This document shows, in pieces, positions 1 to 64,000 of a stretch of DNA of 64,000 nt. Source of the DNA: Candidatus Zhuqueibacterota bacterium (GTDB lineage: Bacteria > Zhuqueibacterota > Zhuqueibacteria > Thermofontimicrobiales > Thermofontimicrobiaceae); NCBI GenBank assembly GCA_049322915.1, contig JBMOPW010000020.1, forward strand, positions 96,001-160,000, read 5' to 3'. Position 1 is the first letter of the stretch; each line of letters begins with the position of its first letter. Under the pieces are notes generated by a model. The model made no database searches. It was not told where the DNA came from and was given only the letters and a program-made list of their open reading frames with translations. The translations under genes and the position numbers were made by a program.

Positions 1-732
1 CTGGATGTTCAGGTGACGCAATCAACATATAGCCGCGATTTTCTCAGGCTGAAGCACATCCCTGATCTGACGGAGTTGCCTTCGTTTCAGCAGGGATGGT
101 TCACTGTGCAGGATGTGAGCGCCGGGTTGCCCTGCATTTTGATCGATCCGAAACCGGGGGAACGGATCATCGATTTGTGCGCTGCCCCAGGCGGCAAATC
201 AACGTACATGGCCGAACTCGCCGGCGATGAAGCCGTGCTGCTGGCGGTTGATAGAAATTATGCCCGACTCAATCTTGTCAGGCAAACGGTGAAGCGGTTG
301 GGATTGCGTTCGATTCAATTTGCTCAGGCCGATGGCGTTAATTTTTCCAGCCAACCTGTCGACAAAATCCTTGTGGATGCGCCATGCTCTGGCCTGGGTG
401 TTCTGTCGAAACGCGTTGATCTGCGCTGGAAACGAACTCCTGAGCAAATTCACGAATTAGCGGAAATTCAACTGAACCTGCTGAACAACGCCGCCCAATT
501 CGTGCGAACCGGCGGCGTGCTGGTCTATTGCACCTGTACCATTGACCCGGAGGAAAATGAACGCGTGGTCGAGGCATTTTTAGCAGGCCATACCTATTTT
601 GAAATTGAAGATGCGTCGCTGTTCATTGGGAGAGAATTGACCCAGCCCGATGGCAGCGTGAGGACTTTGCCACATCGGCACGGCATGGATGGCTCATTTG
701 CAGTACGATTGGTCAAGAAGAGCGAGGATTAA
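1..732 (+). CDS. rsmB: 16S rRNA m5C967 methyltransferase RsmB/Sun, 5'-truncated by the window edge
   Basis: Frame open from base 1. Motifs VQD, DLCAAPGGKS, ILVDAPCSGLG, YCTCT..EENE and DGSF are typical of the RsmB/NOL1 family. Confidence 0.88.
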   Translation: MDVQVTQSTYSRDFLRLKHIPDLTELPSFQQGWFTVQDVSAGLPCILIDPKPGERIIDLCAAPGGKSTYMAELAGDEAVLLAVDRNYARLNLVRQTVKRLGLRSIQFAQADGVNFSSQPVDKILVDAPCSGLGVLSKRVDLRWKRTPEQIHELAEIQLNLLNNAAQFVRTGGVLVYCTCTIDPEENERVVEAFLAGHTYFEIEDASLFIGRELTQPDGSVRTLPHRHGMDGSFAVRLVKKSED

Positions 733-738
733 TTGCGT

Positions 739-1515
739 ATGATAGAATGGATTAAAGAAAACAGGATGATCCTATTAAAAAAAGCAGGAATACTTTTCGG
801 TATTCTGCTGGTCATTTATTTCATTTTCGACGTGTTGATTATGCCGCTGTACACGCGGCACGGGCAGCAAATAACCGTGCCTGACCTTGCCAATTTAATT
901 TACGAAGATGCGCGCGAACAACTGGACCGCCTCGATCTTGTCGTCGTGGAGGAATCGAAGAAATACGATTCCAGCAACCAATTTCCCATCGGCACCATTA
1001 TGAGCCAGAGTCCCCGGCCGGGTGCGACGGTGAAAAAAGGCCGGCGAATCTATGTCATTGTCAGCAAAGGAGAGCCGAGCCTGGAAATGCCGCAACTGGT
1101 TCATCGCTCCGAGCGCAATGCCATTTTTATGGTTAAAAATCTGGGCCTTGCTCTGCGGGACGTGCGGTACGATCATTCGGACGTCATCCCGGAGGGCGCT
1201 GTGTATTTTCAGAATATTCCGCCGGGCTCTGAGGTGAAAACCGGCACGCTCGTGGATATCGGCGTCAGTCTGGGACGTTTCCCGGATCGGTTCATTGTGC
1301 CGGCGCTCGTCGGCCGGAGTCTCCCTGATGCCAAAAAAATTATCATCCAGGCCGGGCTGACTATTGGAGATATTAAGTACGAAATTGATGAAAATCTTTT
1401 GCCGAATACAATCATTGCGCAATCCGTGAAAGAGAACGAAGTGGTCAATCAGGGCGACAGCATCGACCTGGTGGTGAGCCGGGAACCGGATCGGGACGGG
1501 GGAGCCATCCAATGA
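739..1515 (+). CDS. PASTA domain-containing membrane protein (three PASTA repeats)
   Basis: N-terminal TM helix, then repeats beginning VPDL, MPQL and VPALVG, with QSPRPG..VKKGR.I.V.VSKG-type ends. ATG at 739 preferred over the TTG at 733. Confidence 0.85.
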   Translation: MIEWIKENRMILLKKAGILFGILLVIYFIFDVLIMPLYTRHGQQITVPDLANLIYEDAREQLDRLDLVVVEESKKYDSSNQFPIGTIMSQSPRPGATVKKGRRIYVIVSKGEPSLEMPQLVHRSERNAIFMVKNLGLALRDVRYDHSDVIPEGAVYFQNIPPGSEVKTGTLVDIGVSLGRFPDRFIVPALVGRSLPDAKKIIIQAGLTIGDIKYEIDENLLPNTIIAQSVKENEVVNQGDSIDLVVSREPDRDGGAIQ

Positions 1516-2186
1516 TTTTAATTGCGCCTTCCATATTGGCCGCCGACTTTGCCAGGCTGAAAGAGCAGGTGGCGGAGGTCGAACGCGCCGGCGCCGATTG
1601 GATTCATGTGGACATTATGGATGGCCATTTTGTGCCCAATCTGACGTTCGGCCCGGACGTGGTTGCTGCCGTTCGAAAGATGACCCGACTTTTTCTGGAT
1701 GTTCACCTGATGGTGCAGGAACCGGATTTCATCATTCCCCGTTTCCGCGAAGCAGGGGCGGAAATGATCACGATTCAGGTGGAGGCGGTGAGACATATTC
1801 ATCGCTCGCTCCAGTTGATTCATGATTGCGGCGCACAGGCCGGCGTTGCTCTGAATCCCGGTACCCCGGCAGCGAGTCTGGAAGCGATTTTGCCGGATGT
1901 GCAGCTCATTTTGGCCATGACAGTCAATCCCGGCTATGGGGGTCAGCGGTTCATTCCCTCGGTAGTTCCCAAAATTGCCCGGATCGCGGAGCAGATCAAA
2001 GACCAGCATCGGCACATCCACCTGCAAGTGGATGGCGGCGTCGACGCGGAAACAGCGCCGATTGTGGCTCAGGCCGGAGCGGATGTTCTGGTTGCCGGCA
2101 CATCGGTATTTCGGCAGGACGATATTCCGGCCGCTATGAAAAAGCTCAGGCAGAGCGCTGCGCCGGAGATCAGTCGACAGGCTTGA
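1512..2186 (+). CDS. rpe: Ribulose-phosphate 3-epimerase
   Basis: IAPSILAADF, HVDIMDGHFVPN, DVHLMV, MTVNPGYGGQ, VDGGV and VAGT motifs. Confidence 0.97.
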   Translation: MILIAPSILAADFARLKEQVAEVERAGADWIHVDIMDGHFVPNLTFGPDVVAAVRKMTRLFLDVHLMVQEPDFIIPRFREAGAEMITIQVEAVRHIHRSLQLIHDCGAQAGVALNPGTPAASLEAILPDVQLILAMTVNPGYGGQRFIPSVVPKIARIAEQIKDQHRHIHLQVDGGVDAETAPIVAQAGADVLVAGTSVFRQDDIPAAMKKLRQSAAPEISRQA

Positions 2187-2233
2187 CCCGGGATGAATCA
2201 ACGGATATATTTTCAGCGAGTTGAAGGAGGAAC

Positions 2234-2488
2234 ATGCTCACTTACCGTGGTGTTGTGAAGTGGTTCGATGAAATTAAAGGGTACGGTTACATTCAATGCG
2301 ATGAGAAGAAGACAGAGGTGTTTGTCCATTTTTCCGATATCGTGCAGGAAAAGGGATTCAGAACTCTGGCGCCGGGGACGCTCGTTGAGTTTGAAATGAT
2401 TTCTGGCGAACATGGACCCAGGGCCATGAATGTCGTTAAGCTGGCCGAGCAACTTGTCAACAGGCCCAATGTGAAAAAAATGGGGTGA
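2234..2488 (+). CDS. Cold-shock domain protein
   Basis: GVVKWFDEIKGYGYI (RNP1) and VFVHFS (RNP2); strong RBS AAGGAGG. Confidence 0.93.
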   Translation: MLTYRGVVKWFDEIKGYGYIQCDEKKTEVFVHFSDIVQEKGFRTLAPGTLVEFEMISGEHGPRAMNVVKLAEQLVNRPNVKKMG

Positions 2489-2553
2489 AATGAGCGGCCA
2501 ATCGGCACTTCGGGTGACCGGTTTTGTTGAAGCTAATTTTATCAACCGAGGCG

Positions 2554-3009
2554 ATGATGAAAAAACTTTTCGGTGAAGCAGACATAAAAAAAATTGCAAA
2601 GATCCTCAATTGTGATTGGAAATTCCGCGGCAACAACTACCGGCTGATGCTCGAAGATGAGGCCAATAATCGGAAGCTGTTTCTCGAAATTTACCCGGAT
2701 ATTCAAATCGGACCTGAGATAGGAAATCTGATTTCAGTGTACACGGCAAATACCCATTTGCAGCTTCATTTTTGCCAGGGCTTTGTTGTGAGCGAAATGT
2801 TGGGAGAAGTGACTTTTTACAATGAAAAACAGGGGTCTGTCAATGGCCTGATTGTGGAGCGCGAGGTCGGATGTTCGATGTACTCGAATGTGGATCGTCG
2901 CGTGCTTTCCGGCGATTTTTCAAATATGGGGCCGGAAGTGATGCTCGGCGGCATTGCCATGTCATTGACAGAACATATGTTGGATGCACATACGAATCGC
3001 CAGGAATAG
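2554..3009 (+). CDS. Hypothetical protein
   Basis: About 150-aa ORF that fills the operon gap; GAGG precedes ATG at 2554; no motif recognised. Confidence 0.7.
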   Translation: MMKKLFGEADIKKIAKILNCDWKFRGNNYRLMLEDEANNRKLFLEIYPDIQIGPEIGNLISVYTANTHLQLHFCQGFVVSEMLGEVTFYNEKQGSVNGLIVEREVGCSMYSNVDRRVLSGDFSNMGPEVMLGGIAMSLTEHMLDAHTNRQE

Positions 3010-3012
3010 GAA

Positions 3013-3942
3013 TTGTCAGATCGAATCATGGAAACGAATGTCGATGAATTTATAAATTTTTTGATCGTCGAACGGAATTTAGCGAAGAATACGATTGAAG
3101 CCTATGCGACCGACTTGAACCATTACATCGATTTTTTATCCACACGTAACGTGCAACAGGTCGGGCAGATAAAGATGGAAGATGTGCTGGCATATCTGAC
3201 AGCGCTTCAGCGACAGGATTATTCGACACTGACTGTTGCCCGGCATTTATCCGCAATCAGGATGTTCCACCGATTTTTAATGGCTGAAAATATCACCACC
3301 AACAGCCCCGTTGAAAATATCGATTCCCCCAAATTGGCAAAGCGAATACCCATCGTCCTGGATCAGTCCGAGATCGGGCGATTATTAGCCCAGCCTGACA
3401 TCACAAATCCGCGAGGATTGCGCGATCGGGCGTTGCTCGAATTTGCCTATGCGACCGGGGTGCGCGTTTCCGAATTGCTGTCCGTTGAACTGGAAAATGT
3501 GCTGTTCGCTGATCAACTGGTTCGCATCGTGGGCAAGGGGTCCAGAGTGCGGCTCATTCCCATCGGCGAGCAGGCTCTGTATTTTGTGGACCAATATCTC
3601 AAAACGAGCCGGCCGATTTTGAAGCGAAAAACCGGCGAGATTCCCACCGTCTTCGTGAGCCATTTAGGGCGTCCGTTAACGCGGATGGGTTTCTGGAAAA
3701 TACTGAGAAAGTACGCGGTACAGGCCAACATCTCCAAACACATTTCGCCGCATAGCATTCGGCATTCCTTTGCAACACATTTGATCGAGGGCGGGGCAGA
3801 CCTGCGGGCTGTGCAGGAAATGCTGGGGCATGTCAATATTTCCACGACGCAAATTTACACACACCTCGACCGCGAGTATTTGAAAGAGATTCACCGGACA
3901 TTTCATCCAAGAGAACGTGAGTATTATAAAAAACGAATGTAA
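3013..3942 (+). CDS. xerD: Site-specific tyrosine recombinase XerD
   Basis: LAKNTIEAY, RDRALLEFAYATGVRVSEL, GKG, SPHSIRHSFATHL, VQEMLGH..ISTTQIYTH, FHPR. True start may be ATG 3028. Confidence 0.92.
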   Translation: MSDRIMETNVDEFINFLIVERNLAKNTIEAYATDLNHYIDFLSTRNVQQVGQIKMEDVLAYLTALQRQDYSTLTVARHLSAIRMFHRFLMAENITTNSPVENIDSPKLAKRIPIVLDQSEIGRLLAQPDITNPRGLRDRALLEFAYATGVRVSELLSVELENVLFADQLVRIVGKGSRVRLIPIGEQALYFVDQYLKTSRPILKRKTGEIPTVFVSHLGRPLTRMGFWKILRKYAVQANISKHISPHSIRHSFATHLIEGGADLRAVQEMLGHVNISTTQIYTHLDREYLKEIHRTFHPREREYYKKRM

Positions 3943-3965
3943 GTTAAATATGAGATTGGTTAAGA

Positions 3966-4769
3966 ATGACATCTGGATTCAGTTTTGATTTGTTATCAGA
4001 AGAGAAGATTCGCGCATCGCTCGAAGGGACAACATTTGTCAATAAAATATACGCGTTCTGGACGGTGAGCTCCACGAATAATTTTGCCTATAAACTGGCC
4101 ATGCATGGTTTGGACGAAGGGACGCTGGTGATTGCCGAAGAACAGTCCCATGGTCGTGGCAGAAAAGCGCGCGTGTGGGATTCGCAATTCAACCAGGGAT
4201 TATGGTTTTCTCTCATTTTACGGCCGGACATTGCCGCGTCCAAAGTAGGGCTGCTGCCGTTTTTAGCCAGCGTTTCCATTGCTGAAGCTGTGGAATCCCT
4301 CATCGGCCTTCGACCGGAATTGAAATGGCCCAACGACGCGCTGCTGGCGGGGAAGAAGTTCTGCGGCATTTTATCTGAAGTTGAATTTATCAATGGTCGG
4401 ATAAAATTCATCATTCTGGGAATTGGATTGAATGTCAATCACAAGCCCGATGATTTCTCCCCGGCCATCCGGGAACAGGCCACCTCCCTGCGCATTCAAG
4501 CTGGAATTCGAATCAATCGGACCGATCTGTTAGCGCACATTCTACGACGATTTGAAATTAATTACAGCTCTTTCAAATCGAATGGGATTTCGCCAATCCT
4601 GAAGCAATGGAAGGCCCGCTGCTCCCGATTGGGCAAGAGCATTCAGGTCGTGCAGGAAGATACTCGCTATGACGGAATTTTTCAGGACATCGACAGCGAG
4701 GGATGTCTGATTCTGAAACTGAACACTGGCCAGACCCTGAAAGTAATTGCCGGAGATGTTGTGTTTTAA
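3966..4769 (+). CDS. birA: Biotin--[acetyl-CoA carboxylase] ligase (group I, no N-terminal HTH)
   Basis: SSTN, AEEQSHGRGR, LKWPND, KFCGILSE, GIGLNVN motifs and a C-terminal AGDV. Confidence 0.93.
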   Translation: MTSGFSFDLLSEEKIRASLEGTTFVNKIYAFWTVSSTNNFAYKLAMHGLDEGTLVIAEEQSHGRGRKARVWDSQFNQGLWFSLILRPDIAASKVGLLPFLASVSIAEAVESLIGLRPELKWPNDALLAGKKFCGILSEVEFINGRIKFIILGIGLNVNHKPDDFSPAIREQATSLRIQAGIRINRTDLLAHILRRFEINYSSFKSNGISPILKQWKARCSRLGKSIQVVQEDTRYDGIFQDIDSEGCLILKLNTGQTLKVIAGDVVF

Positions 4770-4943
4770 TTGTTACCCATCATTGTGGAATTTTTTGAGG
4801 ATCAATTTTTTAGTACCAGGTCACAAATAAATTCCACCATTCAAAAGAAAAATGCAACACTCAGGCAAAACATGATGTCATGGATGAAGCGGACAGAACT
4901 CTGAAAATTGAATTGTGGTTGTTGTTATCCATTTGTGATTTAA

Positions 4944-5076
4944 AAATATGAATGACCAGTTATAATTTTGGCGACTATATTATTATTGGACATACGCGTA
5001 GTGGACGGTCGCGACCGTCCACTACAGATACAAAAAAGTATCGAATTCATTGCCCATGCTTTCATCTGGTCATTCA
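4944..5076. repeat. Dispersed MITE/REP-like element, copy 1
   Basis: Perfect 28-bp palindrome GTAGTGGACGGTCGCGACCGTCCACTAC (4998-5025) inside 11-bp inverted repeats TGAATGACCAG (4949-4959) / CTGGTCATTCA (5066-5076). Second copy at 59526-59635. Confidence 0.85.
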
Positions 5077-5317
5077 AATTGAAAATTGTTTTTGGAATTT
5101 GCCAGAATAGCGGTTCAGAAATTCAGGTATTACGCACAAAGATCGCTGCGCCGGACAAATGTGTGATACATAACCGCTGGTCAAACCGCGCGATGCCGGA
5201 GGGAAGTAGCACCGGACTTCGGATATACGGCTGGCGGTTCGGGGCCGGCAATTGGCCAGCCCGGTCGAGTTTGCTTTTTTAACGACATTGGACTTTTCTA
5301 TGTTTATGGAGGATGTA

Positions 5318-6088
5318 ATGCTTCTCACAGTTGATATTGGCAATACAAACGTTGTTGTTGGAATTTACGATGGAGAAAAACTGATCGCGCACTGGCGAAT
5401 ATCCAGTCTCTACGCGCGCACCGGGGATGAATGCTGGATCCTGTTATCTTCTTTATTCCACTCGCATTCGATTGCCATTGATGCCATTGAAGGTGGAATT
5501 ATCTCTTCGGTTGTTCCCAATTTGACGCCTTCCTATCAGCAGATTCTGGAATCCTATTTCCATGTGGATCCTGTCATTGTGAGCTCTGATTTGAAACTCG
5601 ATTTGAAAATATTGTACGAAAATCCGGCATCGGTGGGCGCTGATCGCATCTGCAATGCTGTGGCCGGATTCCATAAATTCGGCGGGCCCCTTGTTATACT
5701 CGATTTTGGCACGGCAACCACATTCGATGTGGTCAATGAAAACAACGAATATCTCGGCGGTATCATCGCTCCGGGCATTGAAATGAGCGCATCGGTGCTG
5801 CATCAACGCGCGGCACGGCTGCCCAAAGTCGGCCTCAAATTTCCCGCTTCTGTCATCGGACGCACCACGGAAAGCAGCATTCAATCCGGGCTGATGTACG
5901 GCACTGTCGAATTGATCAACGGTCTGATCGCCCGAATCGAAAACGAAATGGGCAGGCAATTGAAAACTGTGGCGACCGGCGGACTGGCGAGCATCGTTAC
6001 TCCATTTACCAATAAAATTTCCAGCCTTGAACCATTCCTCACGCTGGACGGACTGCGGCTCATTTATGAACAGGTGGCCATGCGTTAA
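5318..6088 (+). CDS. coaX: Type III pantothenate kinase
   Basis: LLTVDIGNTN, SSVVP, VGADR, LDFGTATTFD, GGIIAPG and ATGG motifs; RBS GGAGG before ATG 5318. Confidence 0.96.
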   Translation: MLLTVDIGNTNVVVGIYDGEKLIAHWRISSLYARTGDECWILLSSLFHSHSIAIDAIEGGIISSVVPNLTPSYQQILESYFHVDPVIVSSDLKLDLKILYENPASVGADRICNAVAGFHKFGGPLVILDFGTATTFDVVNENNEYLGGIIAPGIEMSASVLHQRAARLPKVGLKFPASVIGRTTESSIQSGLMYGTVELINGLIARIENEMGRQLKTVATGGLASIVTPFTNKISSLEPFLTLDGLRLIYEQVAMR

Positions 6089-6754
6089 GAAAATTTAAAA
6101 TAAATTCTTGTCATCTCCATTCATGTTTCTCTGAGAAAGCCGACATATTATTGGCCTCCTCGCGGGACAATTATCATTCACTTTCCTCATTCATCATTAC
6201 CCCACAACAATCATTGTCAATGCCGCGCTGCATTTTAATGCGCGCGCGCCTGGTTTTGAATTTCTTCAATCCACCCTGCAACGGTGGATCTGATGAAATC
6301 AAATATTTATTTTCATTAAAATTTATTGGGCAATATAACGCAATTGTTATGTGATTCATACACCGCGAGGTTTTCAGTGGCATCGGTTCTCATCATGGAC
6401 AGAGATATTATTTCGTTGAATGATAATTGAAATCTGCAGACGGGTGGTAATTCATTATAAAGAAAAGTCGACATAGTAAACTGGAAAATTTTAGTTGGTT
6501 CGATTAATTTCAGTGCAGTGGCGGCAGTCATGGCGCATCGCGATGTGAAGGATGGCCGGGGCCGATTCAGTCGGATTGGCCAAAATTACCGGTTGCATTG
6601 GGTGAAATAATTCATTGAAAATATAAATAGTTGAGCCAGTGTGACATATCTGTGATTCAATGGACATACTGGTAACGTTAAATTAACGAAGCTCGCTAAT
6701 TGCATGAAAAAAAAAGAGTAAATAAATTAGCATATCATTACCATTTAATTTTTA

Positions 6755-6769
6755 TGGTATAATCTTTGC
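6755..6769 (+). promoter_or_regulatory. Putative sigma54 (-24/-12) promoter
   Basis: TGGTAT-AATCT-TTGC with GG-N10-GC spacing, upstream of an operon encoding a sigma54 activator. Confidence 0.6.
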
Positions 6770-7276
6770 CTTTTTAGGGTCTCAATCCATCCGGACTGCA
6801 ATAGACCCTGGTAGAGCACCGAACATAAATCGGTCCTGTGGAGGTTCACGCTGTCACTCATTTTTCAGGCGAATTCGAGAAAACGTCCTGTGCGGTGGGT
6901 GATAGACCGGATTCACCGGACGAACGCGAGTCAAGCCTGGCCAAAGTGCTGTCGATGCGCCCGTCATTGTCACAGCGGGAAAATGGCCGCTGGAAAATTT
7001 TAGCGTCATGCGAAGCAGGCGCGCCGGCTCACGATTCATCCTGTGAAATTCAATTCGATGTATCAGCGGGAATTTTGGCAACATCTTTGAAGCGCAGCAT
7101 GTAGCAGCGACGAAATTGCCTGCAGCAGACCTGGCTGATAATTGCCCAATTTCTCCGGAGTGAGATGAAATCAAGGCTGCCACTTGACCTCAATCCGGGG
7201 AAGAAACCAATAGTCCGGATGTCGACGCCGGGATAGACCGGCTGCCATTCTGAAAATTCTCTTTCCACTGAATGCG

Positions 7277-8017
7277 ATGACAAAACCAATTCGATCAGGT
7301 ACAACATACACGGATGATACTGTAGCTTCACCATCCACGGTTGCGGAGGATGACCAGCCCGATTTTTGGGATGTCATGATGACTGTTATCCATGATCTCA
7401 GAAATTCATTGAGCGCAATGAAAGGCTACGCCACCCTGATGATCCATGACCTGCAAGTCGATGATAAGTTGTACAGTTGCACATCAAAAATTCTGGACTG
7501 TATCATCAAGGTTGAGAATTTATTTCACGATATTCAATCCGTTGCCCGGAGTGGGAAGGTTCAGTACGAGACCGGTGAGGTGAGAAAATTAATTCAGATG
7601 AATGTCGATGCGTTTCAGTCGTCGGGGCAAAATAGCGACATCACCGTTGAGACGAGTTATCCGCCGGAAGCGATTTTCATCAGGCGCTCAACGGAAATCT
7701 TCTCCCGAATGGTGATGATTTTGCTGACGGAAATGTCATCATTTTATGAGGCAATTCGGGTTCATGTGAAAAAAGTAAACGGTGAAAGAGTCCGCTTTGT
7801 TTTTGAAGGCACGTTGAATTCCGATTTCCGAAGCGATGTGATTGGGGAAGTCGATAGCAGAAACTTCAAAAAGACAATGAATGACGTGTCGTTCCTGATA
7901 GTCAAAAAAATCATTGAAATTCACAATGGTCAGATACGATTTGAAATTGGTCGTGATTTACATGAGAGTTATGTGATCGAAATCCCTGTAGTTCAAGAGC
8001 GTTCGCTGAAAACTTGA
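7277..8017 (+). CDS. Histidine kinase-like protein with intact H-box and degenerate ATP-binding domain (possible histidine phosphotransferase)
   Basis: IHDLRNSLSAMKG H-box. N, G1 and G2 boxes are missing, although the terminal IVKKIIEIHNGQIRF segment is retained. Confidence 0.7.
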   Translation: MTKPIRSGTTYTDDTVASPSTVAEDDQPDFWDVMMTVIHDLRNSLSAMKGYATLMIHDLQVDDKLYSCTSKILDCIIKVENLFHDIQSVARSGKVQYETGEVRKLIQMNVDAFQSSGQNSDITVETSYPPEAIFIRRSTEIFSRMVMILLTEMSSFYEAIRVHVKKVNGERVRFVFEGTLNSDFRSDVIGEVDSRNFKKTMNDVSFLIVKKIIEIHNGQIRFEIGRDLHESYVIEIPVVQERSLKT

Positions 8018-8039
8018 GGCTGTTGAAAGGTAAGCAGAG

Positions 8040-9413
8040 ATGGATAATAAGAAACGATTGTTGGTCGTGGATGACGAAGTTCATACGACGGAGATGATGA
8101 AGGAGGCGCTCTCACGACCGGAGTACGAAATAAAAACTACTTACAACGCAGAGAGCGGATTGTCCCTGGTTAATAGCAGCAATTTTCATCTTGTGATTAC
8201 TGATATTCGTTTACCGCGAATGGATGGGATTGAGTTATTGAAAAGAATAAAACATAACAATCCGAATATTGGTGTCATCGTCATGACGGGCTATGCTACC
8301 GTCGAATCTGCGGTCAATGCCATGAAAATTGGCGCATTTGATTATGTAATAAAACCGTTTTCAGTGGATGATATGTGTCATACCGTATCCCGCTACTTTG
8401 AAATGTCTGAGATTAAAAATGAAAACAAAATTCTGAAGCGGCAACTGGAAGAGAAATATGGATTGGAAAATATCATTGGCAAGAGCAAAGCCATGAAGGG
8501 TATTTACGATCTGATACGGACTGTGGCGTTGAGCGACTCGACGGTGCTGATCAAAGGCGCCAGCGGCACCGGGAAGGAACTGGTTGCGCGCGCTATTTAT
8601 GCGCAGAGCCCCCGCAAAAACAAGGTCTTCATCACCGCCAACTGCGCAGCCTGGCCAGAGTCGCTGGTAGAGTCGGAATTATTCGGCCATGTGAAAGGAG
8701 CGTTTACCGGAGCAACTCAGGACAAGAAAGGCATCTTTGAGGAGGCCGATGGAGGCACCATTCTTCTGGATGAAATCAGCGAGTTGAATTATAGCCTGCA
8801 GGCAAAGCTCTTGCGGGTGCTGCAGGAACGGGAGATCATTCGCGTCGGAAGCACGGAACGGATTCCTGTGGATGTGCGAATTATTGCCACGACCAATCGC
8901 GATTTGGATACGATGATCGCTGAGAGAAAATTCAGGGAGGACTTGTTCTTCCGGCTGAATGTTGTTCCCATCACGATGCCGTCGCTGAAAGAAAAGAAAG
9001 AAGATATTTTTCCCTTGATAGACCATTTCCTGGTCAAGTTTTCGGAGAAAAATCACAAGGACGTCAGAACGCTGGCCAATGAGGTGAAGGAGCTATTCCT
9101 GGCCTATGACTGGCCGGGAAATGTGCGTGAGCTGGAAAACCTGATCGAACGCGCCATTGTCACGTCGGATAATTGCCGGGAACTCACGCTGAAAAATTTT
9201 AAAGAGCTTGTTGAAAATATGGAAAAACGATCGGCGAACTCGATCATTGTTGTGGATGAATCGCTGCTATCGCTCGCTCTTGTCGAGAAAAATCACATTG
9301 AAAAAGTGCTTCAATTATGTAAAGGCAACAAAACCCGTGCTGCCGAAGTGCTGGGTATCAGCGTTCGAACGCTCCGGAACAAGCTCAATGAATACCGGAG
9401 AGGTAAAACGTAA
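8040..9413 (+). CDS. Sigma54-dependent response regulator (REC-AAA-Fis HTH; NtrC/AtoC/FlgR type)
   Basis: Intact REC (VVDDE, ITD, KP), GASGTGKE, ESELFGHVKGAFTGA, LLDEI, WPGNVREL and C-terminal AAEVLGISVRTL. Confidence 0.95.
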   Translation: MDNKKRLLVVDDEVHTTEMMKEALSRPEYEIKTTYNAESGLSLVNSSNFHLVITDIRLPRMDGIELLKRIKHNNPNIGVIVMTGYATVESAVNAMKIGAFDYVIKPFSVDDMCHTVSRYFEMSEIKNENKILKRQLEEKYGLENIIGKSKAMKGIYDLIRTVALSDSTVLIKGASGTGKELVARAIYAQSPRKNKVFITANCAAWPESLVESELFGHVKGAFTGATQDKKGIFEEADGGTILLDEISELNYSLQAKLLRVLQEREIIRVGSTERIPVDVRIIATTNRDLDTMIAERKFREDLFFRLNVVPITMPSLKEKKEDIFPLIDHFLVKFSEKNHKDVRTLANEVKELFLAYDWPGNVRELENLIERAIVTSDNCRELTLKNFKELVENMEKRSANSIIVVDESLLSLALVEKNHIEKVLQLCKGNKTRAAEVLGISVRTLRNKLNEYRRGKT

Positions 9414-9497
9414 GTCCTGTTCCTATTGCTCCGCTCGAATTCATCTGGCCGTTGAATAGGAACGTAAAGGGCAGAGCGCATTCCCTGGGTCAGCCGA

Positions 9498-11315
9498 TCA
9501 TCCGGGCTGCCTGGCGATGGCGTTTTCATCCAGCGCATGAATGACCCGAACGACCGGATACAAATCTTTTTCCCTGTCCCAATAGGGCGATCGTTCGTAG
9601 AAGAAATGCAATCTCGCCCGTGGATTCTCCGCGAAATTCTTATCCGCATGCAACCGCTGTTCAAATTCCCGCCTGATCTCGGGATTGTTATTCAGCATTT
9701 CCTGAGCTAACGGCTCCATCATATAGTCTTCAACGTATTCCCGCTGTTCAAAAATCGTGTTGAAAAATCCCCATCCCACCAGCGCATCCGGCGCCTGGGG
9801 TTCGAGCATGTGCATGATGATTTTCGATTCAGGGCAGCCCAACGGCACGTAATAGGTTCCGGCCGGAAATGTCCGCGTGGATTTTTCACCGTGGGTTTTA
9901 TAGCTGACCAATTGCCTCCCCTCGTAGGGTTCGGTTCGGAATTTCACGTCTGTGAAGCGATAGCCTTCGAATTCCTCGGTGACCGGTTGCGTGAGTCGGG
10001 ATATTTTTACGCCGTGGCATTTCAGCACATCGATCACTTCGGTCCATTGTTGGGGAATCAGGTAGCCCAGCGCAGGGACAATGGTGACTCCCGGCGTGAC
10101 GGTTTCGAACAACACGGATGTGACGTTCCTCGGCTGCTGACGGTAGCTGAGGTAGTCCGCATTGGAGACCAACCCTTTTTTGACCTCAATTTCATAGCCC
10201 CGAAAGAGAAAGGTATCGCCGACATCGGTGCGGGTGATGTAGTTCAGGGCAAATGATTTTCCCGGATCGAAAAGCGCTCCTAATGAAGCCGCTCGTTCGT
10301 CTTCATTCTTCACCGCCTGTAATAATTTTTCAGGATGTTTGGCTATCTCCATCAGCCCGACCAGAATGAAATCATAGGTCGCGGCAACGCGCGCCGGATA
10401 CGGTTTGAGACTGTGCGTCTCGATCAGCATGCCGGCGCGGTTTCGCACCGTGGCGTACGGATTGGAAAGCATGGGTCGCCAGACGCCGCCCATCAGTCCT
10501 TTTTCAGGATGAAGCTGATCGATGAGGCCGGCAAAAGGACCGACCAGATGGCCGCGAGCTTCGAAGGCCGGCAGGACGGCCGGCAGAAATTCATCCCGCG
10601 CCCAGGCAGAAACAGCGCCGCCAAAATCCGGGTGCGTATCGATTTTATAGGTCAGCACGTATTGAAAATCCAGTCCGTCGGTGGTGTGGCAATCATAGAA
10701 CAGATGGGGCTGCCACGCCCGATACAGAGCCAGCCAGGCGCGCATTTCCGGGGCATCGGCTTTGACAAAATCGCGATTGAGATTCAGGCGCGTTGCTGTG
10801 ACGCGCCAGCCCATCTCCGTGGGGCCGTTCTGATTGATGCGATTGTACGGCCCGAAAGCCTCGTGACCATCCACGTTGAAAATCGGGATGATGAGGATGT
10901 CCATGCGTTCAAAGATTTCCGGATAACGATTGTGAATCAGCATATCCCGGGCCAGCATCATGGCGGCGTCCTTGCCTTCGGATTCACCGGGGTGAATGCA
11001 GCACTGGATGAGGACAATCGGTCGCCCGCTGCGAGCAGCTTTTTCCGGAGTGAAATTCATGTCCGAGGAAATGATGAACAGCAACAGCACGCGGCCTTCC
11101 GGGCTCAGCCCGAAGCTCGTCAATTGCGCGAATTGCGACGCCGCATCCAGCCGCTGGAAAAATTCCTGAGTCTCGGCGAACCGGGGCGTTTCAAGGTTGC
11201 CTGATTTTTCGTAATAGGTCTGCCAATCCTGATCCGGGTTTGTCCGCTCGGAGCGACAGGCGACCAGCATGGTTGCGCAGGCCATGATCAGGACTAAAAT
11301 GTGAGTGCGTTTCAT
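9498..11315 (-). CDS. M14-family zinc carboxypeptidase, lipoprotein
   Basis: Lipobox LVAC; IHPGE (HxxE), NLNRDF, DCH and LIETH motifs. Confidence 0.87.
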   Translation of the reverse strand: MKRTHILVLIMACATMLVACRSERTNPDQDWQTYYEKSGNLETPRFAETQEFFQRLDAASQFAQLTSFGLSPEGRVLLLFIISSDMNFTPEKAARSGRPIVLIQCCIHPGESEGKDAAMMLARDMLIHNRYPEIFERMDILIIPIFNVDGHEAFGPYNRINQNGPTEMGWRVTATRLNLNRDFVKADAPEMRAWLALYRAWQPHLFYDCHTTDGLDFQYVLTYKIDTHPDFGGAVSAWARDEFLPAVLPAFEARGHLVGPFAGLIDQLHPEKGLMGGVWRPMLSNPYATVRNRAGMLIETHSLKPYPARVAATYDFILVGLMEIAKHPEKLLQAVKNEDERAASLGALFDPGKSFALNYITRTDVGDTFLFRGYEIEVKKGLVSNADYLSYRQQPRNVTSVLFETVTPGVTIVPALGYLIPQQWTEVIDVLKCHGVKISRLTQPVTEEFEGYRFTDVKFRTEPYEGRQLVSYKTHGEKSTRTFPAGTYYVPLGCPESKIIMHMLEPQAPDALVGWGFFNTIFEQREYVEDYMMEPLAQEMLNNNPEIRREFEQRLHADKNFAENPRARLHFFYERSPYWDREKDLYPVVRVIHALDENAIARQPG

Positions 11316-11333
11316 GGTTTTTTCCTCATAAAA

Positions 11334-12350
11334 TTAGTGGTCGGTTGAAGCGGGTAACAGCGTATGAATTGTGATTTCAGGCGGGCAGAAAAATCGGACT
11401 GGAACGCCTGAAGAGCCTGCCCCGGTGGAAGTGTAGCCGTACATGGATTCGTATCGCCAACTCCGCGCGGCAAACCGGCGGGGGCAGGAAACATTCAGAA
11501 AAATGGGAATCCGACCGGGCAGGCACACCTGGCCGCCGTGCGTGTGCCCGGCGAGATAGACATTGAATCCCAGCCGGTGCGCCGATTTGTACAGCTCCGG
11601 CGAATGGGCCAGAAGAATTTTCACCTCTTCGTGCGCAATCGCTTTGACTGCGCGATCCAGGTCGTGCAGCCCATAGAAATGGGGATCGTCCACACCGGCC
11701 AGGCCCAGTGAACTGCCATCGCGCTGAATGCGAGCGGATTCGTTGAGCAGCATCCGGATATCCAGTTGCTCGAGGTAGGGGACCATTTCGATAAAATCGT
11801 GATTGCCAAGTATGGCGTACACCCCGTGGCGGCAGTCCAGGTGCGGACGAATTTTCTCGATGTCGGCCATGGAGCGCTCGTATTTGCCCTGAGTGAGCAG
11901 CCGGAAATCGCCGGTGATGACGCACAGATCGAACGATGCGCCGGCCAATCGCCTGATAATCAGGTCCGGCAGAATCGGATCGATATCGAGGTGCATGTCG
12001 CTGAGATGAAGTATCCTGAAATTGTGGAAGCGCACCGGGAGATTGGGGATTTCAATCCGGTTTTCGGTGAGCTCGATCTGCTGGAAATTTTTATAGCCCA
12101 GCCGGTATAGCCCGGTCGCTTTGAAGGCGAATTCCGAAATGGTAGAAATCCAATCGATATTTTCGAAATGAAAATGGCCGACGCCCTTGCCGAAGTAGCG
12201 GGTGATGTGGTCTATCTGACGGGTCAGGCGTTTCTCCAAAAACCCGGGCTCGAACCTGTCCAGCAGCGCCTTTATGTCCGGCCTCAAGAGCGAGGGTGCA
12301 TGGGGCGAATCTGAATCGCCTGAATGGAACGTTTTCGAATGATGCGTCAT
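11334..12350 (-). CDS. Calcineurin-like metallophosphoesterase
   Basis: SDMH, TGDF, GNHD, LAHSP and GHTHGGQ motifs. Confidence 0.92.
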   Translation of the reverse strand: MTHHSKTFHSGDSDSPHAPSLLRPDIKALLDRFEPGFLEKRLTRQIDHITRYFGKGVGHFHFENIDWISTISEFAFKATGLYRLGYKNFQQIELTENRIEIPNLPVRFHNFRILHLSDMHLDIDPILPDLIIRRLAGASFDLCVITGDFRLLTQGKYERSMADIEKIRPHLDCRHGVYAILGNHDFIEMVPYLEQLDIRMLLNESARIQRDGSSLGLAGVDDPHFYGLHDLDRAVKAIAHEEVKILLAHSPELYKSAHRLGFNVYLAGHTHGGQVCLPGRIPIFLNVSCPRRFAARSWRYESMYGYTSTGAGSSGVPVRFFCPPEITIHTLLPASTDH

Positions 12351-12515
12351 GGTCGTGTTCCCAGTTAACTCAGTTTCCGATGAATTCAGGGTTTGTTTTC
12401 AAAATGTGTTTTCAATCGTCATGGCTCCATAAATTGAATCGGATGATTTTCATGAATCTGGCCGACGCCAGGGCGTACTGTGCAGCGCCGGCTGTCACAT
12501 TGCCGGCGGCTGCGA

Positions 12516-14318
12516 TTAAAACGCCTGTCCCACAGAGAAGTAAAACTCGCCGGCTGACTCGCCCGGCTGCCGATCGAATTTGCGGCTGTAGTCCACGCGC
12601 AAAATTCCCAGCGGCGAGTGATAGCGCAGGCCCAGTCCGGCGCCGCCGCGAAGTTCCACAGGGGATAAAAACGAACGGTTCGGCCAGACATTTCCGACAT
12701 CGGCAAAGGCGATGAAGCTGAATTTTTTAATCACCAGATACCGCAGCTCGATCAGATTGAGCGTGAGGAAGATATTGCCGCCGATGGGATTATCGTCCTC
12801 GTTTTTGGGACCGAGAAATTTCTCTTTGAATCCCCGCACCGAGTTGGCGCCGCCATTGAAAAACCGCTCCTGAATGGGTACGGTTTTGGACACGCCGTAA
12901 TTGCCCATCCAGCCCCAGCTCACAGCCGAGGCAATCACAAATCTGGACGTGATGGGAATGAACTGCCGGCGTCGACCGGTCAATTTGATGAACGTGGACG
13001 TGCCCTGCAGAAACGCGCCAGCGCTTTCAATGTCCAGCGACGAGAGCGAGCCTCTGGTCGTGTTGATCATATCGTCCCGCGAATCGCGGGTGACTGTGAA
13101 TATCAAGCTGCGCGTGCTGCCTTTTTCATTCTCTTTCAGCGGTTGACTGAGATCGTTGAGATCCACATCGACGATCTCGTAGCGATAGGCCAGGGACAGA
13201 TTGGAGAAATGTCCCAGCTTTCGGCCGAATGTCAGTCGGATGCCGTGCCGGTTGATGTTGTATCCCGGCTCTTCCCTGCGCTCAACGAAGCCATTGAAAT
13301 CGGTCTTTGTTCGCGTGGAAAATAGCCAGGGATCCGTGAATGACGCTTCGACCCGACGGGTGATGAAACTGGCGAATGTGGCCAGGCCAACCTGCTGCGC
13401 TCTTCCCATCAGATTATTTTGCAGCAATTCCCCTGAACCGCGCCATTTATCCAGTGTACCCCAGCCCAGACCGAAATTCAATTCGGCATTCTGCTTTTCG
13501 GTCACTTCGATCTGAATATCGCGAACGCCGGGCGCTCCCGGTGATTTCTCCATCGGTTTGATGAAGATGCTCTGGAACAGTCCGGTCAAATAGAGCTGCC
13601 GCTGACTCCGGAGTATTTTTTCATAATGATAAATATCACCGGTCTTGAAAACAAGCTCCCGCAAAATGACGTGCGGCCTGGTCTTTTTCAATCCGTTGAT
13701 TTTAATGGCGCCGATTTTCACCTGCGGTCCTTCGCTGATATTGAAATCGATCAGTATTTCATGTTTCTCCGGACTGGCTTTCAACGATGGCCGGATATCC
13801 GCTTCGATGTACCCCTGATTGGCGTACAGGATCAACAGGTTGTAATTGTCCTTTTCGAGCATCTGCTTCTTGAAAGGCTTGTTGATCCCGGACGTGATGG
13901 CGCGGAACAGGACCGGGTCGCTGAAAACGTGATTGCCGAAGAACGAGATGCCGGCAATGGTGGTGATTGCGCCTTCGTTGATTTCAATTTTCAAATCGAC
14001 CTGATTTTTCAGGCTATCGATTTTAATCTGATAATTTTTAATGGCCGCTTCCAGAAAACCTTCGTTGTGGTAGAAGCTGAGAATCACATTCAGGTCATCC
14101 AAAAAAAGGTTGCGCTGAAAGAAATCGCGGTTCAACCAGGAATGCTTTCGGGTGAGCATGATTTTTTTGAGGCTGCCCGCCTGATACGCTGCATTGCCGA
14201 TGAATTGGATATCGTTGACTTTGTATTTCCCCTGGCCTGAGGCAAAGGCCGGCGTCAGGAACGCCGCCAAAGCGCTGGCGAGGAGCAACAGCCGATTGAT
14301 AGAGCGCGAATTGACCAT
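12516..14318 (-). CDS. tamA: Omp85-family outer-membrane assembly factor (TamA-like, about three POTRA domains)
   Basis: Signal peptide, POTRA-like repeats (YHNEGF, YANQGY), SVRGF motif, SPLGILRVD and C-terminal F; adjacent to tamB. Confidence 0.8.
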   Translation of the reverse strand: MVNSRSINRLLLLASALAAFLTPAFASGQGKYKVNDIQFIGNAAYQAGSLKKIMLTRKHSWLNRDFFQRNLFLDDLNVILSFYHNEGFLEAAIKNYQIKIDSLKNQVDLKIEINEGAITTIAGISFFGNHVFSDPVLFRAITSGINKPFKKQMLEKDNYNLLILYANQGYIEADIRPSLKASPEKHEILIDFNISEGPQVKIGAIKINGLKKTRPHVILRELVFKTGDIYHYEKILRSQRQLYLTGLFQSIFIKPMEKSPGAPGVRDIQIEVTEKQNAELNFGLGWGTLDKWRGSGELLQNNLMGRAQQVGLATFASFITRRVEASFTDPWLFSTRTKTDFNGFVERREEPGYNINRHGIRLTFGRKLGHFSNLSLAYRYEIVDVDLNDLSQPLKENEKGSTRSLIFTVTRDSRDDMINTTRGSLSSLDIESAGAFLQGTSTFIKLTGRRRQFIPITSRFVIASAVSWGWMGNYGVSKTVPIQERFFNGGANSVRGFKEKFLGPKNEDDNPIGGNIFLTLNLIELRYLVIKKFSFIAFADVGNVWPNRSFLSPVELRGGAGLGLRYHSPLGILRVDYSRKFDRQPGESAGEFYFSVGQAF

Positions 14319-14324
14319 GTCGAT

Positions 14325-17300
14325 TTAATGAAATTTGAAGTTAAATTTCAGGTCGAGCCCGGATTTGCCTGTCTGACCTGTATTGCCAATGACGGACAGA
14401 TGTTTGTAAAGCTGATATCCCAGCTTGATTTGCTGTTCATTGGCGTGGCCGACAACCGTTGAATACGTGAGGTTGATGCGGTCGGATAGCTGCTTGGTGG
14501 CTGTCAGTCTCGGCCCCCAGTTTTTATCGACCTGAAAAAGATTGCCCTCGATTGAAATGCTCTCCAGCGAAAGCGTTCGGCCAATTTGCTGTTCCGTCAT
14601 CCCGGCAATTCGCTGGCTGGTGAATTCTTTGAACCGGTCCACGAGCAAGTCCTGAAATGTCGATGTCTTGCCGGCCTCCAGGCCGGTGAATAATGTCCCT
14701 CGGGTGCGCCCCACGGTCAGCATGGCTACAATGTCCGCTTTATCCAGCGAGGGATTGGACGTCAGTACCAGGTCCGGCTTTTCCATCTGTCCGGAAATTT
14801 TCAGAGTGATCTCGTAGCTTGTCTCCTTGATGGCCTGATAATCCGTCACCGTGCAGGTCGCCGTCAGATTGATGTGCGGATTGATCCGTTGCGGGTCGGT
14901 AAAATCGATCAATCCTTCGGTGATTTTGAATTTCCGGTCCAGGTAAAGCACATATCCCTTCTTCACCTCGAGCCGACCGGAGACATTCGGACGGGCGGCT
15001 GTCCCGAAAATATTGAGATTGGAACTCATTTTTATTTTGGCGATGTTGTTATCGATCCAGACGTTCTCCTGCCCCTGGACATTGACGTCCAGCAGCATGT
15101 TGTCGAGGATGCCGGCGACTTGCTGCGACGGACGCTTGGGCCATCGATTCAGCAGTTCTTCCAGTTTCGGCTTGAAATCCATCGTGTATTTCGCCTCGCT
15201 CAAATGAATGGCGCCCTTCAATTTCAGATTCTCTTCATCCTGAGTCAGCGTCAGATTGCCGTCCAGGATGCTCAATTTGAAGAGGTCGGAATGCGTCACC
15301 GTCGCCTTATTCAATTTCAGCGTGAATGAAGAATGGGTCAGTTTGTTGTCAGCGAGATGCGTTCGGCCAAAGAGCGCGAACGTCCCGTCGCCCAGGGCGC
15401 CGGAAAAATCGTCCAAAACCAGTTCATTATCCTGGGCCTGCATCGCTAAATTGATCGCCTGAATCGGCGTTTCCACATTGCGAAATTTCACCAGGCCATG
15501 TTGCACGAAGAAATAGCCATTGATGCGCGGCGCTGCAACTGGCCCGGCGACAAAGATTTTGCAGTTGGCCGATCCTTCGATAGTTTCCAGCGACGGCGCA
15601 AAGGGCGCTAACCAATCCAGATTCAGATTCCCGGCAGCGGCGAAGAAGTTCATTTCCTGAGTTTGCCCGGCGGATGCTTCCTGCGGAAAATCAACGGGCA
15701 GTGAGCCGCCAAATTTGACCCATCCATCATTGATTTTGAAACCGGATTCCGAGAATTTCAGCAACCCCCCTGTCCAACGGGCGCTGATTTGCAGGGAATC
15801 CAGGAGCGCCTCGGCCAATCCGATCTGATTGCTTTTGGCGCTGGCGTAAATCACCGGGGTGTCGGCTGAATCGGAATAGGAAAAAGATAATTCCGCCTCG
15901 CCGGCGAGAGTGACGTCCATCGAAAACAGTTCGGCGAGGGAGCCGAGATTCAGGCGATTGATTCGAAGGACGGCGTGCTTTTTTTCATCCGAAATATACC
16001 GGGCATCGAGCGCGATGTCGGCCACATCGGAAATCGAGCCATGCAACGAGCCGGCATACCCCTTTGTTTCCAGCAGTTCCATGACTCCCTGAAAAGAGAA
16101 TGGAGCGTTTTTCAGTCGGCCGGTGAACTGCTGCAATTGAATCCGGCGATCGTGGCATTGGGCGTGCACCGTTGCGGTGTCAATGGCTGCCAGCGCGGCT
16201 GAAAGAAATTTTCCATTCCGGATGTCGAGAAATCCATCGATTTCTCCCTGCAGGGCCGGGCCAGCCGCTGTCAACGCCGCTGTCAGTTCGCCGGCGATGG
16301 AGAAGGAATCCGGCAAAAACGGGTTGAGCCGTGTCAAATCGAAATGGTCGGCGACCAGCGTCAGCCGCGAGTCCGGTGACGCCGGCAGGTCAGCGAGACG
16401 TCCGTCAAAGGGCAAGCGCCCGTTGATCTCGATCATGCCGCCAGCATGCGAGGCGCGCACGCGGTGCAGCGTCAGCATTTCATCGGCGAATTCGATGTGA
16501 CCGGCGAGGGAGTCCAGCCGGGTGGTCGGCGACCCCAGATGGGATGTCGTCCATTCGAGCGCGATGTGGGGAGCGCGCAGGGGACCGGTCACAGCGCAGG
16601 CGAATGTCAACGCGCCGTCCAGTTCGGTGGGAAAGGACGCCAGTTCGAGCAGCGGAGCGATGCGAATCGCTTCGCCGGAGATGACGCCATTGACGGCGCC
16701 GCGGTTGAATGCGCCGGCGATGGTCAATTCACCGGCAGGCCGGGGAGAGGCGGCGGAATCGCCTTCGAACAATTGCACCGTCACGTCCGCGAACAGAGGC
16801 TGCGGCGCATCGATTTCTCCGCAAATCACAACCTGATTCGCTGCTTTGCTGGCCAGTATCCGATGGATGATAATTTTCTGGTCAGCGTAGGAGGCATGGA
16901 GCGACAGGCTATCCAGCGTGAAAGCATTGAGCCGGCAATTCTCCCAGCGCAAGTTTCCCGATGCCTGCAGTTGTTCGAGGCTGCCATTGGCCGCGACTTC
17001 GTACTGAAGCCGGCCGCTCATGGAATCGATGGGGCTGTCGGAGTTCAGGGCGCTCAGGTTCTCGGTTCGTCCCGCCGCCTGAAAATTATTCACAATAAGG
17101 CCGCTGTCCAGATAGGCAATGCTGCCGCGAGCATAACCTATCGGGAACTGGCTGAAATGTCCGTCCTGAAAAGTGAAATCGAGCGCTGCGGCCGGATGCT
17201 GTACTGTCCCGGAAACCTGGCCCTCAAAATCGAATTGCCCGTTGACATGCTGCACATTGAACAGCCCGGCGATGGATTCGATAGAGGAGAATGCGCCTCG

Positions 17301-18671
17301 AAACTTCGCCTGAATTGTGCTATTCGGGCGCACCTGCCCGCGAAGCGCAAACTGCGAATTTCCCTGGCGCAGTTCACAGGAAATGTCCCCACGGTCGATT
17401 GTGAAGCCGGCGTTGACATCGCCATAGCGCTGAGTTTGATTGACGATATTGCTGATCGTGAGACGACCCTGACCCATCGCGCTGGTCCATGCATCGGCGG
17501 CGCCGCTGAACTGAAGCTCGCCGGAAACTACGCCCCGTGGCGTCTGCGTGTTTTCATGGTACAGGATGGGCAGCATTTCACTCAGATGAAAATTGCTGAA
17601 TGCAGTTCGAAATGAAAATTGTGGCGTTGCATTTTCAACGGAAAGGGAGCCGCTACAGGCCATGTGCCCGTTGAAAGCGTTGACCGAAAAACGGGACAGG
17701 GTATAGGCGCCGTGAGCTGCGCGCCCGTCGGCGCTCAGTTCACGGATGGGAATGCCGTACAATGTGCCGGATGGTATGATCATTCGGACGTCGGCGTCGA
17801 GCTGACGCAGCGGCCCTTCCAGATGCGCATGCGCTTTCAGTTCCCCGCTGAAAGAACGTAGTGAGTCGTTGCTTTGCAGGGCTAACAACGGATTGAGCAG
17901 CGCAAGATTCACAACAGCATCCAGATTGCCATGCGACAGGGATGCGGATTTTAAATCGTATTTCCCGGAAGAAATGAGGGAGATATTTGCAGTACGAAGG
18001 CGCAGAGACGAGAGATTGAGGGTATCGGAAACAAGTGCAAAGTGGAGTTCCAGCGCATCTATCGGCTCGTTGAATCCTCGCCAACCCAGGCTTCCCCGGT
18101 CGATTTTCAATTCACCGACATAGCGATTGGAGACCGTGATCGAATTGAGCGTTGCGTTGATTTGGGGGAGTGTGATTTGTAGCGAATCCACGATGTCATG
18201 GTAATGCACGCTCAGATTGCTGATGTGCAGATGATCGATGTGCACGCTCATCCCTGTCTTGCCTGAGGCTTCGGCCGGGGCGTGATCCGATTTCCCTCGC
18301 CGGAGCGGTTGCGGCAGATTGTAGTCACCCTGTGAATCCTGGTAGATGTGGATCCGGGGCGACGTCAGCTCGATGGACGAGATAGCAATCTTCCCGGCCA
18401 CGAATCCCCAGAGGCTGTATTTCACCAGGATCCGATCGCAGGACACAAAGCGATGTGACGAATCGGCCTGGCTGAAATTCTGAATTCGCACATGGCTGAA
18501 CAGGTCCGTGCGCAGATCGCCCACAGTGACCTGCTGGCCGAAATATGCGCTCAACTCAGACTCCAGCGTCTGCCTCAGCAATTTCTGCCCGGGCGGTATC
18601 CGGAAAAAAATGTAACCGTTCACGAGAATCACGATAATCCCTATAGCGATTCGTGTCACAAATCGTTTCAT
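14325..18671 (-). CDS. tamB: Translocation and assembly module TamB (DUF490-type C-terminus)
   Basis: 1448 aa, N-terminal TM anchor, repetitive beta-rich body; C-terminal LTSNPSL..ADI.AML and LGYQL...GLDLKFNF. Confidence 0.85.
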   Translation of the reverse strand: MKRFVTRIAIGIIVILVNGYIFFRIPPGQKLLRQTLESELSAYFGQQVTVGDLRTDLFSHVRIQNFSQADSSHRFVSCDRILVKYSLWGFVAGKIAISSIELTSPRIHIYQDSQGDYNLPQPLRRGKSDHAPAEASGKTGMSVHIDHLHISNLSVHYHDIVDSLQITLPQINATLNSITVSNRYVGELKIDRGSLGWRGFNEPIDALELHFALVSDTLNLSSLRLRTANISLISSGKYDLKSASLSHGNLDAVVNLALLNPLLALQSNDSLRSFSGELKAHAHLEGPLRQLDADVRMIIPSGTLYGIPIRELSADGRAAHGAYTLSRFSVNAFNGHMACSGSLSVENATPQFSFRTAFSNFHLSEMLPILYHENTQTPRGVVSGELQFSGAADAWTSAMGQGRLTISNIVNQTQRYGDVNAGFTIDRGDISCELRQGNSQFALRGQVRPNSTIQAKFRGAFSSIESIAGLFNVQHVNGQFDFEGQVSGTVQHPAAALDFTFQDGHFSQFPIGYARGSIAYLDSGLIVNNFQAAGRTENLSALNSDSPIDSMSGRLQYEVAANGSLEQLQASGNLRWENCRLNAFTLDSLSLHASYADQKIIIHRILASKAANQVVICGEIDAPQPLFADVTVQLFEGDSAASPRPAGELTIAGAFNRGAVNGVISGEAIRIAPLLELASFPTELDGALTFACAVTGPLRAPHIALEWTTSHLGSPTTRLDSLAGHIEFADEMLTLHRVRASHAGGMIEINGRLPFDGRLADLPASPDSRLTLVADHFDLTRLNPFLPDSFSIAGELTAALTAAGPALQGEIDGFLDIRNGKFLSAALAAIDTATVHAQCHDRRIQLQQFTGRLKNAPFSFQGVMELLETKGYAGSLHGSISDVADIALDARYISDEKKHAVLRINRLNLGSLAELFSMDVTLAGEAELSFSYSDSADTPVIYASAKSNQIGLAEALLDSLQISARWTGGLLKFSESGFKINDGWVKFGGSLPVDFPQEASAGQTQEMNFFAAAGNLNLDWLAPFAPSLETIEGSANCKIFVAGPVAAPRINGYFFVQHGLVKFRNVETPIQAINLAMQAQDNELVLDDFSGALGDGTFALFGRTHLADNKLTHSSFTLKLNKATVTHSDLFKLSILDGNLTLTQDEENLKLKGAIHLSEAKYTMDFKPKLEELLNRWPKRPSQQVAGILDNMLLDVNVQGQENVWIDNNIAKIKMSSNLNIFGTAARPNVSGRLEVKKGYVLYLDRKFKITEGLIDFTDPQRINPHINLTATCTVTDYQAIKETSYEITLKISGQMEKPDLVLTSNPSLDKADIVAMLTVGRTRGTLFTGLEAGKTSTFQDLLVDRFKEFTSQRIAGMTEQQIGRTLSLESISIEGNLFQVDKNWGPRLTATKQLSDRINLTYSTVVGHANEQQIKLGYQLYKHLSVIGNTGQTGKSGLDLKFNFKFH

Positions 18672-19155
18672 TAGACGACCAGCTTCCCTTTTGAATTGAC
18701 ATCTTAATTATATTTCGGACTCATAAAAGGTATCATTAAATTCGTTTCGAAACAACATAATTATTTTTTATGAATGAATGAGTCCACTCTGAAAAAAATC
18801 AAAGGTAAATTTCTGTTCCCCGACTTAAAAGGCGGGGCTGTTCAAGGTGTCTAACTTTTAACTTTTTCAATTGAATAGCCATGTCATTTATAACGTGGAA
18901 AAGAAATCATAACCAACGTTTCAAAGCCTCATAAGGCTTTTCCTGATGTCCTTTCTCGTCCCGGTTGCTTGTTGAAATGCGCGCGGCGATTTCAGATCGT
19001 GCGGACGCTTTGATCTAAACTACACCGTCCCGGACATAAAATTTGCGCGTGTTCAGGAGAAAGAACTGGCATTATTTCATGGGGCAACAAATTTAAATTT
19101 GTGAACTTGGAGACCCTGGCTGCATGATTAGTAACAAATTCAAATGCAAAATGTT

Positions 19156-19182
19156 TCAAGAATTTTAAGTGACTGTCGATAA
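19156..19182 (+). promoter_or_regulatory. Putative sigma28 (FliA-like) promoter
   Basis: TCAAG-N14-GTCGATAA, about 50 nt upstream of the ATG at 19232. Confidence 0.45.
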
Positions 19183-19231
19183 ATGTATGGAATGTATATT
19201 AATAAAACTATATCCATTTTCTGGAGGAAAA

Positions 19232-20551
19232 ATGAAAAAAGTCCTTGTCGTGGATGACGATCCCAATGTATGTCGGTTATTCGAGGTGACGCTTCGGAAG
19301 GCCGGGTATGATGTTCGATGCGCGTTGAGCGCGAAGAATGCGTTGAAAATGGCCATTGACGACCATCCGGATATCATCCTCTCTGATTATATGATGCCGG
19401 ACCAGGATGGAAAGGAGTTCTGCAAAGTCGTTCGCAATCATAAAGAGCTTTCAGCCACGCCTTTCATTGTCATCACTGGCAAGGGAACTCCGAATTTGAA
19501 AACCCAGGGGCTGAGCGAATTATTCGATGATTACCTGGAAAAGCCGGTGAATTTGTCCTTTCTGGTCGCTAAAGTGAATGCAACGGTTCGGCGTGAAGAT
19601 GATACCAAACAGAAACACCAGCACCGCGTGAATCGCCTGTGGTCCATGGTCGTGGTACTGATGGTGTCCATCATCATCGCCGGAGGGATTGCGCTGGGAT
19701 TTCGGTTGCGCATCGAAAGCCAGGCGGCGGAAATCAAAAAACTGTTAGCCCTCAAAGAACGGTATGACAAGCGGATTCTGTCCATCGAAAATCAATTGGA
19801 CTCATTGGGATATGGGCTCGATGACCTCGACTTCGAACGGCTCAACGGTGAATTGAACCAACTGATTCGCAAGGCCAAACTTCTCTCCAGAGAATTGCCG
19901 AGCTCCGATGATCGGGATATTGTCATTCGGGGCATTAAGCAGGTGATGGCCGAGTTTGGCGAGGAGGATTATGTCGTCCCACCGCTATTCGCGAAAGAGG
20001 TCGGCAAGATGATTGACTTCTATGTCCGTGAGAAGCGCTACCATACCATCAGCAACCTTCGCCGGGCAAAGGAATATCTTCCCATGATCAAGGAAAAGTT
20101 CGCTGAAAAGGGTTTGCCTGAAGGGCTTGCTTACATTGCTATGGTGGAGAGCGGATTTAAGCCGGACGCCCTGAATAAAGCGTCCGGCGCGGGCGGCCTG
20201 TGGCAATTGATGCCGGCGACAGCCCGCGAATACGGCCTCCGCGTCAGTGGAAACATCGACGAACGGATGAATCCAGAAAAATCCACAGAAGTGGCGCGCG
20301 AGTACATCATGGACCTGATTGGCGTCTTTGGAAAGGAGTCCTTCATGTTGGCGTTGGCTTCGTACAATGTGGGCGATGGCCGCGTCCGCTATCATTTGAA
20401 ACAACTGTACAATCCATTTGAAGAACGCGATTTCTGGTACCTGTTCAGAAAACGCGCCCTGCCGGAAGAAACCCGGGAATATGTCCCCAAAGTGATTGCC
20501 TCCATTATCATCCATCGCAATCAGGAGAAATTCGGATTGAATGAGGGATAA
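19232..20551 (+). CDS. Receiver domain - TM helix - coiled coil - MltD-like lytic transglycosylase fusion
   Basis: REC: VLVVDDD, ILSDYMMP, ITG, EKP. TM: LWSMVVVLMVSIIIAGGIALGF. SLT: AMVESG, GLWQLMP, ASYNVG, ETREYVPKV. RBS GGAGG before ATG 19232. Confidence 0.88.
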   Translation: MKKVLVVDDDPNVCRLFEVTLRKAGYDVRCALSAKNALKMAIDDHPDIILSDYMMPDQDGKEFCKVVRNHKELSATPFIVITGKGTPNLKTQGLSELFDDYLEKPVNLSFLVAKVNATVRREDDTKQKHQHRVNRLWSMVVVLMVSIIIAGGIALGFRLRIESQAAEIKKLLALKERYDKRILSIENQLDSLGYGLDDLDFERLNGELNQLIRKAKLLSRELPSSDDRDIVIRGIKQVMAEFGEEDYVVPPLFAKEVGKMIDFYVREKRYHTISNLRRAKEYLPMIKEKFAEKGLPEGLAYIAMVESGFKPDALNKASGAGGLWQLMPATAREYGLRVSGNIDERMNPEKSTEVAREYIMDLIGVFGKESFMLALASYNVGDGRVRYHLKQLYNPFEERDFWYLFRKRALPEETREYVPKVIASIIIHRNQEKFGLNEG

Positions 20552-20740
20552 TTTCTCCACGCGCTGATACAGCGACCTGACCCTCCTGTAATTCTCAGGG
20601 GCTGTATCCAAAGTCTGGTCAGGCCAATGTAATCACAATATATCGATACGATATAGCATTTTATTTATGTTACGATTCAGGCATGTTGTCTTACCTCAAT
20701 AACCACACGTCACGAAGTTACAGAAAGATGCCAACTGATC

Positions 20741-20889
20741 GTTCGGGATATTTCCCGATTCTATTCTTTGGACATTTTTAAGGGTTCGGGATATCTATCC
20801 CGATTCTGGACTCTGGACATTTTCAAGGGTTCGGGATATTTCCCGAATCTGATCTTTGGACATTTTCAAAGGTTCGGGATTTCCTGAAT
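20741..20889. repeat. Tandem 43-45 bp repeat (three full units plus one partial), each with a TCGGGA-N-TCCCGA-like palindrome
   Basis: Units start at 20741, 20784, 20829 and 20872; approximate consensus GTTCGGGATATTTCCCGATTCT..TCTTTGGACATTTTCAAGG. Confidence 0.9.
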
Positions 20890-21559
20890 GTCCCAGCCGT
20901 TGCCTGCGCTGGATACATATCCAGCGCGATCGGCGTAGTTACGTATTTATCAATAAATTGGGGAGCAAGGGAAGCAGTTCCTGCCTAAAGATTTTGCCTG
21001 TGTCCGGCGCACCCGCAAGCATTCAGCGATTCAACTAATCTGCAACTGCGACTTTACGATTGATCGATCCGCTTCCAACTGACCGAATTTCTGTCAATTT
21101 TTAAAAGTTGTTCCTCCGCGCGCGACGAGCGCCTGTAACATAGATTATTTTTTTGAGATAAAGGCACGCCAGTCGTGGGTATCTCATTGTTTTTCAACCA
21201 AAAAAAAATTCAAGCGATTCTTTAGTTTTATTTAACAGCGTTTTATCGGTAATAAGAATGGAAATTGCATACTCATTTGATGTAGCAGATGGCATGTTCG
21301 CCTTCTCAATTTCCAGCCGAATAGATTCCAGATGAAGTTGACAGCGGGCTATCCTGGCTGGAGATTGCCAATTGCAGGTCACAGGAGGATCGCTGCGGCA
21401 TTGATTCGATGAAATGGTTGATGTGCTTCGATGCCCGGTTTGCAAAGCGATTGAGGACTGCGCTTGCTGAATTTGAGCATCTGTCCGGGTTACACCGGGG
21501 CAAGTACATTCGTTGATGTGTAAACCGAAAATAGGATCAATGAGGATGTGAGGTGGGGC

Positions 21560-21751
21560 ATGATGAAGATCTTTGCTGACGATGTTGTAAAAATCAGGTT
21601 GAAAATGAATCTCACCCAGGAAGAATTTGCCCGGCGGGTGGGTGTCACGCTCTCAACGATTCATCGCTGGGAGAAGGGAAAATCGCTGCCTTCCAAATTG
21701 GCGATTCAACGATTGGTCAGTCTGGAGCGGAATGGTATTCACCATGTGTAA
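21560..21751 (+). CDS. XRE/Cro-family helix-turn-helix regulator
   Basis: IRLKMNLTQEEFARRVGVTLSTIHRWEKGKSLP; RBS GAGGTG. Confidence 0.88.
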   Translation: MMKIFADDVVKIRLKMNLTQEEFARRVGVTLSTIHRWEKGKSLPSKLAIQRLVSLERNGIHHV

Positions 21752-21816
21752 CTTTCAAAAGGAACCTCCTGTGCTTTTTGATTCATCAGAACTATTTGCG
21801 CGCATGGAGCAGTGAC

Positions 21817-23649
21817 ATGCTCAATCTCCGTTCAATGTCCATCAAAACCAAGCTGATTGTCAGTTTCACCCTGGTTGCCGTCGCTTCGCTGACGATCGGC
21901 TACGGCTTTCTCATGGTGAATGACATCAATGCATTGAGGCAGGACCTCATCAAAGAAGTATTGCTGGAAACAAAGCTCATCCGGGAGGCATGCCGCCATT
22001 CATTTGCAGCCGGCGATTCCTTGCAAACCCTCACCATACTGAAAAGCCTGGCGTCCGTTGTGCCCCTTGACACGATCATAATTTACTCCGGCGATTCCAC
22101 CGTGTTTGTGAGCGTCCCCGGCCATAAAAATCGGGTTGCGATGAACTATCCCGGCCAGTCGGACCGGCATTTTTTCATAGGTAATTATTTACATGTTTTC
22201 AACGCTATGTTACCTAAAGAGCCAGAAGCCGGTTTCATTCATGTGATCTCATCCTCGGCGCTGTTGCAACTCACGATTGAACGCTATATCCTCACGACGA
22301 TTCTGTTCATGGTCGCGACCGGACTGTTTTCCTTTGTCATCGCCAAAAAATTCAGTCCTCTCATTTCTGATCCAATCATTCAGTTATCAAATGCCTGCAA
22401 TAATATTGCCCAACAAGGCGATTACTCTGTCCGCGTTAATATTTCAAATCAGGATGAGATCGGAAAGCTGGCGGACGAGTTCAACCGCATGATCGGGAAG
22501 ATAGAGACGCAACAGAAAATCGAGGCGAAAACGCAGCAAGCGCTGAAGGAGAATGAGGAGAAATATCGCGTACTTTTCGAAGCTTCGACTGATGCTGTAT
22601 TTCTGGAAACGATTGATGGGGATATTCTCGATTGCAATCACGCTGCCTGCCAGATGTTCCGCGCCCGAAAGGACCAGTTGATCGGGCTGAATGTCAGCGC
22701 GCTGGTGCCGGCTGAACTGGCAAAAAAGCTGCCGGAGATTGTTAGTCGGGAACGATTGAATCAGGGCGTTTTTCTCGAGGCGGAAAATGTACGACACAAC
22801 GGCCAGGTTTTTCCGGTCGAAGTGAACACCAAATTGACGCGAGTGAAGGGTATGGAGGTCGTCATTGCCTACATCCGCGATATTACCCAGCGCAAAATCG
22901 ATGAGAAAGAAATTCGCGCGCTGAACGCCGACCTTGAAAAACGCGTGAATGATCGAACCGCCCAGCTCGCCGCTGCGAACAAGGAATTGGAATGTTTTTC
23001 CTATTCTGTTTCGCACGATTTACAGGCGCCGCTTCGGGCGATCGATGGGTTTTCCCGACAGGTGTACGAACGATACGCTCAGGTTGTGGACGACTCCGGG
23101 CGAAAAAACCTGACGGTCATACTGGACCAGGTGAAACGGATGAATCAACTGATCCATGATCTGCTCAATTTTTCCCGGACAAATCAGAAAGAACTCAAGG
23201 TGCAGGAGATAGATTTCAACAGCCTGGTCAATGACGTCGTGACGGAGTTGAAAGAGCAAATCGACGCGACGAGGATGATTGAATTCAATATTTCACCAGT
23301 TCCGAAAGGACTCGGAGACCCGGCGTTGCTTCATCAGGTGTTCGTAAATCTCATCGGCAATGCGATCAAATTCACCCGGCATAAGGAGCATGCCATCATC
23401 GAGGTTGGATGTTTGCCGGATTCGCGCCGGCATGTTTATTTTGTCAAAGATAACGGCGTCGGTTTTAAAACCGAATATTCGGACAAACTGTTCGGCGTGT
23501 TTCAGAGGTTACACACGCCGGAGCAATTCGAAGGGACAGGCGTGGGACTGGCCATTGTGCAGCGCATCATTCACCGGCATGGGGGAGAAGTCTGGGCAGA
23601 GTCTGCCGTGGATCAAGGCGCTGCGTTTTATTTTTCATTGCCACCTTGA
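21817..23649 (+). CDS. Membrane sensor histidine kinase (2 TM, periplasmic sensor, HAMP, PAS, HisKA, HATPase)
   Basis: DEIGKLADEFNRM (HAMP), SVSHDLQAP (H-box), NLIGNAIKF, DNGVGF and GTGVGLA. Start chosen by GGAG RBS. Confidence 0.92.
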   Translation: MLNLRSMSIKTKLIVSFTLVAVASLTIGYGFLMVNDINALRQDLIKEVLLETKLIREACRHSFAAGDSLQTLTILKSLASVVPLDTIIIYSGDSTVFVSVPGHKNRVAMNYPGQSDRHFFIGNYLHVFNAMLPKEPEAGFIHVISSSALLQLTIERYILTTILFMVATGLFSFVIAKKFSPLISDPIIQLSNACNNIAQQGDYSVRVNISNQDEIGKLADEFNRMIGKIETQQKIEAKTQQALKENEEKYRVLFEASTDAVFLETIDGDILDCNHAACQMFRARKDQLIGLNVSALVPAELAKKLPEIVSRERLNQGVFLEAENVRHNGQVFPVEVNTKLTRVKGMEVVIAYIRDITQRKIDEKEIRALNADLEKRVNDRTAQLAAANKELECFSYSVSHDLQAPLRAIDGFSRQVYERYAQVVDDSGRKNLTVILDQVKRMNQLIHDLLNFSRTNQKELKVQEIDFNSLVNDVVTELKEQIDATRMIEFNISPVPKGLGDPALLHQVFVNLIGNAIKFTRHKEHAIIEVGCLPDSRRHVYFVKDNGVGFKTEYSDKLFGVFQRLHTPEQFEGTGVGLAIVQRIIHRHGGEVWAESAVDQGAAFYFSLPP

Positions 23650-23827
23650 TTATAAGCCTATAACGTCATGTAGCAAATTTATCACACTATGTAGAATTTT
23701 TCATCTATCCAAAATACACTAGATAACGATAATAAATCTATGTGACGTGGTAGGGTTAATTTTCCCCGGAACTTGTCTTGTGCTGTCGCCTGTGATTCGT
23801 CAGCAACTCAACTCATGTAAGGAAAGT

Positions 23828-26560
23828 ATGCAAAAGCAATTGCGGATATTAATGCTGGAAGATAATCCGCTGGACGCGGAATTGATACGGCTGGCCATTG
23901 AAAAAGACTGTATCGATTTCACCTATGTCCGGGTGGATGAACAGGATTCTTTTTACGAAGAACTGAGTAACTTCAATCCGGATATCGTCCTGTCGGACTT
24001 CAGATTGCCGCGATTCAATGGACTGACTGCTCTGGACCTGGTCAAGAGCAAATCGCCGGGCACGCCTTTTATTATTGTGACCGGCGCTCTGGACGAAGCG
24101 ACTGCGGTGGAATGCATCAAGTTCGGCGCAGTCGATTATGTGCTCAAAGATCAGCTAGTTCGGCTTGGCGCGGCCATCAAAAAAGCAATGGAGTTGAAAG
24201 AGGAAAAGTACAAGAAAGAACTCGCTGAGGAAGCGCTGCGGCAGAGTGAAGAGAAGTATCGGACGCTTGTAGAAAACGCGAACGAAGCGGTGATTGTGCT
24301 CCAGGATGATCAGTTCAGATTCACCAATACCAAGGCGGAGCAGATCACCGGATACAATCAGGTGCAATTGGCTTCCATGTCATTTCTGGACATGATCGTC
24401 CCTCATGATCGCGAGGAGGTCAAAGCAAGTCATCAGCGGTGGCTGCTCGAAGGCGAGGAAATTGGCGTGCTTCAGTATAAAATCATTGACCGGAGCGGAA
24501 GCCTGAAATATCTGGGCGGTAAGGGAGTATTAATCGACTGGAACGGACGACCAGCCATGCTGGCGTTCATCGGGGATATTACCCAGCGCAAGAAGGCTGA
24601 ACTCGCTGTGCTGGAGAGCGAGCAGAAGTTTCGGGCGTTTTTTGAAAACGCGCCGGAATATTACTACATCATCTCTCCGGATGGAAAAATTATCGATGTC
24701 AATAATAGCGCGCTGAATGTGCTGGGCTATCTCAAAAATGAGATCATTGGACTATCCATTTTTGCCACGGTATTCGATCGCTCATCGAGACCGTCCGCTG
24801 AGGCGATCTTTCAGGAATGCAAAACCTGTGGGCAGGTTCGCGATCAGGAACTGACGATTATCACGCGACAGGAAGAAAAGCGAATCGTGCTGCTCAGCGC
24901 GGATGTCGTGGTCGATCCCGAGGGGCAGATCATCTATTTACTTTTTGTTCAACGGGATATTACAGAACGCCTGAGGACGACTGCTCTGCTCAATGAACAG
25001 GCGAGATTGCTGGAGCTTTTCTTCAGCTATACGCTCGATTGCATGATCATTATGGATAAAAAATTCAATTACATCCGGGTGAACAACGCCTTTGCCCGGG
25101 CCTGTCATCGGAAAACATCGGAATTCCCGAATCGGAACCATTTCGACTTTTTCCCATCCGAGCCCAGGGATATTTTTGAAATGGTGGTGCAGACCAAACA
25201 CCCCTGTACGGCCATTGCGCGCCCAATTGTCTTTCACAAGAAAGATAAAAATGAACTGACTTTCTGGGATTGGGCGCTGGTCCCAATTCTCGACGACAAG
25301 AACGAGGTGGATCTGCTCATCTTTTCAATGCGGAATGTGACGGATAGAAAAAAAGCAGAAGAAGAATTGCAATTGAGCGAAGAGCGGTTCCGCTCGCTCA
25401 TTTTCAAAATCCAGGCAGCGGTGATGGTGTACGACTCCAACAAAAAAATAGTGATGAGCAATACAATTGCCCAGGATTTACTGGGCATCCGTCAGGCAAA
25501 GGCCAACTACACGGTAGATAATTCCGGTCTTCTGGAATTCTACCGCGATGATGGCAGCCTCATGACGCCCGAGGAATATCCAATCAATCAGGTGATGAAG
25601 TCCCGAAAGCCGCTGCGCGATGTGATTCTTGGCGTGAACAATCCGTTCAAAAAGACCACCGTCTGGATTCTGGTCAATGCCGATCCGGTGTTCGATGATT
25701 CCGGCAATATCCTGCAGACCATTATCAGTTTTGTCGATATCACGGAGCGAAAAAAACATGAGGAGCAGTTGCGCGAACTGAATCAAGAACTGATCCGTTC
25801 GAATAAAGAACTGGAAGAATTCACCTACGTTGTCTCCCACGACCTGAAAGAGCCACTGCGCAAAATGGCTTCGTTCAGCGAATTTCTCTTTGAGGACTAC
25901 TCGCACCTGCTGGACGAACAGGCCATTTCCTATCTCAATCGCATTCAGGATGCTGCCGAACGGATGAAAGGGTTGATCGAGAATCTGCTGGAAATTTCCC
26001 GAATCGGGACGCGCAAGAAAGAACTGGTTGTGGTGGACACCAACCATCTGGTGGAGGAAGTGTTGCACCTGCTGCAATTTTCCGAGACAAAATACTCCAA
26101 TAAAGGATTCAGAAATTTTGTCGATACTAACGATAATATAGTGATGCTTTCCAGGTTGCCTGCTGCATTGGCGGACCCGACGCAGTTGCACCAGGTCTTT
26201 CAGAATATCATCTCCAACGGATTGAAATTTCATCGGTCAGACGTGACCGCGGAATTAAAAATTACCGCCAAAAAGCGGGGCGAATGGATCACCTTTGCAA
26301 TTCAGGATAATGGAATTGGAATTGAACAACGGTACCTTGAAAAGATATTTATCATCTTTCAACGGTTGCACACGAAAGAGATGTATCCCGGAACAGGTGT
26401 TGGATTGGCGTTGTGCAAGAAGATTATCGAGCGGCATAATGGCCGTATCTGGGCGGAGTCGAAGTACGGAAGTGGAAGTACGTTTTATTTTACGTTAAGG
26501 GAGGGAAAGAGCAATGAAACCCAAAGAAGAACGTATGCCCATTCTGTTAGTCGAAGATGA
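23828..26560 (+). CDS. Cytoplasmic hybrid histidine kinase (REC, about four PAS, HisKA, HATPase)
   Basis: N-terminal LEDN / LSDF receiver, repeated DIT.RK PAS ends, VSHDLKEP, DNGIGI and GTGVGL. Confidence 0.92.
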   Translation: MQKQLRILMLEDNPLDAELIRLAIEKDCIDFTYVRVDEQDSFYEELSNFNPDIVLSDFRLPRFNGLTALDLVKSKSPGTPFIIVTGALDEATAVECIKFGAVDYVLKDQLVRLGAAIKKAMELKEEKYKKELAEEALRQSEEKYRTLVENANEAVIVLQDDQFRFTNTKAEQITGYNQVQLASMSFLDMIVPHDREEVKASHQRWLLEGEEIGVLQYKIIDRSGSLKYLGGKGVLIDWNGRPAMLAFIGDITQRKKAELAVLESEQKFRAFFENAPEYYYIISPDGKIIDVNNSALNVLGYLKNEIIGLSIFATVFDRSSRPSAEAIFQECKTCGQVRDQELTIITRQEEKRIVLLSADVVVDPEGQIIYLLFVQRDITERLRTTALLNEQARLLELFFSYTLDCMIIMDKKFNYIRVNNAFARACHRKTSEFPNRNHFDFFPSEPRDIFEMVVQTKHPCTAIARPIVFHKKDKNELTFWDWALVPILDDKNEVDLLIFSMRNVTDRKKAEEELQLSEERFRSLIFKIQAAVMVYDSNKKIVMSNTIAQDLLGIRQAKANYTVDNSGLLEFYRDDGSLMTPEEYPINQVMKSRKPLRDVILGVNNPFKKTTVWILVNADPVFDDSGNILQTIISFVDITERKKHEEQLRELNQELIRSNKELEEFTYVVSHDLKEPLRKMASFSEFLFEDYSHLLDEQAISYLNRIQDAAERMKGLIENLLEISRIGTRKKELVVVDTNHLVEEVLHLLQFSETKYSNKGFRNFVDTNDNIVMLSRLPAALADPTQLHQVFQNIISNGLKFHRSDVTAELKITAKKRGEWITFAIQDNGIGIEQRYLEKIFIIFQRLHTKEMYPGTGVGLALCKKIIERHNGRIWAESKYGSGSTFYFTLREGKSNETQRRTYAHSVSRR

Positions 26561-26978
26561 TCCGGATGATATTGAAATTACCCGGCGCGCGTTTCAGGAG
26601 AATCATATTAATCATCCTCTGTACATCGTGCGGGATGGCGCGGAAACAATAGAATTTCTGAAGAAGACCGGCAGATACATGAGCGATGGGAATCTGCCCC
26701 GACCCGGCCTCATTTTACTCGATTTGAATATCCCTCGCATCGATGGCCGCGAAGTTCTCAGACAGATAAAGCAGGATCCTGAGTTGAAATATATTCCGAC
26801 TGTGGTCCTTACTACCTCGAAATTCGATGAAGATATCATGCAGTCCTACCATAGCGGCGCAAATACATTCATTACCAAGTCGTTGCACTTTAAAGAATTT
26901 TCCAAAATGATCCGAATCATTAGTCAGTACTGGCTGGAAGTAGCAGAAATTCCAGGCAACCCTGACCATAAAAAATGA
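26514..26978 (+). CDS. Single-domain response regulator (Rcp1-like)
   Basis: LLVEDDPDD, LILLDLNIP, LTTS, FITK and the C-terminal YW typical of this subfamily. Confidence 0.92.
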   Translation: MKPKEERMPILLVEDDPDDIEITRRAFQENHINHPLYIVRDGAETIEFLKKTGRYMSDGNLPRPGLILLDLNIPRIDGREVLRQIKQDPELKYIPTVVLTTSKFDEDIMQSYHSGANTFITKSLHFKEFSKMIRIISQYWLEVAEIPGNPDHKK

Positions 26979-27085
26979 CGCGCGGGGCAAATCACCAAAA
27001 CCGTCACCAGGAATTGAAAAAGGGATTCGCTTCATTTTTATCACCCCGGAATGCTTTTTCGAAACGGCGTATATCCATAGCGCGG

Positions 27086-27272
27086 CAAATCCGCAAATCC
27101 CAAATTCGAAAATGATCAAATTCCAAATAAATTCCAAATTTCAAATACAAAATTAAAGCCCATGTCTATGATCAAACCAATAAAAGCTGACAATTTGTTT
27201 TTTCGGTTTGGAATTTTGGATATTGCCATTTGGGATTTAGTTGTGATTTAGGATTTGAGTCCTGGGATTTTC
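27086..27272. repeat. Inverted pair of degenerate heptamer arrays (CAAATYC-like, then GRATTTG-like)
   Basis: CAAATCC/CAAATTC/CAAATTT units at 27086-27155 face ATTTGGG/ATTTAGG/TTTGGAA units at about 27206-27272. Confidence 0.7.
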
Positions 27273-27323
27273 TTGCACAAAAAACAAAGATTTAATTTGT
27301 AATACTATAGAGGATTTCGTTGA

Positions 27324-30300
27324 ATGATAAAGGTTTTATACATTGAAGACGATTTCGAAGATGCGCTGATCGTCAGTCGTTATCTCACCCAGAGCCGTGA
27401 TGCGATTGATTTGCATGTGGCGTCCACCGGCGCGGAAGCCCGGGACAAGCTGCAGCACAACTCCTTCGACTGCGTGCTGCTGGATCAGAATTTACCTGAT
27501 ACCAACGGCCTGGCGCTTCTGCAGGACATCAAATCGAAATGGCCTAAAATGCCCGTGCTGATGCTCACCGGCCAGAAGGATGACCGGCTCACTGTCGGTT
27601 CTTCCATTTTGGGAGCGGACGATTTCATTGTCAAGGATGAAATCAGTACGGCGGTTCTGACCGAGACCATTTTCAGCGTCGTTCATCTGGGGGAGAACAT
27701 TGAGGAAGATTCAGACCTACGAGCGGGCGCCGTCCCACTGGGAGAGACAGAATCGACAGCTTTTAAGCATGGCGCGTACGGAATTTATGAGACGCTCATC
27801 AATACCATGACTGAGGGATTGATTTCGCTGGATTTGAACGGGACGATTCTGTTTGCCAATCAACAGGCCGGGGATCTGTTGAAGCGTCCTGTGAATTCAC
27901 TTTTTGGCGAACGAGCCAGCGTGCTGTTTGACGCATCTGATTTTCGCCTGTTCGAAGAAAAATTCACTGAGAATAAAAAGGGATTAACGCTCAAATATGA
28001 GGCGCAATTCACATGTCTGGATGGGACCAGGATCCCTGCGATTATCAGTCAGAGTCCCTACTATGACCGATGGCATCATCTGGCCGGCTGCCTGATGGTG
28101 GTCACGGATATCAGCGACCGCAAGCAGGCAGAAAATATGCTCCGCGCTTCGGAGAAAAGATTTCGTGATATTGCTGAGAATACGACGGATTTGATCTGGG
28201 AGATGAATCCGTTTCGGTGTTTCACCTATGTCAATCCACTGGTCAGGAACATCCTCGGCTTCAGTCCTGAGGAGATTCTCGGCCGGTGCATCGATGAAAT
28301 AATGCTCGCATCCAGTCAGGACAGAACGGGCAATGGGAACGGGGCCGATTCTGACAACCGTCTCTCGGTGAAGGTCGTTGAGGGAATCTGGCGTCATAAA
28401 AATGGCAGTGAAATTATTCTCGAAATGAGCAGCATCCCGATTTACGATGCCGTGGGAAAGTTGCTCGGCTACCGCGGCATCAGTCGCGATATCACCGATC
28501 GCAAGCAGATGGAAGAAGCGCGGCTTCGCGAGCGGGAGATGGATCTGAATCTGGAGCGCTGCATTTCTCAGGTTTCCAGGCATCTCATTGAATCCGAAAA
28601 TGTCGATGAGGCCATCAGGCACAATCTCGAATTGATCGGAAAAACGTTCAATGCCGATCATTGCTTTGTGTACACCCGGGGCGATGTCGATAACCCGGAT
28701 CATTTTTTTAAAAAATATTTCTGGAATGCACGATCAGGCGCTGACTGGTTCGCTGATCAGACCCACATGGTTCTCGATGCCAATTCTTCCTGGGCCAAAC
28801 TTTTATCTTCGAATCAGGTCGTGATCCTGCCGGATGCTGCCCACGCTGGCGATGATTCCGTCTCTGAAGCGGACTATTTACGCGATTTGCGCATCAGCGC
28901 CATCCTGTTGGTCCCGCTCTTTTTGCAGGACGCCTTCTATGGCTATGTTGGGATCGATTACATCGCCAAAGCGCACAATTGGCGGATGACAGAAATTGCC
29001 GCTGTGAGAACAATGATTGAAAACATCAGCAAGGTATTCGAGCGCAAACATGCCCGCGCTGCACTGTCCCAGCAGAAGGCAAAGTACGAGACCGTTATTA
29101 AAAGCACCAGTGATGGCATCATACTCCTGGATAATAATCTGAAAATCACGCTGATAAATCCTGCAGCGCTGAAAATACTGCACTGCTTTTATCGCGATAC
29201 CAAGGCCAAATCGATCCTCAAAGACCTGGGCGATATTTCCGTCGGCGATATCCTGACCACGATTAAACAGAATAACCTGAGTTCAATATCCAGAGAAATC
29301 AAAATCAGCAATGGAATCATGCGATTTTTCAATGTCGTCTTCTCGTCTGTGAAAAATATCAAAGCCGAGGTGATCGGACTGGTGGTGAATATTCATGAAA
29401 TTTCCGAGATTCGCAATGCACAGGAACAGTTGATTCACTCATCGAAATTAGCGTCCCTGGGACAACTCGCTGCCGGCGTCGCCCACGAGTTGAACAATCC
29501 CCTCACCTACATGTTGGGCTATGCGGAGCTATTGCACTCCAACCAGGAAGACCCTGAAGTCAAATTGAAATTGTCGAAAATACTGGATGGCGGGCGTCGC
29601 GTGAAAGGCATCATCGAAGACATGCTGGAGTTCTCCCACAACCAGACGCAGAACCAGGAATTGTCCGATATTAACAAGACCATTGAAAAGACATTGACGC
29701 TCATGGGCAGACGGCTTTCCAATCATAATATCCACCTGATCAAATCGTTCGATAAACGGCTGTCGCTGGTCTATTGCAATAAAGGCGAGTTGCAGCAGGT
29801 GTTTTTGAACCTGATTCAAAATGCGTTCGATGAGCTGGTGCGCAGCAAGGTCGGCGATAAAATCGAGATTGTGACCGAGCAAATTTCCCGGCAGAATATC
29901 CGTTTGAAATTCATCGATAACGGACCAGGCATGTCCGAGGAAATCCAGCAGCGCATCTTTGAACCGTTCTTTACCACCAAAGCCCCGGGCGAGGGAACCG
30001 GGCTGGGACTGAGCATCAGCTATAAAATCATCAAAAAGCACGATGGCGCCATCACGGTCAAAAGCAGCGTGGGAAAAGGAACCACATTCATCATCGAACT
30101 GCCGACGCGAGTGGACCAGGTTTCGAAGAATTCCGACATCACTGATCTGGATCTGGAATTCAAAGGGGAGGGCAAGTCCATTGAGACGGCGAAGGTCGTC
30201 ATCGTGGAGGACGAAGAAAAGAGCGATTCCCTGGTCAAAATCCTGTTCCGCACCGAGCATCAACTTGTCACCATCAGTCAGATTTCCCAGGCGCTGGATA

Positions 30301-30557
30301 TGCTGCGCACCGACGATCTGGATGTGCTGCTCGTGGACATCAAAAGCTTGAGACACATCAAGCAGTACATTCAAAACGGATTCATCCCACAGTGGAAGAG
30401 CCGAATCATTTTTCTCTTTGACTATCCGCTCAATGAACGGGTGAAGGCGTCTCTCTGGGGGAAAGGCATTGGCTGTCTGGCCTTGCCATTCAAAATTGAT
30501 GAGGTGATTCAATTGGTGAATGCAGTGCTGGAGCGCAGCAAAAAGGCCGGAAGATGA
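27324..30557 (+). CDS. Hybrid histidine kinase (REC, PAS, PAS, GAF, PAS, HisKA, HATPase, degenerate REC)
   Basis: N-terminal IEDD / [40 protein letters not shown]. The C-terminal receiver lacks the conserved Lys (CLALPF). Confidence 0.92.
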
Positions 30558-30925
30558 AACGCGGTATTTCTTTCCTAACTTCAGATGTTCATCATCATTC
30601 TAAACATTGCATCGATCAGCTATTTCCCTCCGACACAGCAACCAGGCATGACTTTTTCTGAGATATCAATCGTGACATCAGAACGCATGAGACACTGACC
30701 ACGCCAAAAACCTGACAGATCGAATTTCTTGCACGAACGCTGTTTTCCTTCCGCTGTGCGGTTTTGAAGGCCGGCCATCCGATTCTCATGAAGCCGTAAT
30801 AATTATTTTAAATCGCTCCGTGCGAACGCCGTGCCGAATCAGCGCCCCGGAGCGCTTTCCAGTCCGGGCGAGAGGGCTGGTTGCGACATCGATGGATTCT
30901 CATTTTATTCCGGAACGCAGTTCTG

Positions 30926-31306
30926 TCATTCCGCGGCCAGACATAGCAGTTCGACGCAGCAGATAGTTTCAGTCACTTTATGGAGGTCCACTGGTTTTTT
31001 GATGTAATCAAAAGCGCCGAGTTTGAGCGTCTCCAGCGCGATCTCCTCGGAGACATTTCCGGAAATCATGATCACCGGGATGTCCGAATTGAGTTCTTTC
31101 ACCATTTTCAATATCTGCATGCCGTTCATGGCCGGCAACTGTATATCGAGAAAAATCAGATCCAGCGGGTGTTGCTTAATGATGGCTGCGGCTTCAATAC
31201 CGTCCTTTGCCTGTAGCACAACAAATCCCTGTCTGCTCAGAAATGAATCCAGCAGAGAACGGATGAAATCCTCATCATCAACGATTAGTATTGTTTTCAC
31301 ACTCAT
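30926..31306 (-). CDS. Single-domain response regulator
   Basis: ILIVDDE, IFLDIQLP, MISG and YIKKP. Confidence 0.92.
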   Translation of the reverse strand: MSVKTILIVDDEDFIRSLLDSFLSRQGFVVLQAKDGIEAAAIIKQHPLDLIFLDIQLPAMNGMQILKMVKELNSDIPVIMISGNVSEEIALETLKLGAFDYIKKPVDLHKVTETICCVELLCLAAE

Positions 31307-31321
31307 GAAATAACCTTCAAT

Positions 31322-33424
31322 TTATGTTATAATCTGTTCTGCAATTTTTGAGATATGGATTAGCGGGTAATCCATTAGGTTTCGTGTATCCGGGAGTTTA
31401 CTATTCCCTTCGGATGCGGATTGAATAATTTTCACAATCGGACGAAGCGGCTGATGTTCATTGATGTCGATGACTTCGGCGATTTCGCCGGTGTTGAGCA
31501 ACACCGTGCTTCCGATTGGGTAAAAAGATATTTTCGTGACCAGCACTTTTTTCAACTGGCTCTGAAAATATTTCTTGTCCAATTTGATCAAATTGTTGAC
31601 GGCGGCTGTGGGATTCATCCGCGGTCGCCAGGGCCGGTCATGGATCATGGCCTCGAAATAATCGCACAGCCCGATGATCTGGGAGAGCTGATTAATATCT
31701 TTCAAGCGCTTTTGATTGGGATAACCGATCCCTCCGCTGCGCTCGTGCTCCTGCAGAATGATATTGGCCATTTCATGGATCATGTCATCGGAATGGAGGG
31801 CGGCCAGTGTGCGCACCAGATTCCTCCCCCAGACAGGATGGTGCTTCACCAATGCCGCCTCTTCGGCTGTTAGCTGGCTCTTCTTGTACACAACAGCTTC
31901 GGACAGTTTCATCATCCCAATGTCATGAATCAGCGCCGTTGTCGTCGCCAGCAAGCGCTTATCCGGTTCAGATAGCAGCGCCGGGCTGACGAACGCAACC
32001 AGAATGGCGACGTTCACCGAATGCGAACCGATTGTGTATTTCGATGGGCTATCCATTGCCAATTTCAGCAAACTTTTATCTCTGCTCAGCCGAATGTGCA
32101 GGTTCTGGGCGATCTGCCATAAATCCAGCAACGCGACCTTTCTGTTTTCGGATGCGCTGACGTATTTTTCATTCACCTTGGCATTCAACAGGGCGTAAAA
32201 TTCAGCATCGCTGACCGGGAGCGTGAAGACTGCACCAGATTTCATTTCGTCAGGCCTGGTTTGAGAAGCCTTCTCCGCGACATTTCCCGTGGTTGCCGTG
32301 CGAGCAGAACCCTGATGAATGGGGCGTACATCGTGGCTCGAATGCGCCGGCGATGTTGCGGTCACAGGGCGCTGCGTCGATTGCTGGATGACAGAGTCCG
32401 TCACAAGGGATGCGTCATTGGGTCTCAATTTTATATCCAGTACGGCATCGGGACACATCTCGCACAACTTTTCAATATCCGGGGGAGTTCCCGGATCACT
32501 GCCTGAGAATTTATAGAGAGTGTCAACGACGATCGGCGCGCCGACGTTCGGGCGAGGCTCCGGCGCAATAGTGCGGATGGCGCGATTGGTATTGGGCGAA
32601 AGAGTTTCTGAACTAAGGGGCGGAGCCGATTTCCGGGCGGTCAGATCCGCTACCAGAGCCGAATCAATGCGTTTTAATTTTTTTTCGCAACCGGCGAACA
32701 GACATTTTGTGCACAATTTTTCGATACCTCCGGGGTTGCCCTGCTCGTGTTCAAAGATTTTTTGGATGGCATCGGCGTTGAAAATATTCTCGGATTGATT
32801 TCCTGCCGCCTGAATTTTATGGTCGATGTATTCCCTGGTTTCCTCCGAAGTCAAATTGGAAATCTCAATGGTTGAAAACAGGCGCTGCCGGAACTGGGGT
32901 AACCGGTCGATGATTGCGTTCAATTCCAGATGACCGGATAAAATCAGGTGAACGAAATACCTGCCATTGATTTGAGTAGTGATCAGCAGCCTCAGCTTTT
33001 CAAACACAGAAGGCTCCTGCATGAGATGAGCTTCATCGATGACGATGATTAATTTTCGAAAGGATTGGGAAAGCTGGCTGAGCCGCCGAGAGACCAATTC
33101 GGACTGCTGCGTGAAGCTGGCTGGAAAAGCTTTCACTCCCAATTGCGTCAGCAGGAATGGGTAAAACTCATGCATGAGGCCCAATGGATTGGCGATAAAC
33201 AGGGTTTTGAAATGCTGCTCGTGGATGTGCTGGAGAAAATAATTGATGAACGTGGTTTTCCCGACGCCGAAATCACCGACAACCGCCATCAATTCCTTGT
33301 GCTGTTGAATGCCTGCCAAAATCGTATGAAGATTCTCGATGAGGGAGTTCCTCACAAAAATTTCATGCGACGCCGGTGCGCCATCGAATGGATTTTTATA
33401 TAAATTCCAGTATTTTAGGCTCAT
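31322..33424 (-). CDS. ExeA/GspA-like AAA ATPase fused to an HD-GYP phosphodiesterase domain
   Basis: YWNLYKNPF, Walker A GDFGVGKTT, Walker B IIVIDEAH, QFRQR; C-terminal HSVNVA, IHDIG, HHP, QEHER..GIGYP and DYFEAMIHDRPWR. Confidence 0.85.
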   Translation of the reverse strand: MSLKYWNLYKNPFDGAPASHEIFVRNSLIENLHTILAGIQQHKELMAVVGDFGVGKTTFINYFLQHIHEQHFKTLFIANPLGLMHEFYPFLLTQLGVKAFPASFTQQSELVSRRLSQLSQSFRKLIIVIDEAHLMQEPSVFEKLRLLITTQINGRYFVHLILSGHLELNAIIDRLPQFRQRLFSTIEISNLTSEETREYIDHKIQAAGNQSENIFNADAIQKIFEHEQGNPGGIEKLCTKCLFAGCEKKLKRIDSALVADLTARKSAPPLSSETLSPNTNRAIRTIAPEPRPNVGAPIVVDTLYKFSGSDPGTPPDIEKLCEMCPDAVLDIKLRPNDASLVTDSVIQQSTQRPVTATSPAHSSHDVRPIHQGSARTATTGNVAEKASQTRPDEMKSGAVFTLPVSDAEFYALLNAKVNEKYVSASENRKVALLDLWQIAQNLHIRLSRDKSLLKLAMDSPSKYTIGSHSVNVAILVAFVSPALLSEPDKRLLATTTALIHDIGMMKLSEAVVYKKSQLTAEEAALVKHHPVWGRNLVRTLAALHSDDMIHEMANIILQEHERSGGIGYPNQKRLKDINQLSQIIGLCDYFEAMIHDRPWRPRMNPTAAVNNLIKLDKKYFQSQLKKVLVTKISFYPIGSTVLLNTGEIAEVIDINEHQPLRPIVKIIQSASEGNSKLPDTRNLMDYPLIHISKIAEQIIT

Positions 33425-33937
33425 GTATCAGTATAAAGAAATGATAAATTGACGAATTAAAATTCCGATGCGCTATCCCAGCCAAAGCCGGCCGCAGATA
33501 GCTGATCGGAATAACTGCGATCTCAGAGTTCATCCCCGGGAGTGCGCCGGCATGGCCCGATGAGATTCATCTTGTTTGGGCTGAGCAATGCGGTTTTGCC
33601 GTGTTGAATGAGTTATAATTATATCGGCCAAAAATGAATTTTATGAAATAGAATTGGGCTCGGAAGGGCGCCCCGGCGGACGGCGTGACCAAGATTTTCA
33701 CGGAACGAATTGCCGGAACTGCTTCGTGCACCGACTATGACGCAACTCAGACCGCGATGATTTTTCCAGAGTCATGATGTGTCCGTGAATCCATGCGTCA
33801 CAGTTTCGCGAATGATCTGAAATTCTCTCATCATTGATAGAATTCAGCACTGATTTTCTCTCAGAACTGGGAGAAGCCGCGCGGCGCATTCGGTGTATGT
33901 CCTTGAAAATATGGCAACAATGCCGCTGTAAATTTAC

Positions 33938-33952
33938 TGGTACGGTCTTTGT
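33938..33952 (+). promoter_or_regulatory. Possible sigma54 promoter (imperfect -12)
   Basis: TGGTAC-GGTCT-TTGT with GG-N10-GT spacing, about 80 nt before ATG 34029. Confidence 0.35.
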
Positions 33953-34028
33953 ATATTCAAAACGTCTAAATATGTCGGGCGACCTGCATCATGAATGATT
34001 GAATACACCTTCAAAAACTGAACGACCC

Positions 34029-34430
34029 ATGAAAAAAATAGTAATTGCATCAACGGACAGCGCCTTGAATACAGCCCTGAATTTTTTATTCCAAGACCGG
34101 TACAGCACAATGTCCATTGAGCTGAATAGCCGCTTCATCTCTATTATGCAAGACGAAAATATTGAATTGTTGATCATCGACTCCAATATCATCGATGAAG
34201 AAGGATTGAAAACAGTGGGGCTGTTGAAGAAAATCAACAGTTCGTTGCCGGTCATTGCGCTGTACGATATGAGCGCTCCCCGTCATTTCGAAAAAGAACT
34301 ATACAACATCGCTGATGTCATGTTCCGAAAACCGTTCTCCAACAAGCAATTGATCGATACGGTGCAGAATTTTATCGAGTCGGACGCCCGAACTAAACTG
34401 AATGAGGCTTTGCCCGGTGCACAGCAGTGA
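34029..34430 (+). CDS. Atypical receiver-domain protein
   Basis: REC-like pattern (KKIVIA, LLIID, PVIAL, FRKPF), but ASTD replaces the acidic DD pocket. Confidence 0.7.
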
Positions 34431-34462
34431 GAATACCAAATACCACACGAAGGTTACCCAAT

Positions 34463-36142
34463 ATGTACAATTCAGATGACATAAAAAAAATCAGGCAGCA
34501 CAAGCAGGAGTGGGAGAAGCGTCAGATTCAACCCACAATCGAAAAATTTCCGGAGCGGAAGCCGTCATTCGTCACTGGCTCATCCGAACCGGTGGAACGG
34601 ATTTACGCGCCGGATTCCATCCCGGAGTTGGATTATCTGGATCGCATCGGTTTCCCCGGCGAATACCCGTTCACCCGCGGGGTGCAGCCGACCATGTATC
34701 GCGGCCGTCTGTGGACGATGCGGCAGTACGCCGGTTTTGGTACGGCTGAGGAATCGAATAAGCGTTACAAATACCTGCTGGCACAAGGGCAGACCGGATT
34801 GTCCGTCGCCTTCGATCTGGCCACGCAAATTGGGTATGACTCGGATGAGGAAATCAGTTACGGCGAGGTCGGCAAAGTCGGCGTCGCCATCGACAGTCTC
34901 GCGGATCTGGAGACTCTTTTCGATGGGATTCCCCTGGATAAAGTCTCCACGTCGATGACGATCAATGCGCCGGCCGCTGTGCTGCTGGCCATGTACATTG
35001 TCGTGGCGGAAAAGCAGGGAGTGCCGAGCACGAAGATCTCCGGCACCATTCAGAACGACATCCTGAAAGAATATGTGGCGCGCGGGACCTATATTTTCCC
35101 GCCGAAACCATCCATGCGGCTCATCACCGATATTTTTGAATACTGCTCCAAAGAAGTCCCGCGCTGGAATACCATCAGCATTTCAGGCTATCATATTCGC
35201 GAGGCCGGGTCCACGGCAGCCCAGGAAATTGGTTTCACGCTGGCCAATGGCATTGCCTACGTGCAGGCGGCTATCGACGCCGGCTTGGATGTGGATGATT
35301 TCGCCACGCGTCTCTCGTTCTTCTTCAACGCGCATAATGACTTATTGGAAGAAGTAGCAAAATTCAGAGCCGCCCGCCGGCTCTGGGCCGACATCATGAA
35401 AAACCGCTTTGGTTCCAATAATCCCAAAGCGCAAATGCTTCGTTTTCACACGCAGACAGGAGGCTCCACGCTGACAGCCCAGCAGCCGTTGAATAACGTC
35501 GTCCGCGTGGCCATTCAGACGCTGGCTGCGGTGCTCGGCGGCACGCAGAGTCTCCACACCAATAGTTACGACGAGGCCCTGGCCCTTCCGACGGAGGAGT
35601 CGGTGCGCATTGCGCTGCGCACGCAGCAGATCGTGGCCTACGAATCGGGCGTCGCGGAGACGATCGATCCACTGGCCGGGTCGTACTACATCGAAGCCAG
35701 GACCGACGAGATTGAAGCCGGCGCGCGGAAATATATCGATAAAATCGATGCGTTGGGCGGCGTGGTCAATGCGATTGAGCAGGGCTATATTCAACGGGAA
35801 ATTCAGAATTCATCCTACCGCTATCTGATGGATGTGGAACATCAGGAGCGGATCATTGTGGGGCAGAATAAATTCCAGGTTGAGGAAAAAGAAAAACCGG
35901 ATTTGCTGAAGATCGATTTCAGGGTTCAGGAAGAGCAGATTGCCCGGCTGAGAAAACTGAAGCAACAGCGCGACAATGAAGCCGTGACGGCAAGTCTGGT
36001 CGCGCTGAAACAAGTGGCGCAGAGTCAGAGAAACATCATGCCCGCCATTTTGGACGCTGTGAAAGCGTACGCCACGCTGGGTGAGATTTGCACGGTGTTG
36101 CGCCAGGTCTTTGGAGAATATAAAGAATCGGTGATGATGTAA
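34463..36142 (+). CDS. Methylmalonyl-CoA mutase, substrate-binding (large) subunit
   Basis: [48 protein letters not shown] and [10 protein letters not shown]. The Tyr in MRQY and Arg in VARG fit MCM rather than isobutyryl-CoA mutase. Confidence 0.93.
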
Positions 36143-36190
36143 CAAACATCGCATCGAAGTGAGCCGAAAATATTTTTGAGAAAGCAGAAC

Positions 36191-36589
36191 ATGAAGCATA
36201 AAATCAGAGTGGTCGTTGCCAAGCCCGGACTGGATGGCCATGACCGTGGCGCCAAAGTGATTGCCCAGGCCCTGCGCGACGCCGGCATGGAAGTGATTTA
36301 CACCGGCATTCGCCAGACGCCAGCGGCGATTGTGAACACTGTCATTCAGGAAGATGCCGATGTATTGGGATTGAGCATTCTGTCCGGGGCGCATAATTTC
36401 CTGCTGCCCAAAGTGATGCAGCTTCTGCAGGAAAATCAGATGACGGATGTGTGCGTTGTCGCCGGCGGCGTGATCCCGGACGAGGACATTCCTCATCTCA
36501 AAGAAATTGGCATCCGCGAGGTGTTCACGCCCGGAGCGTCGATACACAACGTGATTGAATTCATCAGGTCGAATGTGAAACATGGGTAA
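36191..36589 (+). CDS. Methylmalonyl-CoA mutase cobalamin-binding (small) subunit
   Basis: AKPGLDGHDRGAK (DxHxxG), LSILSGAH and GGVIP. Confidence 0.94.
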   Translation: MKHKIRVVVAKPGLDGHDRGAKVIAQALRDAGMEVIYTGIRQTPAAIVNTVIQEDADVLGLSILSGAHNFLLPKVMQLLQENQMTDVCVVAGGVIPDEDIPHLKEIGIREVFTPGASIHNVIEFIRSNVKHG

Positions 36590-36913
36590 TTTACATATAG
36601 AGTGACAGGATCAGCAAGGATTCCGATGTCGGAGATAAAAATGAACACCACTGAGAACCGGATCGTGAGAAAAAATAGTGATGATGATTTGAATTCGGTT
36701 CAGTACCGGTGCAAGAATGTGATCAGGCGGTATAATGGATGAAACCTGGAATGCTTGTTGAGCGCTTATGCAATAGTCGTGTTATGAAAATTGTGAGGGA
36801 ACGGTTAACACAGTTTATTTCAACATTTAAAACTTGTTGATCCTGTCTTTTTTTTAGTCACATGAGTTAACATAGCTTGTCGGTCATCGCTGGAGATACA
36901 TTTCGAGGTTTGC

Positions 36914-37315
36914 ATGATACTGAAAATCGATCATATCGGAATAGCTGTCAGGGATTTGCAGCAGCAGATCACGTTTTACAAAGACATCATGGGGCTCACG
37001 TGCACCGGCGTCGAAGAAGTGGCGGATCAAAAGGTGAAAGTCGCCATGTTCCCGGTGGGCGAGATCCGGCTGGAATTGCTGCAGCCGACCTCCCCGGACA
37101 GTCCCATCGCCAAATTTCTGGAGAAGAAAGGCGAGGGCGTGCATCATATCGCCTATCAGGTGGATAATATTGAAAAGCAACTCCAGAGTTTCGAAGATAA
37201 TAAAGTGCAGTTAATCGATAAAGTCCCGCGCAAGGGCGCCGAAGGCCTGAACATCGCGTTCCTCCATCCAAAGTCGACGTTCGGCGTGCTGACCGAAATC
37301 TGCGAAGAAGAATAG
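36914..37315 (+). CDS. mce: Methylmalonyl-CoA epimerase
   Basis: IDHIGIAV, ELLQP, GEGVHHIA and FLHPKSTFGVLTE. Confidence 0.94.
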   Translation: MILKIDHIGIAVRDLQQQITFYKDIMGLTCTGVEEVADQKVKVAMFPVGEIRLELLQPTSPDSPIAKFLEKKGEGVHHIAYQVDNIEKQLQSFEDNKVQLIDKVPRKGAEGLNIAFLHPKSTFGVLTEICEEE

Positions 37316-37484
37316 TCGATAACTGCCGATAATACAAAAGGGACAGGGGAGCTTTATGCGCGGATCAGGCTAGTGGGCCAGTGATGTAACCGGCTGTTTT
37401 TATCAAAAAACAAACAAGTAACAAAACATAGAAATTCCGAAGTCAGCAGACATTCGGAATTTATCATTTGAAGATGAGGATTCC

Positions 37485-39038
37485 ATGGCAATAATAGAAG
37501 AAAAGTTGAAAGAACTGCTGGCCAAACGGGAAGAGGCCAAGAGGGGCGGAGGCGCCGATAAAATTGAGCGACAGCATGAAAAGGGAAAACTGTCAGCCCG
37601 CGAACGAATCGATCTCTTGCTGGATGACGGCAGCTTCGAGGAGTTCGATATGTTTGTCACGCATCGCTGCACCGATTTCGGACTGGAAAAACAGAAGTAC
37701 CTGTCCGACGGCGTGGTGACCGGCTACGGTACCGTGGATGGTCGGCTGGTGTATGTCTTTTCACAGGATTTCACCGTATTCGGTGGTTCGTTATCCGAAA
37801 CGTTTGCGCGAAAAATCTGCAAGGTGATGGATATGGCCATGAAAAATGGTGCGCCCATCATTGGCCTGAACGACAGCGGCGGCGCGAGAATTCAGGAGGG
37901 CGTCCTGAGCCTTGCCGGTTACGCCGATATTTTCCTGCGAAATGTGATGGCTTCCGGGGTTGTCCCCCAGCTTTCCGCAGTGTTTGGACCCTGCGCCGGC
38001 GGCGCGGTATATTCGCCGGCAATGACCGACTTTATCATCATGTCGAAAAATACTAGCTATATGTTTCTCACCGGCCCCAAAGTTGTAAAAACGGTGACCA
38101 ATGAGGATGTGACTGAAGAAGAATTAGGCGGCGCTATGGTTCACAACCAGGTTTCCGGCGTATCCCATTTTGCAGTTGAAGATGAACAAGAGGGGATTGC
38201 CCTGCTGCGAAAAATTCTCAGCTACCTGCCCCAGAACAATATGGAAGATCCTCCCATTACCGCGTGCAGCGACGCTATTGACCGATTGGAGGATTCCCTG
38301 AATTACATTATTCCGGAGAGTCCGACCAAGCCGTACGATATGATGGATGTGATCGAAGCCGTCGTTGATAACGGGGAATTCCTCCAGGTGCAGCGGCATT
38401 GGGCGCCCAATATCATCATCGGATTCGCGCGATTTAATGGTCGGTCCGTGGGCATTGTGGCCAACCAACCGAATGCTTTGGCCGGCGTGCTGGATATCAA
38501 CTCCTCCCGAAAGGCTGCGCGATTTGTCCGCTTCTGCGATGCCTTCAACGTCCCGCTGGTTACCTTTGTCGATGTTCCCGGGTTTCTGCCCGGCACCGGT
38601 CAGGAGTTCGGCGGCATCATCTCGCACGGCGCGAAATTGCTCTATGCGTACGCCGAAGCGACGGTCCCGAAAGTGACGATCATAACGCGAAAGGCCTATG
38701 GTGGCGCGTACGATGTGATGAGTTCCAAGCACCTGCGCGGCGATATTAATTATGCCTGGCCGACATCTGAAATTGCTGTGATGGGTCCAAAGGGCGCCAT
38801 TGAAATCATCTATGGAAAAGAAATCAAATCAGCAGAAAATCCTGATGAAGTCATTAGCCGGCGCGAATCGGAATACCGAAGTAAATTTGCAACGCCGTAC
38901 GCCGCAGCTCAATATGGCTTCATCGACGATGTGATCGAACCGCGTAATTCCCGGTTCCGAATCATCCGCGCGTTGGAAAGTATCGCCACAAAACGGGATT
39001 CCAATCCACCGAAAAAACACGGCAATATCCCTTTATAA
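37485..39038 (+). CDS. mmdA: Acyl-CoA carboxyltransferase (methylmalonyl-CoA decarboxylase alpha subunit)
   Basis: [37 protein letters not shown] and KKHGNIPL; clustered with OadG-type, biotin-carrier and OadB-type genes. Confidence 0.88.
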
Positions 39039-39122
39039 AAGTGAATTGAGTGTTCCATAGCTTTGACCTGAATATGTAATAGCAAAAAACAAAACCGATT
39101 TTAAAAAACAGTGATTTCGACT

Positions 39123-39470
39123 ATGATAGATTTTTCAAAATTAGAATTGGGTTTCTCGCTCACAATCCTGGGAATGTTGGTTGTGTTTCTCAGCCTGTTG
39201 GCGCTTTTTTCCAGCATGAAACTCTTCATCCGACTCTTTGGCGCGAGTAAAAAGAGCAGCAAGAAAAGTGGAGAATTAATGGGAATAGCGGACAGTTCCG
39301 GCAAAGTAGCAATTACCGGGGAAATCGCTGTCGCTATTTCATTGGCCATTCAGCTCAGCCGGCATGAATTTCATGATTTGGAACAGACTATCGTAACGCT
39401 CAACCGGATTACAAAACCCTACTCTCCCTGGTCTTCAAAAATTCAAGGGATACGCAGCCCCTTGCGCTGA
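39123..39470 (+). CDS. mmdD: OadG/MmdD-family decarboxylase delta subunit
   Basis: Single TM LTILGMLVVFLSLLAL, EIAVAISLA, HDLE and YSPWSSKI. Confidence 0.8.
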   Translation: MIDFSKLELGFSLTILGMLVVFLSLLALFSSMKLFIRLFGASKKSSKKSGELMGIADSSGKVAITGEIAVAISLAIQLSRHEFHDLEQTIVTLNRITKPYSPWSSKIQGIRSPLR

Positions 39471-39682
39471 CCGGGATGAGGCGGAGTTATTATCAGGGAT
39501 GCATGGCGACGAGGTCAATTTGAGAATTCAGAAGGCTGAAATTTATCCAATACGACGCCGAGGCGTTTATATGAATTTTTTTCTTGTAAAGGAAATGAAT
39601 CGAAAGCCGAGTCAGGCTCTTTCAAATTGCAATGGGACAAAATCGAATGATGGAACAGAAAGAATTTTTTTTAGGATGACGA

Positions 39683-40120
39683 ATGAAGAACTATAAATTT
39701 TCGATTAATGGAAATCCGTATGGCGTGATCATAAAACAATTGGGTGATGACCATGCCATCGTTGAAGTGAATGGGGCCGAATATCAGGTGGACATCATCG
39801 AAGAGCCGATTCAAAGGAAAACGCCGCAACTCGTCCGCTCGAAAGTGGTTCCTGATACTACGAAGCGTCCCATCCAGTCGACTGCTTCCCATCGTGCCGG
39901 GACCTCCGGCGTTGTAAAAGCGCCCCTGCCCGGGTTGATTACCCAAATTCTGGTGAAGGAAGGCGATCAGGTCGATTTGGGACAGCATCTGCTGAAAATG
40001 GAAGCGATGAAAATGGAAAATAACATTCAGTCGACGAAGCGAGGTAAGGTGACCAGTATTAAAGTGAAAGCTGGCGATACCGTGCTGGAAGGGGATGTCC
40101 TGGTGGAGATAGGGGGCTGA
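39683..40120 (+). CDS. mmdC: Biotin carboxyl carrier subunit of the decarboxylase
   Basis: VKAPLPG and EAMKMEN biotinylation motif. Confidence 0.9.
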   Translation: MKNYKFSINGNPYGVIIKQLGDDHAIVEVNGAEYQVDIIEEPIQRKTPQLVRSKVVPDTTKRPIQSTASHRAGTSGVVKAPLPGLITQILVKEGDQVDLGQHLLKMEAMKMENNIQSTKRGKVTSIKVKAGDTVLEGDVLVEIGG

Positions 40121-40121
40121 C

Positions 40122-41273
40122 ATGGAAGGTTTTTACAGATTTATTCAGTTCACCGGTTTTTACAATGTCACGATGGGCCACATTGTTATGATTTTGGTTG
40201 GCCTGTTTTTTATGTACATTGCGATCAAGAAGGATTACGAGCCGCTTCTGCTTGTCCCCATTGGATTTGGCATTCTCATCGGCAATATCCCATTTTTAGA
40301 AAATGTCGGTATGCAATTAGGTATTTATGAAACCGGCAGCGTCATGAATTACCTCTATTTTGGAGTGACCCAGGGGATTTATCCGCCACTCATTTTTTTA
40401 GGACTGGGGGCGATGACTGATTTTTCCGCATTGCTCTCCAATCCAAAACTCCTGTTTTTGGGAGCGGCCGCACAGATGGGAATATTTGCTACATTACTGG
40501 GCGCCCTGGCGCTGGGATTTTCCCCTCAGGAAGCCGGGGCAATTGGGATCATCGGTGGGGCAGACGGACCGACCGCTATTTTTCTCGCGTCAAAACTGGC
40601 GCCGCATCTTATTGGCGCAATTGCCATTGCGGCCTATTCCTACATGGCGCTCGTCCCAATCATTCAGCCGCCAATCATGAAACTGCTGACCACGAAGAAA
40701 GAACGGCTCATTCGAATGAAGCCATCACGGCACGTTTCAAAAACTGAGAAAATATTATTCCCGATATTTGCATTTATCATCACTGCATTCATTTCTCCCG
40801 GGGCAATACCATTGCTGGGCATGCTTTTTTTCGGAAACCTGCTGAAAGAGTCAGGCGTAACCGACCGTTTGGGCAACACCGCCCGGAATGCGATGATCGA
40901 CATCATGACAATTCTCCTGGGAATTACTGTGGGCGCAAGCACCCAGGCAACCACATTCCTGCGGCCACAATCCATTCTAATATTCGGACTCGGTGCAATC
41001 TCGTTCATGATTGCCACGGCGAGCGGAGTTCTTTTTGCCAAATTTATGAACCTGTTTTTAAAAGGTGATAATAAAATCAATCCGCTTATCGGAGCAGCGG
41101 GTGTTTCAGCAGTGCCAGATTCAGCCCGTGTCGCGCAGACCGTGGGTGCGCAGGAAGATTCGACGAACTATCTGCTCATGCATGCGATGGGGCCAAATGT
41201 TGCCGGGGTTATTGGCTCAGCAGTGGCGGCTGGCATCCTATTGGCGGTTTTGTTCAAGATAACGGGAATGTAG
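40122..41273 (+). CDS. mmdB: Na+-translocating decarboxylase beta subunit (OadB/MmdB)
   Basis: YEPLLLVPIGFG, GAMTDF, IGIIGGADGPT, AAYSYMAL and HAMGPNVAGVIGS. Confidence 0.95.
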   Translation: MEGFYRFIQFTGFYNVTMGHIVMILVGLFFMYIAIKKDYEPLLLVPIGFGILIGNIPFLENVGMQLGIYETGSVMNYLYFGVTQGIYPPLIFLGLGAMTDFSALLSNPKLLFLGAAAQMGIFATLLGALALGFSPQEAGAIGIIGGADGPTAIFLASKLAPHLIGAIAIAAYSYMALVPIIQPPIMKLLTTKKERLIRMKPSRHVSKTEKILFPIFAFIITAFISPGAIPLLGMLFFGNLLKESGVTDRLGNTARNAMIDIMTILLGITVGASTQATTFLRPQSILIFGLGAISFMIATASGVLFAKFMNLFLKGDNKINPLIGAAGVSAVPDSARVAQTVGAQEDSTNYLLMHAMGPNVAGVIGSAVAAGILLAVLFKITGM

Positions 41274-41651
41274 CAGTGTGGAATGGGTATTTAACTTCGT
41301 AGAAATCCGGCAAGGATAGTGACAGAGAAAGTAGATAAATATTACGCTCTTATTTATTGATTAAAAGAAAAACATTACTGACAGCTCAGTTGCTTCTGCT
41401 TCTGTTGATCGATGCCGTCTGAAAACTGGTATTAACAATCCTGACTTAAAGCCTGTGCCACAAGTCAATATTCTGATTATATTACTGGTTGTCCTCTGCA
41501 TCAATTACATGCTACGCTTGGATTAGGTCATCATTACACCCTCCAGCACCTGACGGATGAGGTCGCTTGTTTAGGGTGAGAGTCGTTATTTGAACTGGTC
41601 TCTTTCTTTCTTCCACGCCCGAATTCTATCAAGCAGCTTCTTTCGTTCAGT

Positions 41652-42962
41652 TTATTTCATCTCTTGTCCCATCAGATGGGGCTCCATTTCTCTGTGGCAC
41701 ATGCGCGAATATTCCATCTGCTCAATTTCTTTCTCCAGCTCAATCGACTTCATCGTCAACTCCAGCGAAACCAGCACGTCTTTGGCCATAACCATGTGTT
41801 TGATGGCCTGATCCATTTCGCCCATTTCCGAGAGCATTTCAGCGTACTCCTGGCAACTATTGGCCAGACCTAATGGGATATCGAAATCCTGATAGAACCG
41901 GATGCTCTCCTCGTACCATTCCAGCGCGATGTTGTACTGACGATAGTTGCGAAAAATATGTCCATAAATGACAGCCACTTTGGCAAGTCCGATGGGATTT
42001 TTAATCTGGATGAGCCGCTTCAGTCCCTCGCTACAAAACTGCGCTGCATGGCGGTAATCCCCGACATGCAGGTAGAAAATGGCCTTGTTCAGATTGACGT
42101 AAGCCAGCAGTTGGTAATCGCCGTACGTGTTGCAGAGATCCACGCATTCGTTGAGGTAGTTGAGCGATTTCTCGTAATTGGATTTTTGAAGGTGGCTCAT
42201 GGCCAATTCATTGAGACTCTCGATCAGTCCCTGAATTTCATTGAGACTTTTAAAAGTCTCCACTGCCTTTTCCAGATAATCGATGCTGATGCCGCGCTCG
42301 TCCTTGATGCGGCTGACAACGCCAAGACGGTTTTTGAGATAGGCAGATTTATTAGGATTTTTAATTTCTTCAGCCAGGCGTAACGTCTGGGCATACAATT
42401 TTTGGGATAGATTGTATTCGCCTTTTTTAAAATACAAATCAGCCATCTCCGCTCGCACTTCGATGAGATTTGGTATGTCCTCTCTTTCCTGATAGTATTC
42501 ATACGTTTCACGGAAATAGAGTTCGGCAAGCTCCCAGCTCGCCAGTGCCGCGTGGGTCTTTCCAAGTTTGAACTTAATCTGAAATTGATACAATGCCAGC
42601 TTCAGTTCATCGGCGATGCTCAGCGTCCGAATATAGACAGCCTGGGCGCGATTGATTTCCCCGGCGATGAAATAGGTGTCACCCATACTAATCATTATTG
42701 GAATCTTATAGATATTTTCCCTGTGGTCTCCTTGATCCTGTAAAAATGACTCAAGAATGTCCGCGATCGGTTTTTGCTTGAGGGGCTCTGCCGGATTGGA
42801 ACTGCGGTTTTCGATGTCGTTGCAGATGTGCTGAATGCTGAAGATGATCTCCCTAATGTCTCTTTTTCGCTCTGGTGAAATATCTTTCAATAGTTTCCAT
42901 TGACTGTTGATGGTCATCAGCCTCTGCATGAATGAATCAATGATATCGTATTTATTTTTCAT
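41652..42962 (-). CDS. Cytoplasmic tetratricopeptide-repeat protein
   Basis: Tandem ~40-aa helical repeats (e.g. LGKTH..W..AE.YF, LNELAMSHL...YEKSL.YL); no signal peptide. Confidence 0.8.
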   Translation of the reverse strand: MKNKYDIIDSFMQRLMTINSQWKLLKDISPERKRDIREIIFSIQHICNDIENRSSNPAEPLKQKPIADILESFLQDQGDHRENIYKIPIMISMGDTYFIAGEINRAQAVYIRTLSIADELKLALYQFQIKFKLGKTHAALASWELAELYFRETYEYYQEREDIPNLIEVRAEMADLYFKKGEYNLSQKLYAQTLRLAEEIKNPNKSAYLKNRLGVVSRIKDERGISIDYLEKAVETFKSLNEIQGLIESLNELAMSHLQKSNYEKSLNYLNECVDLCNTYGDYQLLAYVNLNKAIFYLHVGDYRHAAQFCSEGLKRLIQIKNPIGLAKVAVIYGHIFRNYRQYNIALEWYEESIRFYQDFDIPLGLANSCQEYAEMLSEMGEMDQAIKHMVMAKDVLVSLELTMKSIELEKEIEQMEYSRMCHREMEPHLMGQEMK

Positions 42963-43022
42963 AAAATACCTGAGAATTTAATAGTGTAAACAAATGCAAG
43001 TCAAGAGTTAATTTCCCATTAT

Positions 43023-43050
43023 TTATCGACACCACGCCCGTTTTTCTTTA
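43023..43050 (-). promoter_or_regulatory. Possible sigma28-like promoter for the TPR gene
   Basis: Minus strand reads TAAAG-N15-GTCGATAA about 60 nt upstream of the ATG. Confidence 0.35.
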
Positions 43051-43368
43051 ATTGAAGTCGTGTTGTTTTATTTGGTTAGAGTGCATGTCGGTTCAGGACA
43101 ATTATTCTTCGGGCTGGTTTAATCAAAAAGGATCCCTGTATGAACGTGAAAAGGATAAGAGACTTGCTGAAACTGGCAAAATTGTAAAATGTGTAGAATT
43201 TGGAAAAATATTGCTACAGCCATGATAAGTGTCAACATCACTCTGAGTTTGAAATCCAGTTTCAATTAATGCCAATAAAAACAATTTAATGACTGTTCTG
43301 AAATATTTGGAAACAAAGAGTCATTGGTCAAAAAATAACAGAGTAGATATATATATGAAAAAAAATAC

Positions 43369-43397
43369 TTGACAAACATGTTATGATTTTGTATATT
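43369..43397 (+). promoter_or_regulatory. Sigma70-type promoter upstream of the TBDR operon
   Basis: TTGACA-N17-TATATT with an A-rich tract immediately upstream. Confidence 0.7.
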
Positions 43398-43741
43398 GGC
43401 GGTTGGATCATTGTAAAACAATGTTTTAACGTATATGGAGTCAAATCAAGCAAAGGGTTGGTTAACATAACGTAGTAAATTGTTCATTGTCCTTTTTTAG
43501 AATGGTGTTTTACAGAATTAAAAGAGTCGATTAGGTCGTTCATGTTTGTTTTTTCAATGCGTTAATGTGTATTAAATGAATTTGAACTCAATGAGATTTC
43601 TGTAATCACATGAGACAAACAATAAAAAGCGAAAAAAATTCTATCCTGAAAATTCATGCGGGGGGTTCTGGATAGAGACTTTTTCGCTTTTTCTGTTTTT
43701 GGACAAAATTGTTGTTTTGGTAATTTATTGAAAATAAAAAT

Positions 43742-43845
43742 GAAGGAGGTGATGAAAGAAAATATCGTCTGACTACAAGCGCTAATTACAGAAAGGCATG
43801 CTCCCACAACGACGTGATAGAAGGAGGTGATGGAAAAAAATATCG
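43742..43845 (+). repeat. Two 26-nt direct repeats each carrying a full Shine-Dalgarno AAGGAGGTGAT
   Basis: GAAGGAGGTGATGAAAGAAAATATCG (43742-43767) and GAAGGAGGTGATGGAAAAAAATATCG (43820-43845), 24/26 identical. Confidence 0.85.
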
Positions 43846-43907
43846 CGGTGTTTAGGAAACGATTTCTTTAATGAATCTTTAAATCCTATTTAATTTGGAG
43901 GACTCTT

Positions 43908-46865
43908 ATGTCATTGAAAAACTTAAGAAAAATGTCTATAGTATTTGCTATAGGCTTGATCGTAGCACTTTTATTCACTGCTCCGTCCTTTGCCGGATTG
44001 GGAAAAATCGCAGGGAAGGTGACAGATGAACAAACAGGAGACCCGCTTCCGGGAGCTCAAGTGCTCATCGCGGGCACCAAAATGGGTGCTGCTTCGAATG
44101 AGCAAGGGCAGTACTTTATTTTAAATGTTCCTCCCGGAACCTACACCATCCGCGTCGCTTTTATGGGGTATGCGACGAAAGAGATTGAAGGCGTTGTTTC
44201 GCAATTAGACGTGACAACGATGTTAGACGTGAAATTGAAATCCACAGTGATCGAGGGAGAGGTTGTTACAATCGTCGCTGAAAGACCTCCGGTCGATAAA
44301 ACCATGACTGCCACAAAAATTTCCTTCGGCGAAGACCTGGTCGACAACGTCCTCCCGGTGAATGGCCTGAACGAAATTCTGCAGGTATCAGTCACAACGC
44401 AATCCATGCGTGGCGCTAATAAAACTGGTGTGGCCTACATGATCGACGGCGTGAATATCACGGATATCATGTCCTCAACCGGCGGTGGCACAGATGGTTA
44501 CACCAACGTGAAAAGAAACACCAATTCCACGGGTTCGAGCACAGGTGACTATCGTTCGGAATCCGATATTGATGTGAGAGGTCGCTCATCCGAAATGGTT
44601 CAAACGGCTGCAGGGATCACCCAGAGCACCGTTGCCGAAGCCAACGTAATTGCCGGTACATTCAATGCCGAATACGGCGCTTCTGCTGGTGTTATCAATA
44701 TCGCTTCCAAAAACGGTGGTAAGGAATATGCCGGAAAATTGTTCTTCAGATCAAGCCTGGGCGGCTTGAGCCATGCTGGCCCGGATTGTTATTCCGCTCC
44801 GGTGTCTGGTGACTTGACAGCCGCTGACATGTATAATGCTCACAAACAGACATTGATCAACGCAGGAAATACGACCCTTGCTAACTTGATGAACTGGACC
44901 CCTGATTTATACGAATATGGCGATGATCCGCGCATGAGTTCGGAGTTCACCTTTAGTGGCCCGCTGACAGATAAAGGGAGCTTCTTCTTTGCTGGAAATT
45001 TCCTGAATGACCATGGCGTATTCCCGGGTGAGTTCCAGAGAAACCTTGGCCTGTCGCTGAAATTAAACTATGATATTACGTCTTCAGATCGTTTGGCTGC
45101 CTATGGCAAGATTGATGACTGGGGTCAATTGCTCGGTTGGACAAACCGCTCTTACTCCTATATGTATCAATTCTGGCTTGAGGGACAGCCGGTGTGGGAT
45201 CGTACCGGTCTCATTTCCTATTTGAAGCATACCCATGTGTTCAATCCAGCTAGCTTCCTGGAAACGACCGTTAGCTACGTTGGCAACGAGCGAACCTGGG
45301 GATACAAACCAGTCGATGATAAATTGCAGTATGATAATTACGGCGATGAATGGTTGATTCTGGATACAGTGGAAAAAGCCAATTACTACCTGAATGAACC
45401 GGCAACCCAAATATTCAACACATCACCAGGTAATGATCCGAATTATCAGGTCACCGGTTTCCAAAACCAGATCCGTTTCGGTTTGGCTGGCTACCATTAT
45501 GAAAATATGAAAACCAGCACCTTAACCCTGGCTTCAAACTACACCAACCAGATCAATTTCAATCATCAGTTAAAAACCGGAGTCGAGTATAAGCTGAATA
45601 ATGTGGATGAATTCCAGCACAAGTCAAGTGTGGGATTCCCTGATGCAGCATTCAAATTTGAGACAATTGATTTCGACGTTAATCCCTGGTCTTTTGGCAC
45701 ATTTATCCAGGATAAAATTGAGTACGAAGGCATCATCGTGAACCTCGGCGCCCGCTTCGACGCGTACAATCTGGACACCGAAATGTTCAAAGATGAATAC
45801 AAACCGGTCGCCTTTGACACTCTCTCCAACGGTCAGGCTGTGATGGTATGGGATGGCACCGAAGCGAGCAAAACCCATAAATATGTCAGCCCGCGCATTG
45901 GTATTTCTCATCCAATCACTGAAAATGCTGCCATGCACTATAGCTGGGGTATCTACACGACTCAACCCAATATGGGCTACTGGCTGCGAAACTACAATTC
46001 ATTCGCCAATGCCTCATTGCCGGCTGTTTACAATGCGGACCCGGATCCCGAAAAAGCCACTGCATATGAAATTGGCGTGAACGTAGCATTGACCAATGAT
46101 TTTGGCATGGACCTGACCGCGTACTATCGTGACGTCAGAAATGGTAGCGCGATTGGTTACAGCATTGGCCAGGACAAAACGGCCACAGGAACCCCGTTCA
46201 CTCTGTATACCTATATCACCAACTGGGGTTACCGGGATAGCCGCGGTGTGGAAATTAACTTCTGGAAACGCCCGACTGCTGAAAAATACTTTGGAGTTTT
46301 CGGACTTTCAGGCAATCTGAGCATTTCCTATGCGTATGATAAAACATCAGCGAGTGGCAGTGGTATCAGTCAGGAAACCGATTTTACCACAACATTGGCT
46401 TACAATACGACGAAGGATTATGATTGGGACATCGTCTATTTCTGGCCGACATACTCCCGCGGTTACAATGATTGGAAGAGCAAATTGTCACTGTTGTGGG
46501 ATTTCCCGTTTGATGTTAAAATGTCGACTGTGGCTACCTACCGCAGCCCGTGGCGTTATACTCAGATGGTTAATGTCGTTAATTCCCGTTACGAGAATAG
46601 ACTGGACGGCGAATCGTTCTTCCAGCTTGATTTACGTTTGACCAAATACATGACCGTCGCCGGAATTCGCGGTGGGCTTTTCTTCGAAATGCTGAATGTA
46701 CTGGATCGTGAAAATATCCTCACCTTCGACAACTACGGTGATACCAACCTGTACGAAACCGAAGGCAATGCATGGGGTATTTTGAATCGAGCGGTTGATC
46801 AATACGGTAGCCCGTTGGCCGGTATCGCACGCGAAATGTACGTCGGCTTCGAAGTTTCGTTCTAA
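43908..46865 (+). CDS. TonB-dependent receptor with N-terminal carboxypeptidase-regulatory-like domain
   Basis: Signal peptide; GKIAGKVTD..TGDPLPGA..G.YFILNVPPG.Y; plug GTFNAEYG..GVINI; SPRIGISHPI, PEKATAYEIG and C-terminal F. Confidence 0.9.
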   Translation: MSLKNLRKMSIVFAIGLIVALLFTAPSFAGLGKIAGKVTDEQTGDPLPGAQVLIAGTKMGAASNEQGQYFILNVPPGTYTIRVAFMGYATKEIEGVVSQLDVTTMLDVKLKSTVIEGEVVTIVAERPPVDKTMTATKISFGEDLVDNVLPVNGLNEILQVSVTTQSMRGANKTGVAYMIDGVNITDIMSSTGGGTDGYTNVKRNTNSTGSSTGDYRSESDIDVRGRSSEMVQTAAGITQSTVAEANVIAGTFNAEYGASAGVINIASKNGGKEYAGKLFFRSSLGGLSHAGPDCYSAPVSGDLTAADMYNAHKQTLINAGNTTLANLMNWTPDLYEYGDDPRMSSEFTFSGPLTDKGSFFFAGNFLNDHGVFPGEFQRNLGLSLKLNYDITSSDRLAAYGKIDDWGQLLGWTNRSYSYMYQFWLEGQPVWDRTGLISYLKHTHVFNPASFLETTVSYVGNERTWGYKPVDDKLQYDNYGDEWLILDTVEKANYYLNEPATQIFNTSPGNDPNYQVTGFQNQIRFGLAGYHYENMKTSTLTLASNYTNQINFNHQLKTGVEYKLNNVDEFQHKSSVGFPDAAFKFETIDFDVNPWSFGTFIQDKIEYEGIIVNLGARFDAYNLDTEMFKDEYKPVAFDTLSNGQAVMVWDGTEASKTHKYVSPRIGISHPITENAAMHYSWGIYTTQPNMGYWLRNYNSFANASLPAVYNADPDPEKATAYEIGVNVALTNDFGMDLTAYYRDVRNGSAIGYSIGQDKTATGTPFTLYTYITNWGYRDSRGVEINFWKRPTAEKYFGVFGLSGNLSISYAYDKTSASGSGISQETDFTTTLAYNTTKDYDWDIVYFWPTYSRGYNDWKSKLSLLWDFPFDVKMSTVATYRSPWRYTQMVNVVNSRYENRLDGESFFQLDLRLTKYMTVAGIRGGLFFEMLNVLDRENILTFDNYGDTNLYETEGNAWGILNRAVDQYGSPLAGIAREMYVGFEVSF

Positions 46866-46923
46866 TTATTAGCGGACTAATAGATTAGACCCTACCAAAT
46901 CAGTAAAAATTAGGAGAAACGTA

Positions 46924-49449
46924 ATGCTAAAAAAGAAATTATCAATCCTCATGATAATATTTCTCATGGGTCTCACTTCGATTGCTACGGCGACAGATTT
47001 TCCCAAAATAGGAATTGTCTGTTGCGGTGATCTGTGGGAAAGTTTTATGCCAAGCGGCATAAATAAATATTATGGCGAATCACAAACTGATGTGTTGAAA
47101 AACTTCGTCATCGCCAGACTCGGTAATTACGAACGAACCTGGAGCACACCAACATTTCATTATCCGGCCGGCGATATTTTCACGTTGACCTGGAATACCA
47201 ACCTGATGATGACTGAATATCATCCGACTGAGCAAATTGGCGCCTATCGAAAAACAGTCGCCAGCGATACAGCCAACTACCGGAATTATTGTAATGCGTT
47301 CTGGATGGCGTCAATGGGCAACACCACGGCAACACCGACTTCAACTGGTGACGCAGTGCGTGGCGCCGCTCAATGGACAGATGATAACACCCGTCATCAG
47401 CAATTATATGAATTCTTCTTCCCAACCAACATCGGTGTTGACATTAAAGGTCGTCTCCGCGGCTTCAGCTTCAATGAAGCGAACATGAACGACTTCATCG
47501 CCATGGAGTTCGAACTGACCAATACCGGAGTGCAGGACAACAACTGCGACGGAACCATCGATCGCAGCAATCATAAAATCGAAGCCCTGTCCATGTTGTT
47601 CTCCGAAGAGACGTTTGGATGTATGGCTCTGAGCGCCCGCGGTGTCCGTTGGACTGGCTGGTGGCCGGCCTCACGACTCTCCGGCTACGACGGAAGCCCG
47701 GATCCGGATGGCAATCCCTGGGATGTGCCTTTCTGCTGGGCAACCGGTATTGCTGAAAGCGATCTGGACGCCAACCGATGGGCCGCTGATGAGAAACGAA
47801 AAGTCAGCTACCGAACCTCCAGAGGTATTTTCTCTGACATCTGGAACGGCCAGCATTTCATCGCTGTGAAAAAAGGCACACTGGACGGCGGCGCCGCTGC
47901 TGAAGACAAACCGACGATTTACGGCAGCCATCCGATAGGTGAAGGCGTGCAACAAGGTTGGTATGTCACCCGCAACAGAACCAAACTTGGCGAGCCCTAC
48001 GGCAACTTCGTCATGGCCACCGGCGTGTTCTATCAAGAAGGTGGTAAATCTGAAGACCCGACATTGTTGCTGGGCAAATCAGTGAAACCAGATCCCAATT
48101 ACTTTGATACCACCCAGCCGTACACTGTGGGTAACCCTGTTTCGTTTGCCAGCCTGCCGATCAAAGGCGGACAGCCGAAGGGCGATATGAAGTATACAAA
48201 TTTCTGGTTCGAAAACTGGGAAAAGAATTATCCCGGCACTCCGGATCCGAAAATACCCAATGCAGATCTGTGGACTGCTGGCGGTACTCCAAAAACCATA
48301 TACAATTTCGACTCAGGCGCTTCGGTTGGTGTAGGCCCGTTCTCATTGGAAGTTGGCGAGTCAATGACGATCGTCGCCATCGAGTACGGTGGTTATCGAT
48401 TGAAGGGCGTGCGAAATGCTGTTGCCGCTGCCCGTTTTGCCTATGAGAATAACTGGAATGTTCCTCTGCCTCCGCCAATGCCGGAGATGAACGTTGCTGC
48501 GACAGAATATCAGGAACCCAGCGGTCTGACCGTAAAACCAAGAATCGTATGGGATGCCCGTGCTGAATCTGCTGCTGATTTTGCCGGCTACAAAATTTAT
48601 CGCGTCACCGCCTATCCAAAATATAAGTCAGCTCAATTTGGAACCCGTTTCCTGGATAAATACCATCATCAGGGCGCTGATGATATTGGCCTGTCCGATG
48701 ATGAACTGGAAGCCAAGTACTCCGAGCCGATCAACCCCAATAACAGTGTTCCGGCCAATTACAATCTCGATTGGGATCCGGGCATTCATGGACCGTGGAA
48801 AATTATAAATTATATTCCCAAGTCCGAATTGAATAACTATCTGAACACTGGCAGCGATGCTGCGACTTACAAATATGCTTGGATCGACGCATCCAGCGAA
48901 GCTCGGTTTGGCTATACCTTCTGGTATTATGTTGCCGCGTTCGATAATGAAAGTGGCACCATTGCCAATACGTCCTTCACCAGTTTGGAAAGCGGCAAAG
49001 AAAACTTCAACGGACGCTGGGGAGAATGGGCTGGTTCTTATCCCTGGTGTACAGCATCCACAGGATTCCCCACAGATGCTGCCGGCGTGAAAAACATGGG
49101 CGCCCCGTTTGTGCTTAATCTGCCGCGCGCTGATGTCACCGAACTGCTCAGCGGCGAAAAGAGCATTGCTGTAAAACCGAATCCCTATAAAGTCCAGGCA
49201 CCGCATGATGTCGGATTAGAGCATAAAGTGGTATTCTATAACTTACCGATGAACACCAAAATCACCATTTTTGATCTGTCCGGTCAAATCATGGATGTTA
49301 TCGAATACTACGGTTTGGATCCCAAGAATGGTACTATTTTCTGGGATATGTTCACCAAAGACGGCCCTGAAGTACAGAGTGGCTTGTATATTTGGGTTGC
49401 CGAATATCCGGGTGGCAAGCAAACCGGTCATTTAGCTGTTATGCGCTAA
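46924..49449 (+). CDS. Secreted protein with T9SS-type C-terminal sorting domain
   Basis: Signal peptide; FnIII-like FAGYKIYR..WYYVAAFD; C-terminal VKPNPY..VVFYNLP..ITIFDLSG..WD...VQSGLYIW. Confidence 0.75.
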   Translation: MLKKKLSILMIIFLMGLTSIATATDFPKIGIVCCGDLWESFMPSGINKYYGESQTDVLKNFVIARLGNYERTWSTPTFHYPAGDIFTLTWNTNLMMTEYHPTEQIGAYRKTVASDTANYRNYCNAFWMASMGNTTATPTSTGDAVRGAAQWTDDNTRHQQLYEFFFPTNIGVDIKGRLRGFSFNEANMNDFIAMEFELTNTGVQDNNCDGTIDRSNHKIEALSMLFSEETFGCMALSARGVRWTGWWPASRLSGYDGSPDPDGNPWDVPFCWATGIAESDLDANRWAADEKRKVSYRTSRGIFSDIWNGQHFIAVKKGTLDGGAAAEDKPTIYGSHPIGEGVQQGWYVTRNRTKLGEPYGNFVMATGVFYQEGGKSEDPTLLLGKSVKPDPNYFDTTQPYTVGNPVSFASLPIKGGQPKGDMKYTNFWFENWEKNYPGTPDPKIPNADLWTAGGTPKTIYNFDSGASVGVGPFSLEVGESMTIVAIEYGGYRLKGVRNAVAAARFAYENNWNVPLPPPMPEMNVAATEYQEPSGLTVKPRIVWDARAESAADFAGYKIYRVTAYPKYKSAQFGTRFLDKYHHQGADDIGLSDDELEAKYSEPINPNNSVPANYNLDWDPGIHGPWKIINYIPKSELNNYLNTGSDAATYKYAWIDASSEARFGYTFWYYVAAFDNESGTIANTSFTSLESGKENFNGRWGEWAGSYPWCTASTGFPTDAAGVKNMGAPFVLNLPRADVTELLSGEKSIAVKPNPYKVQAPHDVGLEHKVVFYNLPMNTKITIFDLSGQIMDVIEYYGLDPKNGTIFWDMFTKDGPEVQSGLYIWVAEYPGGKQTGHLAVMR

Positions 49450-49499
49450 ACCTAATGATAAATAATTAATAAAACTAAGAAATCAGGAGAATATGCTCT

Positions 49500-50552
49500 A
49501 TGAGACATAAAATAATCTCCACGCTACTTATACTAGTGTTGATCATTTTTGTAAGTAGCGGTTATGGACAGGAAATGAAAAAAACTGGTTCATCAGGTGC
49601 CTCCATACTGAAAGTCGCCGTCGGCGCTAAAGCATCTGCATTAGCAAGCGCAATGACAACGACTCAGGGCGATGTCAACCAGTTATTCTGGAATCCGGCC
49701 GGTATTGTCCTTGAAGCCGGTCAGACTCAGGTGACCTTTTCTTACAATAACTGGATTGCTGACCTGAGCCACAATGCATTCGCAGTGGCTCGCTCCTTCG
49801 GCAATCTGGGAACATTTGCACTCGGCGGCATGATGGCTGGCGTTTCCGACATCACGGCCAACCGTGATATTCAACCCGGCCTCGAAGGCGTTGAATATAT
49901 CGATGACGCGACATTCGATTATAACTCCAACTTTTTAGCTTTGAGCTACGGTCGTCAATTCACAGATAAATTAGCACTGGGCATCACTGCAAAATATTAC
50001 AGTGAGTCAATCGATGGCGTTGGCATTCATTCCTTTGCCATGGATTTCGGTGCAATTTATGAAGTCGGATTCAAAGACCTGACTATCGGCGCCAGAATTC
50101 AAAACCTGGGCCAGGACATGACCTATTACTATGTCCCGGTCAACCTGCCATTGGTGTTCAGTTTTGGTGTTTCCTATAGCCTGATCAATTCCGATCTGTT
50201 CGGATTGAAAGGCTATCTCGATGCAACCAAACCGCTGGATGCCGACCAGATGATTCTCACTGGCGCAGAAATGCATCTCTACAAGACCATGTTCGTGCGC
50301 GGTGGTTACAAACTCAACTACACCGGCATTCAGGATGAGTTCATGGGCCGCGATGTGTATTATAACAATGAAGCGGTTACGCGAACTTCCTGGTTGAGCA
50401 AACAAAGCTACAATCGTACCGACGAAGGATTGTCCATCGGCGCCGGTATCGAAATTCCGTATGACAAATACAAATTGATCGTCGATTATGCCTGGACAAG
50501 CTTCGACGTTATGGATGATGTCAATCGTTTCTCATTGACGTTCAAATTCTAA
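49500..50552 (+). CDS. PorV/PorQ-family outer-membrane beta-barrel
   Basis: GASILKVAVGAKASAL...LFWNPAGI, SYNNWIAD, DFGAIY and C-terminal RFSLTFKF. Confidence 0.82.
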   Translation: MRHKIISTLLILVLIIFVSSGYGQEMKKTGSSGASILKVAVGAKASALASAMTTTQGDVNQLFWNPAGIVLEAGQTQVTFSYNNWIADLSHNAFAVARSFGNLGTFALGGMMAGVSDITANRDIQPGLEGVEYIDDATFDYNSNFLALSYGRQFTDKLALGITAKYYSESIDGVGIHSFAMDFGAIYEVGFKDLTIGARIQNLGQDMTYYYVPVNLPLVFSFGVSYSLINSDLFGLKGYLDATKPLDADQMILTGAEMHLYKTMFVRGGYKLNYTGIQDEFMGRDVYYNNEAVTRTSWLSKQSYNRTDEGLSIGAGIEIPYDKYKLIVDYAWTSFDVMDDVNRFSLTFKF

Positions 50553-50610
50553 CCAGACGAATGTCCCGAAGGCCCTGGCCTCGATGTAAATTTGTAGTGT
50601 AAAAATCGCG

Positions 50611-50653
50611 ATGGGGGACTCTTGAACTAGTTGCTCAGAGTCCCCCATTTTTT
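50611..50653 (+). terminator. Rho-independent terminator closing the TBDR-cargo-PorV unit
   Basis: 12-bp stem ATGGGGGACTCT / AGAGTCCCCCAT followed by a T-run. Confidence 0.8.
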
Positions 50654-50691
50654 AATTATTCAGGTATCATTCATTTTAAGGACTGACTGAT

Positions 50692-51699
50692 TTGAAGTTA
50701 AACCGATATTCTTCACTGTGGCTATTTACGATCATCGCTGTGTTAGCGGGTAGCTTTTCCGGATGCAGCAAAAGCGTACCAACGTACGAGATGGAAATTG
50801 TGAAATCATTTCGCCTGAACATCCCGAATGTCGATCTTGACAAATATTTTAAAAGAGTGACAGATGTAGACCTGTCCCAAAATGGAGGATTTGTCATCGT
50901 CGATATCGCCGGGCCGGGAGTGCTGCTGTTTGATGAACAGGGCAATTACATCAATAACATTGCCGGATATGGCAGTGGCAACTTCGAAACCCTCTGCTCC
51001 GCCACGTTTGTGGATACGCTAATCGCTGTCTATACGCTCAACCAGATCGAATTTTTTACAGCAAATGGAACACCGGTGAAACGCCATTTTACGAGGGGAC
51101 GAGGCGATGCCGCAATCGCACGGGATGGAAGTTTCGTTTTCAATCGCATGATCGATGCAAGAACTCAGGGAGCATGCCTGGAAACATACGACACGAACGG
51201 AAAATTGATCACGAAATTCAGGTCTCCGCGAGCGAAGGAAGAAGGGATGGAGATGCTGGATTTCGGTTTTTCGAGGTTGACTCCGGATTCGCGGATTGTG
51301 TATGTCCCGGTTGTCGTCGACTCCGCATTCATTTATGATTTTAACGGTAACGTGCTGTTGTCCAAAAAGCTGAAATCCGCCCTGAAACCATATAAAAATA
51401 AAGACGATAAACCCGGCGCATTGGTAGAAGATGTCGTTGTCAATGACGATGGGATTTTCATCGTCCGATTGGATAAGGAGCTGTCGAACGAAACGATCGT
51501 ATATTTTAATTTGATAGAACAATATGATTTCAATCTCAACCGTGTCGCTGCCTATAAATTTGCCACGCCAATCACCATGACAACTGCGACGGAAATATAC
51601 TCGCCCTGGTACAACAATTTCGCCGTGCGCAATGGAGTTTTTTATCTGATGGTCTCGCAGCCATTCCAACAGCTCATTGCATTCCAGGCGAAGAAGTGA
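50692..51699 (+). CDS. Lipoprotein, probable 6-bladed beta-propeller
   Basis: Lipobox FSGC; repeated FDEQG.YI, YDTNGKLI and YDFNGNVL blade-like motifs. Confidence 0.65.
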   Translation: MKLNRYSSLWLFTIIAVLAGSFSGCSKSVPTYEMEIVKSFRLNIPNVDLDKYFKRVTDVDLSQNGGFVIVDIAGPGVLLFDEQGNYINNIAGYGSGNFETLCSATFVDTLIAVYTLNQIEFFTANGTPVKRHFTRGRGDAAIARDGSFVFNRMIDARTQGACLETYDTNGKLITKFRSPRAKEEGMEMLDFGFSRLTPDSRIVYVPVVVDSAFIYDFNGNVLLSKKLKSALKPYKNKDDKPGALVEDVVVNDDGIFIVRLDKELSNETIVYFNLIEQYDFNLNRVAAYKFATPITMTTATEIYSPWYNNFAVRNGVFYLMVSQPFQQLIAFQAKK

Positions 51700-51723
51700 A
51701 TCATTTGAAATTGGACATCAAAC

Positions 51724-53283
51724 GTGAATAGTGTGAAACAGAACCATCGGCTCAGGAAAATCATTTTTTATTTCATTGCAGTGGTCGCTCCGTTCGTTGT
51801 CTGGATTGTCGCAGAAATGGCGGCCAATGCCATCACCCAACGATTCGAGCCGCTCAAAGTTGACAAGAAAAAAGGCACGCTGTACATCAATCAGGAGTAT
51901 TTCACCGATTACTTCCTGTACGATCTGGATCGCTATGTTAATACTTCCATCTCCAATCGGGCGATTCACAAGGACAAGAAATATCGTTTCAGAATTTTCT
52001 GCCTCGGCGGCTCGACAACTGCGGGCTATCCTTACAACACTCTGCCGGAGTATAATTGCCCGGCGTCATTCCCGAATTACCTGCGGGCTATTTTGCAGTA
52101 TACTAAAAACATGCCCGAAATCGAGATGCTCAATTTGGGCAGCAATGCATTCAACAGCCTTTCGGTGCTGAAGGTGTTTGAGGACGTCAAAAAATACGAT
52201 CCTGATTTGATCATCGTTTACAGCGGGCATAACGAGTATTTCGGTCCCAACGAATTTGCTCTGTCCAAATCGGCCAACGAACTCTATACGAAGAAATTTT
52301 TCAATCATACTTTCCTGCGGCTGCGACAGACCTACCTGTATCAGGGATTGAAATGGGTTTTAAAAAAAGTGACAAAGCGGGGCGAAGTTGACTATCAGGA
52401 TTATGCGCATTGGAGCCTGGCCAACACGGTGCCGTTCAATGACGCGTTCCACGAACAGGTGAAAACAAATTTCAGGCGCAACCTGACTGAACTGGTGCGA
52501 CTCGCCCGCAAAGAAGGCATTCAGGTGGTGATCTGCACGCCCGTGTCCAATCTGACATTCCCGCCCTTTGTCAGCCAATTCCGCGAAGAGCCGGTGTATG
52601 GGGTCAAAGCCCGATGGGATTCCCTGCGCAACCAGGCAAGCGACCTGTTCGACGCCCGCGACAATGCCGGCGCGCTGGAAAAATGGAGGGAAATGTACCT
52701 GATCGATTCCACTTACGCGGACGTACATTATTATACCGGCATGAATTACGCGCGACTGAATGAATACCGCATCGCCAATGAGGCATTGACCCGCGCCGTG
52801 GATTTGGATAATCTGCCGTTTCGTGCAAATTTAGATATACAAAATATCACCCGCGACGTGGCGAAAAATGAACAAGTCATCCTGGCGGATGTGGATCAGT
52901 TTTTCCGGCAACTCTCCGGCAAATATTATCCGGAGCCGTCGATGCTGCTGGATCATGTGCATCCCACAGAGCCGGGTTATTATTATGTGGCGCTTTTTCT
53001 GGCTCGCACTCTCGTGACTAATGGCGTCTTCCCCGGCGTGAAGGAAATCGAATTTCCCACGCTGGAAAAGACGCGCGAGGCTTTGGAAATTTATGATTTC
53101 GTGGCGTATAAAGTCGAGTTCGATTTCACCAATCAAAGCTATTTGAAACAGCTCAGCGAACTGAATCCGGCCATCAAAATCGTGATCAATCAGATCCGGC
53201 AAAATGCCATCACCCAGGCCAAAGCAGTCGGCAAGAAGTTCTTTGACGAAATGAATGGAAAAGAAAAAGAGGAAACAAAGTAA
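51724..53283 (+). CDS. Membrane-anchored SGNH/GDSL hydrolase-like protein with TPR insert
   Basis: N-terminal TM, GGSTTAG (block I), GHNE (block III), DHVHP (block V) and a TPR-like YADVHYYTG segment. Confidence 0.78.
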   Translation: MNSVKQNHRLRKIIFYFIAVVAPFVVWIVAEMAANAITQRFEPLKVDKKKGTLYINQEYFTDYFLYDLDRYVNTSISNRAIHKDKKYRFRIFCLGGSTTAGYPYNTLPEYNCPASFPNYLRAILQYTKNMPEIEMLNLGSNAFNSLSVLKVFEDVKKYDPDLIIVYSGHNEYFGPNEFALSKSANELYTKKFFNHTFLRLRQTYLYQGLKWVLKKVTKRGEVDYQDYAHWSLANTVPFNDAFHEQVKTNFRRNLTELVRLARKEGIQVVICTPVSNLTFPPFVSQFREEPVYGVKARWDSLRNQASDLFDARDNAGALEKWREMYLIDSTYADVHYYTGMNYARLNEYRIANEALTRAVDLDNLPFRANLDIQNITRDVAKNEQVILADVDQFFRQLSGKYYPEPSMLLDHVHPTEPGYYYVALFLARTLVTNGVFPGVKEIEFPTLEKTREALEIYDFVAYKVEFDFTNQSYLKQLSELNPAIKIVINQIRQNAITQAKAVGKKFFDEMNGKEKEETK

Positions 53284-53285
53284 GC

Positions 53286-56200
53286 ATGCATCCATATATT
53301 ATTTACCTGTTATTTTTTTTTTCAGGGGCGACCGGATTAATTTACCAGCTTGTCTGGGCGCGAAAATTGGCGCTGCTGTTTGGCAATACCACCTACGCGA
53401 CCAGCGCCATTTTGACTGCATTTATGGGCGGTCTCGCCCTGGGCAGCTTTTTGATTGGGCGCTACGCGGATAGAATCAAACGGCCGCTGCGACTTTACGG
53501 GAAATTGGAACTGGGCATTGGCGCAGCGGCGCTGGCCATCCTTTTCCTTCTCATTCCCATTTCCGATGCAGTGTATGTCTGGCTGTTTCATCACATCGGC
53601 AGTAGCCCGCTTGTCATCAATATCTTCCGGTTCATTCTGGCCGTTTTCATCCTCATTATTCCCACAACCCTGATGGGCGGCACACTGCCTGTCATCAGCA
53701 AATATTTCATTCAGAAATCCGAGGAATTCGGCCGGGGCGTGGGACGACTGTACAGCTTCAACACATTCGGGGCGGTGATTGGCGCATTCATCACCGGCTA
53801 TTTTCTGATTGGCGCGTTCGGCGTGCGGACAACGCTGTGGCTGGCCATTGTTTTGAACCTGATCATCGGAGCGGTGGCTCTGTGGCTGGACGGCCGGAAG
53901 CCCCAGCATGTCCCTGAAAAACCGAAGAAATCCGATTCAGCAAAGTCACAACCGGCGCAGCCGACCGGGGACAAACTGAAAATCAGCGCCTACTCCGCGC
54001 CACAAGCCCGACTGATGCTCTGGTTATTTGGCCTAGCCGGCTTTGCTTCACTGGCCTACGAAGTTGTCTGGACGCGGGCATTGATTTTTTTCATCAGTTC
54101 AACGACCTATTCGTTCACTATTATTCTCACCACGTTTCTCGTCGGCATTGCCCTGGGCAGCGCCATCATGGCCAGGCCAACGGATCATTTGAAGCGATTA
54201 TTTTTCTGGTTCGGCGCGTTCGAACTGATCATCGCGATTGCGGCCATTGCCTCCGTGCCTCTGCTCGGGCATCTCAACGCCATTCAAAGCTATCTGGTGC
54301 AGCAGGTACAATCTCAAAACTGGACGCAAATTTCGCTGCTGCTGTTTCTATCCACCTTTCTGATTTTGATCATCCCGACGCTTTTCATGGGCGCTGTATT
54401 TCCCATCGTCAATCGAATTTATGTGGATAATCTGAAAACAGTGGGACAGGGCGTCGGCAAAGTCTATACGGCCAACACCATTGGCGCGATCCTGGGCTCG
54501 TTCATCTCCGGATTCATCCTGCTCCCGGTTTTCGGGATGAACGGCAGTATTCTCGCGCTCGGGCTGATTAATCTGGCCATTGGACTGGTGTCGTTATTCT
54601 CCGAGAGCGCGGGCCGACAGCGAAAACGGGCGACGTTCCTGTATGCCGGAATTCCCGTCCTCGCGTTTGCAGCGATATTGATTATCGGTTTCAGCACGAA
54701 ACCGCTTTTCATCAGCGGCGCCGGTTTCAAAGACACGCGGCTCCTGCATTACAAAGACACGGCTGCGGCGACGGTGAGCGTGCTTGAGAAAAAAGACCAG
54801 GTCAATATTTGGGGCAAAAATGTCCGCTATCTCAATGTCAACGGGCATAACACCGCCCATACCACGTACTCGGACATGATCATTCATAAGCTGCTGGCGC
54901 ATTTGCCGGTGCTGCTCACCCCTGATCCGAGGGAGGTGCTCGTCGTCGGCTTCGGTTTCGGGAACACGTGCAAATCGTTTCTGGAATATGACTTCATCAA
55001 AAAAGTCGACTGCGTCGAATTGGTCGAACACGAGAAAAAAACAGCCGCGTTTTTCGAAGATGAAAATAAGGGCGTTCTGCAGGATGACCGATTCCGCTTC
55101 ATTGTCTCGGACGGACGAAATTATATCCTGGCAGCGGATGCGACCTATGATATCATTTCAATCAATTCCGTGGACCCGAAGTTCAGTCCCACGCTGTATA
55201 CCGAAGAATTTTACCGACTTGTCAGAAAACGGCTGAATGCCAATGGACAGCTCGTCGCGTGGCTTCCGATTTACGGGATGAATCTCGATGAAGTGCGCGC
55301 GCTGGTGAAAAGCTTCATCGACGTATTTCCCGAAGCAGAACTGTGGTACAATAATCCGGAGCACCTGTTGCTGGTTGGCAAAAAAGGCAATTATCCCATC
55401 GACGTGGAATCGCTGAAGCATCGAATGATGAAGCCGCGAATTTGGAAAAGCCTGGAAGAAATTCATCTGAACGACCCGTATACTTTTTTAGCGAATTTCT
55501 TCTGCGGCCGGCAGATGCTGAGTAAATTCGCCGGCGATGTGCAGAGCCACTCCGACAATCACCCGGTTGTCGAATTCAGCCGGATTACATCCAAAGAGAT
55601 GATCCCTGAAGTGTATCGGGAACTGCTGAACTGCCGGGAGACCGTCCTGTTGTACTCCATGAATTTCGATGCGCTGGGTGAAACGGAGACGGTGCGCAAG
55701 CAAATCCTCAATTACGAACGGGAGATGAAAAATCTCATGGCAGCGTTTTTCAACTATCGGCTGTTCGCTGCCCGGCCTGAGGCGCAGGAGACGCTCGTTG
55801 AAATCATCGCGACCATGCAGAAAATCCTCAATGAAGAGCCGGCCAATGACTTTGCGCTGATGCAATACGTCGACCTCCTCAGCCACGGCGACATGGTGGC
55901 GAATCAGCGGTATTTCGATGCGGCCATTGCCATCGCCCCGAATTTCGCCAAGGCCTATGTGCTTTCCGGCCTCGCCCATGCAGCGAAGCAGGAATGGGAC
56001 CTGGCCCTGGCCAGCTACCAGCGCGCGCTCGCAATAAATCCGGCGTATTTTACCGCGAAGAACAATGCCGGTCTGATTTTGATTCAGCAACAGAAATGGG
56101 CTGAAGCGGAACAAATCTATCGCACGCTGCTCCAGGAAAACCCGGACGATAGCTTCGCTCATTCCACCATCGCGCAGGTGTATTACATGCTGGAAAACTA

Positions 56201-56399
56201 CGACGCCGCCATCCTGCACATGAAAATAGCGATTGAAACCCAGCCGGAACAGGCCAATCTCTATTTTAACCTGGGCCGGATGTATCACAAACAGGGACAC
56301 ATTCCGGAAGCGATTCAGGCCATGGAAGAAGGACTGAAGATTTCGCCCTACGATCAGCGCGCCATTCAGTTTCTGGAAGAATTGAAAAGAATGAAATAA
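53286..56399 (+). CDS. Fused MFS-like / spermidine-synthase-like membrane protein with C-terminal TPRs
   Basis: SGATGLIYQLVW and LAYEVVWTR repeats, about 13 TMs, VLVVGFGFG, DGRNYI and TPR tail. Confidence 0.85.
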   Translation: MHPYIIYLLFFFSGATGLIYQLVWARKLALLFGNTTYATSAILTAFMGGLALGSFLIGRYADRIKRPLRLYGKLELGIGAAALAILFLLIPISDAVYVWLFHHIGSSPLVINIFRFILAVFILIIPTTLMGGTLPVISKYFIQKSEEFGRGVGRLYSFNTFGAVIGAFITGYFLIGAFGVRTTLWLAIVLNLIIGAVALWLDGRKPQHVPEKPKKSDSAKSQPAQPTGDKLKISAYSAPQARLMLWLFGLAGFASLAYEVVWTRALIFFISSTTYSFTIILTTFLVGIALGSAIMARPTDHLKRLFFWFGAFELIIAIAAIASVPLLGHLNAIQSYLVQQVQSQNWTQISLLLFLSTFLILIIPTLFMGAVFPIVNRIYVDNLKTVGQGVGKVYTANTIGAILGSFISGFILLPVFGMNGSILALGLINLAIGLVSLFSESAGRQRKRATFLYAGIPVLAFAAILIIGFSTKPLFISGAGFKDTRLLHYKDTAAATVSVLEKKDQVNIWGKNVRYLNVNGHNTAHTTYSDMIIHKLLAHLPVLLTPDPREVLVVGFGFGNTCKSFLEYDFIKKVDCVELVEHEKKTAAFFEDENKGVLQDDRFRFIVSDGRNYILAADATYDIISINSVDPKFSPTLYTEEFYRLVRKRLNANGQLVAWLPIYGMNLDEVRALVKSFIDVFPEAELWYNNPEHLLLVGKKGNYPIDVESLKHRMMKPRIWKSLEEIHLNDPYTFLANFFCGRQMLSKFAGDVQSHSDNHPVVEFSRITSKEMIPEVYRELLNCRETVLLYSMNFDALGETETVRKQILNYEREMKNLMAAFFNYRLFAARPEAQETLVEIIATMQKILNEEPANDFALMQYVDLLSHGDMVANQRYFDAAIAIAPNFAKAYVLSGLAHAAKQEWDLALASYQRALAINPAYFTAKNNAGLILIQQQKWAEAEQIYRTLLQENPDDSFAHSTIAQVYYMLENYDAAILHMKIAIETQPEQANLYFNLGRMYHKQGHIPEAIQAMEEGLKISPYDQRAIQFLEELKRMK

Positions 56400-56441
56400 A
56401 TTTGAGTCGTTTGTACTTGATAAATGTCATCAATAAATTTG

Positions 56442-56473
56442 CCGGGATGTCACCGTCCCGGGTTTGCTTTTTT
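56442..56473 (+). terminator. Probable intrinsic terminator
   Basis: CCGGGATG-TCAC-CGTCCCGG stem followed by GTTTGCTTTTTT. Confidence 0.55.
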
Positions 56474-56600
56474 GTTTTGATGAAATCTGCCATCCCCCCA
56501 AAAATGCGCTGCCTTCGAATTTGAACAGCGCTTGAGCAATCAGATTGTTTTAATGTGATTTAATTCACGAACAAAATATGGCATACTCATGATTTGATGA

Positions 56601-57128
56601 ATGAAAAAATATTCCACATATTCCGATGAGAAGCTCACCAGCGCTGTGAAATCAGCAGATGCTGCTGCATTCAAGGAACTCTATTACCGCTATTACAAGC
56701 CGCTCCATTCCTTTATTTGTCTTCGCACGAATTCGACCGAACTGGCGCCGGATTTCATTCAGGAAGTTTTCACACGCCTGTGGCAAAATCGTGACAAGCT
56801 CATTCCTGAAAACTCTGTGAAAGCCTACCTCTACAAAATCGCTAACAATCTGATCATTGATTTTTTCCGTAAAAAAAATACAGAACGAACTTATCTGGCT
56901 GAAAAATCTTCTGCAACAATCCTGCAAACCGATAATTTGCTCGAATCCGTATCTGACATAAATTTCGCCATTCAAAATCTCCCTGAAAATTGCCGCATCG
57001 TTTTTATGCTGAGCCGCTACCAGAACCTCACATATCTTGAAATTGCCAAAGCGTTGAATATATCCATCAAAACCGTGGAAGCCCGAATGAGCCAGGCGCT
57101 GAAGATTTTACGAACTGAATTGCTATAA
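56601..57128 (+). CDS. ECF sigma-70 factor (FecI-like)
   Basis: AFKELYYRY, DFIQEVFTRLW, YLYKIANN and LPENCR.VF.LSR...LTYLEIA.ALNIS.KTV. Confidence 0.93.
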   Translation: MKKYSTYSDEKLTSAVKSADAAAFKELYYRYYKPLHSFICLRTNSTELAPDFIQEVFTRLWQNRDKLIPENSVKAYLYKIANNLIIDFFRKKNTERTYLAEKSSATILQTDNLLESVSDINFAIQNLPENCRIVFMLSRYQNLTYLEIAKALNISIKTVEARMSQALKILRTELL

Positions 57129-57189
57129 GCAATCGTTGAATCTTCGAGTCCGGACGGGAAAATTTCTTTCACTTTTCAAAAAATATTTA

Positions 57190-57216
57190 TAGGGTTTTCT
57201 TTGGTTCAATCGTATT
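57190..57216 (+). promoter_or_regulatory. Possible ECF-dependent promoter in front of fecR
   Basis: TAGGG-N16-CGTATT between the sigma and anti-sigma genes; ECF-like CGT at -10. Assignment is inference. Confidence 0.35.
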
Positions 57217-57252
57217 ATAAGTGAACAAGATATCAAAGGAAAATGAATTATC

Positions 57253-58278
57253 ATGCAGAACGAAAAATTTCACAACCTCTGTATTAAATCCATTGCCGGC
57301 GAAATTTCATCCGCAGAACAAAAGGAATTGGAACACTGGTTGAACGCTTCAGCGGAAAATCGAAGCGGCTACCAGGAAATTCAACAGATATGGCAAAAGG
57401 CTGAAATCATCTCTATTGCCGGGAATTTACAAATCGATGAACAATGGGAGCGACTCAGTCGTGACCTCGGCTTAATGCACGCGGAGAAGCATCGAAAACT
57501 ATCGCCTGCCAGCTCCGGGATTCGGGTAAGAATGAAACGATTTTTTAAGCCCGGGCTCAGGCCAGCTTACGCTATAGTAGGGGTGGCGATAATCGTGTTG
57601 ATCGCGTTGGTTTCAATCCAAAAACAGGAGGTAATTCCTGTGCTGCAGGAAATTGTAACCAATAATGGAGAGACCACTGAATGCATGTTTTCCGATGGTT
57701 CGACCGTGCGCCTCAACAGCGGCAGTTCAATTCAGTTTTCGAGTGTCTTTTCCGACACGGCTCGGCAGGTATTTTTGAAGGGCGAAGGTTTTTTTGCCAT
57801 TGCAAAAGAAAACCGTCCATTTGTTGTGAATACTGAAAGTGCAAAAACTGTGGTGCTTGGCACGGAATTCAATGTGTGGGCGCGGGGGAGCGAAACCAGG
57901 GTTATTGTAAAAAGCGGAATAGTGCGCTTTTTGTCCTTAAAAAATAAAGAGGATGTCGTTTTACTTGAGAATCAAATGAGTTGCCTGGATGAAAAAGCTG
58001 CGCCGACATCGCCCAAAACAGTGGATGCGGATTTTCTGTTAGGCTGGCTGAAAGGCAGATTGGTATTCGAGCGAACTCCCATACTAGAGATTATCGCTGA
58101 ACTTGAACGTCGATACAATATTTCCATCGTGATGGACAATGTGGATGTGAAAAATGAAACGATCACAGCAAGTTTCGATTCGTCGTCTTTGGAGACTATT
58201 TTTGCTTCACTTTGCCTGACGCTGGGTATTCAATATAAAATTGAACAGGCCCGGGTTACGCTTTTCAAAACATTATAG
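57253..58278 (+). CDS. FecR-family anti-sigma factor
   Basis: N-terminal LEHWLNASAEN, one TM, DGSTVRLNSGS, V.LKGEGFF, VLGTEFNV and WLKGRLVF..TPI.EIIAELERRY. Confidence 0.93.
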   Translation: MQNEKFHNLCIKSIAGEISSAEQKELEHWLNASAENRSGYQEIQQIWQKAEIISIAGNLQIDEQWERLSRDLGLMHAEKHRKLSPASSGIRVRMKRFFKPGLRPAYAIVGVAIIVLIALVSIQKQEVIPVLQEIVTNNGETTECMFSDGSTVRLNSGSSIQFSSVFSDTARQVFLKGEGFFAIAKENRPFVVNTESAKTVVLGTEFNVWARGSETRVIVKSGIVRFLSLKNKEDVVLLENQMSCLDEKAAPTSPKTVDADFLLGWLKGRLVFERTPILEIIAELERRYNISIVMDNVDVKNETITASFDSSSLETIFASLCLTLGIQYKIEQARVTLFKTL

Positions 58279-58327
58279 AATAAAATTATAACGATTGGCA
58301 TCTTGCAGAGTTTTTGGAATCTCACTT

Positions 58328-59470
58328 ATGCAAAAAATGATATCACAATTGATAATCGTTTTATTTCTAATACAATTTGGGTCAAAAGTCGTTCTTGGGC
58401 AAGCGGCAGTGGACTCAGCGCGGGTTACGCTGTATTGTTCAAATCTGCCGTTGAGAACGGTGCTGGAAGAAATCTCCAGGCAATCGCGAACACGTTTTGT
58501 TTTCAACGATAGGTTGGTCGAATCCAAAGAGGTCACCTGCAATATTGAAAACGTAACTGTTGAAGTCGCGATTCACCAGGTACTTAAAAATCTGGACATT
58601 GGCTATCGGATGTTTCCGTGCAGGACTGTTGCCCTGTTTACAAAAATACAGATATCCGGAGTGCTTGTGAAAAAAAAGAAAGAGAATGAAATTTGTGCGC
58701 CCATTCAACCGCCGACGCTTCGGGTGAAAATTAAACCGCATTATCCGCTCAGCGCCCAGAAGGAGGGACTTGAGGGGCGAGTAAAGCTCGATCTTCTCGT
58801 TGACAAAAACGGCAAAGTTGCCAAAGCCAAAGTGACGCGGTCAGCCGGGGCCGCGCTTCTTGATTCTACAGCTGTAGAGTATTCGAAACAATTGAAATTT
58901 TATCCGGCAACTCAAAAAGGCCAACCGACCGATGTATGGTTAACCTGGAACGTAAATTATAAATCCCAACAGACCAGTTTGCTGGAATCGAAATACATTG
59001 ACAGAATTCAAACGCTCCACCGGCTTTCCTGCGAGTACAACGATTCAACACGCAGCAGGATTCTCGATGCCATCGTTTCAACACACAAAGTGTTAATAGA
59101 CTATTTTCTCGAGCGCCCCAATCTCAGTTATAATGAAGTTGTTAAAGAAGTCATTCTGGATGAAATTTACCAAAAATGGAAAGCGTACTGGAATGACTGG
59201 CAACTGCATTTTGTTGTATTCCAGGATTTTCTTTTACGCTATCCGGATTCCAAATTTTCCACTCTCGTAATTGAGGAACTTGTGCATCATTTTGAGCAGG
59301 ATTTGTCTATAATAAAAAAGTCTGCGGGAAATGATGAGGCTCAAAAAAGCAAAATCGAACACCTCGAAAACAGATTGATAGATTTCATGAAAGCAAAATA
59401 TCGACAAACTGATAAGGAATTTATTTCAGATCAGGGAGAGAATGTCAAACTCCCTGATCTCGTTAATTAA
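58328..59470 (+). CDS. Secreted STN domain - TonB C-terminal domain - helical domain protein
   Basis: Signal peptide; STN-like LPLRTVLEEISRQSRTRFVFND..VTCNIENVTVEVAI.QVL; TonB_C PHYP..AQKEGLEGRV.LDLLVDKNGKV...LDSTAV...KFYPATQKGQP. Confidence 0.8.
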   Translation: MQKMISQLIIVLFLIQFGSKVVLGQAAVDSARVTLYCSNLPLRTVLEEISRQSRTRFVFNDRLVESKEVTCNIENVTVEVAIHQVLKNLDIGYRMFPCRTVALFTKIQISGVLVKKKKENEICAPIQPPTLRVKIKPHYPLSAQKEGLEGRVKLDLLVDKNGKVAKAKVTRSAGAALLDSTAVEYSKQLKFYPATQKGQPTDVWLTWNVNYKSQQTSLLESKYIDRIQTLHRLSCEYNDSTRSRILDAIVSTHKVLIDYFLERPNLSYNEVVKEVILDEIYQKWKAYWNDWQLHFVVFQDFLLRYPDSKFSTLVIEELVHHFEQDLSIIKKSAGNDEAQKSKIEHLENRLIDFMKAKYRQTDKEFISDQGENVKLPDLVN

Positions 59471-59525
59471 ATTTTTTCGAATTCATGTGAGTGAAGATGT
59501 GTTATGTCAGCCAGTGGTTTAGTAG

Positions 59526-59635
59526 AAATATAAATGACAAGCTAAAATTTCAGCACCTATGTGGACGGTCGCGACCGTCCACTACAGATATAACAAAATA
59601 TCGAATATAGTGCACATGTTTTCAACTCGTCATTC
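59526..59635. repeat. Dispersed MITE/REP-like element, copy 2 (internally deleted)
   Basis: 59561-59635 matches 5001-5075 at 65/75 positions ungapped (hand count). The left part matches 4944-4978, and about 22 bp present in copy 1 are missing. Confidence 0.85.
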
Positions 59636-59687
59636 TTATTAACAATTCCTATAATTCTATCCTGCGTATAAAATTATCGGAGGTGTA

Positions 59688-62531
59688 ATGAAAAAGAATA
59701 GAATTTCATGTTGCGTTTTGCTAACGATTTTATTTGCGCAGATTTCACTTGGAGCCGATTTTACAGTGCGCGGAAGGGTGACAGATTCGCAGACCGATGC
59801 CCCGCTTCCCAAAGCAAATGTCATGATAGAAGGAACTTCCCTGGGAACGATCTCAGATGATGCCGGTCGTTTTACTCTGAAAATTCCCAACCCAGGGACT
59901 TATGTCCTTCAGGTCAAATACATCGGATATAAGAAATACAGGCAGTCGCTAAACTTTTCGTCCGATCGAATTGTGGAGGTGAATATTGCCCTGGTACCCA
60001 CTGTCATTTCCAGCCAGGGAGTGACGGTTACGGCGAAAGCTGATGTGAACAGGGCTATGGAGCGGAAAACGCCGGTGGCGTTCACTAAACTGGACGTGGT
60101 TGAAATACAGAGAAACTACACCACAGGCGATCTGCCGGAGCTCATTCAGGATGTGCCTGGCGTTTGGACTTCCAGCGCCGGTCTTGGCGAATCGGAAATT
60201 ATAGTCCGTGGTTTTACCTCCGACAAAGTGCGTTTTATGATTAATGATATTCCCATGAATGAGCCGGAGGACAACCAGGTTTACTGGTCGAACTGGGCAT
60301 CGCTTTCCAGCACAGCACAATCCATCGAAGTGCACCGCGGTCCCGGTTATTCGCTGTACGGGCCGGCGGCGTTTGGCGGCTCGGTTCACATCGAAACCAT
60401 GGGTGTCGCTTTGGTACCGGGTTCGATATTTCGAGTTTCCAGCGGTGTTTTTCAGCGACTTGGTATTAGCAACGGGATGAACGCCGGCCGTGTGTTCAAT
60501 CCCGAAGTTCCGGGAGAGATGACCGAAGCGACAAATGCGATAAATTATACCTATTCACTCAGAATGAATTCCGGTCCGCTTATGAAAGGGAAACTGAATG
60601 TATGCGCATTTCTGGAATATAAAACCGGCGATTCCTATCTTTATGGGACAACGTACGACGGCTACTCTTTTGGTCTCGAAGCAGAGAGTCTGTTGCGCCA
60701 GCACCGACTTCGCTTCAGCTTCTTCATTTCACCTCAATCGCATAACCAGGCCTTTGCTCTGCAGGACATCGATTTGCTGGATTCCATTGGCCGTGAATAC
60801 AACCGGAAAGATCACAGTTACCAGGAAAATTATTATTCGAAACCATTCTGGTCGTTGAAACACGAATGGACTATCTCAGATAAGCAAATTTTGGTGAGCA
60901 GTGTTTATTATACTATTGGAAAAGGCGCCGATCAAACGCTGGTGAATGATGTGTTTGATGTGAACACTGGTGCTGTCGAATTTCAGCCCGTTAATACTGG
61001 CACAACGCTGCAAGCGTTCGGAAAACATGCTGCATTTTTGTATGAAAAATTTGGCCTGTGGTGCACCGATTTTATGCCGTTGAATGAAGATTGGTCTTTG
61101 TCCGATCCGTACAATCAAAACAGCTACAAGCAAACATTAGTCGGGAGATCCGGCGTCAATCTTTTCACTGAAAATCATGATCATAGCTGGCAGCGGAGAA
61201 ATCGCCGAGATCACAATCAATTGGGGATTTACAGTTACTATAAAAGAGACATTGGAGCAAAAATTCAGGTGATTGCCGGAGGCGAGGGACGCGTCTGGCG
61301 TGGCCATCGTGAAGCAGAGATCTGGTATTTGAAGTTCGGGCCAGGCATCACGTTCAGGGGCCTGGATGTTCACAATATCGTCGGCGAAAATGTGCAGACC
61401 GACCAATTGCAATCGCTATATAATTATAATACAGAAGTAGATAATTTATCGGTATTCTCTCGCGTTAATTTAAATCCGTTCGAGGATTTTACGTTGCAGG
61501 CGGGCGGGCAATTTGCCTTCACAAACATGAAAGTTATTGAAAATCCAATTCGTTTTTTGGATATCGGCAGTTTTCTTTTTTTTAAGGACTCCTATCGCAC
61601 TTCAGCGGATCAGATCAATGAAGATGGCTCACTAAAATTCACTGATGGCGACTATAAAAGATCATTCAACTTTTTTACGCCATGGCTGGGGTGCAACTAC
61701 AATATAACAGAGACAATGAATGCATTTTCCAACTACGCGACATCAAAAAAAGAACCTGCTATTCTGGACTGGTATGATTTCGCAGAAGGTCCCATGTTGG
61801 CAGAGGCAAACGGGAGGAAATTGCAGCCGGAAACAGCAACCAGCCTCGAAGTCGGAGTGGGGTATAAAACATTACTTTTGGAATCGAAATTGAATTGTTA
61901 TTACACGCGCTACAGCGACAAGATTGAATCGGTCATCGATATTAACGAGCAGCGGCGAACCATGAACGCTGGCCGCGCTGTTTTCCAGGGATTTGAGTGG
62001 GAATTCAAGGGGAAGATGATGGATTTTGATTTTTCCGGCACGGCAACAATTTCCCGAAACCGCTGGATTTCCATGAATGTTGATTCAATCTTCGGCGCAG
62101 CGGCAACAGATGTGAAGGGTAAGGTTGTGCCTTTTGCACCGGAGCGAATGTTTTCAGCCTGCTTCGGATATCGCTTCGAACCATTTCCTAGTCATAATTA
62201 TCATTTTGCATTCCGTTTGAATTATTGGGACGAGTACTACGGCACTTATACGAACGAACATATCGATGCCAAAGGATATGTAAAAAAAGCCAAATTGCCT
62301 TATTTTCTCGACATCAGCGGTCAGTTAAGTTTTACGAAGATAATGAAAAAAGTCGATCTCACGTTTCGGCTCGATGTGAATAATCTACTCAACCGTCGAG
62401 ACAATTTCATGCGCGCGCAGTACACAATCGATTACACCCGAAATGATATTCTTGCCGGAAAATATAACTGGTATGTGTTGCAAGCGCCGCTTTTCAATGT
62501 GTTTCTGACAGGCGAGGTTGCCATTCATTAA
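59688..62531 (+). CDS. TonB-dependent receptor (CarboxypepD_reg-like domain, plug, barrel; no STN domain)
   Basis: VRGRVTDSQTDAPLPKANV directly after the signal peptide; plug IVRGF..INDIP..IEVHRGPG.SLYG..AFGGSV; LQPE..SLEVG and VNNLLN. Confidence 0.9.
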   Translation: MKKNRISCCVLLTILFAQISLGADFTVRGRVTDSQTDAPLPKANVMIEGTSLGTISDDAGRFTLKIPNPGTYVLQVKYIGYKKYRQSLNFSSDRIVEVNIALVPTVISSQGVTVTAKADVNRAMERKTPVAFTKLDVVEIQRNYTTGDLPELIQDVPGVWTSSAGLGESEIIVRGFTSDKVRFMINDIPMNEPEDNQVYWSNWASLSSTAQSIEVHRGPGYSLYGPAAFGGSVHIETMGVALVPGSIFRVSSGVFQRLGISNGMNAGRVFNPEVPGEMTEATNAINYTYSLRMNSGPLMKGKLNVCAFLEYKTGDSYLYGTTYDGYSFGLEAESLLRQHRLRFSFFISPQSHNQAFALQDIDLLDSIGREYNRKDHSYQENYYSKPFWSLKHEWTISDKQILVSSVYYTIGKGADQTLVNDVFDVNTGAVEFQPVNTGTTLQAFGKHAAFLYEKFGLWCTDFMPLNEDWSLSDPYNQNSYKQTLVGRSGVNLFTENHDHSWQRRNRRDHNQLGIYSYYKRDIGAKIQVIAGGEGRVWRGHREAEIWYLKFGPGITFRGLDVHNIVGENVQTDQLQSLYNYNTEVDNLSVFSRVNLNPFEDFTLQAGGQFAFTNMKVIENPIRFLDIGSFLFFKDSYRTSADQINEDGSLKFTDGDYKRSFNFFTPWLGCNYNITETMNAFSNYATSKKEPAILDWYDFAEGPMLAEANGRKLQPETATSLEVGVGYKTLLLESKLNCYYTRYSDKIESVIDINEQRRTMNAGRAVFQGFEWEFKGKMMDFDFSGTATISRNRWISMNVDSIFGAAATDVKGKVVPFAPERMFSACFGYRFEPFPSHNYHFAFRLNYWDEYYGTYTNEHIDAKGYVKKAKLPYFLDISGQLSFTKIMKKVDLTFRLDVNNLLNRRDNFMRAQYTIDYTRNDILAGKYNWYVLQAPLFNVFLTGEVAIH

Positions 62532-62570
62532 TTTGATGAGGACAGTCATAAATATTAAAGAGGGAAAAGA

Positions 62571-63515
62571 ATGAAATTTAAGAAATTATTATTCGCTGCT
62601 CTGTTTTTCTTGTTGTTCTTTTCTTCCGCGTTGTTGTCGCAGGACGAAATCTCTCACCTGAAAGTTACGGGTAAACTGGGAATTCTTTTGGCTGCGGATA
62701 GGGGTGCGGAAGATGGTATTGAAATTGATTGGGTTTACGACATGAAACGAATTGTAATGAACGATACCTTTCATGTCGGAACAGCGGTTGTGTCCAGAGT
62801 AGAACCTAAAATGTGTTATTTGAAACCATTCTTTGTGAGTCCGTTCAGGGCACGGGAGAATGATGATTTATTTAAAAATGTGGCTTTGACCGAAAGTCTC
62901 ATGCGCACCAAATCGAATGATTTCTGGAACGAAATTCAGAGCTGCAATGCGGGTGTTGGCAACCTTGATTTTATTGATGGTAGGAATTTCAGGAACTGTG
63001 TTATCACCATGAAGGACGGGGTAAGCGTCAAAGTGAAAGATCTCATTGTAAAAGCGAATGAAGGAATATTAATACCGCAAAAATACACAACCAAGCGGGA
63101 GCTTGTGCCGATTGAGGGTATTCAAAGTATCAAGACTTCCACAGGTAACTATGCATTATTTGGCGCGGTGATTGGGGCTTCGATTGGCGGAGGAGCAGTG
63201 CTGCTGTTGCATCAGAGCAATGTTGAATTGGACACTACTTATTACTTCGTAAGTTCGCTGAATCAGTACGGCAACATCATCGGCTGGTCCAAGATGATGA
63301 AGGTAGTAAAAAAAGACCATCGGCTACCAATGTTCACGCGGATTGCCATGGTAAGCGGCGGTTATCTTTTAGGCTCAATCATCGGATACGCGTTCAAAGG
63401 TAACTATAAGGAAATCTATTCATCGGGAAAGTGGGATGGAAAAATGTCCTTGAATTGGAATATTACCCAGCCCTGGCCGGATGCGATTGGTATCAACCTC
63501 AATCTTTGTTTTTGA
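62571..63515 (+). CDS. Secreted/membrane hypothetical protein with glycine-zipper segments
   Basis: Signal peptide; GAVIGASIGGG and GGYLLGSIIG helices; RBS GAGG. Confidence 0.7.
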   Translation: MKFKKLLFAALFFLLFFSSALLSQDEISHLKVTGKLGILLAADRGAEDGIEIDWVYDMKRIVMNDTFHVGTAVVSRVEPKMCYLKPFFVSPFRARENDDLFKNVALTESLMRTKSNDFWNEIQSCNAGVGNLDFIDGRNFRNCVITMKDGVSVKVKDLIVKANEGILIPQKYTTKRELVPIEGIQSIKTSTGNYALFGAVIGASIGGGAVLLLHQSNVELDTTYYFVSSLNQYGNIIGWSKMMKVVKKDHRLPMFTRIAMVSGGYLLGSIIGYAFKGNYKEIYSSGKWDGKMSLNWNITQPWPDAIGINLNLCF

Positions 63516-63572
63516 AATTTAAAGCATATTCACGTTTGGGCAGAATGTCGAATTTAAGCCAGGAGTCCAAAG

Positions 63573-64000
63573 ATGAGAAGGATAGTACTGATTATTTTAT
63601 CACTGTTCATTTCAGTTCTTTTCATGCAATGCACAAGCTATACCATCAATGTAGCAACAGTGCCGGCAAAGAAAGTAGAGATATATGTGAATGATGAATA
63701 CAAAGCGACGACAGATGAAAATGGCACGGCCACCATGAAAATTGATGGCGCATCGTTTGAGGAAATGCAGCTTGTTGAAGCGAAGGCTGATAATTACTAC
63801 GGCTTTGTAAGTGTCAGTTATGGCAAAGGCGTTTCACCCGAGACGCAAAATGTATATTCGGTTGTCAATCCCAACCCAAAAGAAGGTAAGCAGAAAGCAA
63901 AGATGCATTACAACATTGTTTTCATGATCCCTGAAGGTGAAACAACTCAGCCACGGTTTGTTGAATCAAAAATTGCAGCGATAAAAGAAGACACATCGTT
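63573..64000 (+). CDS. Putative lipoprotein, 3'-truncated by the window edge (absent from the ORF track)
   Basis: RBS AGGAG, then MRRIVLIILSLFISVLFMQC-TSYTINVATVPAKKVEIYVNDEY (PEGA-like); frame open to the end of the window. Confidence 0.7.
   Translation, partial: MRRIVLIILSLFISVLFMQCTSYTINVATVPAKKVEIYVNDEYKATTDENGTATMKIDGASFEEMQLVEAKADNYYGFVSVSYGKGVSPETQNVYSVVNPNPKEGKQKAKMHYNIVFMIPEGETTQPRFVESKIAAIKEDTS

Follow-up and report, generated by a model that had tools for sequence, protein, structure and literature searches.

A receiver domain joined through the membrane to an MltD-like lytic transglycosylase: a candidate bitopic response regulator from the Zhuqueibacterota

Control of the potentially lethal enzymes that cleave the cell wall is a long-standing question, and to our knowledge almost no direct regulators of lytic transglycosylases (LTs) have been described. 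In the FtsEX-EnvC/PcsB/RipC systems, cytoplasmic ATP hydrolysis controls wall hydrolases across the inner membrane. Inside-out signalling to a periplasmic output domain is also described for LapD, where the signal is c-di-GMP (PMC3032553), and in Enterococcus faecalis IreK phosphorylates a cytoplasmic segment of the transmembrane hydrolase MltG in the response to wall stress, with a phenotypic effect (PMC12369325).

One gene in a 64,000-nucleotide stretch of a Candidatus Zhuqueibacterota genome (the whole stretch that was analysed, called the window here) joins a receiver domain (REC), a transmembrane (TM) segment, a stalk and an LT module in a single protein. We tentatively read this protein as a bitopic inner-membrane response regulator in which phosphorylation would drive the control of periplasmic wall cleavage, a reading to which we give somewhat less than an even chance of being right.

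The gene and its parts

A preliminary description of the window had proposed this architecture for one open reading frame, and translation, Pfam and hydropathy bear it out: 19232-20551 (+) runs without an internal stop and its translation is 439 residues long. The gene and its parts are listed here.

19232-20551, +: whole gene, REC-TM-stalk-MltD-like LT, 439 codons and a stop
19232-19594, +: predicted cytoplasmic receiver, residues 1-121, OmpR/PhoB-like (Pfam, PDB matches, model alignment)
19385-19387, +: codon of Asp52, the predicted phospho-acceptor (in ILSD), invariant in 16/16
19595-19636, +: juxtamembrane linker, residues 122-135, basic, of constant length and varying sequence
19637-19705, +: single TM segment, residues 136-158 (hydropathy)
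19706-19939, +: predicted periplasmic stalk (residues 159-236), with one long helix up to 191 and two shorter ones after it
19940-20548, +: MltD-type LT catalytic module, residues 237-439 (Pfam SLT, PDB 8rhe)
20147-20149, +: codon of catalytic Glu306 (ES motif, VES), Glu in 159/159

The ATG at 19232 is preceded by GGAGG at 19223-19227, with a gap of 4 nt, and in the alignment its Met is common to the fusion and all 15 full-length relatives. These relatives, 54-96% identical to it, were found in several sources. Full-length copies sit at 5 loci of public metagenome-assembled genomes (MAGs) and in 6 of the 167 genomes of the phylum, all six within one order of KSB1/Zhuqueibacteria, and none of the 146 phylum genomes outside three families carries the fusion. 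The REC fusion is rare and patchy and cannot be a core wall function.

A 40.8-kb contig from run X1 covers 18900-20800, and thus spans the gene and its junction, with 0 differences, and on a diverged contig from another metagenome the distance between REC and LT, 1054 nt, is unchanged. Runs X2-X4 gave small, diverged pieces only, and no RNA run was among those listed as containing the stretch. Run X1 is possibly the source sample. The concern that the fusion is an assembly chimera, a frame-fused gene pair or a singleton can be set aside as practically negligible: the 15 relatives, the 5 MAG loci, the 6 genomes, the spanning contig and the kept spacing rule it out on the level of sequence data.

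Residues 4-115 match Pfam Response_reg (PF00072; E 5e-22, family cut-off 30.2 bits), which makes this part a member of the receiver family. Over residues 1-123 the AlphaFold model has the (beta/alpha)5 fold and superposes on receivers of known structure (Z 18.6-20.9, rmsd 1.5-2.1 A), the best being the RpaA receiver (Z 20.9, rmsd 1.6 A). The best PDB sequence matches are the receivers of YycF (E 1e-23, about 40% identity), PhoP, VicR, ArlR, MtrA and CpxR, and the pattern DDY...KP...A(K/R)V.A..RR aligns to YycF. The residues of the phosphorylation site (D8, D9, D10, D52, T82, K104 and P105) are invariant in 16/16 sequences. The OmpR/PhoB likeness is confined to the receiver: the NCBIfam PhoB, YycF and OmpR models match this part only, at 79-94 bits against cut-offs of 296-340, and the protein has no Pfam match to the winged-helix DNA-binding domain (Trans_reg_C). 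A feature search of the ESM Atlas returned generic single-domain receivers only, at a score (0.81) too low to carry weight.

At the other end of the protein, residues 289-393 match Pfam SLT (PF01464, E 7e-25), and both the family 1 lytic transglycosylase fold and the ES motif are present. PDB 8rhe, the MltD of P. aeruginosa, is matched in sequence at E 3e-21, and its structure aligns to the model with Z 19.9 and rmsd 2.9 A over 186 residues at 28% identity (model 237-439, chain 84-271); this alignment begins at residue 236-237 and excludes the stalk. The GLWQ motif is at residues 322-325 and SYN at 377-379. E306-S307 is invariant in 16/16 REC-form sequences, and the catalytic Glu, G322, W324 and Q325 are each found in 159/159 aligned relatives of all architectures. 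Translation and the alignment of 16 sequences place every receiver and SLT motif that the preliminary description had named where it had put it, and its remark that LysM repeats are absent holds, with no Pfam LysM match. The protein scores 103.6 bits with the NCBIfam equivalog model for MltD (NF008050), whose cut-off is 508; its likeness to MltD is confined to the catalytic module, and the activity of these enzymes, in which MurNAc-GlcNAc bonds are cleaved and 1,6-anhydro-MurNAc is formed, is predicted for it. The same genome encodes a separate SLT+LysM protein of 691 residues. Invariance of both the phosphorylation and the catalytic residues among sequences of 54-96% identity argues that phosphorylation and catalysis are both under selection.

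Between the two domains, a single TM helix had been placed at about 19637-19702, and hydropathy confirms it at 19637-19705, where the Kyte-Doolittle score reaches its maximum of 2.66 (19-residue window). One hydrophobic segment is present there in each of the 16 members (residues 136-143), and in 2 of the 16 a second window, within the LT domain, is barely over the cut-off. No signal peptide precedes the receiver. The 15-residue flanks of the segment hold on average 6.25 K+R on the N side and 3.44 on the C side, with N exceeding C in 16/16. This bias favours the earlier placement of the two domains on opposite sides of the membrane, and an N-in/C-out topology, with the receiver predicted in the cytoplasm and the LT module in the periplasm, is well supported.

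The stalk had been called a coiled coil. It is predicted to be helical, and a heptad-like pattern over about residues 160-191 makes a coiled coil plausible, but dimerisation through it is only putative. The stalk has no sequence match in the PDB, and within the clade Y178, D179, R181, Q188-S191 and D198-F201 are conserved. In the AlphaFold2 model residues 108-191 form one helix that takes in alpha5 of the receiver, the linker, the TM segment and the first stalk helix, with a pLDDT of 69-83 in this block; the model is of a monomer with the membrane absent (mean pLDDT 78.7, pTM 0.53), and such models favour long helices. The 16 sequences show no indel from residue 1 to about 435, though those of the linker and TM segment vary. 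A full-length homodimer prediction with two copies, run without controls, scored 0.26 against a mark of 0.42 and is taken as evidence neither for nor against a dimer.

Neighbourhood, candidate kinases and a receiver paralogue

Two features downstream of the gene bear on its setting.

20743-20758, +: terminator-like hairpin and T-rich tail, some 190 nt beyond the stop codon (consensus scan)
21778-30557, +: HAMP-PAS histidine kinase, REC-PAS hybrid kinase, single REC and REC-PAS-GAF hybrid kinase (domain search)

Promoter and terminator scans showed no excess over shuffles. The consensus scan found 3 terminator-like sites, with 3.7 expected from shuffles, and a sigma-54 pattern, in the form of a short consensus, gave 47 matches within the window against 67.7 expected and none in 18672-19231, the intergenic region upstream of the fusion gene. 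An Rfam scan of 18000-22000 gave 0 matches.

The three histidine kinases downstream (21778-23649, 23747-26560 and 27324-30557) had been put forward as candidate phosphate donors. All three are present, but their conservation does not support that role. They lie at least about 1.2 kb from the fusion gene, beyond the terminator-like hairpin and an HTH gene; the first has no counterpart at the same-genus locus L001, and for the other two, the only genome with full-length orthologues is G124, of the same genus, out of 5 further genomes in which the fusion is present. A conserved linked kinase was not seen at any of the fusion loci compared. This would suit a receiver that serves as a structural module for dimerisation or stability and is never phosphorylated in vivo, which would leave an ordinary housekeeping transglycosylase anchored in the membrane; TM-anchored forms that have no recognisable head (P0143, P0144, P0190 and P0232) would suit it too. 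We consider it improbable, because the residues of phosphorylation chemistry are invariant in 16 sequences down to 54% identity, and pseudo-receivers usually lose some of these residues.

It had also been suggested that cleavage might open the wall for a trans-envelope machine. No link to one was seen: the gene neighbourhood differs between members of the REC clade, and the neighbourhoods show no consistent functional partner. A stand-alone paralogue of the receiver, 54-56% identical, is found within a Wzx/Wzy-type polysaccharide gene cluster of this genome, and in two relatives (L004 and L060) a stand-alone paralogue is directly upstream of the fusion gene.

Other heads on the same chassis

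With the TM-stalk-LT part (the chassis) as query, the best 150 representatives comprised 1 REC, 55 FHA, 5 double-FHA, 4 protein kinase, 39 LysM and 46 SLT-only forms, and one longer relative carries a kinase and a TIR domain on the same chassis. The FHA-, kinase- and kinase-TIR-headed relatives are 35-46% identical to the REC fusion over the C-terminal 60-75% of the protein, with a single TM segment about 160 residues ahead of the catalytic Glu. A single hydrophobic segment before that Glu is present in 54/55 FHA, 5/5 double-FHA, 4/4 kinase and 10/10 REC forms. According to the source names, the FHA, kinase and kinase-TIR forms, which are uncharacterised, come from Acidobacteriota, Gemmatimonadota, Myxococcota, Fibrobacterota and others. 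Headless TM-anchored forms also exist on the chassis, for example the four named above. Judged by sequence comparison, the REC fusion belongs, as a single branch, to a far larger set of putatively bitopic MltD-like enzymes, which the preliminary description had missed. With the relatives headed by FHA or Ser/Thr kinase domains in view, control by phospho-signalling gains in credibility, while the idea behind the fusion becomes less unusual.

In a quick tree of 159 rows the REC clade fell within a starred set that also contains 14 FHA forms. A careful tree, for which 64 rows were hand-chosen from the 159 with all 10 REC rows kept, made it sister to all FHA and kinase forms (support 89/89). The trees disagree, and the REC clade may be either nested in the FHA and kinase forms or sister to them. 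Among 24 FHA-SLT loci compared there was no widely shared neighbour; an apparent shared neighbour cluster proved to be an antisense ORF of the FHA-SLT gene itself, in high-GC genomes.

FHA is a phosphothreonine-dependent protein-binding module, and it is the commonest head (60/150 of the best representatives). This fits the main rival to our reading, that the LT is constitutively active and the phosphorylated receiver binds a cytoplasmic partner which sets the place and time of cleavage, with no conformational signal crossing the membrane. Such partners can be imagined in division, elongation, polar or polysaccharide-export machinery. The FHA-to-membrane distance is variable, with TM segments that start anywhere between residues 102 and 354, as would be expected of a tether more than of a rod; rigid transmission therefore does not hold for the chassis as a whole, whose ancestral logic may be recruitment. 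The receiver paralogue in the polysaccharide cluster, together with the one upstream of the fusion in L004 and L060, hints at a common cytoplasmic partner or pathway. A simple tether, however, needs neither the invariant linker length of the REC clade nor the unbroken helix of the model, and no partner was found. On balance we regard recruitment of this kind as somewhat less likely than our own reading for the REC fusion.

Signalling could also run from the outside in. The periplasmic module would then report the status of the wall, through binding or processing of glycan, and change the gain or loss of phosphate by the receiver. The protein might then be a phosphate sink or a competitor, dependent on the wall, within a branched pathway that it shares with the stand-alone paralogue. 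Wall-sensing kinases have PASTA sensor domains in the equivalent position, and 4/150 of the best representatives, as well as the kinase+TIR form, put a Ser/Thr kinase on the same chassis; the close single-domain paralogue could share a kinase with the fusion. Set against this, neither the catalytic Glu nor the substrate-groove motifs vary in any of the aligned relatives, which suggests that the module is kept as an enzyme and not as a mere binding domain. Receivers, moreover, accept phosphate, and this one has no downstream cytoplasmic output attached. We give outside-in signalling little credence.

A candidate mechanism and its nearest known counterparts

In the reading that we prefer, control of wall cleavage by the receiver, a candidate histidine kinase encoded away from the fusion gene would phosphorylate Asp52, and this would alter the alpha4-beta5-alpha5 face, which in OmpR/PhoB-type receivers mediates phosphorylation-dependent dimerisation. 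In the model alpha5 appears to continue unbroken into the linker, across the membrane and along the first stalk helix, so that such a change could pass mechanically to the periplasm as a shift in dimerisation, a rotation or a change of piston position. The position or pairing of the LT module relative to the wall would be altered, and cleavage would be switched on or off. The signal would run from inside to outside, opposite to that of a sensor kinase.

Since the chassis has FHA and Ser/Thr-kinase heads in other phyla, control by cytoplasmic phospho-signalling seems to be what unites the group, and the receiver looks like its two-component version. We are led to suggest, more loosely still than the reading above, that this may be the first response regulator with an extracytoplasmic output, in which Asp phosphorylation would gate a periplasmic autolysin via a continuous alpha5-TM-stalk helix. 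The fusion would then represent His-Asp signalling within a large class, so far unrecognised, of bitopic transglycosylases of the MltD-like kind, and with this class many diderm phyla would couple peptidoglycan cleavage directly to phosphorylation on Ser/Thr (FHA, Hanks kinase) or on Asp. If this is true, the outputs of response regulators extend to the periplasm, and a transmembrane signalling helix is run in reverse. The LT-receiver fusion would offer a self-contained, chemically triggerable system for trans-membrane switching of wall cleavage. The widespread FHA- and kinase-headed relatives, including those of Acidobacteriota and Myxococcota, suggest a general principle and may be more tractable than an uncultured KSB1 lineage.

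The preliminary description knew of no characterised protein with this architecture, and literature searches found none: no description of a REC-SLT or FHA-SLT fusion turned up in the literature searched, which covers few of the subscription journals, and the term "transglycosylase" is absent from the searchable parts of two response-regulator censuses. The comparison is with proteins that share a part or a logic.

MltD of P. aeruginosa (8rhe, 8rhf and 8rhi) shares the catalytic module and the ES, GxWQ and YN motifs. Unlike MltD, the fusion has neither LysM repeats nor a lipoprotein or secretion signal; an internal TM segment anchors it, a receiver is added on the cytoplasmic side, and about 80 residues form an additional stalk. 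The FHA- and kinase-headed chassis proteins have the same TM-stalk-LT arrangement and invariant Glu, and differ in a head that is FHA, a reader of phospho-Thr, or a Hanks-type kinase, and in a linker of variable length.

MltG is likewise a transmembrane enzyme that cleaves glycan strands and is phosphorylated on its cytoplasmic side, but it belongs to the YceG-like family, has no receiver, and takes Ser/Thr phosphorylation on a short segment from a separate kinase. LapD and FtsEX resemble the logic proposed for the fusion, in which a cytoplasmic event leads to periplasmic hydrolytic activity. Their inputs, in contrast, are degenerate EAL/GGDEF domains with a HAMP domain, or an ABC transporter, and their output is control, by binding, of a separate protease or amidase, with no His-Asp phosphotransfer. 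Pfam found no HAMP, GGDEF/EAL or LapG-binding output domain in the fusion, and the likeness to the LapD type is one of logic only.

On the cytoplasmic side the counterparts are YycF/WalR, PhoP, VicR and CpxR, whose receivers and alpha5 signature are like those of the fusion. In contrast to OmpR/PhoB regulators, the fusion has no winged helix, and its predicted output is an enzyme outside the cytoplasm. WalR acts on wall hydrolases through transcription; in the fusion, the hydrolase is attached directly.

The fused gene, its conserved sites and its distribution

The receiver-transglycosylase gene is an uninterrupted reading frame of 439 codons, with GGAGG 4 nt before its ATG and a start methionine which, in the alignment, is common to all relatives. 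A Pfam scan of the 439-aa protein found the two domains listed here, no LysM and no further domain of note.

Features of the gene and its protein
window 19232-20551, + strand: REC-transglycosylase gene
residues 4-115: receiver (Pfam Response_reg, E 5e-22)
residues 289-393: lytic transglycosylase (Pfam SLT, E 7e-25)

The preliminary description had read the gene as a single ORF joining a receiver, a transmembrane (TM) segment and an SLT domain without LysM, and every residue that it named was found in place. The receiver carries D8-D9-D10, D52 (in ILSD), T82 and K104-P105, and the enzyme carries E306 (in VES, codon 20147-20149), GLWQ at 322-325 and SYN at 377-379. Exactly one segment is strongly hydrophobic (residues 136-158, Kyte-Doolittle 2.66). 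Across an alignment of 16 sequences, the acidic pocket, the phospho-acceptor Asp, the Thr and the Lys-Pro of the receiver are invariant in all 16, as are the catalytic Glu-Ser, G322/W324/Q325 and S377/Y378/N379 of the enzyme. Much of the stalk is also conserved (Y178, D179, R181, Q188-S191, D198-F201, V249-P251); linker and TM sequences differ among the members, and there is no indel from residue 1 to about 435. This computational comparison shows the sites for phosphorylation and for catalysis to be intact and under purifying selection. That the receiver is structural and never phosphorylated is considered improbable.

Fifteen proteins with both domains were found among the 120 best matches listed from a search of 5.8 billion proteins, at 99-100% query coverage and 54-96% identity, and three of them carry the source label 'candidate division KSB1 bacterium'. 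In contigs representing one genome per species, 5 of 52 related loci are full-length (three titled KSB1, two 'uncultured Cytophagia'). Within the phylum of the window, a full-length match is present in 6 of 167 genomes, the window's own included, and all six belong to one order.

Genomes of the phylum with a full-length protein
family f1: 1 of 13, plus the window's own genome
family f2: 1 of 2
family f3: 3 of 5
remaining genomes: 0 of 146

A 40.8-kb contig from one run, possibly the source sample, covers 18900-20800 with no differences, and in another metagenome a 4.9-kb contig matches the REC part as well as the end of the enzyme part, with the 1054-nt spacing between them unchanged. The gene lies deep within a long contig of its genome (6.25 Mb, 45 contigs, 96% complete). 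An assembly chimera is essentially excluded by the same architecture in relatives and by the spanning contig, and these proteins, loci and genomes dispose of the concern that the fusion might be a singleton. It is a real feature, and a rare one, found only in an uncultured lineage.

Topology and a possible signal path

The receiver has no signal peptide, and lysine and arginine are more frequent on the N-terminal side of the TM segment in 16 of 16 sequences (mean 6.25 in the 15 flanking residues before it vs 3.44 after it). For these reasons the receiver is probably cytoplasmic and the enzyme module periplasmic, which fits the placement on opposite sides of the membrane envisaged earlier.

The structure was predicted with AlphaFold2 from the 16-row alignment (mean pLDDT 78.7, pTM 0.53). 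The receiver superposes on solved receivers, of OmpR/PhoB type and others (Z up to 20.9, rmsd 1.6 A), and its closest solved sequences are YycF (E 1e-23), PhoP, VicR, ArlR, MtrA and CpxR. Residues 237-439 superpose on MltD of P. aeruginosa (8rhe) with Z 19.9 and rmsd 2.9 A over 186 residues at 28% identity, and the enzyme module also matches 8rhe by sequence (E 3e-21). The stalk (residues 159-236) has no solved counterpart by sequence and lies outside the MltD structural alignment. In the model, a monomer without a membrane, residues 108-191 form one helix (moderate block pLDDT of 69-83) that takes in receiver alpha5, the linker of 14 residues, the TM segment and the stalk's first 33 residues, where a heptad-like pattern is seen. 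Computationally, the connection from receiver to stalk is shown as helical in the model and as fixed in length in the alignment.

In OmpR/PhoB-type receivers the alpha4-beta5-alpha5 face is the usual phosphorylation-dependent dimer face. We tentatively propose that phosphorylation controls the periplasmic module via the alpha5-TM-stalk helix. A kinase encoded away from the gene would phosphorylate Asp52, the alpha4-beta5-alpha5 face would change, and, because alpha5 continues into the TM segment and stalk, the change would arrive at the periplasmic module and alter its pairing, its orientation or its reach toward the wall. The reverse direction, outside-in, with the protein serving as a wall-status phosphate sink, seems very unlikely.

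Gene neighbours, candidate kinases and a stand-alone receiver

On the upstream side, TamB and an Omp85/TamA-like gene are divergently oriented. About 1 kb downstream, beyond a terminator-like hairpin, a small HTH gene is followed by a HAMP-PAS kinase, a REC-PAS hybrid kinase, a single REC and a REC-PAS-GAF hybrid kinase.

Neighbouring features in the window
9498-18671, - strand: envelope genes (M14 carboxypeptidase-like, metallophosphoesterase, Omp85/POTRA of TamA-like type, 1448-aa TamB/AsmA-like)
18872-18942: intergenic dispersed repeat of about 70 nt with two small hairpins, upstream of the gene
21778-23649: HAMP-PAS histidine kinase, beside the small HTH gene

Counting the self-match, 32 places in the window's own genome match the repeat at 76-100% identity, and it is also matched by short high-depth contigs from several metagenome runs.

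The layout is conserved only in the same-genus genome, minus the first kinase. That HAMP-PAS kinase has no counterpart in the same-genus locus (L001, 12285-12840), where the flanking matches lie only about 555 bp apart; this is a recent gain or loss of the kinase gene. Both hybrid kinases have full-length orthologues in one of the five other carrier genomes. The fused receiver and the single REC nearby share only 21% identity. In the same-genus genome, the orthologue of the REC-PAS hybrid kinase (G124:C37:15185-17899) was read through one in-frame TGA, for which a sequencing error, a frameshift or recoding could account.

An AsnB-like amidotransferase and YdjC are the divergent neighbours in three carriers (63-64% identity), and a fifth locus has yet another arrangement. 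In L002 and L003, the two longer loci, a D-Ala-D-Ala ligase (Ddl) follows these two genes, and a RelA/SpoT-like protein and a sigma-54 activator are encoded downstream.

AsnB-like/YdjC-like neighbours in loci of relatives
L002 5800-9881
L003 862-4921
L004 952-3807
L060 2121-3368

The three downstream kinases had been put forward as phosphate donors; because they are so poorly conserved, that proposal is not supported. The phospho-control interpretation itself is supported in part, by the architecture, the topology and the intact sites. With very many kinases encoded in its genomes, the protein acts like an orphan response regulator.

A stand-alone receiver is 54-56% identical to the fused one and has in common with it a distinctive GLS..FDDYLEKPV..S.L.AKVNA..RR stretch.

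Stand-alone receiver genes
G000:C13:70132-70518, window's own genome (L062 1480-1893, - strand; L067 10112-10525, - strand)
L061 1450-1866
L060 1486-1869
L004 4059-4442

In the window's genome and its congener this gene overlaps a GT2 glycosyltransferase gene, and the surrounding 20 kb in the window's genome is a Wzx/Wzy-type polysaccharide cluster (flippase, GT2, GT1, Wzy_C, methyltransferase, hexapeptide transferase, AsnB-like), with no kinase among the 12 ORFs scanned. The AsnB-like gene forms the end of the cluster, and an AsnB-like gene also stands beside the fusion in the 63-64% carriers. In two other carriers (L004, L060) the stand-alone receiver is immediately upstream of the REC-transglycosylase gene. 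The likeness and settings of this paralogue hint that the two receivers share a kinase and, possibly, that wall opening is linked to surface-polysaccharide production.

A wider family and known systems

A search with residues 130-439 against 1.84 billion cluster representatives gave 672 matches at E<=1e-30, of which the best 150 were classified by Pfam scans, three by precomputed domains.

Architectures among the best 150 of 672 matches
REC: 1 (the entire REC clade is one representative in this clustered set)
single FHA: 55 (for one, the sole evidence is a weak YscD-type match)
two FHA: 5
Ser/Thr protein kinase: 4
MltD-like with LysM: 39
SLT as sole Pfam domain: 46 (many short or with unassigned N-terminal regions)

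A single hydrophobic segment lies ahead of the catalytic Glu, by a median of about 160-167 residues, in 54/55 FHA, 5/5 double-FHA, 4/4 kinase and 10/10 REC forms, and all 159 of the 159 sequences aligned have the Glu itself. HRD, DFG and APE are kept in three of the four kinase heads. A separate search for longer proteins found a 915-aa kinase+TIR+SLT form and a 791-aa FHA+SLT form. Source names assign the FHA forms to Bryobacterales and other Acidobacteriota, Gemmatimonadales, Myxococcaceae and Chitinispirillia. Both trees recover the REC clade as monophyletic (quick tree of 159 rows, 99 SH-aLRT; careful tree of 64 rows, 100/100); the quick tree places it among the FHA forms, the careful one as sister to all of them. 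This survey leads to the conclusion that the REC protein is one version of a bitopic MltD-like chassis on which the cytoplasmic phospho-signalling heads are interchangeable.

The FHA relatives and their variable linkers, with TM starts anywhere from residue 102 to 354, favour the main rival to signalling through the helix, namely phospho-dependent recruitment of a constitutively active enzyme; we regard it as unlikely, though worth keeping in mind. Five relatives (P0270 of 915 aa, P0203, P0227, P0246, P0248) combine a Hanks-type Ser/Thr kinase, one TM segment and an MltD-like module, one adding TIR; the layout resembles that of PASTA kinases, with an enzyme where those have their sensor.

Although its catalytic module is MltD-like, the REC-transglycosylase differs from MltD in having neither LysM nor a lipoprotein signal, and scores 103.6 bits, below the equivalog cut-off of 508. 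The window's genome encodes a separate SLT+LysM protein. Judged by sequence, the fusion is not an MltD orthologue. Its receiver is like that of OmpR/PhoB regulators, whose DNA-binding domain it does not have. FtsEX-type control of wall hydrolases is a close concept. In the literature covered, the closest published concepts include phosphorylation by IreK of the cytoplasmic segment of transmembrane MltG (PMC12369325) and inside-out signalling by LapD (PMC3032553). That literature, response-regulator censuses included and most subscription journals outside its scope, yielded no description of a receiver-transglycosylase or FHA-transglycosylase fusion and none of the phrases 'membrane-anchored', 'transmembrane' or 'membrane-bound response regulator'; the preliminary description, which knew of no characterised protein with this architecture, agrees with it as far as it reaches, and absence is unproven. 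The protein can be seen as a response regulator whose output is a periplasmic enzyme and equally as an MltD-like enzyme that bears a cytoplasmic signalling head; within a much larger, unstudied family it is the clearest member and one that can be triggered chemically.

Follow-up and report, generated by a model that had tools for sequence, protein, structure and literature searches.

In FecIRA-type cell-surface signalling, the STN domain forms the N-terminal extension of the outer-membrane receptor, and a signal requires both TonB-ExbBD and a ligand bound at that receptor. TonB energy transducers possess an N-terminal membrane anchor coupled to ExbB/ExbD, which are usually encoded nearby, and a long Pro-rich periplasmic spacer. 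To our knowledge, VreA is the one described exception to the receptor-fused STN. This protein belongs to the PUMA3 system (vreA-vreI-vreR) of Pseudomonas aeruginosa. As described by Llamas et al. in 2009, its signal peptide precedes an N-domain resembling STN, which a short linker joins to a C-domain of the TolA/TonB superfamily; both plug and barrel are missing (PMC2729926). The vreA gene is in one operon with an ECF sigma factor and a FecR-type anti-sigma factor, and VreA is mostly soluble and therefore presumably periplasmic (PMC2729926). In the model put forward there, the N-domain makes contact with the anti-sigma factor, and the C-domain with one or more unknown outer-membrane receptors (PMC2729926). 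Deletion of vreA left both sigma activity in low phosphate and zebrafish virulence unchanged, and the role of the protein was called unknown (PMC4971064, PMC7035377). A search of the open literature for an STN-TonB_C adaptor returned nothing beyond the VreA papers, and the available portions of the ECF reclassification paper (PMC7826278) and of the Braun 2022 review (PMC9249621) make no mention of one. The first-pass annotation of the locus described here held that no system of this form had been described, a statement contradicted by VreA, which has the barrel-less two-domain design (PMC2729926).

Gene organization of the locus

The window is the whole 64,000-nt stretch of DNA analysed here, from a Candidatus Zhuqueibacterota bacterium (GCA_049322915.1, JBMOPW010000020.1:96001-160000). 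An island of forward-strand genes lies at its 3' end and is composed of the following features, given in window numbering:

56601..57128, + strand: ECF sigma factor, Bacteroidetes-type FecI-like, 175 aa (Sigma70_r2 5.7e-14, r4_2 3.3e-15)
57253..58278, + strand: FecR-type transmembrane anti-sigma factor, 341 aa (DUF4880, FecR 4.3e-17, FecR_C 1e-16)
58328..59470, + strand: protein X, 380 aa, with signal peptide, STN, TonB_C and helical tail
58421..58642, + strand: STN of X, residues 32-105 (AF2 pLDDT 84-93, structure matches)
58715..58960, + strand: TonB C-terminal domain of X, residues 130-211, with invariant YP motif (PF03544, 7.2e-19)
58967..59431, + strand: all-helical conserved tail of X, residues 214-368 (AF2 model)
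59530..59640, no strand assigned: MITE-like dispersed repeat in the X-TBDR spacer, borders approximate, with central palindrome GGACGGTCGCGACCGTCC at 59563-59580
59688..62531, + strand: STN-less TonB-dependent receptor (TBDR), 947 aa, with signal peptide, CarbopepD_reg, TonB-box-like GVTVTA, Plug and barrel (Pfam)
60018..60035, + strand: TonB-box-like strand GVTVTA, TBDR residues 111-116, at the CarbopepD_reg/Plug junction
62571..63515, + strand: p314, a secreted island member with two Gly-rich hydrophobic segments
63573..64000, + strand: GWxTD-domain protein, extending beyond the window to 64463 (PF20094, 5.3e-17 on the full 296-aa frame)

The sigma factor matches TIGR02985 at 1.9e-40, exceeding its cut-off, and is encoded together with a FecR that contains an N-terminal anti-sigma domain, a TM helix, FecR and FecR_C. 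This is the sole FecR_C match over the cut-off in the 6.25-Mb genome; a second, weak match is a secretin within a pilus locus. All reading frames of the locus are intact, and the GC3 of the island is low (0.41-0.50) compared with 0.61-0.65 in the flanks. The 18-nt core of the MITE-like repeat has 25 exact copies in the genome, with flanking arms in common. In a search of sequencing runs, a DNA run, perhaps the source of this DNA, was the only one to contain it, and no RNA run was listed. Scans of p314 against Pfam and NCBIfam gave no family match, and a search of the open literature for 'GWxTD' found nothing. A terminator-like hairpin at 56442-56461 closes the gene upstream of the ECF sigma factor. 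Consensus promoter scanning gave 19 against 15.1 in shuffles and terminator scanning 10 against 7.4, neither counted as exceeding the shuffles. A 9-mer comparison of the intergenic regions of the window with those of the related metagenome locus L014 produced no convincing common promoter motif, only AT-rich words and TTCGAATTC.

Domain architecture of protein X

The start of X at ATG 58328 agrees with the N-termini of its homologues, whereas TTG 58295 does not. The sole hydrophobic segment lies within residues 1-29, where the model has a helix spanning 2-22, and GQA/A comes directly after it; judged by eye, this N-terminus looks like a cleavable signal peptide. The TonB_C domain is matched by PF03544 (E 7.2e-19) with 68.5 bits, exceeding the gathering threshold of 24.6 bits, and by PDB profiles at 1.8e-11, and its YP motif (Y139, P140) is invariant among 20 homologues. 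Structural matches to this part of the AF2 model include the TonB CTDs 9ddz_A (Z 12.1, rmsd 1.8) and 6i97_E (Z 11.8).

The STN domain is more divergent. PF07660 scores 17.6 bits (E 0.0034), under the gathering cut-off of 28.4, and a precomputed PF07660 match is present on two of the five close homologues of X. Within the AF2 model (mean pLDDT 82.5), residues 30-110 are structurally similar to the PupB signalling domain 6ovk_B (Z 10.9, rmsd 2.4, 81 aa), with further matches to FecA 1zzv (Z 10.3) and PupA/FpvA (FpvA 5odw, Z 10.0). Residues 9-106 also align with the N-terminus of a classical STN-bearing TBDR from a relative at 32% identity (E 2e-18). Because the Pfam score is sub-threshold yet the fold matches reach Z 10-10.9, X is considered a divergent STN member by fold and ancestry.

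The two domains are joined by a Lys-rich linker of 20 residues, modelled as disordered at 109-121; proline makes up 3.1% of X overall and a Pro-rich spacer is absent. The tail of about 165 aa is modelled as helices across residues 214-368 and features a motif, W..W...LHF.VF.D, that is conserved among X homologues. A broad structure search with the tail returned generic helical matches only (Z 7.7 or less), and an Atlas search gave only sub-threshold TPR/BamD-like leads (score 0.76, TM 0.43-0.48), so the tail was given no fold assignment. The identity of X to four other full-length proteins is 41-76%, with all three domains conserved.

The receptor and its relatives

The Pfam layout of the TBDR consists of CarbopepD_reg_2 at residues 27-114, Plug at 126-231 and the barrel, and a Pfam scan for STN on this gene product (59688-62531) gave no match. 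None of the approximately 45 Plug-domain receptors of the genome carries a Pfam STN, and the genome encodes one FecR. Orthologues of the TBDR in 10 other genomes of the phylum are 40-56% identical, and V(T/I)VTA is kept at the GVTVTA position in most of them. We take GVTVTA, which is TonB-box-like, to be the candidate TonB box of the receptor on the basis of the Bacteroidota consensus. A complex prediction of X TonB_C (residues 118-225, alignment) with TBDR residues 92-150, run without controls, scored 0.02 against a mark of 0.32 and counts neither for nor against the contact. The TBDR orthologues have no sigma factor, FecR or X nearby in 7/7 other loci examined, so the receptor works without the cassette.

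These results agree with much of the first-pass annotation. Its gene order of ECF sigma factor, FecR, STN-TonB_C protein and TBDR stands, with the same coordinates, and Pfam and the AF2 model bear out the composition it gave for X (signal peptide, STN, TonB_C with YP and a helical tail of about 165 aa), while the proline content of 3.1% confirms the lack of a long Pro-rich linker. The STN is indeed carried on a separate secreted STN-TonB_C protein and not on the receptor, which opens with a CarboxypepD_reg-like domain as had been read, an N-terminal plan identical in 10/10 orthologues. The HMMER search it had suggested for X was successful for TonB_C (7.2e-19) but not for STN, which missed the Pfam cut-off and was recognized by AF2 fold and the 32% identity.

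Distribution and genomic context of the cassette

X is found within the KSB1 and Ignavibacteria group, and the STN+TonB_C architecture is present in 55 of the best 150 matches from a search of 1.84 billion representatives. A scan of genome contigs identified only two TonB_C-only loci, both from Chitinophagaceae, and a metagenome scan identified two loci, L013, encoding TonB_C and tail only, and L014. Each of the 20 loci examined has an X homologue downstream of FecR, immediately so in 19 and after one intervening ORF in L014. In the 18 loci from the phylum, fecR and the X gene either overlap or are separated by at most 17 nt. The sigma factor gene is present in 19 of the 20; in the remaining locus, L049, the contig ends before it. 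Since the cassette recurs in 20/20 loci, the arrangement is more than chance, and the concern that X might be a one-off rearrangement is removed.

The neighbourhood search proposed in the first-pass annotation was thus fruitful for sigma-FecR-X, while the adjacent TBDR proved exceptional, being near X in only 2/20 loci, the window and L014. The other 18 cassettes from the phylum all have no TBDR within about 8 kb, and in 15 of these 18 the gene next after X encodes a 207-aa lipoprotein, Y, for which the best match in a fold search was Z 6.0, too low for a fold to be assigned. A search of the whole genome containing the window found no match to Y. Because 18/18 other cassettes are without a TBDR and 15/18 have Y, the family as a whole cannot work by reading a neighbouring TBDR. 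Genes encoding GWxTD proteins are downstream of X in L014 and L056 as well, and the set of TBDR, p314 and GWxTD occurs with X in the window and L014 only. The L014 locus encodes sigma, FecR, X (43% identical), two GWxTD proteins, p314 and the TBDR orthologue (53% identical), although the genes are ordered differently; its 314-aa protein shows 27% identity to p314 (E 4e-42). A quick tree groups the window X with L014 in a single 7-row clade (SH-aLRT 99). The TBDR wiring is restricted to this clade, and the set is present in both clade loci of known context.

Origin of the island

In relatives, the slot after sigma-FecR holds classical transducers composed of STN, CarbopepD_reg, Plug and barrel (Pfam STN 8e-11 and 1e-10), with an STN that is 32% identical to that of X. 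The TonB_C+tail module is found as an anchorless lipoprotein in about 55 genomes of the phylum and is homologous to X residues about 123-370, with E down to 1e-86. Each of the seven lipoprotein loci read adjoins an outer-membrane gene and not sigma/FecR; six of these neighbours were scanned, and three matched FadL/TodX above the cut-off, two weakly and one not at all. From these neighbours, the usual company of the module is an outer-membrane barrel, with ExbBD absent. On these results, the X family originated through the union of a transducer STN with an anchorless TonB_C+tail module.

The same-genus genome G001 retains only fragments of the sigma factor (residues 1-106) and of fecR (residues 54-341) and is without X, TBDR, p314, GWxTD296 and p250. 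Among the genomes compared, everything between sigma and p250, both included, varies together. Insertion of a three-gene cassette ahead of a resident TBDR was considered from G017 synteny and is weakened by G001, G011 and G007.

Proposed function and alternative explanations

We put at about even the chance that X works as a secreted cell-surface-signalling (CSS) adaptor without a barrel, a functional counterpart of Pseudomonas VreA that relays the state of the TBDR to FecR and the sigma factor. The STN of X would touch FecR through the same contact that the FecA or PupB STN makes with FecR or PupR, and X is almost certainly a partner of FecR, with such binding likely. The TonB_C of X, with the helical tail, would dock by strand addition on an outer-membrane partner, the likeliest in the island being the TonB-box strand GVTVTA of the adjoining STN-less TBDR, which would be accessible once the receptor carries ligand. 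Binding of X TonB_C to the TonB box of this neighbour is plausible, with a chance somewhat below even. Docking would restore the 'STN-linker-TonB box-plug' geometry non-covalently and alter the STN-FecR contact, upon which FecR would be inactivated and the ECF sigma factor would switch on TBDR, p314 and the GWxTD genes, these island genes forming its putative regulon. In favour of this reading are the TonB_C and STN matches of X, its place behind FecR in 20/20 loci, the classical transducers with a related STN at that operon position in relatives, a genome with one FecR and no STN on any receptor, the gene set common to the window and L014, the shared fate of these genes in G001, the TonB_C+tail module beside outer-membrane genes and the roles suggested for the two VreA domains. 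Against it, X on the TonB box would be a competitor of the genuine TonB, 18/18 other cassettes have no TBDR close by, the receptor orthologues occur without the cassette, deletion of vreA had no effect on sigma activity or virulence, the Pfam STN score is sub-threshold, and the N-terminal helix may stay uncleaved as an anchor. A wider version, which we hold only tentatively, has X as a portable 'signalling head on a clip': TonB_C clamped on an exposed TonB box would lend its STN non-covalently, so that an ordinary transporter would gain FecR/ECF coupling and act as a transducer, and sigma-FecR-X would pair with varied clients (TBDR here, lipoprotein Y elsewhere) and travel as an island.

Alternatively, X may partner FecR through its STN but respond to another envelope component. 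For most cassettes this component would be Y; in the present island it may be p314, one of the GWxTD proteins or a barrel of the FadL type, and the TBDR would be a sigma target only. This possibility, on the unlikely side, is consistent with Y after X in 15/18 cassettes, the absence of a TBDR in 18/18, the GWxTD genes behind X in L014 and L056, the cassette-free TBDR orthologues in 7/7 loci and the TonB_C+tail module beside FadL/TodX-like barrels, which have no TonB box. It fits poorly with the window clade, which lost Y (no match in the whole genome) and acquired the TBDR set in the two loci whose surroundings are known, and with a TonB_C that is canonical, has an invariant YP and reaches Z 12.1 to TonB CTDs solved with TonB boxes. 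X could instead be a brake or decoy, its STN keeping FecR stably 'off' or the TonB box being blocked to throttle uptake. [quoted passage not shown]

A role for X as a true, if atypical, TonB energy transducer, coupled to ExbBD and using the N-terminal helix as an inner-membrane anchor, is very unlikely. Its TonB_C is strong, and the hydrophobic helix at residues 2-22 could in principle remain uncleaved, but in the homologues this stretch ends at AQ or GQA sites that resemble signal-peptidase sites, the relatives made up of TonB_C and tail are lipoproteins, and the STN sits where a TonB spacer belongs, with 3.1% proline and no Pro-rich spacer. None of the 15 ExbD matches of the genome is on the contig of X, whereas four other TonB_C genes adjoin ExbD genes; an ordinary ExbBD-coupled TonB, which the first-pass annotation had listed as an objection to its own reading, is disfavoured by the same count. 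A chance rearrangement or a decaying locus without function is the least credible account and was already disfavoured by the conservation of the cassette in 20/20 loci. The degraded version in G001, the MITE-like repeat between X and TBDR and the low GC3 of the island (0.41-0.50 versus 0.61-0.65) would suit decay, but the frames are intact and X is 41-76% identical to four full-length proteins with its three domains kept.

Comparison with known systems

The barrel-less STN-TonB_C design constitutes a large conserved family in uncultured FCB-type bacteria that is tied to sigma-FecR in the loci examined. The partner and role of VreA have been without an answer since 2009, and the TBDR beside X is a concrete candidate client. 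If X is an adaptor, signalling becomes modular, and if it acts as a clip, this would explain mechanistically what VreA-type proteins do.

The FecA, FpvA, PupB and FoxA transducers and STN-bearing SusC-like receptors share with this locus the ECF sigma factor, a FecR with FecR_C, the STN fold and a TonB-box-like strand in the TBDR. These classical transducers carry the STN on the receptor, whereas here it is fused to TonB_C on a separate secreted protein and the receptor opens with CarbopepD_reg. X resembles TonB, HasB and FusB in C-terminal domain fold and YP motif but differs in its secretion-type N-terminus, its added STN and helical tail, and its lack of a Pro-rich spacer and of ExbBD neighbours. 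The TonB_C+tail lipoproteins have a lipobox in place of the signal peptide and STN of X, and are neighboured by outer-membrane genes and not by sigma/FecR.

VreA is the closest counterpart, likened here on its published description: both proteins have a signal peptide, an STN-like domain, a linker and a TolA/TonB-like C-domain, and both are encoded in a sigma/anti-sigma cluster. The VreA C-domain is assigned at superfamily level only, with 9.3% identity to TolA (PMC2729926), whereas X has a canonical Pfam TonB_C (7e-19) with YP, and X has an extra 165-aa helical tail relative to the VreA described there. The gene order is sigma-FecR-X here and vreA-vreI-vreR in Pseudomonas, the host of VreA, while the hosts of X belong to the KSB1/Ignavibacteria group. 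A candidate client TBDR adjoins X, and none is reported beside vreA in the available text of PMC2729926.

Gene cluster and receptor

The region from 56601 to 62531 contains four collinear genes on the + strand:

Gene 1 of 4, + strand: ECF sigma factor with Sigma70_r2 and r4_2 domains and a TIGR02985 match at 1.9e-40
Gene 2 of 4, + strand: complete FecR-type anti-sigma factor with DUF4880, FecR and FecR_C domains
58328-59470, + strand: X, 380 aa, from the preferred start ATG 58328, where the N-termini of homologues align
59688-62531, gene 4 of 4, + strand: TonB-dependent receptor (TBDR), 947 aa, with CarbopepD_reg_2 from residue 27, Plug at 126-231 and then the barrel

The order is confirmed as the first-pass annotation gave it, namely ECF sigma factor, FecR, STN-TonB_C protein and TBDR. 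The receptor had also been described as lacking an STN, and Pfam gave no match to this domain on 59688-62531 even at E 0.1. Ten other genomes of the phylum encode orthologues of the TBDR, 40-56% identical, and all of these have the same STN-less N-terminus. Most also conserve the strand V(T/I)VTA where CarbopepD_reg gives way to Plug, a putative TonB box by the Bacteroidota consensus. No sigma factor, FecR or X was found near the orthologues in any of the seven loci fetched. Upstream in the window, a 985-aa protein (43908-46865, +) has a CarbopepD_reg domain and no Plug match at E <=0.001, and is followed by an 841-aa protein (46924-49449, +) with no Pfam family.

Domains and predicted fold of X

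The only hydrophobic stretch of X lies within residues 1-29 and ends in GQA/A. The TonB_C domain was identified by PF03544 at 7.2e-19 with a Tyr-Pro motif that is invariant among homologues, and with a proline content of 3.1% there is no proline-rich spacer, both as first annotated. The STN reported for the N-terminal region scored 17.6 bits in Pfam, below the 28.4 cut-off, but a profile of 20 homologues searched against the PDB matched the STN/N0 domain of PilQ at 2.7e-4 and the PupA signalling domain at 0.017, along with TonB C-terminal domains at 1.8e-11. An AF2 model built from a 20-sequence alignment (mean pLDDT 82.5) has three domains, at 32-105, 130-211 and, as helices, 214-368, with a disordered linker at 109-121. 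Residues 30-110 of the model superpose on the PupB signalling domain from the PupR complex (6ovk_B; Z 10.9, rmsd 2.4, 81 aa) and on those of FecA (1zzv, Z 10.3), PupA (Z 10.0) and FpvA (Z 10.0), while residues 125-214 match the TonB C-terminal domains 9ddz_A (Z 12.1, rmsd 1.8) and 6i97_E (Z 11.8); Foldseek agrees with both sets of matches. In relatives, sigma-FecR is followed by a gene for a classical transducer (STN, CarbopepD_reg, Plug, barrel), and Pfam detected the STN in four of five examined (8e-11, 1e-10, 5e-7 and 4e-6). The N-terminus of one such transducer is 32% identical to residues 9-106 of X (E 2e-18). Profile, predicted fold and transducer homology thus agree in identifying the N-terminal domain as an STN despite the sub-threshold Pfam score. 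The helical tail has no assignable fold, as the structure search returned only generic helical matches (Z <=7.7), with weak TPR/BamD-like leads.

The X family and its linkage to FecR

A word-indexed search provided four full-length relatives of X at 41-76% identity. An exhaustive phmmer search of 1.84 billion representatives with residues 1-225 (E <=1e-3) gave 19,408 matches, mostly to TonB_C; among the best 150 of these, 55 carry STN and TonB_C in one stretch, 14 being long (361-387 aa, with the tail) and 41 short (174-258 aa). All that are not obviously truncated begin with a signal-peptide-like N-terminus, and where a source annotation is given it reads only 'TonB family protein'. The sources include one Ignavibacteriaceae MAG and one 'candidate division KSB1 bacterium'. 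Within the phylum, 13 of 167 genomes encode the long form and six of 167 the short form.

Neighbourhoods were compared in 20 loci: 18 fetched from the phylum, the window and the metagenome locus L014. The X homologue comes after FecR in all 20, directly so in 19, and in the 18 phylum loci the two genes overlap or are separated by <=17 nt. A sigma factor is visible in 19 of the 20, the contig of the remaining locus (L049) ending before one could show; in L062, from a genome of the window's own taxonomic order, the arrangement differs and the sigma factor comes after X. The sigma-FecR-X arrangement therefore recurs elsewhere, a point that the first-pass annotation had proposed to check, and STN-TonB_C proteins are a family always tied to sigma-FecR. 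In two sigma-FecR-X cassettes of family f21, genes for OEP (TolC-like) and MacB/FtsX ABC-type efflux proteins lie just upstream of the sigma factor (L045:5491-8372 and L058:6821-9619).

The only other weak STN/FecR_C match in the window's genome is a 457-aa secretin-like protein (contig C7, 284000-291400). It is clustered with prepilin-type proteins, and this region was rejected as a second FecR system.

Receptor linkage and the lipoprotein Y

A TBDR is found near X in two of the 20 loci, the window and L014. In 15 of the 18 phylum cassettes X is directly followed by another gene:

L045-L054 and L057-L061, after X (e.g. L058:3775-4398, - strand): Y, a conserved 207-aa lipoprotein

Y belongs to no Pfam family, and its AF2 model (pLDDT 84.7) has two beta-sheet-plus-helix units in tandem with no clear match in the PDB (best Z 6.0). 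It is absent from the window's genome.

Beyond the TBDR, the window island continues with p314, GWxTD296, p250 and GWxTD473. L014 has the gene set of the window island in a different order, comprising a sigma factor, FecR, X, two GWxTD genes, p314 and the TBDR; identity to the window is 43% for X, 27% for p314 (E 4e-42) and 53% for the orthologous TBDR. In a quick ML tree, the X proteins of the window and L014 form a clade with five proteins of unplaced context (SH-aLRT 99), and the sister of this clade contains Y-type cassettes. The link between X and a receptor is specific to this one clade. Just past the X stop codon, a palindromic word, TTCGAATTC, occurs in both the window (59476-59484) and L014 (~4640-4650), though as a single 9-mer it may be due to chance.

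History of the locus

Relatives share synteny with the window over 50692-56399, upstream of the island, and differ in what comes next. In a genome of another family of the same order (G017), the next genes are two encoding TBDR orthologues and one resembling p250, and in two genomes of the same family (G011 and G007) the next gene is GWxTD473. In a genome of the same genus (G001) the locus is degraded:

L087 (G001:C47:14000-31000), ~9470-11730: internal deletion fusing sigma residue 106 to fecR residue 54

The remnants cover sigma residues 1-106 and fecR residues 54-341, and X, TBDR, p314, GWxTD296 and p250 are replaced by ~1 kb of non-coding DNA with short dispersed repeats. Loss of X and the receptor genes is thus accompanied by broken sigma and FecR in the sole such case. 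Since locus content differs among relatives and GC3 is 0.41-0.50 in the sigma-to-p250 block and 0.61-0.65 in the flanks, the block behaves as an island varying by insertion or deletion. The last syntenic gene (53286-56399, +) encodes a 1037-aa protein in which an MFS-like membrane domain is fused to a spermine/spermidine-synthase domain and, at the C-terminus, to TPR repeats; it is 50-73% identical in relatives, and the gene before it encodes a GDSL-type protein of 519 aa.

One copy of a dispersed element, its left arm degenerate, takes up much of the 217 bp that separate X from the TBDR:

~59530-59640, core 59563-59580; second core 5003-5020: MITE-like dispersed element, ~130 bp

The element has a central palindrome, GGACGGTCGCGACCGTCC, with arms like atgaatgaccagt / actggtcattcat. 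The genome contains 25 exact copies of the core, and two contigs begin inside the element; outside the window it occurs on contigs C1, C2, C5, C7, C10, C11, C14, C16, C18, C21, C29, C34, C37 and C40.

Relation to TonB proteins

The window's genome (6.25 Mb, 96% complete) has seven TonB_C matches, four of them adjoining ExbD genes, and none of its 15 ExbD matches is on the window's contig. X is not an ordinary TonB. Its residues ~123-370 (TonB_C and tail) are homologous to a family of ~260-330 aa present in ~55 of 167 genomes of the phylum and absent from the window's genome. In all seven loci read, these proteins start with a lipobox and adjoin an outer-membrane gene; among the six neighbours scanned, FadL/TodX was matched above the cut-off by three and weakly by two, the sixth giving no match. 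Because of this homology to lipobox proteins beside outer-membrane genes, X looks as if a transducer STN had been fused to an anchorless TonB_C+tail module, one with a tendency to occur beside outer-membrane barrels. The unnamed lipoprotein family is found at L004-L012 and L026-L044 (e.g. L004:1456-2271).

Proposed signalling route and alternatives

On the reading with the most support, X would be exported, and its STN would touch the C-terminal domain of FecR in a contact as in PupB-PupR, a partnership we consider probable. The TonB_C domain, with the tail, would dock on an outer-membrane partner, for which the TonB box of the adjacent receptor would be the obvious candidate in this island. 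Docking would remake, by non-covalent contact, the classical 'STN-linker-TonB box-plug' chain. The first-pass annotation had proposed such an adaptor, and the STN on a separate exported-type protein, the STN-less receptor and the recurrence of the arrangement support it, but a TBDR near X in only two of 20 loci does not; that X reads the TonB box of the neighbouring TBDR is accordingly a tentative proposal.

The input may instead come from another envelope component, with the TBDR merely a target gene, a reading that fits the many cassettes with no receptor nearby and is rather unlikely for this island, where the receptor travels with X. Little credence is given to X acting as a brake or decoy. 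That X is a true TonB is very improbable, for all that its TonB_C domain is canonical: it has no Pro-rich spacer, and no ExbD match lies on the window's contig. That the locus is a decaying rearrangement is scarcely credible, despite the degraded version in G001: FecR is followed by an X homologue in 20 of 20 loci.

Comparison with VreA

The first-pass annotation knew of no described system of this form. This claim fails, because the design and the idea of a partner were published in 2009 for VreA of the P. aeruginosa PUMA3 system. As described there (PMC2729926), VreA carries, behind a signal peptide, an STN-like N-domain joined by a short linker to a TolA/TonB-like C-domain. It has no barrel and is mostly soluble, and its gene lies together with those of an ECF sigma and an anti-sigma factor; one or more outer-membrane partners for the C-domain are the authors' speculation. 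According to later work, deleting vreA left both virulence and the low-phosphate activity of the sigma factor unaffected, and what function the protein has, 'if any', is called unknown (PMC4971064, PMC7035377).

A literature search, with supplements and subscription journals outside its coverage, returned no paper on the features by which X goes beyond VreA. Unlike VreA, X has a canonical TonB_C domain and an additional helical tail. Also new are a large family outside the Proteobacteria that is strictly coupled to FecR; an evolutionary origin that appears visible in the sequences, from the STN of fused transducers and a TonB_C+tail lipoprotein; and one clade whose cassette is accompanied by a specific STN-less receptor. 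The locus supplies a testable candidate client for proteins of the VreA class.
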